Positions 1 through 64,000 are shown, counted from the stretch's first letter. The stretch: DNA of 64,000 nucleotides from Geosiphon pyriformis uo1 (GCA_016748015.1 JAAOMT010000494.1:426190-490189); one strand, 5' to 3'. Translations and numbers: made by a program. Notes: generated from the sequence alone by a model not told the origin.

Positions 1-1380
1 AACATACAAAAATATCAACAATTGCAACATTATATAAACACTGAACAGTTCAAGGAGAATTTATCTCAAATGGAACAAAAGAGTATTAAACAACAATCAA
101 AATATTTTATCACTCACTGAAATATACTTTATCAGAAAAATAGAAGGGACCCAGATTAACCAACCAGAGTAATTATGGAGCCAGAAAAAGAGACAATATT
201 ATTCAACATGTACTCAAATCCAACAGCAAGACATTTTCACAAAGAAGCAACTATGAAAAGAACCAGAAAGAGATACTATTGGCCATTAATATACCCAGAC
301 ATCATTTAATATGTTCAAAATTGTGATGCTTGTCAGCGAAGAGAAGGAACAAGACCCAGTAAACCATTAAGACCAATCAAAGTGAGACAACCATTTGACC
401 GTATTGGAATTGATTTAGTTGGACCATTAACAATCACCAGCAGAGGAAACAGATACATAGCAGTAGCTATGGACTATCTCACTAAATGGCCAGAGGCAAA
501 AGCAATTCAAAAAGCAGATGCAGAATCCGTTGCCGAATTCGTTCATCAGGATTTAATTTGTCGACATGAATGTCCAAAAAAATTATTATTAGACCAGGGA
601 ACTCATTTTGTGAACAGAACATTAACAAAATTGAGCCAAAGATTCGGAATCAAGAAACCATCATCATCATCATACCATCCACAAACCAATGGATTAGTAG
701 AAAGATTCAATAGAACACTGTGTGAAGCAATAGCTAAGCTCAGCCAAAAAAACCAGAATGATTAAGATTTGTTTATATCATCAATACTATTTGCTTATCG
801 AACAATGAAACAAGATACTACACAAACAACACCATTTGAATTAGTATACCGGAGAACAGCAACATTACTAGTAGAGAGAGAAATTAAGACATATTCAGCT
901 GAACCAATAACAGAAAAAAATTTTCAAGAAACATTGCTAAGAAGAACATATGACTTAATGGAAACATTAGAAAACAAACAAAAAAAAGCAGCTGATAATA
1001 TTCAAAAGTCACAAAAAAAACAGAAAAAAAGACATGATAGTCAACTATCAGACAAACCAGTTGAATTCAAGATTGGAGACAAAGTATTACTACATTATAC
1101 CAAAGTGGAAAAACAAAGGAGCAAAAAATTTGACTCCAAATAGGATGGACCATTTCACATAGAAGAAATTCTAGAAAATAGAGCTTACAAATTAAGATTG
1201 GATAACAAAGTTTTAACCAAAGCAGCACATGGAGATTAACTGAAACCATACCACCATATAGCATCATCATCCACCAGTAATATTCCACAATTAGGAGTAC
1301 AGAGAATACTAGTCCGATCAGATGAGATTTCACAAGATCTGGAACCAATTGTTATTATTAACAACAACACATTAAATTGA
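1..1380 (+). pseudogene. Integrase of A1 (HHCC zinc finger, DDE core, GPF-type C-terminal region); several in-frame stops
   Basis: A single frame contains RYYWP...CDACQR, ORFs 382-765 and 769-1143 and DGPFHIEEIL, ending at TGA 1378-1380. Confidence 0.92.
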
Positions 1381-1404
1381 TCAATCAAAAAAATATATAA
1401 AGAC

Positions 1405-2064
1405 ATGGTAGACGTGACAGGAAATATCAAAAAAATGGAAATTACAGACAACATTCACACACTAGCACAACAACTCTTTTAATTAATCCAACACTAGAAA
1501 ATGGAAATTACAATCAATCAACAAACCATTTGATATCAAGATACTAGAAAGACATTACAACTCAGAACACTGAAGAAAACTGAAAATATGGTAGACAAAA
1601 TTATGGCAAAAGTAAAATTAACAATAAAAAAATTGACAAAAGAGGCACTATATCAAGAGTTGACTAAAGAAACTTGGAATTAGTAGATACAACAATTTCC
1701 ACAAAACTATTGTTATTTTTACTTGGGACAACACGTAAATATCTAGAATCTATATATGGATAAAACAAAGCGATTATTCGATAAAAAAATACTACAACAA
1801 TTAGAACATTTTGTGAGAAAAAACAACTTATCCACACAAGCCCAAGCCATATACTGAATACACACAGCATTTCAGAATAAACCAGAAATATTGCTCAACA
1901 AAGCAATGGATATGGTTACCAGTAATCAATTGGGAAAAATCACCAATGCTCAATTTGAAGAATTACAGACCCAAATAACACAAGTAATTTTCGAAAACAA
2001 AATCCAGGAAATACTTTAAGAGGGGAAATTACATGAGTTGGATTTTGACGGAGCTCAATATTAA
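1405..2064 (+). pseudogene. Extra ~219-codon ORF (ORF3) between integrase and 3' LTR, function unknown
   Basis: ATG 1405 to TAA 2064 in one frame (MVDVTGNIKKMEI...ELDFDGAQY*). Internal stops are explainable by transitions. Homologous to 14356-15016 with many synonymous differences. Confidence 0.8.
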
Positions 2065-2077
2065 AAGGAGGGAATAA
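2063..2077 (+). other. Polypurine tract (plus-strand primer site) of A1
   Basis: AAAAGGAGGGAATAA immediately before the LTR TG; equivalent tract at 15015-15029. Confidence 0.85.
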
Positions 2078-2920
2078 TGTTACTCATAGAAATATAGAAA
2101 ATATATTAGTGTAATTATTAGCCAATCAGAAGTAAGCATAGTAAATATGAAATTCCAGGATTTCTTTCAGGAATTGCAGGATTCCAGGAATTTCAGGATT
2201 CCCTGACGAGGAATTGCAGGATTCCAGAATTCCAGAATTCCTCTTAAAAGAATTACGGAATTCCTGTTGTGAAGAATCAAGGAATTGAGGAATTCCAATT
2301 ATGTATATATAGTGGTAGTATTAGAAACAGAAAAGACAGAATCGATACCACAGAATCCTTAACCAAGAAACAAAATTATTAAATAAATAATTATTTTATA
2401 TCTCAATCCACTCTCCACTATCAACACTTCATGTTGATAGTAATTGATACTTAACCACATTGGAACAATAGTTCTTGATCATGGCTATTGACAGAATACT
2501 AATCTGCCAAACTGCCTGGGCTTATTTCTTTTTTTTTTCTTTTTTTTTCTTTTTTTTTATTTTATTTTCTTTTGTTGTTTACTAATTGAGAAAAAAGATT
2601 AAGCATTGAGTTATTAATGTCAAGGATAGTCTGATAAAAAACTCAGAAATAAGAGTAAGATTTTATATATTATCAGATAGCTTACTAGAAGGGCACAACT
2701 GTCAGACTAAATCTGGCCACCACACTGAAAAAGAAATTGGGAAAACTCTTGGAAAGATACATCTACTATTAACACTATTGAATTTCTGTCTATTATACAA
2801 AAGATTCCATCAAAACCTTTAGACACAACACCTTCAGAATATCATCAACGAAAGTAGCTTTTGAGCACCAAGTTACAGATTTGTTATTTAATTCAACAAC
2901 AAAAACAATCCCTTGTAACA
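2078..2920 (+). repeat. 3' LTR of A1
   Basis: Begins TGTTAC and ends GTAACA. Homologous to LTRs at 6015, 15030 and 52537 in U3/R and at the end of U5. Confidence 0.93.
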
Positions 2921-5900
2921 TTGCTAAAACAATTGATTACATGTTTATTTTATCTAATTTGATTGGTGCGGTAGTAGATCATGATGTGACTGCTGTCAAT
3001 AACTATTTTGATACTAATCATAAGGCTGTTTCTGTATCCATGGGTCTTGGTGGTTTGCTAGATGTACAACTGAACTCTTTGCATAAATAGGCAAATAAAG
3101 ATCATTGGAAATATAATTTTATGAGTGCTGATAGTGCTAAGTAAATCAAATTTAAAAAAGATATGGCTGCAAATACTGCCATGTTTTGTGATAAGTTTGG
3201 TGCTGCTGGGAAGAGTTCGGATTTGGACTCGATATGGAATACTCTTCGCCAAGTAGTGTGCTTGTCAGCAGAAAGTGTTTTTAAGAAGAAATGATTTAAG
3301 GACTATGACAGTGTCTTTAATAGGGCATCCTCCAGATTTCACAAATTAGAACTTTTGGTGTCAAGGATTGTTAAGGCCTTACGTCTGGTTTCTTATGATG
3401 AGTTTGTTTCCCTACTTAACTTATGGAGCAGTCTTGATTCTACCAATGCCTCTGTTGTTAGATTTCTTTTTCTTTCGGGTTCTCATTTTGATGCCATTTG
3501 GTCAGTTTTGGCCAAAATCAAAAAATCTTACCATTCATCTAAGTTGTCAGAATCAGGCCATGCTAGAGAATCTCAGATCAAGTTGGCAATTGACAGAAAA
3601 ATGGAGAGCTTTGAATTAAACAAGAGTCATACTATTAAGAGTGTTTTGAAACACCCTTTCCGCAAAGTGGTTTTAGACCATTTGGTGGTGGGTGATGAGC
3701 TGATTTTGGAGTCTAATCTTGTGAAATCTAAGGTGAATGTGATTATGGAGGGTTAGACTTGATTACATCAGGTGGTCATTGATGTCTCTAGTAATTGGAA
3801 TTATCAATATCAATCTTTGAATTATGTTTTTGATGAAGCCTTTTCTGGAGTAATGAGTTCAATTAGTTTTAATGAGTTGTTCAGGGTGGTTTCTGGTCTG
3901 CCTGATGGCAAAGCTGCTGGTCTTTCTAGAATTTCAAATGAACTCTAAAAGCATTGTGATAGATCTGTTTTGGATATGCTTTTGGTGTTTTTAAATTCTT
4001 GTTTGTCGTGTAAATCAGTGCCTTGCTCCTGGAAGGAGGCGTGGGTCTCAATAATCCCTAAACCATATGAGTAGAAGGGTGTACTAACAAATATGCATTC
4101 TATTGCTTTGATTGAAACAGCTTGTAAGATTTTTTCCAAGATTCTCTCTGATTGGATTTTGTTGGCATGCAGCACATTCGATATTCTTCACAGTGACAAC
4201 TTTTTAGTCTTGAAGAATACATCTACCCAGTCTCCCATTTTTGCAGTTGGTTCTATTATTGAAGATGCTCTGGAAAAGAACCATGAGCTCTGGCTTATTT
4301 TACAGGACATGAAGAAGGTGTATAACTCAGTTGGCTGGAAGCATCTCAGTAAATATTTGGTTAGGATTAAAATGTGTGACAAGTTCATTCGGTTTTTTGG
4401 TGGTATTCATCGGGATTACACCAATCGAGTTATAACAGATTTTGGGCTGACAAGTGGTTATCATGTGCATGATGGTTTGAACCAAGGGGAAGTCTTTTCT
4501 TCTCTTTTGTGGTGCATATTTTATGATTCTTTCTTGTGCAAAGTCAAGTGACAGGCGAGTGTGTATGAGTACAGACTGAATTCTTATTTTATTTCCAAAA
4601 ATGGTTGTGCTAAGTCTCAGGTTAGATTTTTTATGTTTTTTGCTGCTGGTGCCTTTGTTGATGATACAATTTGGGTTAGTAACAGTCTAAGGGCTACTCA
4701 ACATATTCTCAATGTTGCTAGTGAATTTTTTCGAATCAATGACATTTTAATTAACAATGACAAGACAATGATCATCCCTATTAATAGTAGAGTTAGCAAT
4801 TTTTCTCTTTTTATCAGTGGTTCACCTATTTTTATTGCCAGGAAGGAAGAGTCTCATTGATATTTGGGTATTTTTTTTTCAACTGAGGGCCTATCAAAAT
4901 CTAGTTTGGTTAAAGCCTATTCGAACATTTGTTTTTTTACCAATCTGGTTCTGAGAAAGACTATTACAGATAAGCAGCTCTTGTATTTAGTTTCAGCGGT
5001 TTTCTATTCTATAGTCGGTTATAGGACCCAGTTTAGTTTTGTTCCTGTTGGTGTGTACAACAAATGGGATGTCATGATTCACAAGGCCTTAAAACTCAAA
5101 TCTGGTCTGCCACTCAATTTTCCTGGTGATACAATTCACCACCCTTCCTTTTATGGTCTAAAGTCCTTTTTGCAGGTTCAATCCAAGGCCAAGATTGCCT
5201 CTCTCATTAGTTTTGTGAACTCCAGTGGTATTTTGGGACACTTATTTTCTCACAGATCTTATGACTTACAAGTTTTGTGTTGGCACCCTGTCCACCCATT
5301 GAGTTGTCCAGTTTGTATTTGTGTCAGTGCTTTTAATAACTTTCTGACTGGCCTGATTTATGTACTCTTTGATTGCAATTTGTCTTTGGATGACTCCTTA
5401 GCCAATGCATTTCATTTTATTGGTAGGGTGCTCATGTCAGCTGTTCTTGGCAAGTTGAGATTTTTTAAGTTTCTCCCATCTCTCCAGCATTATGGTATAG
5501 CTTTCATTAATCAGCTTTGTAATCATCATGGTTTTGTTTTTAGTTGGTACACATTTAAGTGGTGAAAGAGGTTGGACCCTTATGGACTCATCCCCAATTG
5601 GTTTAGGCTTTCTGCTGCATTTCTCGATGGCGTAACTTCTTCTTCTGATCCTTCTTCAGTTTCAAATGATGTTGGTCCTTTGAGTATTCTTGGTTCTGGC
5701 AAATTTTTGTCTGTTTGTGATCATCTCTCATATGTTGAAACTGGTTGTTTATCTGTCTACATGGATAGATCTTTGAGAAATTTGGATACGGTCGGCTATA
5801 AAGCTGGCACTGCTGCCTTTTTTGAGGATGTTGGTCTGGGTTTGGGCGTTGGCATTTTGGGTTTGATGTCATCCACTCTGGCCGAGCTACAAGTCATTGC

Positions 5901-6014
5901 TTTGGCCCTAGAATGCATCCCCCCTTCTAGTTTAGTTCACTTGTTTTCAGACAGTCAATCTGTCTTAAATGTGTACAAGTTGGAATTGGGTCTTTTGCAT
6001 CTTGATTTTTGCAG
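2921..6014 (+). mobile_element. LINE copy 1, middle segment (end of APE endonuclease, RT, start of RNase H), decayed
   Basis: KTIDYMF, DTNHKAV, QGEVFSSLLW, AFVDDTIW, STLAELQVIALAL and SDSQ; interrupted by A2 at 6015. Confidence 0.93.
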
Positions 6015-6063
6015 TGTTACTCATAGAATATAGAAAATATAGTATTATTAGTCAGTAAATATT

Positions 6064-6350
6064 AGCCAATCAGATATAGACATAGTAAATGTGGAATTCC
6101 AAGATTCTTTTTAAAGGAATTGCAGGATTTCAGGAATTTCAGGATTCTCTAACAAGGAATTGCAGAATTCCAGAATTTCAGGATTCTTCTCATTAGGAAT
6201 TGCAGAATTCCAGGAATTCCAGGATTTCTGTCACAAGAATTGAGGAATTGAGAAATCTCAAATATGTATATATAACAGTAGCGTTAGAAACAGAAAAGAC
6301 AGAATTGACACTAAGCATTCTTAGCTTAGTTACCACAATCCTCAAATAAA
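6064..6350 (+). promoter_or_regulatory. LTR promoter: CCAAT box, GGAATT/GGATTCC repeat array, TATA box, AATAAA
   Basis: AGCCAATCAG at 6064, TATATATAA at 6267-6275 and AATAAA at 6345-6350; same order in all four family A LTRs. Confidence 0.65.
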
Positions 6351-6529
6351 TAATTATTCACTATATCCAATTTATTCTTTACTATCAATACTTCATGTTG
6401 ATAGTAACTGATACTTAACTATACTGGAACAATAGCTCTTGATCATGGCTATTGATGGGATACTAACTTGCAAATTGTCTTGGCTTATTTCTTATTTTCT
6501 TTGTTGTCTACTAACTTGATTAAAGGATT

Positions 6530-6650
6530 TACTCTTGAAGGACTTATGGAGGAATAAAACTTACTTAAAAGTACTTACTCTTGGAGGACTTACAGAGGAA
6601 TAAACTTGCTTAAAACCATACTTACTCTTGGAGGACTTATGGAAGAACTG
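6530..6650 (+). repeat. Three ~40-45 bp tandem units in U5 of the A2 LTRs
   Basis: TACTCTTG(G/A)AGGACTTA(T/C)(G/A)GA(G/A)GAA recurs three times here and at ~15566-15685; absent from the A1 and A3 LTRs. Confidence 0.8.
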
Positions 6651-6921
6651 ACATCAGGAAACAGTACTGGTATATACTTATGGAGGATATTATACCAGGA
6701 GAATCATCAACTATCAAGCTGAGCAAACAATCAACGAAACTACAGTTTCAGGAAACTACTAATAAACTGTTACCATTGAATCTCTGTCCATTATACAAAG
6801 AACTCAATTGGAAAACCTTCAGATAAAATACCTTCAGATTATTATTGTCACTAATCGCTTTGAGCACCAAGTTATGAATTTGTTATTTGATTTGAGACCT
6901 CAAAGAATCACCTGTAATATT

Positions 6922-6938
6922 TGGTGCTCCCTGTGAGG
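6922..6938 (+). other. Primer-binding site of A2
   Basis: TGGTGCTCCCTGTGAGG two bases after the LTR. Complementary to a tRNA ending GGAGCA-CCA (elongator Met, Ile-UAU or Thr type; not resolvable by eye). Confidence 0.85.
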
Positions 6939-6951
6939 TATAATTCTACAG

Positions 6952-9900
6952 AGAACTAGTACCAACAAGAACAAACCAAAAGTAGCAGAATCAGAAAATA
7001 TAGGAGCAAACCATTTAGGATTTGTAAAATCCTTGTTTCAACAATACAGCCAACAATTAGGATTAAACAGTAATCATTACCCAGCCAAATTAGCCTTCAA
7101 CTTCTATGTCAATGACAAAATCACTGAATGTTTAAGAGGAACAGTTAACATTAAAGCAGCAAGAGAAAATTTCTATATAGAATTATTTCAATACACCAGC
7201 TTACCAAGAAATCACAGTTTCACCCTAATCATCAGAGAAATTAATCAAACCATTAAAAGATATGTGCAACAACAATTTTCTATTACTTATGTAGACAAAG
7301 GTAAAGGAAGATTACAAACACCAGCAGTAATGCCTAAAGGGATACAACTACCAACTTGAAAGAAACAAAGAATTGAATCTTTATCATATCTATTATATCA
7401 TCACACACTCGGAAGCACTATCAATATTTCATCTACAGATGCGTCTACACCAAACGCGACATCAATATTTGGACGATTCCCATTCCAAAGTAAACAAAAG
7501 AAAGCAGAGTTATTAGGACCATACGGCAAATATTTCGAGGGATTTAAATTACGATCACCAACACCATCAAGAATTCGATCACCACCACCTCCACCAGATT
7601 TTGGAATCTCTGATCCATGGAAGGTAACGGAATCAGAAGAAGAGAAAGAAGAAGAAACTGAGGATCAAGAATTCACTTACCAGAACCTAATCACTGAAAA
7701 CCCGGAATTGAGACCCCAAATCTTCAGAACCAGCAAAATTTAAATTCAGTAAATTTGAAAGTTGAAACTCTGAATATTCAAACACTGCCAACTCAGGCTA
7801 ATTGAAACTCCAATCTAATTAATCAACCAAACTTACCTCTGGTAATCATTATCAATCAATCACCAATTGATCTAATAGCTGAACCCATACAGCAGCCACT
7901 TCAATTACCACTTCAACAAAATCAACAACCACTTCAACAGCCACCACAACCACCCAACTTAGATCCAATGGCCTATGCACCAATTGCAAAACTGGATAAT
8001 TTCACCAGCAAAGAGAATGACACTCAAGTATGGCTGAACAATATGAAAAAAGCCATCACAGCCAATGGATGGAATGATGCCTGAGAAATGCAAGCCATTC
8101 CTTACTTTCTCAAAGATACTGCCAATTCATGGTATTAGAGCTTGATCAATAAACCACAAGACTTCAATGCCTTCAAAGTGGAATTTTTAAGATACTTTAG
8201 CAACAATAACAGTATCAACTGCCTAGTCAATACATTCACTATCATGAAGCAAGGAGAAACTGAAGCAGTCACTACTTACCTGAGATACTTCCATAGAAAT
8301 CTGCACCAGATCCAGGCAATTGATGCCAACTATTTTACAGTGCCACAAATCCTCAACCAGTTTATCTGTGGCTTGCACAGCAGCATCTTGCAACATGTAC
8401 ACCCATTGCATCCAGGCATCCTTCAAGATACAGTTACACATGCCAGAGATTTTGAATCAGCTGAGTCCGAGGCCAATCATGCCCAAGCTGTTAATCTAGT
8501 AATGAATAGATCATCTGAATTGGAGTCCAAATTGAAACAATTCAATAATTCAATTAATCAGAAATTAGAAGGATACTTAACTGACAATCACGCAATTTAT
8601 CAACCACTCCAATGATGCAGCAATCCAAGAAACTACAATTATTCTTAAAATCAAATGCATTCCTCAACATCGGCCAATCAGCAGTGGTAGCCAGAAATAC
8701 ATGTCTGCCACAACTGTGGTAAACAAGAACATATTAGAGCAAATTGCAATGTTTATAACCATCAGCAATTAGGAAATCAATACAGAAACCCTAATCGCCA
8801 ATTTCAAACTCCGAGATATCAACAAAATCAGGAACAATATCAAAACACTTACCTGCCAATGACGCAGCAGCCAATTTACCAAGCACCAGTATATCAGACT
8901 CCAGTTTATTAACACAACCACCAGCAATATATCAACCACAGCCACAAGTAATCTATCAACTCCAATCAATTTAAACACTGTCTCAGAATTCAGTTAATAT
9001 GACATCAAGCCACCCCAGACCTAGAATCACACAAAACTAAAGATTGGCAATGGTTGTCCACCAACTGATCCCCAGTTCTTCCAACTCACTATCAGGATTG
9101 CATTCTCAGAATTCAGGTACCAATGCCACCTAAAACCTGAATTTCCAGAACTATTTAAGTCTTCTGATTATCTCAGAAAATGCCACCACCAACAATTCGG
9201 GATCCAACCAACAACAAGCACTTATCAACAACATTCCACCAGCAACTGTCACCAATGATAAATCACTCATGGCCATCTTTCCTTTTGACTTGAAAGAAAC
9301 AATCGAAATTCTATTATTCAGTAGAGCAGCTTTGGAAGAGAAGCCAATCACCACCATGTATACAGATGCCAAAATCAATGGCCATGCCATCAAACTGATC
9401 TTGGATAATAAATCAGCTGGCAGCATCATAACAAGACAACTCATGGATCAATTAGATCATTGAGTTGACCGAACTGCCAGTGCAAGGATCATCACAGCTG
9501 ATAGAGTGATCAAAACTCCAATAGGTAAAATAGACAACCTATCTATCGAAATTAATAGCATCATGGTACTTATCAAAGTCTTTGTGATGGAAGCCACTCA
9601 GTACCAAGCTCTTGTTGGAAATAATTAGCTATCCAAAACAAATGCTATACTCGATTGAATGGCACAAGAGCTCCAACTGAGCCAAAATGGTCAGCATACT
9701 CAAACACCAGCCACTTGTGGTCACTTTAAGCCAAGCAATGCCCAACTGCTCATTGAGTTCAAGGAAAAAACAAAGAAACTAACCTGAGAAGCATATCAGG
9801 TTTTATGGGCTGATATCAATCACAATAAACTGCTGCCCATACTTGCCTAGAATAAAAATGACCATGGAAAAGGAAAGCAGAAAGAAGAACATACTTGGGA

Positions 9901-12887
9901 AACTACTATTGGTGCTTCACTTGTGGCGAACAGTTGCTCGACGAAGGAATGTGAAACAACATTCCTGGTCAAGGAGAAATGTGTGACACTTCATGCCAGT
10001 ACACAATCCTTATCAGTGACTGGGTAAGTTGTGGTATGCCAATAACTGCTGCTTGGCACTAAGCAATCTCTCGCCTGGACAGATATCCACACAATGAAGA
10101 CAAAATCTGGCAGATGGCGAACGCCAAAGTAGAAGGCACCACGCCCAGCAAAATCTTGGAAATCAAGAACAATCCTCCCAAACCAGTCAACATTATCCTA
10201 GTTCCCAACCCAAACGCTTTTTTTGACATTGAAACCAATCCAGAAGACTTCCATGAACATTATCAAAATTTAGCACTGACCAGAGAGGAACAGGAAGAGT
10301 GGTTAGCACAGTTAAACACTTGATTATGTGATTACTGTTTAATCTCATGTGACTTTCAATATTGTAATGAGTGTAACCTCATTTACAAACCACCAATCTG
10401 CATAATCTACATGATTCCAAAAGAAGAGGAACCAATCAGCAGCTGTACATCGGAATCAAAATTACCATTTGATCCTGATTCAAACTCTGACAATAATGAT
10501 GACAAAAATACTGGTTCCAGCTCCGTTCAAAATAGTGATAACAATGACAATGATTCAAACTCAGATGCAAATTCCAATTTAAAATATGAACAATATATCG
10601 CAATCTCTGATTTGACCAGAGAATTAAAACTAAAATGGTTCAGTGATAATAATGAAGATATCATGCCAGAACACATGCATAATACTAATGCCAGATTTGA
10701 TTTGAGATATCTAAGAAAAGATGTCATCAAATTGGAACCACATTCATGCATCTGTCTTAATTTAAAAATAGCACTGGAAATTCCAGCAACAACAATGGTT
10801 CAATTAGCATTTAGGAGTAGTTTAGCAAAAAGAGGGATTAATATAAGAGAAGGAATAATTGATGCAGAATATGTAGGAAATATCATTGCTATGCTACAAA
10901 ATAACTCAGAAAAGGCCTATATAATAGAGCCCAACAAAAAGATAGCACAGACAATATTTCTGCCTCTGATTAGAGTAGCTCAGTTAGTATCAGTAAGAAA
11001 GAGGGAGGAATTAGGAATAACAGTGAAAGGAATACAAGGATTCAGATCAACAGATAGAGTAAATGTACCAGTCAATATGGCAGAAGAAAAAATTGTTGAC
11101 CAAGAGGAAATTATCTCAACGGGTCAAACAATTTTCATTCCACTATATGGCCAGTATATGATAGGAATAAAGCGGGAGGTAAAAGAACAGAATCAGATTT
11201 TTGAAGCAGAACAACTCTTTGTGAATCAGGAGAGATTGGACTTGTTAATCTCCATATATCAGTCAAAGATTACAGCCACATCAAAATTCTCATCTACAAT
11301 AACACAGGAAATGTCATAGTAATATTAGCTGGAATCACCATTGGATATTTAAGCACTGAAATAGAGGATCAACTACCAAGCACTATTCTGGACTTTCCAC
11401 AGTTTTGTGGATATGTTGATATTACATCACAAACAATATACAGACAAAGCAAATGTTATTTGCTTTAATCAGAACAATTGGAATAAATAAACATGGGAAA
11501 CTTAGATTCACTCCAATGTATGCAGCTCAAAATGTTGCTCAACAATTTCAATGACATCTTTGCCAGTGAAAACGAGTTTGGCTAAACTGACATTATCCAG
11601 CATCAGATTAAGACTGGAGATACAATGCCAATTAAACAAAGAACATACAGAGTACCACCAGCTAACCACGAGATCATTTGTCAGAAGATAAACCAAATGC
11701 TTAACAATGGGCTAATTCAGCCATTAATAAGCCCATGGTCATCACCAGTAATACTCGTCTGGAAAAAAAATGGGAAAATCCACTTTTGTGTGGATTATAG
11801 GAAACTCAATGGAGTAACTCATAGAGATAGCTACCCCATTCTATGGATTCAAGAATTATTCAATGCTTTTGGTAGAAACAAATAGTTTTTAACATTAGAT
11901 CTAAACAGTGGTTACTGGCAAGTAGCCATGAATTCAGCCAACAAAAAAAAGATGGCATTCACCACCAGAGAAAGGAATTTTGAATTTAAAGTAATGCCAT
12001 TCAGCTTAACCAATGCACCAACAACTTTCCAATGGCTAATGGAAATTGTTTATACTGGCTTATTGTGGAAATCAGTAGTTGTATACTTGGACAACACCAA
12101 TGTATTCTCAAAAACATTTGATGATCATCTTCATTATTTTCAACAAGTGTTCAAAAGACTAAAAAGAACAGGACTAAAGTTAAATACAACCAAGTGTTTT
12201 TTTAGCAAGACGGAACTAAAATTTTTGGGACACATAGTCAGCAAAGACAGCATCAAAATGGATCTGGAAAAAATAGAGATAGTAAAGAACTTTCCAGTAC
12301 TGACCAATATGACAGAACTGAAATCATTCTTGGAATTCACCAACTACTATTGATGTTTTATCAAGAACTTTTCCAAGATAGCACAGCCATTCAACCAACT
12401 ACAAACCAAGAATACAAAATATGAATAGATAGAAAGTTAACAAGAAGCTTTTGATATTCTAAAAAGAAAGCTTATTCAAGCTCCAGTACTGATTTATTCA
12501 GATCACAGCAAACCATTCATCATCACCATCAATACATCTGGCCAAGCATTGGGAGTGGTACTATCTCAGAGAGGACCAGATGGCAGAGAACATCCAGTAG
12601 CATATGCCAGCAGAGATTTAACACCAGCCAAAAAGAACTATGGAATACTAGAACAAGAACACTTAGCAATATACTGAGCAATCATGAAATGGAAAGAATA
12701 CTTTAGCCAGAAGTTTGAAGTATACACAGATCACAAAGAATTAACATCACTTCAAAAACAAGAATTTGGAAATGGAAGACAGTCAAGATAGAAAATGGCA
12801 CTTGCACCATATAATTATACTATACATTATAAAAAGGGAAAAGACAATGGAAATGCTGACAGTTTGTCGCAAATGAGACAAATCTAA
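6952..12887 (+). pseudogene. gag-pol of A2 without integrase: N-terminal domain, capsid, CCHC knuckle, aspartic protease, Cys-rich domain, dUTPase, RT, RNase H
   Basis: QGETEAVTTY; CHNCGKQEHIRANC (~8706-8747); LILDNKSAGSII (decayed DSG); SPWSSPV, FCVDYRKLN, MPFSLTNAP, VYLDNT; ends NADSLSQMRQI* at 12885-12887. Stops and a few frameshifts. Confidence 0.92.
10630..11052 (+). other. Trimeric dUTPase domain within A2 pol (decayed)
   Basis: NARFDL, RSSLAKRG, GIIDAEYVGNI, KIAQTIF and QGFRST correspond to dUTPase motifs 1-5. Confidence 0.9.
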
Positions 12888-12949
12888 GAACATTTCAGCC
12901 CAAAAATATAACAAAACCAGAACAATACCAATGAAAAATATAACAAAAG

Positions 12950-14332
12950 ATAAACATACAAAAATATCAACAACTACAACATTATATAAACACTCAACAG
13001 TTCAAGGAGAATTTATCTTAAATGGAATGAAAGAGTATCAAACAACAATCAAAATATTTTATCACTCACCAAAATATACTTTATCGGAAAAATAGAAGAG
13101 ATCTAGAGCAACCAATTAGAGTAATTACAGAGCCAAAAAAAGAGACAATATTATTCAACATGCATTCAAATCCAACAGCAGAACACTTTCACAAAGAAGC
13201 AACCATGGAAAGAACCAAAAAAAGATACTATTGGCCATCAATGTATCCAGACATCATCCAATATGTTCAAAATTGTGATGCTTGTCAATGAAAAGGAGAT
13301 ACAAAACCCAGTGAACTATTAAGACCAATCAAAATGAGACAACCATTCGACCATATTGGAATTGATTTAGTCGGACCATTAACAATCACCAGCGGAGAAA
13401 ACAGGTATATAGCAGTAGCCATAGACTATTTTACTAAATTGCCAGAGGCAAAAGCAATTCAAAAAGCAGATGCAGAATCCATTGCTGAATTCATTCATCA
13501 AGATTTAATTTGTTGACACGGATGTCCAAAGAAATTATTATCAGACCAAGAAACTCATTTTGTGAACAGAACATTAACAGAATTGAGCCAAAGATTCGGA
13601 ATTAAAAGACCACTATCATCATTATACCATCCACAAACCAATGGATTAGTAGAAAGATTCAATAGAACACTGTGTAAAGCAATAGCTAAGCTTAGCCAAG
13701 AAAACCAGAACGATTGGGATTTGTTCATACCATCAGTACTATTTGCTTATCAGACAATAAAACAAGATACTATACAAGCAACACCATTTGAATTAGTATA
13801 CAGGAGAACAACAACGTTATCAATAGAGAGAGAAATTAAGACATATCCAGCTGAACCAATAACAGAAGAAAATTTTCAAGAAATATTGCTGAGAAGAACA
13901 TATGACTTAATGGAAACATTGGAAAACAAATGAAGAAGAGCAGCTGATAATATTCAAAAGTCACAAGAAAAACAGAAAGAAAGACACGATAATCAACTAC
14001 CAGACAAACCAGTTGAATTCAAGATTGGAGACAAAGTATTACTACATTGTACCAAAATAGAAAAACAATGGAATAGAAAATTTGACCCCAAATAAGACGG
14101 ACCATTTCACATAGAAGAAATTCTAGGAAATGGAGCTTACAAATTAAGATTGAATAACAAAATTTTGACCAAAGCAGCACATGGAGATTAACTAAAACCA
14201 TACCACCATATAGCATCATCATCTACCAGTAATATTCCACAATTAGGAGTACAGAGAATACTAGTCCAACCAGATGAGATTCTACAAGATCTGGAACCAA
14301 TCATTATTATTGACAACAACACATCCAATTGA
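12950..14332 (+). pseudogene. Integrase of A2, separate reading frame from RT-RH
   Basis: (ATA, probably ex-ATG) NIQKYQQLQHY..., MHSNPTAEHF, CDACQ, GIDLVGPL, YHPQTNGLVERFN; stop TGA 14330-14332. Confidence 0.9.
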
Positions 14333-14355
14333 TCAACAAAAGAATATATAAAAAC

Positions 14356-15016
14356 ATGGTCAACATGACAGAAGAGATCAGAAAAATAGAAATTATGGAC
14401 AATATTCATTTACTAGCCCAACAAATTTTTCAATTAATCCAACACCAGGAGATAGAAATTACAATTAATTAACAAACCATTCATTACAAAAATACGGCAA
14501 AGACACCACAAAACAAAACACAGAAAAAACTTGAAAATGTTGTTGACAAAATTATAACCAAGATAAAATTGGCCATAAAAGAACAACAAATAGTTAGATT
14601 ATACCAAAAACTTACCAGAAAAACTTGGACTTGGTAGACACAACAATTTCTAAAAAACTATTGTTATTTCTACTTGGGACAACATGTAAATATCCAGAAT
14701 TTGTACACCGACAAAACAAAACAGTTTATTTGACACAACAATATTGAGACAACTGGAACAATTTGTGGGAAAAAACAATCTAACCACACAAGCTTGAGCC
14801 ATTTACTGGCTATATATGGGATTTTAAGACCGACCAGAAATCTTACTTAATACAGCAATAGATACAGTTATGAATAATCAATTGGGAAAAATGACCAACA
14901 CCCAATTTGAAGAACTACAAACTAAAATAACACAAGTAATACTCGAAAAAGAAGTTCAAGAAATAATTCAAAAAGGGAAATTAAAGGAATTAGATTTTGA
15001 TGGAGCTCAATATTAA
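14356..15016 (+). pseudogene. ORF3 of A2
   Basis: MVNMTEEIRK...ELDFDGAQY*; one 1-bp insertion near 14726; homologous to 1405-2064. Confidence 0.8.
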
Positions 15017-15029
15017 AAAAAGGAAATAA

Positions 15030-15956
15030 TGTTACTCATAGAATATAGGAAATATAGTATTATTAGTCAGTAGATATTAGCCAATCAGATGTAGATGTAA
15101 TAAATGTGGAATTCCAAGATTCTCTTAGAGGAATTGCAGGATTTCAGAAATTTCAGAATTCTCTGACAAGGAATTGCAGAATTCCAGAATTCCAGGATTT
15201 TTCTCATCAGGAATTGCAGGATTCCAGGAATTCCAAGATTTCTGTTACAAGAAATTGAGAAATTAAGGAATCTCAAATATGTATATATAGCAGTAGCATT
15301 AGAAGCAGAAAAGACAGAATCAACACTAAGAATTCTTAGCTTAATTACCACAATTCTCAAATAAATAATTATTCACTATATCCAATTCATTCTTCACTAT
15401 CAACACTTTATGTTGATAGTAACTGATACTTAACTATACTGGAACAATAGCTCTTGATCATGGCTATTGATAGAATACTAACTTGCAAATCACCTTGGCT
15501 TATTTCTTATTTTCTCTTTTATTTTTCTTTATTTTCTTTGTTGTTTACTAACTTGATTAAAAGATTTATTCTTGGAGAACTTATGGAGGAATAAAACTTA
15601 CTTAAAAATACTTATTTTTGAAGAACTTACAGAGGAATAAACTTGCTTAAAACCATACTTACTCTTGAAGAACTTATGGAGGAACTAACGTCAAGAAACA
15701 GTACTGGTATACACTTATAGAGAATATTATACCAGAAAAATCATCAACCATTAAGCTAAACAAGCAATCGACAAAACTACAGTTTCAGGAAACTACTAAT
15801 AAACTGTTACTGTTGAATCTCTGTCTATTATACAAAAAACTCAATTGGAAAACCTTCAGATAAAATACCTTCAGATTATCATTGTCACTAATCACTTTGA
15901 GCACCAAGTTATGGGTTTGTTATTTGATTTGAGACTCCAAAAAATCACCTGTAACA
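15030..15956 (+). repeat. 3' LTR of A2
   Basis: TGTTACTC...CCTGTAACA, preceded by a purine tract and followed by TSD GCAG. Confidence 0.95.
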
Positions 15957-17120
15957 GCAGTTAGTGTTGGGTTGAGCATCAGCATATTGTTAACTTAATT
16001 CATGGGAAAATTTTAAGGGTTAACTGGCATAAAGTCAAAGGTCATTCTGGTGTAAAAGGGAATAAGCAGGCTGATGTGATTGCTAGTTCTGACTCTCTTT
16101 CTAGTTGGTTTCTTCCTTTTCGCTTAGATGAGCACTTTTTAGTGGCTGATGGTGTTGTGGTTTCTGGTAATTCTAGACATTTTGTCCAAGATGTTTTCCA
16201 CTCCATTAGTCATGCACGTTGGAAAATAGATTTGGGAGTTAAGTTTTTGGGAAGTGATTTGGCTTTTGAAATTGATTGGTTGCACTCCTCATTGGTGTGG
16301 CATCTGGATTTGCATATGGCCACTGGTTTTACCAGCAAAATCTTGGCTAATGTACGTACTTATTTTATGAAGGCTTTGCATCATTGACTGCCTGTGGCTG
16401 TTTGTAAGCGCCTTTATAATAGGTCTTATCCTAGTGTTTTATGCTTGTATTGCAGTAAAGTGAAGGTGTCAGATTATGTGTTTTTTTGTGGAGTCAATGA
16501 TTCTGCTTAGTATCAGTTATTAGATTCCCACGTGAAGTCTTGGAAGACACTTTCTGGATTGTCTCATTCTTCATCAAGTGTGTTGCATTTGTTGTTATCT
16601 TGTGTCTCTGATTCTTCAGTGTTGGCAGCTCTTCATAAAGGTTTTGTTTTTAATGATTGGTTTTGCGAGACTGTTCTTGTCTTCCATGACTCTAAGATGG
16701 CTGGTTCAAAGGTTGTCGAGTTTGCATGTTCTCTTGGTCTTGCTTTTAGGGATGATATTTGGTTGGTTTATGCAAAACATTGTGCATACATGAAAAAGAA
16801 CAGGTTGATTTCTCTAGATGGTTCAATTCCTATTTCATTGCCTGGTTTGTCTTCAAAGTTTTCTGCTAGTATGATTAATTTGCTGAGAATGGTTGAGGCT
16901 TTCAGTGTTAGCTTTGGTTATTGCAAGTGTTGCTTATTTTTTTCTGGTACTGGTGACTCAGTTTCTGTTTGTATAGTTGTGTAGTGTTGTTCTGACTGGC
17001 CCGAGTGGCTGGTCATGTGTAGAAAATACATGATTTACACTTACTTTAGATCATTTCTTTGATATATAGCAGTAGGTAGCGTTTGGACCTCACTCGTTAA
17101 TTAATAATAATAATAAAAAA
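15957..17120 (+). mobile_element. LINE copy 1, 3' segment (RNase H end, C-terminal zinc finger, 3' UTR, (TAA)n/polyA tail)
   Basis: WHKVKGHSGVKGNKQAD and CLYCSKVKVSDYVFFC; ORF2 stop at 16982-16984; tail TTAATAATAATAATAAAAAA. Confidence 0.92.
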
Positions 17121-17240
17121 TTATTTTATATTAAAAACTTAGCAATTAAATTACTTAATAAAGAATTGTGCAAAACCAAATCAAAACATTTCTTAAAATT
17201 TGTATTTTATTTTATTAAAATTATCTTTTAATATCATATA

Positions 17241-17905
17241 AGTGGTGATGTTAAGGTTTTAGACCATGTATTTTCTTGCCCATTTGATGCTACTGGTCGT
17301 GTTTGGTTGGTGGAAGTTCATGTGCCTGCTTGGAAGGCACACTTGGGCTTATTTTGCTCTTCTTTGTGTGTTTCACAGTTGTTTTCTACTTGCTTCTTTG
17401 ATGTTAGTATTAATACAGCTCTGTATAAAGGCTTCATTTTCAAGAAGTGGTATCATAAATCTGTTGCTGTTTTTAGAGACTCTAAGATAGCAGCTTGGAA
17501 TATTGTGGCCTTTGTGCATGAATTTTGTCTTGTATTTTGTGATGATGTTTGGCTAGTACATGCTAAGCACTAGACAGTTATGAAGAAAAGTGACATGATC
17601 CCGCATAATGATTCTGTTCCTGTTTCTGTCTTTGGTCTTTTTTTGGTGCTTTTGGCTGGTGTGATTAGATTTTTAGGTATTGTGGATGTGTTTGGTATTC
17701 ATTTTGGGTTTTGTAAATCTTGTTTATTCTTTTTTGGTTTAGGTGACATAGTTTCAGTGCATATAAGTGCCTAGTGTTGTCTTGACTAGCCTGAGTGGCT
17801 AGTCACATGTAGAAAATACATGATTCACACCTAGTTTAGATCATTTGTATGATATATTGTACTAGACAGTGTTTGGACCTCACTTGTTAAAAAAAAAATA
17901 ATAAT
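17241..17905 (+). mobile_element. 5'-truncated LINE fragment (ORF2 C-terminus, 3' UTR, polyA)
   Basis: Parallels 16450-17110 (ALYKGFIFKKWY, DDVWLVHAKH, SVHISA*); same 3' UTR; A-tract at ~17889. Confidence 0.88.
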
Positions 17906-19652
17906 AAATATTATATAAAAACTTAAATTAACTGTTTTAATAATATAAAAGTTTATTTATCTTAAAGACTTAATCAAACTGCACATCAGTAAAAGCTCTA
18001 GTATACAGACCCAAAATAGTCACAAAAAACTTATTGTTAAACAATAAGCAAATTAAAAAAAGATGACTTAAGATCTTAAAAATTTTATATATTGTTATGA
18101 GTGTTTTTTTTTTCTTTAGTGGTCATACTATAATTAATTTTTATGGCTTTTTAAATCAAGTGATAATATAGTAGATTATCTAATTTTGACACAGAGATTA
18201 ATATATTAGTCTTAATTAACATTATTTTTAATTTATGCTAAATTTTTATTTAATATATTACTATTATTCTCTTAAAGATTAACTTAATAAGTTTTCTAAA
18301 CTTCTTAGCAGATATTAAATAATTTTTTCTGGAAAATGTCTTTGTTATTGGATTTTAGTATATAGTATAATGTTTTTATCAAAATTACTATTAATAGCTG
18401 CTATTATACTAGTCTTCTAAAAAAAATTTTCTATTATATTTTTATATTTTCAATTGTGTTTTTTCTTAAAATTTCCACAAAGATACTCTTTTTATCTTGC
18501 ACTAATACCAAACATTTGTATTTTTTGCTTGTAGTAAAACAGTATTTTATTTCTAATAAATTCAAAAAAAATTAAAATAAAAAGTAAAATCAACAAAATT
18601 AGTATTTGTAAAATAATTTTAACTAGAGATTTTTTTTTCAAAGATATAGAAAGTTTGTTCCTGATTTTTAAGTTGACTGTTGATTTTGGCCAAGATATTA
18701 CAAGTATTTTCTAAGTAATTTTATGTATTTAATATTTTTTTAATGTGTTTTTAATTTTGTTAAGCTTGGATTTTATTTGTGCTTTTGTTAATATGTTAAA
18801 TATTTTCACTATTGTTTTTTTTCAACAGAAAGATAATAGTGAAAGAGAAAGTAATGGCCTTTTTGATCATTTGTAGAAGACTAAATTATAAAAGAAGAAG
18901 GTTTTTAATTTTATTGATCTCAGTATTAATAGATAACACAAAACTTAAAGAGCATATTGTTTAGCTTTTTTTAAGATTATAATCTAATTTTTCTATCTTT
19001 TTTTTGTTTTTATTTTGTTTAATTGACTTTTTGTTTTTTATTCTTAATATTAAAACTATATATTTGTCATAAAACAACTATATAATTATAAATATTTTTA
19101 TTTAAAAAAAATGCTTTGATAGCTTTAATTTTATTTTTATATATGTTGTCAAAATTAATTTTAGTTTTAAAATTAGTAAAATTCTTAAACATATTAGTTA
19201 AAAGAGTAATAAAGTTTTTAAAAATATTAATTATAGTAAACAAGTTTTTTTATTTTGTAATTTTTGTATATATTTTTAAATATAAAAAAGATGATTAAAA
19301 TAACCAAAAAATTAATAGATTTAACTATAAATTTAATTAAATTAGCCAAGCTTTTAATTTGAAATTTTAAAAATTTTAATCTAAAATTAAACTTGAAATT
19401 AGCAATAAAAATGGTTAAAAAAATAATATAAAAAAGAGCCAAAAAGCAAAAATTTTAATATAAAAACTTTTTACTAATTAAAAATAATACAAAAACTTAA
19501 AACTAATAAAAAACTTTTTTTTTTTATTAATGCAATTAACAAATGAAGTCCAACTGCTATCTAGTACATAAAACAAAATTAAGAGACTTAAACTAAATGC
19601 AGCTCATGCACTTTCTACATGTGACTAGCTACTTGGGCCAGACAAGACAACA

Positions 19653-22600
19653 TTACACACCTAAAAAAACATGTGGACTACCATCCAAACCAGAGAAAAG
19701 GAGACAAGACCTACGACGGCCAAAACTAACAGCAAAAAAGCTAATAATGCCAAGCATTCTTACTACCTTGTCAGACAACAAAGAGTTCATGTAATGAGAC
19801 AAGCCAGAAATCAATACGACATCACCAACCAAACCTGTTACCTCTATTTTCACCCTGTATGCAGACCTCACCAACCAGGTCTTTGAGCGATGCAACTCAA
19901 CAAAATGCTCAACAAAACCAACTACAACACTAACAGCCTTCTTTTTACTTTTAAGAACCTCCATAGCCTCCACACACCAATCCCTCAGCACAAACTCCTT
20001 ACATAGGACAGAATACAAGCCAATGTCCAAAAAACACTAATTAAGAGACCACAAAACAACAAAAGATAACAAGCTACAAGATCCAGCAAAGAACACCCAA
20101 TCAGCAGAAGCAGCCAAAATTTCCCTCCAAATCCCCACATTATGAGAACACATGAAAACATAATCTGACAACTCCACCTCATGACACAGCAAACACAGCA
20201 TACCAAGATAACATTTATCATACAGCCATTTTCTCACTGCTACAAGCATCTAATAGTGCACAGCCTTCATCAAATAGGTGCAAAGACAGAAAGACTTCTA
20301 ACTAGTAAAACCAGTAAGCATATGCAAATCAGAATGCCACACCCTAATAGTAGCTTCCTAATTAACAGTTTCAGTCAACATGGCAGGAATCATGTCTCAA
20401 CCAAGACCTGCCTCCCACCGAGCATGACAAATGGATCTAAACAAATCCCGAACAAAATAACAAGCATTGCCAGACACAGGTGTGTCCTCTGCAACCAAAA
20501 AGCACTCACTGACACCAACAGGCAAAGAAAATTGAGAAAGAGCAGTGTCCCCAATAGCAGCATCCATCCTAACATTGCCATGAACTTCAGAATGTCCCTT
20601 AACCTTGACCCAATGAACAAAAAAATCCTTGTCATGAACCAAATTAAAAATCCGGCACCTCTCCAACCAACATGAGAAGCAGAAATCAGGCACAGATAAT
20701 GACATTTCAGAAATGCATGCATTAATGGCCATCTGACTATCAGAATGCAATACAACAGAACAAAAAGAAGGAATGCACTCCAAAGCCAAAGTGATGGCCT
20801 GCAGTTCAGCCATAGTAGAAGACAACAGCCCAAGAACTCTAATGCCAACACTCAAATTAATTGCAGGAAAATAAGCAGCCACCCTACTGACAACATCAGC
20901 ACAACCATAATTCCTAACAGAATCATCCGTAAAAACTTCAAAAGAACCAGACCAAATCTCATGCAACTCATCTTGAACAACAGAAAACTCCTTGGTATTC
21001 AAAATGCTCAAACTAAAAAGACAAGCAGACTCCACAAAAACAGCCATAGAAGCGCCCCTACCACAAAGAAACTCAGACACCACCTTAAACCAGTGAGAAG
21101 CAGGATCCCTTGGATCCAGCCTTTTCCAGTGCCAAAAAGTCTCTTAACTCATAACATCCCCTTTTTTGTCAAACAGTCTATCACCAAAAGCCACACCAAA
21201 CCACTTCAACAAACGAACAGAATTAAAGAATAGAGAACCCTCCAGAATAGAAGACACAGGAAAGCGACCAGGACTATGGAATGCATTGGGCAAATTATTG
21301 GCCAGAGACAGCTTATTACACAGAAAAATCTTAACCACACCAGCCAGAAAATTATTTACAAGACTAATACACAATTTAACAGGAAACTGTAAAGGATTCA
21401 GAGGAGACCACCCCAGAACTTGCAAATCGAGAAATCTATACTCAAACAAATATTCAAGAACACCAAAAGAATTGGAAAATAAGATCAAGACAGCCAACTT
21501 TTCTTCGGACTGCATCTGCTCAAAAGATTTTAGACTGTATAAAAAGAGTTGACACAAAGTCTCAGTAAGGAAATCACGAGGCAAATCAGCTTTAGACTTA
21601 AGATCCTTTCTTAACATCACATCTTATTTGCAGCATACAGACAATGAAACAAAGCTGAACTGAGTGCAATAGCTGATAATAGACTGCAAGACGGCCAACA
21701 CCAAATACAAGAACTGCTTATTAGTAATAGCCTTTCTAAGAATCACATTAGTAAAAAAATAAACATCAGAATGTGCCTTGGCCAGACTTGGCTTTGAAAG
21801 CCCATCAATAGATAGAAAGATCTTTAGATAACAATAAGCCTCACTTTTTTTAGCGATTGAGATGGGAAGACCATTAATACACAAAAAAGCAACCCTAACA
21901 CCCTGATTGATCAGAATAGCCACAGTCTTTTCATTGTTGATAGAAATGTCATTAAGGGCAAAAAACTTATTTGCAATGTCCAAAATATTCTGAGTAGCAA
22001 TTTGACAGTTTCCAACCCATATTGTATTATTAACAAAAGCACCAGCTGCAAAATAAGAAGAGAACTCACTGCTGCTCTCAATACGGCCTGACCTTGAAAC
22101 AAACCTGGAATCTATTTGGTATCCAAAAAACTGTTTATGCCTTTTAATCTTACACAAAAGTGGGTCATAAAAAATTCTCCACAAGAGGGGTGAGAAAACT
22201 TCACCCTGATCCAACCCATCATGTACCACATAACTATTTGAAAGCCCAAAGTCTGTCATTACCCTGTTAACTCTATTCTCATGAATGTTACCAAAAAATG
22301 ACACAAATTTCTCACACATTTTGATACGCCGCAAGCTTGCCCTCAAGTAATGCCATCCAACTGAGTCATATGCTTTGCATATATCCTGCAAGACCAACCA
22401 AACCTCCCTGTTCTTTTCAAGGGCATCCTTGATCACAGACCCAATTGCAAACACCAGAGATTGTGTAAAAGTACTCTTAAGCACCGAGAAATTATCACCT
22501 TGAAGAACACCGAACCTGTTGCATACCAAAGAAATATGATCTGACAAAATCTTGGAGAGAATCTTCCTGGCCATCTCAATAAAAGCAATGGGTCAAGTGT

Positions 22601-24330
22601 TTGTGAGAATTCCATCCCAGTCATAAGGTTTAGGGATCATGGAAACCCAAGCTTTTTTTCACAAAACAGGCACATCCTCCACAGTCAAACATAAATTCAG
22701 CAAACCTAAAAAACACTTCAACATCATGTTATCACAGTGCTTCCACAACTCATTAGGAATACCAAACAAACTAGCAGCCTTGCCATCAGGTAAATTTTTA
22801 ATCATCAAAAGCAACTCACTCATATTAATCAAGCACATCACACCCGAAAAAACATTATCCCTTACATAATCCAATGGAGCATACTAACAAGTGCAGACAT
22901 TAAACACAGCCAAAGGCACCATCTTCTTCCTAGTCCAGCCTTCCATGATCTTATCAACACCAAGTTTCACCATACCCGGCTCCAATACCAATTCATCATT
23001 AACAACCAAATGATCGAGAACTATCTTGTGGAAAGGCTGATTCAATCATCGCACCCTTATCAGAACAAAATTTTTCCATGTGGCACTCAATGGTCTTCTG
23101 AACAGAAGCTTTCTTAGCCAACTTTGACTCATACATCTTGAATTTTCTGTATTCCTTTTGAAATAATGACAATTGCTTTAAGATATCTGAAGACTTGCCA
23201 CCAACTTGGATCATATTAGTAATCACAGCAGTCTTATCACCATCTAGTTTGGTTTAGACATTGATAAGCTGATTGACTCTTCGCAAATCATCCAATCCCA
23301 GCCCATTAACAACCTTAGCAACTAACAGTTCTAACCTAAAAAACTTAGATGAGAATTTGTTCCTGGAACACTGAAACTCATTAAACCAATGCCTCAAAAA
23401 TATCTTATCTGCTGAATTCACCAACATCTTTTCCAAAAGTACCCACATGCCATTCACATCAGCACAAGCCAGAGTTTCCAAAAACTCATCAGACACAGCC
23501 AAAAGCTTGGCAGAAATGCAGTCCCTAAACCGAGACCATTTGGTCCCATCAGCAGCCTTAATGAGAAACTTTCAGTGATTCTTGTTAGCCAGCTTGTACA
23601 AGCTATTCAACTAGCCATCCAAGAGGCCGCCCAAACCAACAGAGACAGAAACCACACAATGATCAGTGTCAAAAAAGTCAGAAACAGAGCTGACCTCATG
23701 GCCAGTAATGGCAGAAGCCAAACTTTCACTAACAAAAATAAAATCAATAGTCTTTTCAACCCCCTTAGAATTGCTCCATATAGAATTACTGACCAAAGAA
23801 TGGCCAGCAAACAAATTGACCAAACCCAACCCCAAACAGAATTTGAAATTCGCACTTCTTCTGAATCCATTTTCATTGAAATTTCCACCCAAAACAACAA
23901 AACAGCTGGAGTTAACAGCCTTAACAATGACAGAGTTCACTTCAGAAGCCTGACCAAAACAAGTCCCAAAAGATGCACCTACATACAAACCAATAACAGA
24001 CACCGAAAGCTTATTCTTGAATAAGAGACGCACTACCATGACATGACCAGGAATCTCCTCAATCTTAGCAACATAACAGGCCAAGAAGTCGGCCATAATA
24101 ATAGCCACTCCAGCACCAAGAAAACCCTTATCCAAACCCAAAGAGAAAATTCGCATACTGTCAAATTTATTCGCAATTCACAGCCTAGTTGAAGACCTTA
24201 ACTTTGTTTCAGTGATGATCAAAATCAAATTTCCAGAATCAAAATGCCAGTACATAACATTTTTTTGTTTAACAGGAATGTTGATGTCACGAACATTACA
24301 TGTAGCCATCTTCCAAACCAAGTTACTCAT
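19653..24330 (-). pseudogene. LINE copy 2 ORF2 (APE endonuclease-RT-RNase H-zinc finger)
   Basis: MSNLVWKMATCNVRDIN, ETKL, GGNFN, IDFIF, DTDH, QGEVFSPLLW, AFVNNT, AELQA, SDSQ, KVKGHS. Confidence 0.92.
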
Positions 24331-26192
24331 TGGGACAAAGAGGCAAAAAACAAATCCGAACCAGAACACAAGAGATCTAATTTCACCAAAATTGAACTGA
24401 ACGAAGCCTTCAGAGCAGACATCTTAGACTCCAAACCTCCCACCTTGGAAGTAAGGACTTTTGAACCACTTGAACTGAAAACAGTAGCAGACTCACCACT
24501 ACCAGAAAAAGGAAAATCAGCCAAAACCAACATATTATCCAGAGCTATATCTGAATCCACAACTGGAGCCGAAGGCACAGAAGCAGCCAAAAAAAGAGCA
24601 CAAAAAAGAGCTGCCAATGGCACCAGTTCAACAAAACTCAATTTTTTAAGAATAACAGAAACTTAATCTGAAAGAATCTCCAAAGAGTGCTCTAATACCA
24701 CCAAATAATCATTTAGACTAACAACCTAATGATTAGAGGAGCCCACAACGGGAGGCATGCCACCAGAAAACAGATCAGAACTGAAAGGAGAGCCACCAGA
24801 AAAAGAGACACTAGACACCACTTGAGCCTATGATTTGCCACCAAAGGCAGTAAGACAAGAGATGGGACCATTTTTTTTGACATACAATTTTGTCAACTGA
24901 AGACAATTCACACCAAGAGAAAGTCTTTTCAACAACTTAGAAGATATAAGAAGTAGAACATCAGAGGCATTGCACTTCAGGACCAAATGACCAAAATGCC
25001 CACACTTCTCACACCGAACCAAATCTAATCTAGCCCAAGAAAAACGAATGCCACCGAAAATAAGCTCAATGAAAAAAGCAAATTCCAACTCCTCAATAGA
25101 TTCAAAACCAACCACAGCACAACAAAATCTATTGCTGGTTTCCAATAAATGATTAATGATACAAGTTTTCCCTTCAGTCTTTTCCAAAAGGGTACCAAGA
25201 TCATGTGCAGTCATTTCCACTGGCAAAGTAAACAACAGTACCCTAAACCGATCTTTTGATGCCTAGATATTGCGATCTTCTGCAGCTTTGGCAACACATA
25301 CTGAATCTTTTCCGATTAAGAATGACCATTTTGATGCCAGCAGATCGGCTTGACTTGATTCAGCAAACTCCACTACAGTCTTTTGTCACATTCCAATTAA
25401 ATGAATTCTGATCGACTTAATTTCACCAAACTTGGCAACTGCAGCAACAATCATATCCTTAGGTGTGTTCATGGGAATTTTTTTGATCATCACAGCCCGA
25501 TCTGAACAAAGCCCTTGTTTCTTTACATTAGTGTTTATGATGATCTCTTTTTTTTCAGCCAATGATGCAGCTTTCCTCATGCTCTCCTCAGAAGTAAATG
25601 TTGATCAGATAATCTCTTCAAATTTTGAGGGGGTAGTGACCCCCCCAAAACCATTGATTTTTGAAAAAAATTTCCTGATTAAATAAGTTTTCGCTATTGC
25701 TGATTTGCCTTTAACAACTAAAAAATTGATATCCAAGGCAAAAGATTTTTTGACAGACACCTCTACCTGAGTTTTGATAATAATAGAATTGATTCATTTG
25801 CTATTAAAAGAGGCTTTTTTTATTGGAGGTGGAAGAGATTTCATCTCTTCATCTATGGTGAAGTTGGGGAAACTGAGAGGGAAGCCAAAATTCATGCCAG
25901 TACTTAATCTATTAGCCTTTGGAGTATTAACAGCTAAACCCAAAAGAGAGCCATCACTACCACCAGGTATATCAATGTCATTTTCATCATCAGATAAGCT
26001 TTCCACATCAGAAAAAGAACTAAAACCAGAACCAGACTTCAGAGAGATGTCCTGCTCATTGCCAAAATGTTTGACATTCCCAAGAATGACTTTCTTCTTT
26101 TGAGTAAAAGAGCCACCAGCAGGATCATGAAAAGCACCTTTAGGCACCTTTTTCTTTGACATACTGTCACTAGAAGCAGTCTTTGAATCCAT
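24327..26192 (-). pseudogene. LINE copy 2 ORF1 (nucleic-acid-binding protein with CCHC knuckle)
   Basis: MDSKTASSDSMSKKK...; CEKCGHFGHLVLKC; homologous to 43125-45017 throughout, broken by stops. Confidence 0.9.
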
Positions 26193-28189
26193 GATAAAAG
26201 AGTTATTAATTAAAAAAATGTTGATATAATACTAACAAGAAAAAAAACAAAAACTTCTTTTCCAGAAAATAACTCATTGGGGTTTTTTGGAGGTAAGAGA
26301 GAAAAAAAATCTTCTTAAGAATTAAACAATTTTTTTTATTAATAAAAACTTAACAGATAATTTGAAAAAAAAAAATAATAATATTTTGTAATTAATAAAC
26401 AAATAATTTAAACTTTAATATCTATAATAATAATAATAATATTTAAAGATTTTTTACTAAATATAATATCTATATAAAATATTAATTTTTACAATAACAA
26501 AATCTAACAACTTACAAAATACAAATATTATAATAATAAAGTATTAATAATAATAAAATTTAAAAAAACAGAAAATTAAATAAATATAATTACTAACTTA
26601 AAAAATCAAATCACTAATTTTAAAAACAATACAGCCAAATAAAAAATTAATTAATTTAATTTTAAAAATATTTTCTAAAATAATAATTTTTTTTTGATTA
26701 AACAAAAAAAAAATTCAAATATTGTTTTTTTTATCAACATAAACTAATTATTAAAAGCAATAGCAAAAAAAAAAGTCTTTAAAATTAACAATAATATATT
26801 ATTATAAATTAATAAATTTTAACTTAATTAAAGTAATAATACCAAAAACATTAAAACCATTTTTGATATTATTAAAAAATATATTAAGAGAAATATTATA
26901 AAATACAACAAAAATAGATAAAAAAAAACCAGAAGTCATCACAAAAATTTTTGCAATTTTAAACATAGTTAAAAAAACCATTAATAGTAATATTAATAGC
27001 AACAATTAAGAAAAATTCAAAAATAAAGTCTATATAAAACAATTTAATATTGTTTTTTAAAATAAATTTAAGTCTAATAAAGCCAGACAACAAATAAAAC
27101 AAAAAAATTATTAAGATTAATTTGATTTTAAAAATAGTATTAAACACTAAAATAGAAACTATTTATTTAGAGAATTTTTAATAATTAAAAATAGTTTTTT
27201 AGATATTATTAAAAACAATACCAAAAAACAAAAAAAAATTAATTTAATTTTTATTTAATCAGTTTAATTTTTAAAATTAAGTAATTTAATAAGTTGTTTT
27301 GTTTTTAAAACTGACAATAATTTGCCAAAAAACATTATATTTGGTAATATAATTAATAATTAATTTTGGCTTATCTTAAAAAATATAGTATTATTATTGT
27401 TATTTACATTAAAAAAACTGGTTAATATTAAAAAAATCTTATTTAAAATTTTATTTAGAACCACAAAAAAACTTAGTATAACAATAATAAATATAAACAA
27501 CTGTTGTTGTTTTTTGAAGTTTTTGGTCTTTTTGGCCATTTGTAAAAAAATATTATTATTATTAAAAATAAAGACAAAAAAAATTAATTTGTTAATTGGT
27601 TTATTATTAAAGACTTTAAACTTTTAAAAAAACTAGAAATAATATTAAAATTAATCTAAGTGTGTTTTTTAGAAAAAACTTTAACTAAAAAAAAATCATT
27701 AGTTAAAGATAAAAAAATACTTTAAAAGCTGTTAAAAACAACTTTTACTATTTTTAGTTAAAGAAAACATTGTTAAGATATTTTGTTTAACTGTTTTAAT
27801 AACAAAAGAATTCTTTTTAATTGAAACTTTATTAGTTATTATAAGAAAAGTAATGCCTAAAACTTTTTTACTCTTTGCTCTGATTATGATCATAAAATTA
27901 AAAAAAAAGAAAGAGTTTTTTTTTATAAGTATTTAAATTTAAAAATATAATTACTATAATTTAAAATTTTATATTTATTTTATGAATTTTATTACTTAAT
28001 TTTTAATCAAATCAAAACATTTTTTTATTATTTGACCAGTTTAATTATTAACAAAAAAAAATGCAATTTAAATTTTAATTATACAATCATAATTGGATTT
28101 TAATAATATGATAAATAAGTTTTTTGTGTGTAATGGTTTTTTTACAAACTTAATTAGAAAATATTCATTTGGTGCGGGAATTTGTGAAG

Positions 28190-28195
28190 CACGTG
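28190..28195. promoter_or_regulatory. E-box CACGTG (TCACGTG on minus strand), candidate Cbf1-type site upstream of the Bin3 gene
   Basis: Exact motif ~72 bp before the ATG; motif match only. Confidence 0.35.
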
Positions 28196-28266
28196 AACAT
28201 TTGGAATCAAACATCAAGATGCTTTTCTATTTAGGCTGTCGCACAAATAGTTGGACTTTAAGCTAA

Positions 28267-29890
28267 ATGGAAGAAACAGTTACTTCAGAAACTTCCCTGG
28301 ATGCTGCCTTACCAGAATCGTCTACCGTTTTGGGTAAAAAATCAGTTCAAGAAAACAAAGCACTCCAAACTCAAGATCTTAATCCCTATTTAAAATGGAC
28401 CAGTAAACGTGGCTCTTTAGCCTCACGTCGAGCAGACCTGAATGCGTTTTATAGCAAAGCAAGCGGCATCCTTGGAGTTGGCAATCATAAACGTAAACAA
28501 GTGAAAATGAATCTTGTAAAATCTCTACGCATTGGACCTCCGGATTCTCGAACATACCCTGTGATAAAAAAGAAAACATCCGAGGATTATGTCCTTTCCA
28601 AATGCTTGCTTTATGGAAATTATCCCAACTATTACAATCGCCGAAGTAAAATTAAACCTGAGAATGATCCTCGACTGGGTCTCATAGAAAAAGCTTGGCT
28701 TGAAAATCGATTTGTACTAGATGTTGGATGCAATTCCGGCGAGTTTACAATAGAGCTCGGTATTTAACGTGCTAGCATAATTAGTTTTGCCGCTTGAATT
28801 GACTGTGCTTTTTCTACATTGACGTCAATATTTATTCTTTTATTGGCAAAGCAATTCGTTTCTCACCGAGCAAAATCTTTGGAATTGACATAGATGAATC
28901 CTTGATACAGAAAGCTCATCGCAATGTTCAAAACAAATATTCTCCAACGGTGAACACTCCTGAATTCTTTGACAACTGCTCTGATTCTCCTAGCACCAGC
29001 GTGAATCATTCTAATTTTGATGCAAATGATGATTGGGGCTCGACCAGTAACTCCACTCCGATAACTCATGTAGAAAGCGAAACTGAAGATCACACAGTAC
29101 AAAAAAGCAACGTCGTCTCGAAAAAATATATTGATAAAAATAATCAGGATATATTCAACCAAACTTATGATAGAGCCCGAGATGTAAATGGGATGATTCC
29201 AGTTCTATGTGATGTGAAAACGGACCAGGGCGGTAAATTCCCTCGCAATATTAACTTCCGATGTTGTGATTGGATGAAAGAGAAAGTAGAGTTTGAGAAA
29301 TATGACACTATTCTAGCGTAAGTTTGTGCTTTGATTTTTCTGTATGCCGCTATTGACTTGCTAAGCCCCAACTCATCATCTACAATTATGACCCTTATGT
29401 AATTGCATTAGACTCAGCATAACGAAATGGATTCATTTAAACTGGGGAGACTCGGGAATTAAAAGTTTCTTCCATAAAGTATACAACTTTTTGAAACCGG
29501 GGGGTTTTTTTGTCTTAGAACCACAAGAATTTGATACTTATCGGAAATACAAGAATCTTTCAGAGGTAACTCTTAACTTCCTAGTATCGTTTTAAGTTGG
29601 TTTCCCGCTTCTTTTTATATATCAATTTAATATCATACTACATTTATGGAAATTTGCCAAGATCCATCTTTCAAATTTCAATGCAATAAAGTTTAAACCA
29701 GCCGACTTTGAAGAGTTTTTATTAAACGAAGTTGGTTTCTCGTCATTTCGGAAATTATCAAACGAAGAACCTTTCGCTAATAAAGGTTCTTGAATATGTA
29801 CTGCTATTTTATATCCCTGATTGTCATTTCAAATTCCTCTTGACCGATTTTTTAGGTTACAGACGGAAAATAATTTTGTATATTAAATGA
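28267..29890 (+). CDS. BIN3: Bin3/MePCE (Bmc1-like) RNA 5'-methylphosphate capping methyltransferase; exons 28267-28759, 28852-29317, 29412-29565, 29662-29785, 29856-29890
   Basis: [55 protein letters not shown] and GYRRKIILY. All four GT-AG introns preserve frame. Confidence 0.95.
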
Positions 29891-30674
29891 AAAGCTGAAG
29901 GAATTTTTCAACCTTGTGGCTTTTTCGAGGCTTACTCCTTTCGTGATAATTCAACAATTACAGCCAACTTGATTAGATAACAAAACTTAACCCTTCTGAA
30001 TCAAAACCAATACCAAAACAATTGTGTTGTTTGATTCTTTTACGTCTGATCTTTCAAATTTTCAAACCATCAAACTTGTCGGAGAATTGATTCCGAGCAA
30101 AAGGTGAAAATTATATGGTTTGGAGCTTTCATAATTACAAAGGTTGTGACAAAGCGACTAATATATTCTTCTTTGTGCCAATCAGGTCCAATTGAAGCCA
30201 ACCAAAATACGGAATTAGAGATTAATAAGATTTGGGATGCGGTATCAATCATATGTTCTTTTGCTCGAGTTGCAGCTCCCGATGGCTCGTCATTTTGTTG
30301 TTGACTTTAAAGCTTGTCAGCTCACCACTCGGAGCTTTCACTGTTTGACTAGCCCTTCTATCCTATCCTTGATATTACTTATTTGGGGAACCTTTTGAAG
30401 ATACTAAAAAATTTTACAAAAAGACTGCACAAAAATTGTGTCCTATAATGTGGCTGCTGAATGCCCTTAATATAGGTGATGCGATATTTGTCTAATAAAA
30501 GAACCAAAGTTCTTGATTAATAAGTCGAAATTGCATGCAAAGGAGAATCAACTGAAAAAACCTAGAAAGACGGAAAGAAATCAGTATGTTCGTGATGTGT
30601 AAATAGATTAAAAGCAATCGCGTCCACCGCCAAATGGTAATGTCAGGTATACAGATCTGAATTGATCCAAGTTG

Positions 30675-31698
30675 TTAATCGGCGTTTTTAAACCTCAAAT
30701 GATTTTCGTAAAAATGAATAATCTACCAAAGTATCAATAAGTATTTGAAAATTATAAATCAAACCAAAGGGAACCTCAAGCATCTTACTTTTTGCGGGCA
30801 ACGAATATTTGCTTCTGTTGCGGGATGGACTGTTCTGTGTCCGTCTTTCCTGAGAATCGAAATAAAATAAATATCACTCAAGTTTGCGATGAAAGAGGTG
30901 GGGACAAATAAAATCACCAGTTGACATAGATCAATAATTCTCCATCTTTTGTGTCACGTTCAACGGTTTCTACTTCTGCGACGTGTTCTTCCCAACTTGT
31001 CCATTCTGGCGGGGGGTACTCTTCTTCGGAAGCAACACTTTCCTCCCGAATTTCGTCCGTTATTCTAAGTTTTTTGAGCGATTGAACTGTTCGTACTGGT
31101 GGTACATAGCCTTTTGTTGACGCAGACTTTTGGGCTTTTTTGGTATCGGGATTTTGTTGACGCCAATAAGCTTCGATTAAATCTGTTGCATATCTAAATA
31201 AAGATATCCGAAATGAAACAAGAAGTTTTCCATATGTAGATAATTCATATTGCCTCCTATTGCGAGGAATTGAAAATATAAAGGATAAAAACTTACACAT
31301 TTTCTTCTTTTTCCCAGGTATTCTCGGACTGTGGATAACCTTTCCATTTGAGGAAATAGTGAATAACACCCTATATAATGGTATGAGAAGAGGAACCGTA
31401 AAAATAAAGATATTGCACGGATTTTTTTGCCGACAGTATTTTGAATAAGGAAATAGATCAAGGTCAAAAATTATTTTAAATTATATTGAAAAATCCCATA
31501 TATAACTTGAACTTTTTAACTGACCGACTTTGTCTTTTTATGCCTTATAATTTTTTCTACCACATATTCGTTATCATCGCTACCTTCAACTTCTAACTGT
31601 TCGCCAGAGTCTGTAGCGGCACCGATATTTTCTTCGTCAAGCTCGTCCACTTCCATAGGGTCTTTCCCTCTGTTTTCAACCTCGGCAACCATTCTCAA
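30675..31698 (-). CDS. swi6: HP1/Swi6-family heterochromatin protein (chromodomain plus chromoshadow); exons 31698-31525, 31370-31297, 31193-30918, 30849-30789, 30722-30675
   Basis: Acidic N-terminus; EYVVEKI...YFLKWKGYPQSENTWE (aromatic cage intact); shadow domain SWEEHVAEVETV...IYVNWKDG...ANIRCPQKIIHFYENHLRF. Start could be the ATG two codons downstream. Confidence 0.93.
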
Positions 31699-31761
31699 CT
31701 TTTTCGGTGTAGACAGCTTGACTGTTTTTCCGGTAAAAATTTTTTAATCAAAAGTTTGGAC

Positions 31762-31772
31762 ACGCGACGCGT
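31762..31772. promoter_or_regulatory. Overlapping MCB-like elements ACGCGACGCGT upstream of the HP1 gene
   Basis: ACGCGA plus ACGCGT ~65 bp upstream of the start; another GCGCGT at ~32024. Motif match only. Confidence 0.45.
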
Positions 31773-32429
31773 GTATTTCGGAATGAGATTCAAAAAAGTT
31801 GTAAGTTCGAAGTCTCGAAGAGCTTCAGAGGTCCAGAGTTGTATTAAAATTAACAAATAGGTTTAGAAGCTTTTGGATGAGGATTGAGACCTTAAGAGGA
31901 TGCGGAGAAGTTGTTTCGTTAAAATCTAAACGCTCAAAAAATCTCCTTATAACAACTTGAAATGGCAATTGAAACCAAACACGTTATAATCAGTTTAGAA
32001 ATAACTTGTGCAGTTTAACAAAGCGCGTCCAAAGTGTGCTCAAGCGTTCACCTATTCCCAACTTTCAGGAAACGTCATCGATATTTTAAATAAATAAATT
32101 TAACCTATAATTATAAGTGAATCTTAAAAATTATATATGATCAAAAATTTAAAAATTTAAAAAAATTATAACAAAAATAACACTAATAATATTTAAAACT
32201 TTAAAAACATAAAATAAATTTGTTTTAATTAAGTTTTTTATTTTATTAATAAATTGTATAATTTAATAATACTTTTGTTATTTATAAAAAATTAGTATTA
32301 ATTTTATCAAAATAGTTTAAATAATTGTGTATTAAATTTTTTATAAATAAACAAGTTTTTATTTTTACATTTTATTAAAAATTAAAATAGAGTAATAAAT
32401 TTTATTTTTATTTAATTATAAAATAAATT

Positions 32430-32490
32430 GGTTTATTATTTTATTTATTATTATTATTATTATTTTATTTATTATTATTATTATTTTATT

Positions 32491-32541
<51 letters not shown>
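32430..32541. repeat. (TTA)n microsatellite in very AT-rich spacer
   Basis: Imperfect then perfect TTA runs. Confidence 0.9.
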
Positions 32542-33799
32542 TAATCAAAATTAATACCATTTTTCAAGATAGTAATTTTTATTTAATAAAATAATTGTTT
32601 TTTGATATTAATTGAGTTTTTTATTATTATTATTTTTATATTAAATATATATTTTTACATAATATTTATATTTTATAAATTTAATATGATAACTTTTTTA
32701 ATAATTGTATTTTGGTTTTTATTTAAATAAAATAGAAAAATAATTTTTTTAAAATTGTTTATAAATATTAACTTTAAAATTTATTTTATTTTATTTTATT
32801 TTATTTTATTATATTTGCATTTCAATTAATAATTTAATTTAACTTTTTTATTTTATTTTATTTTTAATCTATATTTGTTATATTACATTTTAAAATATTT
32901 TCAAATTATAAATAATAAATAAAAATTTATCATTCCCATTAATAATGTAAATTTTATATTCCATATACTACAAATAATAATTTATAATAAAAATAAATTA
33001 TAAAAATCAGTTTTTTTTTGGCATACTATTATTTTTTTAAAAGTGTGATCTTTATCTAATAGAACTAGAATCGTAAAACAATGCTAAAAAAAACTCATGA
33101 TCAGGAAAAATATGATCCCGTTAAAACAAAGACAATTATGGTAACAATTGTTCGCGCAATAATTATTTTTAAAATTTTGTAGTGACACAATTCTTACTTG
33201 GCACACCACAAAAAGAACGTGCGTGAAGTAGCATAGGTCCCTCGTTTAATAATGGTTGATCCAATCTAACTTTACCCTGCACAAGCAAGGAAGAATTTCG
33301 TGTGGTGTGAGAATTTTCCTTAGACTCCGTATTTCCTAAGTTTTATATTTTGAGATCAGATGACAATCAGAAAAACCTTTAACAAAACATGCTCCCAGAA
33401 CTTATATCAGTAAATCTGCTGTATCCTACCAAATCTGTATAATTCACGGCTTTTTTTTACGCCTTCAAATCATCGTCACCTGAAAATCAACATATCCTAA
33501 GGTAACACAATGTATAGTATATGGTATAGTACGTCATCTATATGTCACAGGATGGTCACAAGATAAAAAACCCACTGATCTATTTTCCAAGTTTGAGTCT
33601 CGCCCCTCGTCTCCTTTTTTCACAGGAGCATCACTACAAAATACTGTGACCGTTTTCCAGTTCACCTGACTCTAAAAAAAACACCTCAACATTTCATTCA
33701 CCACCTTTCCTCATACTTTATATTACCTAAGAAACCTCGCGTTCGTCTTTTTCACCTCCTTGATCAAAGTTCAACAATCTTTAATACTTTTAACATATT

Positions 33800-34852
33800 A
33801 TGTCACAAGAAGACACTGCAATCTTGAATTTGGTAAGTTATGTCTCATCCCTTTCTTTCAATGTTGGGAAAACTTCTATTGTTGTTAAACAAACTGTGCC
33901 AAAATTTATACTTGAGGTTTATTACCTTTTAATCTTCTCTTGACTAACTTTGAGGAGTTTGTTTCTGTTTACCTTTTTATTTAAACTTGATTCATAGGGG
34001 CCCTTCAAAGAAAATGCCCCAAATAATCAACAAGGAAATATTCCAAAAGATGATACTAGCATTCAACCTTTGCAACCTACTCTTATTCCGGCTCAAACAC
34101 CTTCTCAGAATATTGCAATTCCACCTAGGTATTTTTAAACAAAAAACTTGACCATAGAAATTTAAAGAGATAAAATCATTGGTCAATTGAATTGATTCTA
34201 CTTTCTATCTCCGAAAATTTAAAGTACGAGTGGACAGCAGCCTGGCGTGCAAATTCTTTCTGCTTCACACCTTACCCCCACCAACACACCATTACAACCA
34301 AAACAAGAGCCGGTGGTAATTCATCCTGCACCCTTACCTATTCAACCTGCTCCACCGATGACTCCTCAACATTCAGTTGTGCAACCACAAAGTCCACAAG
34401 TAACACAACAACTTCAACATACACCTCAGCATACACCTCAACACACACCTTTAAGATCAAATTCAACATCAACGACACCCCAAACTACTCCCTCTGGTAA
34501 ACCTGTAGTCGGTAGCGAAGAATGGCATCGACAACGTCGTGAGAATCACAAAGAAGTTGAACGTCGTCGTCGAGATACTATAAACGCTGGAATTAATGAA
34601 TTGGCCAAAATCGTTCCCGGCTGTGAAAAAAATAAAGGGAGTATTCTCAATCGTGCGGTTCAATACATTCAACAATTGAAGGAGAATGAAGCGGCTAATA
34701 TTGAAAAGTGGACATTGGAGAAACTGTTAACAGATCAAGCCATTCAAGATCTGCAGGGTCAGCTTGATATGTACAAAACTGACAACAATCGTCTCAAGGC
34801 TGAATTGGAGGAATTACAACAACCATTGAAAAAGAAACAGCGAACTGAATAA
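33800..34852 (+). CDS. CBF1: Cbf1-type bHLH-zipper transcription factor; exons 33800-33832, 33998-34128, 34225-34852
   Basis: EEWHRQRRENHKEVERRRRDTIN...KGSILNRAVQYIQQLKENEAANIEKWTLEKLL is the fungal Cbf1 signature. GTAAGT..TAG and GTATTT..AAG introns keep frame. Confidence 0.93.
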
Positions 34853-37800
34853 ATTCAGTGGCATCAATTGCCGTAAGTTTATTATCGATCCAAACTTTCT
34901 TCTCTAACTATTATGAACAGGCCTCAAATCTTTTCCAGCCACATTTTGAATGGAGCAGTGGATCGATTTGAATTGTGGCAAATTGTTTTCTGTTTCTCTT
35001 TTCGGATTGAAACAGAATCTTTCACATGTATAGTCGTTCTCCCCCGATTGCCTTCGTGATCCATTTTTGTTTATTTCAAATATACAACGGGTTGAAAATT
35101 GTAAATTTTTTATTAGACTGAATCCCCTTGATTGAAATCCAAACCCTTGTTCAGTTGTTTGCCTGATATTAATTTGTTTTGTTTACCTATGCACCAGCAG
35201 TAGTATTATTATTTCAAAGGTATAGTCAAAAATTAAGATTTCCTATTATTTTTAAAAAATTTTGGCAATTCACTTGGTTCCATTTGTCCTTGTTTCTTGG
35301 TTAATACTGGCTACATCCTTAAGTAAAAATATTTTTTGAATAAGAATTTCAGCCAAATTGATGAATCAAAAAACTTTGAATCCATATCGTGCCGTTTTAC
35401 AATGGCTAAAAGAATTTTGGCTGTACTTTTGTATAATATTTTCCCCTGAAGCTAGCCCTTTTTTATCACATTATTGCATTCTTAAAAGGTCTCTAATACA
35501 CTCGAGACTGATTCTCGACTTCCTGCATCAATCCCCCACGAGGTCATTTTAGGCACGGACTCTATTTATTTGTACACACAATATTTGTGTTTCACATATA
35601 TTAGACGCTTGCAAATAAACTTCATAATTTAAATTTTGGGAATTTTCAAATTTTTGTTTGGAAAACAAAATTTAGAATTCCCGAAAATTGTTCACAAATG
35701 AAAAGTTCTCGGATTTTTTGACAAAAAGACTTATCGATATGAATTGATGAGCTCATATTTATTTATTTTCATTAAAATAATCTAGAATACGAATTCTATC
35801 AACCATCTATGTTTCCCACTATAATTAATTATTAATTGTAATTATCATTCTCTTTAACAAGAATCATATTTCAATATCTGAGATAATCAATTCAAAAGCT
35901 TTGAATTTTTCTCTTTGTAGTTGTGATATTCAAAACTTTTGTTATTGATTTCACTCTTAAAACTCTTTTTGTTTCTTTTTGTTTAAAAACCGAGGATTGC
36001 ATTTTCAATTAAGAAAACACTTATAAAGATAAGCTCCCATATACACTTTGTAATTGGCGCTGTAAAGATAAAATCACGTATTGTTTATTTTCTATTGTTG
36101 GTTCGCATTTTGCATTCTTTTGGTTTTTTTTTAAATTTGAGTTAACAGTGCTTGAACTTTTAATTATTGATTTAATCAAAGAAGTTATTTTAAAGTAATT
36201 TTTATTGTTTTCAATTTTAATTAGATTTTTATACCTTTTTTTTTGATAATGTAAGAATATAATTTAATTATTTGTTTTTTCTTAAATTAAAATATTTCAG
36301 TTATTATAATTGTATTTTAAATTTTATAATATAATTTGTCAAAAAATTTTGTTTGTTTTTAATGGTTTAAAGTATTATATATTGTGAGCATTTTAATTGA
36401 CTCTTTTTTGAAAAAACTTTTGTTTTATACTTGGGATATAATTTATCTATGTTTTAATATTTGGAACCAAAAATTGGCATGAAATTTTTATTACTATGGT
36501 AAATATTATATTATGATTTCATATAGTAATAGTGCTAAAACTTGAAATTTTTATTTTTTATTTTTTAAAAAAATGTGTTTTACGATATTTAAAAAGTTTT
36601 AACATTTTAAATGAATACAATTTATTAAAACAAAATTTTTTGTACAAATTATAATAAGACTAATAATTTTAAAATTAATTGACTACTAATTTTTTTATTA
36701 GCTTTAATAAAATAAGATCCAAGTATTATTTATTTATTTTAATTACAATTAAGATTAATTATAAAACATAACATATAGTTTTTATATATAATTAATTACT
36801 TAAAACAAAATTAAAACCAAAAATAATTTAAATTTTTATTATTAAGAACAAATTTAATTATTTAAAGTTTATATTAAATTTAATTTTAAAGTTAAATGAT
36901 TATCACAAAATAATTATATACTTGAATATATTATTATTTTATTAAAAGTCTTAATTTGAATTTTTTTAAAAAACAAATTTTTTAATTTTATAACAGGTTT
37001 ATTTTTAGTAATTAATAATAAAAAATCTGTATTATTAGAATATTAATAAGTTTAATTATTAATTTTACCAAGTAAATTAACTTTGGTCTTTAAATTTTAA
37101 AAAATTTAATTTAAATTCAAAGTAAAACAAATTAATTAATATAAAATAAGATTAAAAAAATAGTTTATAATAATTTTAAACACAAATAATAGCTTAAAAA
37201 ACACTTTTAATTAAATTTATAAATAGTACAATCAAAAAAATTAACCAATTCAGTTTTAAAAATATTATATAATAATTACTTTTTTTAATTTTGAATAAAA
37301 ATTTTTTAAAGTTTTTTAAAATACATAATATAAACCAGCAAATTTTAATAATTTAAATTAAATACTTAAAAACATTTTTAATATTATTAACAAAAATATT
37401 AAGTAAAATATTATAAAAAATTATAGTAACAAAAAAAATGTATTAATTATTACAAATTTTTTTTGAAAATAATTAAAAATAATTTTTGATATTAATATTA
37501 GTAACAATATTTAAAAATTATTTTTTTATAATTCGTAAAATTTGAAAAACAAAAAATTGTAAAAAAAATATTTAAAATAAAAACCAACTTAATATAAGTT
37601 TTATAAAAAAATAATTAAATTTTATTTAAAATACAAAAAATAAAGTCAAAATAAAACCAAAACTATATTATTAAATTTAAATTAAATTTTTTTTTAATTA
37701 TTTATTAAAAAATATACTATTTAAATACAAATTTAAAAAATAAAATAAAATAATTATTTAAAAAATTTATAAAAATAAAATATGAATAAATCTAAATAAA

Positions 37801-38436
37801 ATACTTTGTTTTAAGAACTATCTTAAAAAATTAGTTCAGTTAAGATTGAAAATTACAGAATTTTATTTAATTAGTTATTAAAAAACATAATACATAAAAA
37901 TTTTAATTAAGCAAAAAAGTAATAATAATGTATTTAACATAATTTTTATTCATTATTTAAATATGTAAAATAATAAAGTTGAGTAATTAAATAAAGAAAA
38001 TATATAAATAAAAAATGTGTAAATATTTAATATTTAATAAATTGTATTATTATGTTCTAATTAACTATCTTTATTACAAATATATATTTATGTTTTTTTA
38101 ATAATAAATTATAATATTTAAAAATTATTTTGTAAAAAACTTTAAAATAAAATATAAAATATAATTAAAAACTAAAATTGCTTACCAAAAAAATAAAAAA
38201 CATATAAATAAATTAGTTATTACATCAAAAAAATTAAATACTAAGTATTATTAACTAATATATTAAAATTTTGTTTATTATACAAAAAACTTTATTATTA
38301 TTTTTTTTAATTTATTTATTTAACGAATGAAGCCCAACTGCTACCTAGTACATAGAACCAAACTAAGTGGCTTAAACTAAATGCGATTCACATACTTTCT
38401 ACATGTAGCTAGCCACTTGGGCCAGACAAGACAACA

Positions 38437-41400
38437 CTATACACTTAAACTAACACACAGATTACCATCCAAACTGGAAAAAAAAGAACAAGGCCTGCGA
38501 TGGCCAAAACTTACAACAAAAGATTCTACAATGCCAAGCAACCTGATTACTCCATCCGAAAGTATAGAAGTCATGCAATACAACAGTCCTAACACCAAAC
38601 CATCATCACTAACCAAACCTGCCTTCTTTATGTCCACCCTAAATTTAGACCTAGCCAACCACACTTTAGATCAATGTAACTTAACCAAATACCTTACAAA
38701 GTCAACAATCACACCAGAAGCACACTTAACATCCTCAAAAATGCCAACAGCCTCTGCACACCAATCCTTAAGCACAAATTCTCTACACATGACTGAATAC
38801 AAGCCAACATCCGATCGGCAGAGATCAAGAATCCTCAAGACAGAGGAAGAAGACAAGTTACATGCACCAGCCATGGAAATCCAATGATCAGATGCCTTTG
38901 ACAGAATATCCTTCTGTACATAAACATTTCAAGAACAAGTAAAAATGTGGTTGGGCAACTCCACCTCATCACACAACAAACATTGAACACCAAGATAACA
39001 TTTATTGTACAATCTTTTGCGAATAGCCACTAGCAATCTTCTGTGTAGAGCCTTCATCAAGTATGTGTAAAGACTCGCTGATTTCCGGCTGGTAAATCCA
39101 GCAAGCATGTGCAAGTCAGAATGCCAGACCTGTGCAGAAATGTCCCAATCAAAACACTACAACGGAATAGCTGGAACCACATCATAACTCGGACCAGCCT
39201 CTCAATGAGCACGACAAACAGATCTAAAAATATCCCTGACAAAGTAATGAGCATTACCTGAAACTGCAGTACCCTCAGCCAACAGAAAACACTCACGAAC
39301 TCCAGCCGGCAAAAAAATGGAAGAGCCAGCAGTCTCACCAGCCAGTGCATCAGCTCAATTGTTGCCAGGAACTCCAGAATGATCTTTGACCTTAACCCAA
39401 CTCACAGCAAGATCCTTATCCCTAATCAAATTGGCAACATGTTTTCTCTCAATCCAACAATAATTGCAAAAGTCAGAGACAACAAAAGCCAATTCAGACA
39501 CACACGCATCAATGGCAGCTTGGCTGTCGAAATGCAAAACCACTAAACAGAAGGAAGGAACGCATTCCAGAGCAAGAGCCACAGCCTGCAATTCCGACAG
39601 AGTTGAAGATAAAAGCCCACATATACCAACACCAACTCCTGTATCCAAAGCAGAAAAATAAGCAGCAGCCCCACTAACCACACTGAAGAAGCCAGCTGAT
39701 TTTAATGAACTATCAGTATAAACATCCAAAAAGTCAGACCAAACTTCAAGCAGACTATCCTGCACAAAAGCAAACTGGTCAGAGTTCAAAACACTACAGT
39801 CCAAAAAACCACCAGCATTATCAGCAGTAGGCGGTGCCAAGCCCCTATCCAGCAAGAACTTATGTGTGATATTGAACCAATGAGGCACAGAGCCCCTGGA
39901 ATCAAGTCTCTTCCAATGATGAAAAGTCTTCTAATCCATTACAGCACCTTTTTTGTCAAGAAGTCTGTTACCAAAAGCAACTCCAAAATGCTTCAGAGAA
40001 CGAACACAACTAAGAAACAAGAACTTCCCTAAAATCACAGGCATAGGAAAAACACCAGGATCCCTAAAAGCACTAGGCAAAATGTTCACCAAAGACAACT
40101 CACAATCCAAAAAAATTCTGACCATACCAGCTAAAAAATTGTTTACAAGACTAACATGCAGCTTGACTGGAAACTGCAATGGGTTCAAGGGCATCCACCC
40201 AAGAACCTGCAAATCCAAGAAGCAATGGAGAAACAACTGACCAAGAATACCCGGAGCATTTGAAAAAGAAATCACAGCAGCCACCTTGCTTTCAGATTGT
40301 ATCTGATTGAAAGGCTTCAAGCCATAAAGAGAAGGATAATGCAAAGCTTTATTCGGGAAGTCACAAGGCAAGTAAGCCTTAGACCTAAGACCCTTTCTTA
40401 CCAAAATGTCCCACTTGTGACATACACCAGAGAAGACAAAACTAAACTGCATTCTGTAACTAATAATTGGCTGCAAAACAGCTGAGACCAAATAAGAAAA
40501 CTGCTTGTCCATGATGACTTTCCTGAGTACTATATTGGTAAAAAAACAGACATCCAAGTGCACCTTGGTTAAACTAGGTTTGGACAACCCTTCAGTTAAC
40601 AAAAAGATTCCCAGATACCTATAAGCCTCACCCTTTTTTGCTATAGAGATCGGGTGACCACTAATACTTAGTGAAGCAACCTTGACATCCTGATTAATTG
40701 GAATGACCACCGTCTTCTCATTATTAATTGAAATATCATTGATAGAAAAAAATTCACTAGCAATATTAAGAGCATACTGCGTAGAAGCCTGGCAATCTCC
40801 TACTCAAATTGTATTATTCACAAAAGCACCAGCAGCAAAAAAAGAGGACATCCCACCACTACTCTCGATTCTGCCAGTCTTTGTCACAAACTTAGTGTCA
40901 ATTCTGTATCCACACAAATGTTCATGCCATTTGACCTCACACAATAGCAGATTATAGAAGATTCTCCAAAGAAGGGGGGAGAAAACCTCACCTTGATCCA
41001 AACCATCGTGCACACAATAGCCATTCGACAGACTGAAATCTATCATGACTCTGTTAACCCTATCATTGTATATGCCATTGAAGAAACTAATGAACCTACT
41101 GCACATCTTGATGTGCTTTAAGCTTGCTTCCAAGTAGTACCACCCAACTGAGTTATATGCCTTATTCATATTCTGCAGCACCAACCAAAGTTCTCGATTC
41201 TTTTCCAAAGCATTCTCAACTACCGAGCTGACAGCAAACACTGGAGACTGGATAGACATACCCTTTAAAACAGAAAAATTATCATCATGCAGAACACCAA
41301 ACTTGCTACAAGCTGATAAAATCCTGTCAGAAAGAACCTTGGAGAGAATCTTCCTGGCAGTCTTGATTAGCACAATAGGCCGAATGTTCATAAGAACCCC

Positions 41401-43128
41401 ATCCCAGTCATAAGATTTCGAAATCATCAAAATCCACGCTCTCCTCTACAAAGTAGGCACACCCCCAACAACCAGACACGCATTCAACAGCTCCAGAAGA
41501 CAACCCAACACTGCATCACCATCATGTTTTCACAGCTCATTAGGAATGCCAGACAAGTCAGCAGTCTTGCCATCAAGCAGACCCCCAACAACTGAGAACA
41601 GCTCACCCAAACCGATTTCACGTATTACCCCAGAAAAAACATTATCTCATATATGATCCAAAGACACATACTGGTAGACCCAGAGTTCAGACACCACTGT
41701 AGACACCACCCGCTTTCTCGTCTATTCCATCATAATCTCGTCCACCTTAGACTTCACCTCCACAGGTTCTAGAACCAAGTCATCATCAACAACCAAATGA
41801 TCAAGAATCACCTTGCAAAAAGGCCGATCCAATACACTTCTTATCATGCCCCCTTTATTAGAAGCAAAGCTCTCCATGCGTCTTTTTACAGCTTCCCTAA
41901 TAGAAGCTTCCTTAGCCAACCTTGATTTAAACATCTTTGACTTCCTGTAATCTTTGTGACTTGATGACAGATACTTAAGAAGAACCATACTACTTACATC
42001 CAATCTAACTAAATCAGAGAACGCGCAAGCTTTGGCTTTATCCAAAGTAGACCATTTTTTTATGAGACAATCAACTTCAAGCACATCACCAGCACAAACC
42101 ACACCAACAATCTTGGCAATGAGTAACTCCAACCCAAAGAACTTTGAAGAATGCTTATTTCTAGAACATTGAAATTCACTAAACTATTGTCTGGAAAAAA
42201 TTCCATTAGCAGACTCAACCATCACTTTTCCTAAAATTGCCCATATGGTGTCCAAATCACCACCAGCTTTGGCATCAGAGAAGAGGTCTTTGATCAACAG
42301 AAGCTTAGCCGAAACACAATCCCTAAACTCAGACCACTTGGAAGCATCTGCGTCCTTGACCTTGAACTTCCAACAATCCTTGTTAGCTTGCTTGTGCAAA
42401 CTATTCAATTGAACATTCAAAAGTCCACCCAGATTAACTGACACCATGACAGCTTCATGGTCTGTATCAAAAAATTCTGAGACTGACCCAACCCAATGCT
42501 TAGCAACAGCAGAAGACAGATTCTCACTAACCAAAATATAATCAATAGTTTTTTTCATCCCTCTCAAGTTGCTCCACATAGAAGCCTTTGCCAATTGATG
42601 GCCAGCAAGCGAATTGACCAGACCAAAACCCAAGCAAAACCCATAACTTGCACTCCTTCCAGATTCATTTTCATTAAAATCTCCACCCAAGACAACAAAA
42701 TTGCTGGCATTAACAGTCTTAGCAATGAATGAATTAACCACAGACGCCTGCCCAAAACAAACACCCGGAGAGATGCCAGCATACAAACCAAGTACAGTCA
42801 CTGAAAGCTTGCCTTTGAACAAAAAACGCACCGAAATAACTCAACCAGGGACCTCTTCAATCTTAGAAACATGTCAAGCCAGTGAACTGTTCATAATAAT
42901 CACAACCCCAATACCAACAAAACCCTTATCCAATTCCAAAAAAAAAATTCACACTCCATCGAACTTATCTGCAATCCATGGCCTAGTAAAAGACCTTAAC
43001 TTTGTTTCTGTGACAAATAAGACCAAATTGCTAAAAACGCGATGCCAACATATAACATCCTCCTGCTTGGCAGAGACATTGATTTCACGAACATTACACA
43101 TAGCAAATTTCCAAACCAGACCGCTCAT
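38437..43128 (-). pseudogene. LINE copy 3 ORF2 (APE-RT-RNase H-zinc finger)
   Basis: MSGLVWKFAMCNVREIN, GGDFN, IDYIL, DTDH, QGEVFSPLLW, VYTDSSL, DSQAAID, KVKDHS, CLLCDEVELPNHIFTC. Confidence 0.92.
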
Positions 43129-45017
43129 TGAAATGAAAGCAGTAAAGAGGTATCCGAATCAGAACACAAGAGATCTAATCTCGTCAAAACAGAACCAACT
43201 GAAGCCTCCAGAGCTGACAATTTAGACTCCAAGCCACCCATTTTAGTGGTCAAAACCTTTGAACTACTTGAACTAAAACCTGCATCCAACTCAGCATTTG
43301 AGGAAGGGGAAGAGGGTGACATTAATATGCCATCTAAAACCATATCTGAGTCCAAAACAGGAGCCACAGGTACAGAGCCAACCAAAGAAGGAGTATCAAA
43401 ATATGGCATCATGGGCACCAATTCAACAAAACTCAGTTTTCTAAGAATGCCAGAAACCTGGTCAGCCAAAAATTCAAGAGAGTGCTCCAAAAATGCCAAC
43501 CGAGCACCCAAGGGAGACTTGTCAATTGGGGAGGAGGGAGCACCACCAACCAAACCCGAAGCACCTGACAAAGAAGGGCCAAAACCAAAACCAGAGCCAG
43601 AGGAAGAGCCACCAGCAGAGGAAGCAAGAGAGACCACCTGAGCCCAAGATTTGCCACCAAAGACAGTAGGGTGAGAGATAGAAACATTCTTCTTTACATA
43701 TAACTTGGCTAAATGAAAGTGATCTGCACTGAAAACATATTTTCCTTTTTTTTTCAAAGCAATAGAAAGTGTAGAAACAGAAACATCAGACACATCGCAT
43801 TCCAAGGCTAAGTATCCAAATCTCCCACATTTTTTACACCAAACCAAGCCTAACCTAGCCCAAGAAAATCTCACACTGCCAAAAATCGGTTCTGTGCAAA
43901 AAGCAGCTTTTAGCTTCTCCTCAGAATCAAAACCAACCACAGCACAGCAAACCCTATTGCCCATTTCAAATGACTGATTGATAATGCAAGTTTTCCCATC
44001 AGCCTCTCTTAATAGATTGCCAAGATTATGAGCCATTGTTCCTACCAGCAAAGTAAACAACAGTGCTCTGAACTGATCTCTAGAAGCCCAAGTCTTGTGA
44101 TCTCTCACAGCCATAGCTACACACACCAAATCTTTCCCAATTAGGAATGACCACTTAGAAGCCAAATGCACTGCCTGTTCTGATTTGGCAAACTTAACCA
44201 CAGCCTTCTGCCATAGCCCAACCAGTTGTATGCAGATCGACTTATTTTCTCCAAATTTGGCTACTGTGGTAATGATCATGTCCTTAGGCATATTCATGAG
44301 AATTTCCTTGATTATTACGGCCCAATCTGAGTGAACTTCTTGTCTTTTGAGATTGCTGTTTACGATAATCCCCTTCTTCCTAGCCAATAATACAGCTCTT
44401 TCCATGCTTCCTTCTGATGTGAATGTGGATCTGATGATTCCTTCAAATTTTGAGGGAGTAGTGGCCCTCCCAAAACCATTAATTTCTGAAAATAATTTTC
44501 TTATGACCTGAGTTTTGGCCATTGCTGATTTCCCTTCTACAGCTGAAAGATCGATGTCCAAAGTGAAAAATTTTTTCACAGACATCTCAACCTGAGTTTT
44601 AACAATTTTAGGATCAATCCACTTTTTATCCAGAGGGATAGACACACGAAGGGAAAGCACAATTTCATTATTACTTATAGTAAAGTCAGGAGAGCCAAGT
44701 AGAGATCCAAATATTGTGCCAGTATTAACACGTTTTGCCTTAGAAGTGGTTGCAGCTGAATCTAAAAGAGACCCTCTATGTACACCTGTTATGCCAACAT
44801 CCTTATCATCACCAAACAGACTATCCACATCAGAGTACACACTATCACCAGGCCCAGATTTACTTAAAGAGATATCTCTCTCATCACCAGAGTGTTTAAT
44901 ATTGTCAAGAACCACTCTTTTTTTCTGAGCAAAAAAACCACCAGCAGGACTATAGAAAGCACTTTTGGGCACCTTTTTTTTTGACATATCACTGCTCGAA
45001 GCAGTCTTCAAATCCAT
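43125..45017 (-). CDS. LINE ORF1 protein, 630 aa, frame still open (knuckle degenerate: CKKCGRFGYLALEC)
   Basis: Uninterrupted ORF upstream of ORF2; homologous to copy 2 ORF1; likely coiled-coil C-terminus. Confidence 0.85.
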   Translation of the reverse strand: MDLKTASSSDMSKKKVPKSAFYSPAGGFFAQKKRVVLDNIKHSGDERDISLSKSGPGDSVYSDVDSLFGDDKDVGITGVHRGSLLDSAATTSKAKRVNTGTIFGSLLGSPDFTISNNEIVLSLRVSIPLDKKWIDPKIVKTQVEMSVKKFFTLDIDLSAVEGKSAMAKTQVIRKLFSEINGFGRATTPSKFEGIIRSTFTSEGSMERAVLLARKKGIIVNSNLKRQEVHSDWAVIIKEILMNMPKDMIITTVAKFGENKSICIQLVGLWQKAVVKFAKSEQAVHLASKWSFLIGKDLVCVAMAVRDHKTWASRDQFRALLFTLLVGTMAHNLGNLLREADGKTCIINQSFEMGNRVCCAVVGFDSEEKLKAAFCTEPIFGSVRFSWARLGLVWCKKCGRFGYLALECDVSDVSVSTLSIALKKKGKYVFSADHFHLAKLYVKKNVSISHPTVFGGKSWAQVVSLASSAGGSSSGSGFGFGPSLSGASGLVGGAPSSPIDKSPLGARLAFLEHSLEFLADQVSGILRKLSFVELVPMMPYFDTPSLVGSVPVAPVLDSDMVLDGILMSPSSPSSNAELDAGFSSSSSKVLTTKMGGLESKLSALEASVGSVLTRLDLLCSDSDTSLLLSFQ

Positions 45018-45908
45018 AACGAAAGGGTTATTGTTTAAGGAAATGTTGAAAGAAAACTAACAAGAAAAAATAAAAAAACTTCTTTTTCAGAAAATGTGCT
45101 TTTTGAGGATTTTTGGAGATAAGAGAGAAAGAAGTTTTTCCCAATTTTTTATTATTTAAATCTTTTAAAAATTTTTAAATTAAAATACTAAAAATAATTT
45201 TATTTATTTATATTTTTAATTATTATAACTATTTCCCAAAATATTTGATAATTATTCTAAAAATTAATATTAACTCTAAAAATACTATTTAAATTATTTA
45301 TAACTATTACTAAAAAACATATTAATTATATTTAAACAAAATCAGTTATAACTTTAATCACAAATTCATAAAATTATTATTCTTATAAAAGAAACACAAA
45401 AAATTACTCTGAAATTTACTTATCAAAACTTTTAAAACAAGCTTTAAAAAAATTAATGTTCACATTTATTGATATTTTACCAAATACTACAATTTAACAA
45501 AAACTTTAACAGTATTTTAATAAATAAAACAATAAATATTCTTTAATTTATAGATATTTTTATATTAAAAAACCATTTTATAAAAAAAGATTAAAGCTTA
45601 AAACAACAAATTTTACAATTAAAGCTATTTAGAAACAATTTTACAATAAATTTAAGATAATAATTAGATTAATAAATATTTATTATAAATTTAAAACAGC
45701 TTTTAGATTTTATAATCTATTTTATATTTGTGAAAACATTTTATAAAACCAAATTTTATAATTTTTAAAGATTTAATATATTAAAAAACTTACAAAATTA
45801 AAATTTTAATAATTTTCAGACCAAATTTTTTCAATAATTTTCAATTATTATTTCAAAATTACAGATAGTATTTGGACTTTAATAAAGCTTAGTTTTAAGA
45901 AAAAATTA

Positions 45909-46886
45909 TGTTATTAGCTAAAATTTAAGATATTAATTAACCTAAAATTATCTTTATAATTTTTATTATTAACTAGTATATATTATTATTTTAATTTATT
46001 ACTTATTATCTTATTAAATTATCTGAATTATTATTTAATTAATAATTTAATTTGTACAAAACACAAATATAACCAAATTGTAATGATAGAATTATGCAAT
46101 ATGTCAAATTATAGAACATTTAAAATTTGCTGAAATATTTAGTAATTTGACAAAATAATTTATAGTTTATAAAAATAATTTGTAATTTAACAAAATGTAT
46201 CTTTAGTTTACTAAAATATTAGGAAAAAAACGTGTTAAATTATAGAATAATATTATAATAAGTTGTATAAAAAAAGAGCTTTTTTCTTTAAAAATATTTA
46301 TTTTTAATTTAGAATTATCTTTTATCAAATATCTTTTTTTAGAATAATTTTTTTTACAAATCAATTTCAATAAAACTTATTTGGAAAACATAAAATTTTT
46401 TAATTATTATTGCTTTAAAATTAATTATTTTATATTAATATTTTGAAATTAATTAACTATTAATTTTAGTAATTATTAATAATTTTTAGGCTTAAATTTG
46501 AAATAACTTTTTTAACCTATTTTTATTTTTTTTAGTTTATTTTATTTTATTTTTTATTTTTATTATTATTAAATAATTTACAATTAAGATTTTCTGTAAA
46601 AAAATTGATTTTTATTGCAAAGTAACTACATATTATTTTAAAAAACTTACAAATAAAATTTTTTTATTAAAGAATTGACTTTTATTATAAAGTAACTATA
46701 CAAATAATTGGTATAAAATTGACTATTTTATTATAAACTCAATAGTATATATAGTTCAAAATATAGAAAAATATTTTAGAAAAAGAATTAATTTATCAAA
46801 AATTTATTAACTTTTAGCAATAGTAAAATTAACAACAAAACAATATTAATAATATTAAAAAAAATGTAAAAAAATTTCTAATAACA
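45909..46886 (+). repeat. Heavily AT-eroded solo LTR of family B
   Basis: TGTTATTAG...TTTCTAATAACA versus TGTTACCAG...CTCTGGTAACA. Internal landmarks retained (TTGTACA..ACACAAAT, GTTGTATAAAA..AGAGCTT, GCAAAGTAACTACA). Flanks ATTA/ATAA. Confidence 0.8.
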
Positions 46887-47274
46887 ATAATTACTTGCCA
46901 ATGACTATTGTTTAAATTCAATATAAAAAACTATTTATTTCTACCAAATAAATTAAACAATTTTTAAATTAATAATATTAAATAGTTATTATTATAAATA
47001 ATACTATTAAGTTTGTAATAGTTTACACAAAATTGTATTTTGCTATTTTATTTAGATTAATATTACTAATAATAATTATAAACTTATAAATAATTGAATT
47101 AATTTACTGTTGTTATAAATAGATTTTTTGAATAAATATTGGTAATTTCTGTAATTTGGTGTTTAAATTAAGTAAAATGTATTTTAAAAAATTTTTAAAG
47201 ATTTTATATTAAAGTTTTTTATATAATAGAGAGAAATTTATTTGATAGTAGTTGATAATAACTTTAATGATTTT

Positions 47275-49745
47275 TTTAGTTTTTTTTATTAATATTTTAC
47301 AAATAAGATCCAAATGTTATTTAATATAATACATTAATCTAAGTAATTTAAACTAAGTATAAATCATCTATTTTTTGCATATAACCAGCCACTTAAGCCA
47401 ATTAAAGCAACACTATAAATTTATTTTGACAGAAATCATAAACCAATACCAGAAAAAAATTTGCAAAGCTTATAAAAACTAAAACTAATACAATGTATTT
47501 TCATAATTTTAAGCAATCTAACAATATTATCAAAAAACATAGACAATAAACCATAGATTTCTAAAAACATAGAACTATTATGTATAATTAAATCTTTTTT
47601 CTTCAAAATCACTTTATATTTAGATTTTACCAATTATATCTCAGCCTAATAAGCTACTTTCAAGTTCTATACCAAATTGATAACTTTTATATTAGTAGTC
47701 TTAGTACAGTTAAAAACAGATACAGTTTCTAAATACTATTCTCTAAACACAAAAACTCTTGTACAAGACAGTATATACAGCATTATCAAATACACACAAA
47801 GAAAATAAAATAATGACAAGTTTAAGCCTAACATAAAATTTTACTAAACCAAATATGAACTAAACAATTTCTTGCAAATATTAGAGTTTATTATATACAT
47901 AAAAAAATAGTTAAAAAGTTTTACTTTTTTACAATAAAAACACAACACACTAAAATATTTTTTATTATATAAAGACTTCCACATAGCAACTGACAAACAA
48001 TAATGCAAAACTTTCATAAAATATAAGTGCAAATTAGTAGTAAACTTACTTATAAAACTAGATGCCATATGTAAATTAGAATATTAAACTAATAATATCT
48101 AATTCCAATCTACATCTTCAATTATGTTATTATTAATATAACTTAACTTAGATTCAATCTCTTAACAAGCATAATAAACAGTTTTAAAAACATTGTAAAT
48201 AAAATAACAAACATTTTCAGATATCATAATTTTACCAGTTTTAATGTATTTTTTTTGGCAAGAACAGAAAACATCAAATTCGAATACAAAGCCAAAATTC
48301 ACTAACTTGTTAGCATACTTATTATCTAAGACACCTGAATAGTCTTTAACCTTAGATTAAAAAATATTAAGTTTTTTAAATCTGATAGTATTTATAATAC
48401 AATGCTTTTCAAGCCAACAAAAATTGTGAAAGTTTAATAAAGCCATATCTAATTCTGTAATACAAGCGTTGTTACCAGTAGAATTTTAGCTATTAATTAA
48501 CATGAAATTACTCTCATAATTCCTATTAATTAGCATATATTATTATTATTTCGATTATCACTTATTATTTAATCAAATCAAATATTATTACTCAATCAAT
48601 AATCCGATTTGTACTCTAGAAATTAAGATGATCAAATTACACAATACTTTAAACCATTTAATATTCAAAAATTGGCCGAAATTAATGAAATTGGCCGAAA
48701 TAATCAAATATTTCAGTGAAATAATTTGTAGTTTGCCAAAATGTATCTTTAGTTTACCCAAATTATAGTAAAAAGAAAAGTGCAAGTTCAAAGACTAGTA
48801 CTACAACAAATTGTATAAAAGAAGAGCTTCTCTCTTCAAGAAAATGTATCTTCTCATAGTATCTTATCATAGTATTCTACTTTAGATATCTTAATTGAAA
48901 CAAATCACCTTTTATACATTCAAATAAAAAAAATTAAATATTCTAAAAACAAATCCTTTGATTATTACACTTGAAATTTTCCAACACAACTAACGTTTTG
49001 AAATTGATTAACTATCAATTTCAATAAACTGTTAGTGATTCCAGGCCTGAATAGAAAACGTTTCCCTTAATAAAATCCTATTTCTTTTACATTTTTTTAT
49101 TTTTCTTTCTTTTTTTTATCATAATCATTAGGGTAGCTTACAGACAAGATTCCTGTAGAAGAGTTGACTTTCACAGCAAAGTAACTACACATTTTTAGTG
49201 AGCTTCCAGACAAGCAATTTCTGGAAAAAAGTTGACATTTACTACAATGTAACTACATAAAATAACTGGCAAGGAATTGGCCATTTCACTTATAAGTCCA
49301 GTGATTCAAATTATAGGAGATAATTTGAAGATAAATTCAGTTACTAAAGGTCCAACTACTTCCTAAAAACGTGAATTCACAGCAAATCAACATTAATAAC
49401 ATTCAAAAAAAAAGACCAAAAACCTCTGGTAACAGCATTTAAAGCAATTTGATTATCTGAATATATCACAACAGCACTAAAAACCAGCACATATTTCAAG
49501 ACCAAAGTAATAGTCTGCAATTCTGCTATTATAGAAGAGACCAAACTACCAATTTTAACATTAATACTTAGATTTATATTAACAAAAAATACAGTCACAT
49601 TACATTTTATATTACAGTCAAGGAAATTTCCTAATTTGTTAATAGAAATCATTCTTTTTATGATAGTAAAAAAAATTAGAAAAGTTTTTGAAAATGATTA
49701 TAGAACACTAAACAAAATTTCTAAAATATTACAATATTCAATTAT
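47275..49745 (-). mobile_element. Old LINE 3' relic (RNase H to 3' UTR), split by solo LTR 48470-49434
   Basis: IAELQTITLVL, YSDNQIALNA|CITEL, YFMKVLHYCLSVAMWKSLY, VLCFYCKKV; eroded 3' UTR at ~47300-47415. Confidence 0.82.
48470..49434 (+). repeat. Solo LTR of family B with 4-bp TSD GCGT/GCAT
   Basis: TGTTACCAG...CTGGTAACA; homologous to 56740-57722; no PBS; LINE frame rejoins across it. Confidence 0.93.
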
Positions 49746-50899
49746 TATAAGTCACCACTGCTATCAGAAGACAATGATAGAACTATTATATCTGGCTTGT
49801 TGTTTGTAAGTATTATGAAAGTTTTAATAATAGTTGACATATAGTACAATACTGCTGCTCTTGATGTTTTGAAAACTGATAGTGTTTCAGAGACTAGTAG
49901 TGCTTTGAAAACTGTTGCTGCAGGTATTAATAAAGTTACTCTGAATCAAACTTTGGCTAACAAGATTACTTTTTCTCCATATTGAGAAAAAAAATTAACA
50001 GATCTACAAGTGAGAATAATGGCCCAATGAGATTCTCCAAAAACAAGTTTGTTAATAAAACATTGTTCAAGCAAATCAACTGGAAATAGAATTTGAATTT
50101 ACTTTTTTTAGGAAAAAAAATGTGACCAGTAATAAAACTCAGAGCATAAAAATTTTGATATATATCCAATAAATATGTTTTCACACCAACTTTGGCATTC
50201 ATAATTAAAAAAGAGCTCCATACTAGCAATAATATTTATTATTTGACTAATATTTAATATTAACAAATGAAAATTTGACTGATAGTTTTAAAGATATATT
50301 AAAAATCAACTTTTTTGGGACAAATAAATCTATGTTGAATGCTTTTCATAATCCAAACATAATCATACAAAATACAAATTTGGATCTAGACTCAACATAT
50401 TATGTTTTAAAAATAAATATATATAATACAATGACAGCATTGACAATAGTAGTTGTCAAAGCTCTATAGAATTTATCCAGTGGTCTTTTTTTTAGCAGCT
50501 AGTAGATATCTCAACTGTATATTCAAATAATGAAACTGGATGGAGTTTAAGATTTCACAAAACATGTATTAGCAAAAAGGCCTGACCTATAATCTTTATA
50601 TTACAGTTTTGGGCAAGAATTTTGTCAAGTATTACATTGAAAAATATGAGTATTAGTGCCACAATAATCACAATTTATATTTCATGCAACTTCCGGACTG
50701 CATATATCAAAATTATTATTCACCATAGAAACAATCACATTATGGATATTGGGTTTATAGTTAATACTTTCAAAAATACAAGCATTGTGTATTAACTAAT
50801 TACAGTTTCAATTATAAATAGTAATGTATCCAACCCAATATAAACAAAACTGTACACAATACAATATATTTCTAACTTCTTAAAGAATATTTATTAGGT

Positions 50900-52536
50900 T
50901 GTCACATAATTAACTTGATAAGCTTTGAAAACATGATCACTTAAAAGAGATATTAGAGAGTTAATAATAGATAATAGTTGTGATTTTATTAACAGATTTA
51001 CATTTTTTGATGATCTGCTTCTTCATTTATTACTGAAATTGGTTTTCAAGTACCTAATAATGTTTTTTTAATTCATCTTACTTTAAGAAAATCTATTCTT
51101 TTCATCCATGCAATTTTACTGAATTTTTTCATTTTTTTGCTTAATATTTATTCATGGTCAATATCATAAAAAACACAATTAAAAACATTTGGATTTACAA
51201 ACTATGTCTTTCTTATCTGAACTTAAAATTGATTTAATTCAACAATAAAACTAGAATGTATACAAGACCTGTATATTTTACTTTTAGAATATTTGATAAT
51301 ATTAAAGAGGTTAGTATGCAATCTCTTAAATTTAATACAGTTATGTGCTGCAATTTCCCAACACCATTGTGAAAATGTAAAAAAGATTAACAATTTGAGT
51401 ATTTTGTTGATTTTTTTAAGTATTGCATCATGGCCTTAATGTTGATTTAAAAGTTTAAATCAAGAAATTATAATTTTTTTTTGAATTAGCTTGCAAACTT
51501 TAGGCTTTAATCATAGCCATTGTTCTTTATCAGCAATTTTAATTAATTAGTAAATAGGATGGCATCAAGCAAACCAAATTGGTACAAACATTTATTTAGC
51601 CATAAATCTTAATGAAGATCTATTAAAACAAACTTCAATGCAAAAGTTAATAATTGCTTGTAAATAAAAAAAGACTTGTTTATATTTTAACCTGAACATG
51701 AGATCTGTTTTATTTTGGGCCTATTCTAAGTAACCTTTAACAAATAGATTTTTCTTAAAAACAATATATGGCCACATTAATCCGGAAATCATAACATGTC
51801 TATATATATTACATATCAAATCCCACAACTTATAATAATTAGAACATTTTTTAAAAAACTGCAGTTAACTTTTATTTCAATATTTCTAACATTATGTAAA
51901 GAATTTTATATCAATATTTCAATTCAGTTCAACAAATGCTTTTAGCATATTTATCTTTTCATGAAGAACACCCAAAACCAATATAAGCCAAGAAAAATCT
52001 TTTTTGATCATTTGTGCACAATAATAAAATACTTCATTATATGTTACTATAATCCATCTGTAACTATCATCTTTAATGCCAGATAGTTCTTCAATATACT
52101 TAAAAATCTTTCGAATATTGGCAATTGAGTTTGAGTTTATGGTTATTGAATCAGAAACATATAATTACATTATATAAATCTCAATTTCCAAATACAATTG
52201 TGCATTTTCAAATGTGTAAGAATAAGGAATGGGTTTTTTTGGTAATCTTAGCTAATTCATTCAATTGATTTATTTTGGTAATTGTTGGTAATTTGTTACA
52301 GCATGCAGAACAAATTTGTTTTTTATTATTAATGTTAAACAATTAACAAGCTAAACATTTTTTTAGAGAACCAATTTGGCTTTAATGTTGTACTAATTTA
52401 TCAATCACATTTGTTTCTTGACTTTTCTTCACACAAAACTCTTCTAAAATAATAGTAAAATAATTAGTAAGTTCTTTATAAATTTTATTTATTATATCTG
52501 AAGTTAAAGAAAATAATTTTTTATATTTCTTTTCAG
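50900..52536 (-). pseudogene. Relic of a DDE-type transposase-like gene (tentatively DUF6589/Academ-like), truncated by A3 insertion
   Basis: One frame over ~390 codons: CLAC..CSAC, INSNSIANIRKIF, WIIVTYNEVFY, WLILVLGVLHEKINMLKAF, CHPIY, H*GHDAILKKINK. Family assignment is from recalled motif pattern only; left end approximate. Confidence 0.6.
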
Positions 52537-53365
52537 TGTTATTCATAGAATATAGGAAGTATATTAGCATATAAATTAGCCAATCAGAGGTAGACATAGT
52601 AAATGTGGAATTTTAGGATTCCTCTTAGAGAAATTGCAGGATTCTAAAAATTTCAGGATTTTTATACAAGGAATTGCAGGATTTCAGAAATTCCAGGATT
52701 TTTGGTGTGAAAAATTGAGAAATTGAGAAATCTCAATTATGTATATATAATGGTAGCATTGTAAGTAGAAAAAACAGATCTCTCAGTTTAGATTTAATCT
52801 AAGCAATCTTTCACATCACAAATATCAATAAATAATTATTCACTATTTCAAATTTACTCTTTACTATCAACTCTTCATGTTGATAGTAATTAATACTTAA
52901 CTACACTGGAACAATAGCTCTTGATCATGGCTATTGATGAGATACTAACATTCATTGCCTTGGCTTATTTCTTTCTTTTCTGTATTATTTTGTTATTTTT
53001 TGTTGTTGACTAATTAATTAAAAGAGTAAAGCACTAAGTTATTAATATTAAGAATAGCCTGGTAAAAGACCCCAAAGGAAAGATATAAAGTTTGATAATT
53101 CATAAATAGCTTACCAGAAAGGCATCTCTGCCAGATTACTGGCCATTATACTGAGAAAAAAATTTGACAAAATTGCAATTCCAAGAAACTACCAAAACAC
53201 TATTGAATCTCTGTTCATTATACAAAAAACTTCAACCCAAATCTTCAAATTTCAAAAATCTTTAGATACAAACAACCTTCAAATATTACCAACCATTTCA
53301 AGCTATTGAGCACCAAGTTACAGGTTTGTTATTTGCTTTGAGACCAGAAATAATCATCTATAATA
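52537..53365 (+). repeat. 5' LTR of A3
   Basis: TGTTATTCATAG...CATCTATAATA followed by PBS TGGTGCTCCTTGTAAG at 53368. Confidence 0.9.
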
Positions 53366-56300
53366 TTTGGTGCTCCTTGTAAGATATAATTTTACAAAAA
53401 ACCAGCACCAATAGCAGTCATCCAAAAGTAACAGAACCAAAAAGAATAGGGACAAACTATTTAGGATTTACCAAATTTTTGTATTAGTATTATTGTCAAT
53501 ACTTGGGATTAACCAACAACCACCTATTAGCAAAATCAGTCTTCAATTTCTATGTCAACAAAAGAATCTCATATTTGCTAAAAGTACTAATAGAAACCAA
53601 CTCAGCCAGAAGAAATTTCTACAACAAATTAATCTAAAACACCAGCCTACTAGCAAATTATAATTTCACAGCAATCCTCACTAAAATCAATAAAGAAATT
53701 GAAATTCACACTTAACAAAAATATCCAATTATTTATGCAAACAAAGACAAAAAAAAACTACAAACACCAGCAGTAATATTTCAAAGAATACAACCACTTA
53801 CTTGAAAGAAAACAAAACTTGAATCACTAACCAATCTATCATACCACTATACATCTGGAAGCACTATCAACATTTCATCAGCAGGCACATCCACATCAAA
53901 TACAAAAACCCTATTGGCACAAATACTTTTTCAAAGTAAACAATCAAAAACTGATCTATTAAGAATCTATGGCAAATATTTTGAGGAATTTAAATTGTGA
54001 TTACCAACACTATCAGGATTTTAATCACCACTACCTCCACCAGATTTTGGAATTACAAGTCCTTAGGAAGTAATGAAATCAGAAAAAAAGGAAAATAACA
54101 ATCAGAAATTCAATTACCAAAACCCAGAAATTGAAACTCCAAATGTTCAAACTTAGCAAAACCCAATTTTAAAAAATCCGAAAATTGAAACTTTAAATCT
54201 TTAAACTCTCCAAAATCAGAACAATCCAAACCCTGACATAATTAATTAACAAAACTTACCTCTAATAAACATGATTGATCAGCCACCAATTGAAAGAATT
54301 CAACAGCTGCAATTACCACATCAACAACAATTACAGCAACTACTTCAACAACTGCTATAAAAACAATAACAAATAGTATATACACCAATTGCCAAGATCA
54401 AAAAATTTACTGGTGAAGAAAATGATGTCCAGGTGTGACTAAACAATGTCAAAAAAGCCATCATAGCCAATGAATAGAATGACACCAGAGTCATGCAAGC
54501 CATTCCATACTTTTTTCAGGATACCACCAACTCATAGTATTAAAGTTTGGCCAACAAATTTCAGGATTTCAATGCATTCAAGCTTGGATTTCTACAATAT
54601 TTTAGCAATAATAATAGTATTAATTGTCTAGCCAATATCTTCACTACCATTAAACAAGGAAAAAATGAAGCAGTCACTACTTACCTAGAACACTTTCACA
54701 GAAATCTGCACTAAATTTAGGCAATACAAGCCAATTATTTTACAGCACCACAAATTCTAAATCAATTTATCAGAGGTCTGCACAGTAGCATCTTTCAACA
54801 TATATGCTCATTACATCCAGCAGACCTTCAAGCCACAATTACTTATGTCAGAGATTTTGAAGCCACTAAATTAAAAGCCAATTATGCCTAAGCCATAAAT
54901 TTAGTAATGAACAGATTATTTGACTTAGATTTTAAGCTAAAACAATTCAGTAACACAATTAACCAGAAATTAGAAAAATACTTAGCTAACAACAATTAAG
55001 CAATTTATTAACCTCTACAACAATACAATAATCAAGGAAACTCTAATTATTTCCAAAATCAACCACATCCATTATTATTAACCAATCAACAGTGACAACA
55101 GGAAATGTATACTTGCCACTATTGTGGTAAACAAAAACATCTGCAATTTGAATGTTGCAAAAGAATAAGCAACCAATGACCGGAAAATCAATACCAAAAC
55201 CCTGATTGCCAATTTCAAATTCTAAATTATCAATTAAACTTAAAATTATATCAACCAAATTATCTATCCATGATGCAGCAGCCAATTTATTAACCCCAAA
55301 AAATTCCAATACCACCATCAAACTCAGCTCAGATAATATCAAGAAATCTCTGATCTAGGATCACTTAAAACTAGAAATTGGCAATGATTGTCTACTAACC
55401 AATTCTCAGCTCATTAAACCAGCCATTGGGATCATGCCAGTAAAGTTTAGGAACCAGATACACCCAAAATTCAAGTTTTCAGAACTATTTAAGCCTCTTG
55501 GTAACTTCAGAAAACATCTTATCTAACAACATAGAACCCAACCAAAAATAACTACTCACCAATAACATATCTTCAGCCACTGTCATCAATAATAAATCTT
55601 TAGCAGCAATTTTTTCTTTCGAACTAGAGGAAGTGACACCAGTACTATTATTTAGTGGAGTCACACTTAATGTCAAACCTATCACTGCTATGTATATAGA
55701 CACCAAAGTTGATGACCATTCTATCAAGCTCATTCTTAATAGTAGATCAGCCAGCAGCATCATTACATGACAATTCATGAACCAATTAGGTTGCTGAGTT
55801 GATCACACTGCCAGTGCCAGGATTATCATGGCTAATGGAGCCACAAAAACTCCAATTGGTAAAATTAATGACTTCTCATTTGAAATCAATAGTATCATTA
55901 CTCTCATCAAAGTCTTGATGATAGAAGCAACACAATACCAAGCACTAATTGACAAAAATTAGTTGTCTAAAACCAATGCAGTGCTTGATTGGACTATGTA
56001 AAAGCTTCAATTCAGTATGAATGGTCAGCACACATGTGTACCAGCCATGTGCAACCACTTTTGGATGAACACAACACCCACACTACTAATAGAATTTGAA
56101 AAAGAAAAAGAAAAACCTACCTGGGAAGCCTATTAAGTCTCGTGGGTTGACATTGATCACAATAAACTACTACTAATACTTTTTTGGAATAACAAAGAAA
56201 AAGGCAAAGAAAAAAACAAAACCAAGGAAACTACAGCCACAGAAGAAATAACCAGTGGCTGAAAATGATCATATTCATATGAACCCATCAAAAAACCACC

Positions 56301-56739
56301 ATATATTTCACTTAAGTGCCAAGATTATGATAAGAAACTTTTTTCCATGAGAGCTTAGATAGCACCCAATGAGAATTACTGGACGGAACCTACTATTATT
56401 GCAAGCCATACCACAGAAAATGGTATGGCTATTTAAAATGACAAGGCAAGTGGGACAATGAACTATGTCTTACTTGTAGAAAACAGTTGCTTGATGAAGA
56501 AATATGAAACAACATTTCTGGTCGAAGAAAAACGTGGAATATTTTATGTCAATACATAATTCTTATAAACAACTGGATCAGTCGTAACACACTTATTACT
56601 GCTGTATAACACTGAGTGATATCTTGCTTAGACAGCTATCCACATGACAAAAATGAGATCTGGCAAATAGCCAATGCTAAGATAAAAAGTGCTTTGTTCA
56701 ACAAAATTCTAGAAATAAAAAACAACCCTCCAAAACTAG
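52537..56739 (+). mobile_element. Ty3/Gypsy family A copy A3 (5' LTR, PBS, gag, protease, Cys-rich domain), interrupted by B1
   Basis: Colinear with 6015-10185; CHYCGKQKHLQFEC; LILNSRSASSII; breaks at ...NNPPKL where the family B LTR begins. Confidence 0.93.
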
Positions 56740-57722
56740 TGTTACCAGACAAAATTAGAGATATTGTTTAGCATGAAATTACTCTTATAAATCTTATCAT
56801 TAATTAGCATATATTATCATTCAAATTATCACTTATTACATTAGCAAAATATCCGAAATTATCATTTAATTAATAACCCAATTTGTACATAACACAAATG
56901 TAACTTAATTGCGATGATCAATCATGCAATACCCTGAATTATGTAACATTCAAAAAGTTCGCCAAAATTTGTAAGAAATTTGCCGAAATAATTGATAGTT
57001 CACCGAAATATCTAATAGTTTGCAGAAATAACTTGTAGTTCACTGAAATGTATCTTTAGTTTAGCAAAATTATAGAAAATAGCAAAGTTCAAGTTCATAG
57101 AATAGTGTTATGACAAGTTGTATAAAAGAAGAGCTTCTTTTTTCGAGAAAATATATCTTATTTCAGATTTAATAATTAGAATCATTCTTTACATACAAAA
57201 ACAAAATAAATATCAAATAATTTGAAAAATCAAATCCTTAATTATTTTCTTTTTAAAATTAATTAATTCTTACTAAAACAGTTTTGAAATTGATTAGCTA
57301 CCAATTTCAATAAACTGTTAGTGACTCCAGGCCTAAATAAAAAAACGTTTTCCTTGATAAAATTCTATTTCTTTTACATTTCTTTTATTTTTCTTTTCTT
57401 TTCTTATTACAATCATTAGGGTAGTCTACAGACGAGATTTCTGTAGAAGAGTTGACTTTCACAGCAAAGTAACTACACATTTTTAGTAAGCTTCCAGACA
57501 AGCAATTTCTGGGAAAGAGTTGACATTTACTACAACATAACTATATAAAGTAACTGGCATAGAATTGGCCCTTCTACTTATAAGCTCAGCAGTTTAAATT
57601 ATAGAAGATAATTTGAAGATAAATTCAGTTACTGGAGGTTCAACTACTTCCTAAAAACGTGAATTCACAACAAATCAACATCAACAATATTCAAGAAAAG
57701 AGACCAAAAACCTCTGGTAACA
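56740..57722 (+). repeat. 5' LTR of B1
   Basis: Perfect 10-bp terminal inverted repeat TGTTACCAGA/TCTGGTAACA; TATAAAA at 57121. Confidence 0.95.
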
Positions 57723-57724
57723 TT

Positions 57725-57740
57725 TGGTGCTTTCCCACAG
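57725..57740 (+). other. Primer-binding site of B1 (ends in a candidate 3' splice site)
   Basis: TGGTGCTTTCCCACAG two bases after the LTR. Confidence 0.8.
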
Positions 57741-60700
57741 AAACAACACAGCAAAAACAACTTCAAAGTGGCGACCACACCAGACACAACAACTCTAGAG
57801 TATTACCAGTTAATTTACATCCACTGCAAGCAAAGATTCAACATTCCAGACGGAATTGAAGTTGTCAAGAAATCAGTATACCAATACATTAAAAACCGCA
57901 TCAACAATTATCTTTTTGGAAATTACAATATCTCAGAAGTTAGAAGCAATCTTTACAATAATTTAGCACACTATTCACAATGAGAAACTGAAAACCTTAA
58001 CAGTGAAACACTTGCCACTTACTTTTAAGAACTTAACTTTAACATTATCAAGTACTGTGAAGAAACATATCCAGTGCAGTCTCAATACTCTATTGATTTT
58101 GAATCAGAGACAGAAACAAGCAACAAAAGCAAACAAAAATTGAAGCAATACTCAAAAACCACCCCAAATACCCCAATACTACCAAAAACAACTGCCAAAC
58201 ACTTACAAACACCTGAACAAGGAACCAGTTCAAAACTTCCACTTACTATTACACCTTTTCCAGCTTCACTTGCACAAACACAAACACCTAATTTACTCTT
58301 AAATTGATTTGCAAGACTAGAAGATTTTACATCACCCAGAAGTCTCACCAGACAACAAGAACCCCTTCAAACTAGTTCCAATCTCCTTGACTTTCTAGCT
58401 GAAAATTGAAGTAAACACTCTGAGACAGCAGTAAACGAAGAAAATGACTCTGAAATATCTGAAAAAGAATCAATAGACAGTGAAAACAAAGAAGACAAAA
58501 TGACAGCATATATTGCAAAAATCCCTGAATTCAATAGAGAAGACATTGAGACCAGTCCCCAAGAATGACTTAACCAAGTTACTAAAGCTGGAGATGCAAA
58601 TGGATGGAATGCTGCCAGAATGTTAAGAACAATTTCCTATTTTCTCAAAGGAACAGCAGACAAATGGTTCGAAAACTTGACCACCCCTTTTAATGACTGG
58701 ACAGCTTTCAAAACTGCCTTCTTAGAACAATTCACCGATAACAACACCTCAATCACACTTCAAAATTATTTTCGCAATATCAAATAAGAACTCTCCAAAT
58801 CTGTCATAACTTATATTGGGAAATTCAACAAACTTCTCAGACAAATTTGTCAACTTGAAACTAATGATTATTATTCTGATGCTCAAATCTTGGATCAATT
58901 TATTGCTGATCTAAAAGATAAACTGATTAAAAAAATTTGCTCACATGTCCCAGAAGATTTAAACTCTGCCATACAGTATGCAAAAAGATATGAAATGGCC
59001 ATGGAAGAAACCAATCACACAAAACTTGTAAATTTGGCAATTGGAGAAACCAGCTTAGTAGCTGAGAAGAAAATTGACCAACTGACAAAGAAGATTGAAA
59101 ACTATTTCACCAATCAACAACAACAGCAACCCCAAAGATATCAATCACTCCAAAAATGAAATCAAAATAACTTTGCACCACTTTCTAATAACCAGCCTCA
59201 GAATTGCCATTACTGTGGAATCTCTGGCCACTGGAAAAGAAATTGCAGAAAGCTACAGCGAGACCAACAAAATAGAAATAATCAACGTTACCCTCCACCA
59301 CAGCAATCTTATTATCAACCACTACCAGCTTACTATCCACCAAGACCCCAATACCAAAATAACTATTATCAGCCTGTCCCACAGCCAATCCAACAGCAAT
59401 ACCAACAACCACCCACACAACATTACCAAATACCTGCTTGAAGATTGATTCCACAAAACCAATTTACACTACAAAACCAATACCAAGTAAATAACAATAG
59501 AATCAGTTCAAACAACCAATTGGTTCCCCAAAATTCTACTCAACCAAGACCCAACCACTATTACACTCAACCCAGTTATTTAACAATACCTGAAGAACAG
59601 AATTTTTATCATACTGTACTCTCGGAAGGTAGAGCTGCAGCACAACAACAAAACCCTTCCTGTACTCCTACCACAATTCCACCAGCCAGAATTGCTGAAA
59701 ATGCCAACCTTTCAGATATATTTCTCTTCGAATTTGAAGCAAATAAATCACCATTCTTGCTTAGCAATGCAGCGGCTAATAAGCAAAAAGCCATCACTGC
59801 AATATACACAGAAGCTGAAGTAGAAGAAAAGTCAATTCGCTTGATCCTAGACAGTGGATCCACCAGAACCATTATTACTTATTAGTTGATGCAACAGTTA
59901 AAGAAAAATGTTAACCAACCAGCTCAGACAGTAATCGTCACTGCTGATAGCATGAAAAAGACTCCAGTAGGAGAAATTGACAATTTTTCGTTTACTCTTG
60001 ATGGAATTACCATTCCAGTCAAAGTTCTTGTAATAGATGCTCCCCAGTATCAAGCTCTTGTTAGAAACAATTAGCTCCAAAAAGCCAATACAAAATTAGA
60101 CTGGGAAACCCAAGAACTACAAATCTCTTACCAAGGACAACATGCCTAAGTACCTGCCATTTGTGATATATTTAACAAACACTCCAAAAAAGCCCCAGTT
60201 TTTGAATTCGAACCAGAAAAAAAAAAACCAATAATTGAAACATTTATGGCTCTTGGATCAATGTCCAATTGGGCTGATGAAACTGAACAAGAACATTTTA
60301 CTCCACACTCTGATCCCGAAACCCCTGGATAAAATATCCTTTACTCAAAGTCTGAACCAAAGAAACAATGCCCCTATATTTCTCTTAAATATAAAGACTG
60401 TCACAAGAAACTATCATCAATGGGAGCCTGCATTTCACCTGAAGAAGAATATGAAAATCATACTTGTTACTACTGCAAGGCTTGCCACAGAGAATAATAG
60501 GGCCATCTAATAAAAAGAAGTGGAAAATGGGACAACACTCCTTGTTTGACTTATGGAGATATGTTACCAGAAGAATGCAATTGAATTGATGTAGCAATAA
60601 GAGAAGAAGTCTGTGATCAAACCTGCCAATATGCTTTATCAATTTCAAAAAAAGTCAAAAGAGGAACACTCTTTGATGCAGCATACAACAGTGCTCTCAA

Positions 60701-63383
60701 CAAACTGTACCATTATCCTCATGATGCTGAAATGATTTTCGATCTAGCAATGGCTTTAATCAACAGAACTACTCAAGAAAATGTTCGTCAAATGAAAGAA
60801 TCAGAATATATTGCATACATCTTTGAAATCGCTGGATACAACTACGAAGATGAAGTAGAAGTATATCACCAAATTGCCAATTACACTTACTCAACCAAAG
60901 AAGTTCAAGCTCAATGGCTAGAGCAAATGAACATTAAATTGTGTGAAGAATGCATAATGCCCTGCAATGAGCAATGGTGCTCTGAATGCTATGCTCTTAA
61001 TGTTCCCCTGCCCAGTAAAAACAATGAAAGCAAAATTGAATTTGGAAAATCTGAAGCAACAGAAAAAATTAAAACAACACTCATCTATCTTATCGAAAGT
61101 CAACCTGCCTTACAACTCAAATACTTCAACAACAACGGACAAGGAATAAAACCTGAAAAAGCACATGAAATTGATGCTGGATATGACCTAAGATATTCAA
61201 ACAAGAATACTCTTGTTCTCAAACCCAAATCTCTCACAAAAATCAACCTCAAAATTGCACTCAAAATTCCACCAGGAGCAATGGTTCAAATTGCCTCCCA
61301 GTCCTCTCTGGCAAGCAAAGGAATCAATGTCAGAGGAGGAATAATTGATGCTGGATATACTGGAGACATTACAGTGATGCTTCAAAATGAAACTAACAAA
61401 CCATTCAAGATTGACCATGCTGAAAAAATTGCCCAAGCTATTTACCTACCCCTAATCAACATTTCAGGTTTGCAACTAGTTAATCAAAGAGAACAATTAG
61501 GAAAAAGCAATAGAGAAATCCAAGGTTTTGGTTCAACTGAACAATTCACAGTTCCAGTTAATATAGCTCTTAACACACAGAACGAATCCCACCAGATTCT
61601 CAGACTTCCACAACCAATTACCATCTCACCCTTTGGAGAACATCTGGAAATCTACACCTGCCCAAAGCCAACAACCACACAACAAATTTTTGAGTCCAAT
61701 GAACAAGTCTGCTTGGAACATAATATTTCAATCCCAAATATTTATATTCCAGAAGGAACAAAGAAAATCCGAGTTACTTTTTACAATCCCAACAATTACC
61801 CCATAGTTCTATTAAATAACTTAAAAATTGGAGTTATTTACAGTAACATCTTTCAACAAAAACTACCCCAGACAGTTCCCAATTTTTTGGAAATCATTGG
61901 ACATTTACTACCAAAAATCAACCCAAACCCTAGCTCTGAAAACTACCATGTTGTCATAAAAAAACTATCTCGAATCAACATGGGACAACTTGAATCACAA
62001 CAATGGAGCCAGCTCAAAGAGCTAATTACAGAATTTGCTGATATCTTTGCTGAAAACAACAATGACTTAGGAAGAACCAATTTGGTTCAACACCAAATTT
62101 ATACAGGAGATGCCAAACCAAGAAGACAATAAGCATACTGAGTTGCTCCAGAAAGCCACCAATTCATCTAAAAAGAAGTACAACAAATGCTTAACAATGA
62201 GCTCATCCAACCCTCCATAAGTCCTTGGGCTTCACCTGTAGTGCTAGTTAAAAAGAAAAATGGAAAGATACAATTTTGTGTTGACTACCGACAACTTAAC
62301 AGTATTACAATTGGAGATGCCTACCCCTTTCCCCAAATTGATGACATGTTAGATGCCCTTGGAAAATCCAAATACTTTTCAACACTAGATTTAGAAAGCG
62401 ATTACTGGCAAGTTGCTATGGATCCCAAAGATCATCCCAAAACAGCATTCACCACTCAAGGCGGAAATTACAAGTTCAATGTAATGCCTTTCGGATTATG
62501 CAATGCACCAGCAACGTTTCAGAGATTAATGGATGTTGTGTACCAAGGACTTCTTTGGAAGTCAGTAGTCGTTTATCTTGACAATACTGATGTTTATTCT
62601 TCATTGTTTGAATTACATTTAAAACACCTGCGAGAAGTTTTTCAACAATTACGAAAAGCAGGACTAAAACTCAACATCAAAAAATACTACTTTGGAAAAA
62701 CAAGCTTGGCCTTCCTTGGTCATATTGTTAGTAAAGATGGAATCAAACTGGACCCTGAAAAAATCAGTGCTGTCAAAAACTTCAAAACTCCTCAAAACAC
62801 TACAAAACTAAGAGGATTCATAGGGTTAGCCTCCTATTATCAGAAGTTTATCAAAAAATTCTCAGAAATTGCAAAACCTCTCAACCAGCTTATTACCAAA
62901 AACATCAAATATGAATGGACTGCTGAATGCCAAAATGCATTTGAAATCCTCAAAGAAAAACTAACAACAGCTCTAATTCTCGCCTACTCAGATTTCAGCA
63001 ACCAATTCCGATTAGCAACAGATGCTTCGTATACTGCCTTTGGTGCTATCCTATCACAATTGGATGACAATAGAAATAAGCGAGTAATTGCCTATGCTAG
63101 CAGAACATTAAAACCAGCTGAAAAAAATTATCCTACCACTGAATTGGAAACAGCAGCTGTAATTTGGGCCCTACATCATTTCAACCTTTATCTTTGGCCA
63201 AAGGAATTCGATATTATCACTGATAATATTGGACTCAAATGACTTCAGAACAAAAATACTTAGCTAAACGCAAAACAAACCCGATGGACAGGATTTCTAG
63301 CAAACTATCGATACATAGTACATCATAAACCAAGAAAACTTCACACCAATGTTGACTGTCTCTTCAGAATGAGACAAAATTAG
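57741..63383 (+). pseudogene. Single-frame gag-PR-Cys-rich-dUTPase-RT-RNase H of B1 (~1880 codons, point stops, no net frameshift)
   Basis: ORFs at 57768, 58074, 58890, 59445, 59886, 60732 and 62187 share one frame. CHYCGISGHWKRNC, LILDSGS, DAGYDL, MPFGLCNAPATFQR, ATDAS, ELETAAV; ends RMRQN* at 63381-63383. Confidence 0.94.
61116..61540 (+). other. dUTPase domain within B1 pol
   Basis: DAGYDL, SQSSLASKG, GGIIDAGYTGDI, KIAQAI, REIQGFGST. Confidence 0.93.
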
Positions 63384-63433
63384 AAAAAAAAAAACCAACA
63401 CTCAACTTAACTAACCAAAACAGCCAACAAACA

Positions 63434-64000
63434 ATGAATTTGGAAAACTACAACAATCTTAAACAATATTTGAAAACATTAACAATTCCAACAGATTGGT
63501 CTCCAGATGAAAAACATTGACTACAACAACAAGCCAAATAATATTTTCTACACAACAATATTATTTATCAGTGAAATTTCAAAAATCCAGACAAACCACT
63601 CAGATTAATACAAGAACAGGAAAAAGAGACTATATTATACAACATGCACTTAAATCTTTCATCAGCACACTTTGGAAAAGACAGCACCACCCAAAAAACA
63701 CTAGAATACTACTTTTGGCCTTGAATGAGAAAAGACATTCACGAATATGTCGAATTTTATGATAGTTGTTAAAGAAGAGAAAGAACACACCCTACTGAAC
63801 CATTAAACCCAATCAAAGTTGGACAGCCTTTTGACAGAATTGGTATTGATTTAGTCGGACCACTACCTATCACAAACCAAGGAAATTATTATATTGCAGT
63901 AGCTGTAGACTATCTTACCAAATGGCCTAAAGCCAGAGTCATTTAACGAGCAGATGCAAAATTAGTAGCAAACTTCATTTACAAAGACATCATTTGTAGA
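63434..64000 (+). pseudogene. Integrase of B1 (N-terminal part), own ATG and frame
   Basis: MNLENYNNLKQYL..., NMH...AHFG, YYFWP, QPFDRIGIDLVGPL, DYLTKWP. Confidence 0.9.

Follow-up and report, generated by a model that had tools for sequence, protein, structure and literature searches.

A candidate GUG start for an N-terminally extended Gag in a Ty3/Gypsy element of Geosiphon pyriformis

Element A1 and its setting

The window, as we call the whole stretch of Geosiphon pyriformis DNA analysed (64,000 nucleotides), contains a decayed, full-length Ty3/Gypsy element of family A. This element, designated A1 (6015–15956), is the source of the gag gene under study. Its genes lie in the order gag, protease, dUTPase, RT-RNase H, separate integrase, and ORF3, and all are interrupted by stops. 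Pfam domains in the frames of the window follow the order Retrotrans_gag, dUTPase, RVT_1, and rve; the protease was recognized from homologues and translation. Two LTRs (TG...CA) and a target-site duplication, together with the gag-protease-RT-RNase H-integrase order, place the element in Ty3/Gypsy; the TA that ends the 5′ LTR of A1 instead of CA reflects decay.

6015–6919, plus strand: 5′ LTR of A1 (TGTTAC...TGTAATA), 89% identical to the 3′ LTR at 15030–15956, with the 4-bp target duplication GCAG on both sides
6264–6275, plus strand: TATA-like box, putative in function, kept in 4/4 LTRs
6922–6939, plus strand: PBS, a TGG-initial 18-mer 2 nt past the LTR, with the in-frame stop TGA at 6934–6936
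9350–12887, plus strand: protease, dUTPase, RT, and RNase H, degraded by stop codons and by frameshifts, with the closing stop at 12885–12887

The LTRs also keep a CCAAT box near 6066 and AATAAA at ~6346. Adjoining the CCAAT box, U3 carries repeated GAA/TTC units (6096–6250), which we take to resemble heat-shock elements. The PBS presumably matches elongator tRNA-Met; a search of the 64-kb window for tRNA genes found none.

Two further pieces of family A, designated A0 and A4, and an element of a related family B (RT 59% identical) are present in the window. The family B element sits inside the pol region of copy A4 (56740), and a solo B LTR occupies 48470–49434. Families A and B both have a Cys-rich stretch between protease and dUTPase (9900–10500 and 60350–61050). 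Two host genes presumably encode a Bin3-like methyltransferase (28267–29891; four introns, with donors that include GTTCTT) and a bHLH-like protein (33800–34852), labels that follow in part the first-pass annotation.

Comparisons were drawn from related DNA and proteins. The related DNA comprised 1094 contigs on 6892–6996 with a variant threshold of 3%; its variant table is complete for ~6922–6966, and the table covering 6984 and 6408 is represented by 40 of 384 rows. The protein sample comprised 295 related proteins, and each column count uses only the proteins readable there. Homologues listed for the first gag segment (51 and 120) were all named Geosiphon pyriformis proteins, and scans of viral contigs found no relatives. 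Three short RT loci of Gypsy type in bacterial MAG contigs (L074–L076) are probably eukaryotic contamination.

The front of gag and the codon at 6982

The first-pass annotation had described a gag frame that is open after the PBS and has no AUG for >120 codons. The first in-frame ATG is indeed codon 127 (7330), where 42/50 homologues have Thr, but that description overlooked a GTG at 6982–6984 and an AUG at 7968. Absence of an AUG after the PBS is family-wide, and the frame is closed upstream. Either of two hidden starts could have undone the first-pass account, and both searches came out in its favor. ATA 6940 does not look like a mutated ATG: no A>G row occurs at 6942 at the 3% threshold in the 1094 contigs, and the 52 read-through proteins (of 295) have Ile in 51 cases, Leu in one, and Met in none. 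A true Met of family A, encoded by the pre-capsid AUG, has decayed to Ile in 13/80 proteins, whereas none of the 52 has Met here. Decay from ATG to ATA at 6940 was therefore rejected. An open frame with an AUG through U5 is precluded by TGA 6934–6936, which closes the frame within the PBS and is free of T>C and A>G variants among the 1094 contigs at 3%. AUG 6874 was also rejected as a gag start; A0 and A4 have ACA at this position, and the frame of the AUG stops in the PBS.

6979–6987, plus strand: AAA-GTG-GCA (GTA in A1), likely GUG start of an N-extended Gag
57765–57773, plus strand: family B equivalent, AAA-GTG-GCG (GTG 57768), in an element with 5′ LTR 56740–57722 and pre-capsid AUG 58500
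6982–7290, plus strand: N-terminal five-helix Gag domain, predicted with pLDDT of at least 90 on 73 residues and shared by homology among families A and B and two more families
7968–8870, plus strand: conserved AUG followed by a capsid-like domain and a zinc knuckle (A1 carries one frameshift near 7712)

The N-terminal extension is coding, as indicated by its substitution pattern, the five-helix model, and its homologues. Transversions between A1 and A4 over 6952–7359 number 13, 11, and 24 at the three codon positions (p = 0.047), with no gaps. The domain has homologues in family B as well as in two additional families from Geosiphon; the A and B versions are 22% identical over 59 columns. It is barely conceivable that the extension is untranslated and that AUG 7968 is the only Gag start. 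This AUG is conserved at the capsid boundary (Met in 65/80 proteins, Ile in 13/80; AUG likewise in family B), as such a model would require, but the coding-type transversions, the confident fold, and a domain common to four families all argue against it. A Foldseek search of the domain against PDB and viral structures returned no match at E 0.001, and Pfam and the ESM Atlas gave none; the best VIA match had Z 6.9 with an rmsd of 3.7 over 109 aligned. Such an outcome establishes neither a new fold nor the lack of a matrix-like fold.

The codon that opens this domain behaves unusually for valine. G stands at 6984 in 95,598 of 101,836 depth units (94%, 86 contigs, among 40 of 384 rows), and A1 has GTA. 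The corresponding protein column contains V 150, M 20, L 6, E 1, and I 0 among the 177 proteins readable of 295. Three control Val columns vary to Ile and never to Met. To judge from sequence, the V/M pattern is that of a decaying GTG, a codon that accounts for 15/153 Val codons in these elements. In 12/12 proteins from three distant families, the domain opens with Lys-Val, followed by Ala in 8 and by Val in 4; the spacing from Lys-Val to the folded core varies. Among 164 non-terminal cases, the residue before Val is Lys in 141, Asn in 10, and Thr in 7, although 3 of the 7 Thr cases are splice artefacts of gene models. All three residues are encoded by A-initial codons, which keeps A at –3 despite the exchange of residues. 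Together with G at +4, A at this position forms a strong start context. A near-cognate GTG in favorable context thus lies in frame with, and upstream of, AUG 7968. On the other hand, Lys-Val-Ala may be retained for protein reasons, and two of the families are known as proteins alone, with the codon unseen.

AUG depletion was assessed by about a dozen shuffle tests, whose p values are uncorrected. The middle of U5 has no AUG in A4 and one in A0, against 4.6 expected from shuffling in each. Family B LTRs have 0 vs 4.4 and 2 vs 6.0 AUGs after the TATA box (none in the 5′ LTR), compared with 7 vs 8.1 and 4 vs 5.0 in U3 controls. A1 and A4 have 2 AUGs in common over 1016 nt of the extension and 8 over 630 nt of the capsid region (p = 0.009). 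Depletion in A1 itself is not significant (U5, 4 vs 6.4 and 3 vs 5.3; extension, 7 vs 6.2); we read its extra ATGs as CpG decay. The U3 control of A0 is also AUG-low (2 vs 5.2, p = 0.036).

An intact relative, L010, has a short LTR and a weak AUG 23 nt from the PBS start. This AUG is followed by 489 nt that are AUG-free in any frame (shuffle mean 4.5, p = 0.006) and then by a strong AUG before the capsid region. L010 falls in one RT branch with A1, family B, and all 8 loci with a split integrase (SH-aLRT 96 in a quick tree of 38 rows, from which 40/76 loci were dropped for short RT matches); four other rows of that branch have no integrase match within their short contigs.

On balance, we lean toward a model in which GUG 6982 would start a long Gag and AUG 7968 a short capsid form by leaky scanning. 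Comparison with L010 suggests that families A and B may have replaced a weak first AUG by GUG. Ribosomes would scan a leader that retains most of U5, and weak initiation at GUG 6982 would yield the long Gag with its five-helix N-terminal domain. Ribosomes that leak past the GUG would start a capsid-first Gag at AUG 7968.

By analogy, the element would work most like glyco-Gag of MLV and would have its leader logic in common with plant pararetroviruses. MLV glyco-Gag starts at a CUG upstream of and in frame with the Gag AUG and has a 264-nt extension with a signal sequence (PMC3265304). An N-extended Gag begun at a near-cognate codon in favorable context, upstream of an ordinary AUG, would be common to both. 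MLV is a retrovirus that uses CUG, 264 nt, and a signal sequence, whereas a putative GUG, ~990 nt, and a five-helix domain are found here in a fungal Gypsy element. The leader of rice tungro bacilliform virus (PMC5902531) resembles that of family A in its 7-codon uORF, its non-AUG first start (putative in family A), and its AUG-free stretch for leaky scanning. If true, an N-extended Gag that starts at GUG and carries a new helical domain would parallel retroviral glyco-Gag in a fungus and would account for the introns that annotation pipelines invent at these loci. In the open-access literature, we found neither a GUG-started N-extended Gag nor a PBS-spanning intron for a fungal element; either one would be unusual for an LTR retrotransposon. 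Intact members of the clade exist in metagenomes (L008 and L010), which opens the translation question to reporters.

The LTR leader and the proposed splice

The first-pass annotation had explained the missing AUG by a 548-nt intron (6404–6951) that removes U5 and the PBS and joins an LTR AUG to gag, with mRNA and packaged genome as separate RNAs. We consider this a serious but less likely alternative, for reasons that involve the following features.

6379–6407, plus strand: hairpin 1, whose 3′ arm carries AUG 6395 and GT 6404
6430–6454, plus strand: hairpin 2 with AUG 6445 (A at –3, G at +4), kept in 4/4 LTRs; the uORF has 24 codons in A1
6404–6525, plus strand: candidate short intron, predicted; 122 nt in A1 and 141–158 in the other LTRs, 41% T, two ACTAAY boxes
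6404–6951, plus strand: 548-nt intron of the first-pass annotation, predicted from donor/acceptor phase and gene model P0114
6526–6870, plus strand: middle of U5, AUG-poor and A-rich; frame differs between subfamilies
6862–6929, plus strand: predicted 11-bp pairing of 6862–6872 with the LTR end and PBS (6919–6929), the same in copy A4

Much of the described anatomy holds. ATG TTG ATA/GTAA(C/T)T is kept in all four family A LTRs (6395, 2431, 15410, and 52877), and downstream of the donor each of the four carries two ACTAAY boxes plus a pyrimidine tract (dinucleotide-shuffle p 0.001–0.052). The donor GTAACT had been equated with that of intron 3 of the host Bin3 gene. That intron does start with GTAACT at 29566, in a four-intron model that gives a 423-aa open frame, but the family donor is GTAATT, since 6408 is C>T in 85% of related DNA (among 40 of 384 rows). 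Likewise, the acceptor AG at 6950–6951 is in phase with gag as had been claimed (6951/6952, phase 0), but this junction recurs in just one other copy within the window, where the triplet is CAA, not CAG (53395–53397). A joint from 6403 was sought among the listed rows of related DNA contigs, which show presence and not absence, and none was found.

Donor and acceptor are both in phase 0, which has a 1 in 3 probability by chance, and AUG 6395 has a weak context, as leaky scanning needs. One database gene model starts MLIRTST (P0114; 1/295 proteins). CAG at the acceptor is kept in 95% of depth despite a Gln codon usage of 24 CAA vs 2 CAG, and 6871–6951 is 38% T, as in host introns. Two subfamilies keep an open, in-phase frame between AG 6951 and the GTG (9 and 8 codons), a finding that fits the spliced model and counts against a GUG start. 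Against the 548-nt intron, the host introns in the window measure 70–96 nt (4/4), and an A-rich, AUG-poor U5 middle is unneeded for an intron. Family B lacks a conserved LTR AUG after its TATA box and thus cannot use one for its homologous domain. Conservation of both ATG and GT is accounted for by hairpin 1 (10–12 bp, z –2.2 to –4.2; no compensatory change among the 4 sequences). Gene models, all of them predictions, more often join AG 6951 to donors 6871 or 6877.

Nor did the acceptor stand out from background G>A decay, the comparison that the first-pass annotation had proposed. G6951 has decayed in 5.0%, compared with 16.7% at G6953, but C6931 in the same CTG context has decayed in 5.2%; within the window, decay affects 6/33 CAG and 22/54 AAG. 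Low G>A at the acceptor was therefore discarded as proof of selection, being matched by the CTG/CAG context controls. The claim that gag needs a spliced leader AUG is thus right about the in-phase donor and acceptor and about the lack of an AUG after the PBS, but the splice is unnecessary because a conserved GUG in optimal context and a pre-capsid AUG offer starts, and because family B has no LTR AUG.

The two models could coexist, in that all three codons, AUG, GUG, and AUG, would share a single frame in a 6403–6952 mRNA. A broader version, which we regard as doubtful yet worth keeping in view, holds that the clade would splice out the PBS, either through the 548-nt intron or through 6404–6525 plus 6871/6877–6951. 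Translated and packaged RNAs would be distinct, the forms of Gag would be tuned by LTR-AUG, GUG, and capsid-AUG, and integrase and ORF3 would be made separately. If true, an intron across the PBS would resolve the mRNA-versus-genome conflict by splicing. In composition, U5 has T-rich ends (6404–6525 and 6871–6951) around an A-rich middle, a pattern that resembles a pair of short introns better than a single long intron. The middle (6526–6870) is non-coding because its frame is not kept between subfamilies; a coding middle exon was rejected, as phase and stops differ among the 4 LTRs. U5 also contains a copy of the tRNA 3′ end (6862–6872), invariant in 4/4 LTRs and able to pair with the PBS. 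The 3′ half of the PBS (6931–6934) can pair with the proposed acceptor (6948–6951). The family B LTR has an intron-like anatomy of its own at 57317–57420, where a pyrimidine tract and TAG accompany the donor GTTAGT; a strong donor, GTRAGC, lies at 57486, but there is no AUG.

For the favored GUG start, the chief obstacle in the leader is AUG 6445, which would impede scanning unless spliced out, bypassed, or untranscribed. Excision of 6404–6525 would delete it. It is tempting to speculate that donor 6404, if real, serves mainly to clear AUG 6445 through this host-sized intron and not to provide the Gag start.

Two other routes to gag appear far less probable. In the first, ribosomes that have translated the uORF at AUG 6395 would bypass U5 by shunting and initiate at AUA 6940 or AUU 6943. 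We give this little credence. The 7-codon uORF opened by AUG 6395 ends at 6418, and its length and stop are kept in 4/4 LTRs; the distance of the ATA from the PBS start, 18 nt, is close to that of the L010 AUG, and the predicted stem ends at 6929. However, in centroid predictions on both decayed copies, no helix forms between the uORF end and the PBS, and the stem begins 440 nt downstream. In rice tungro bacilliform virus, by contrast, a large stem directly after the uORF is needed (PMC5902531). Shunting would also leave the GTG and family B unexplained. Even less credible is a splice that creates an AUG by joining a donor whose exon ends in A to AAAG/TG at 6982. An A precedes donor 6404 as well as three candidate donors of family B, and host introns 1 and 3 end in AAG, but Asn before Val in a 10-protein subfamily removes the AG while keeping A at –3, and the 31 nt upstream are T-poor with earlier AGs.

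Spliced gag RNA has precedents. The elements copia, BARE1, and EVADE express Gag from spliced RNA with introns in or after gag and an AUG behind the PBS, and BARE separates translation and packaging pools by two promoters (PMC3735527, PMC7197481). The spliced-leader model would have spliced gag RNA in common with these elements and would differ in that their introns are not upstream of gag. Diaspora of soybean has predicted LTR donors and acceptors near the gag start, as here, but has an AUG at gag; that 2005 paper states that an intron upstream of gag was not then known from any LTR element (PMC1142308).

Separate integrase and ORF3

12950–14333, plus strand: integrase in a separate frame, with ATA at 12950 where relatives carry AUG
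14356–15020, plus strand: ORF3 after the integrase, broken

An integrase within the RT polyprotein is usual for Ty3/Gypsy but does not define it. A stop follows RNase H in A1, in family B, and in 8/76 related loci. The integrase AUG overlaps the RT-RNase H stop as ATGA in L005, L021, and L024 (2511, 4028, and 2121, respectively), lies a few bases before the RT stop in L001 (1401) and L003, and follows a short spacer in L008, L010, L014, and family B; L001/L003 and L021/L024 are near-copies. The integrase is, as these sequences indicate, split clade-wide with its own start. The first-pass annotation had taken the split to point to splicing, but the integrase AUGs of the 8 related loci and family B make splicing unnecessary for it. 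In A1, AG 12898 is in phase with ATA 12950, which leaves 6403–12899 as a candidate junction.

Elements with partly similar programs are known. In foamy virus, the LTR contains the major splice donor, upstream of the poly(A) signal, and Gag is made from genomic RNA (PMC5035957, PMC7828637). Common to both would be a donor within the LTR close to the poly(A) signal and a product of pol that is expressed separately from Gag; unlike in foamy virus, the candidate A1 donor lies ~53 nt past AATAAA, and only the integrase is separate. Cer1/CERV of C. elegans combines a Gypsy element with a splicing program and an accessory product that has the Gag N-terminus in common, but differs in expressing Gag-Pol from unspliced RNA (PMC3315495, PMC10309623).

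The overlap or near-overlap of the integrase AUG with the RT-RNase H stop suggests termination-reinitiation in an LTR element. A stem-loop just before the integrase AUG in L008 (~4300–4340), L010 (~5193–5232), and L014 (~2594–2633) has two compensatory pairs among the 3 sequences and no Rfam match; it is possibly an internal-initiation or reinitiation signal. A third ORF after the integrase recurs in the clade with little obvious similarity (A1, 14356–15020; L001, 2794–3495; L005, 3721–4689; L010, 6576–7061; L024, 3328–4266).
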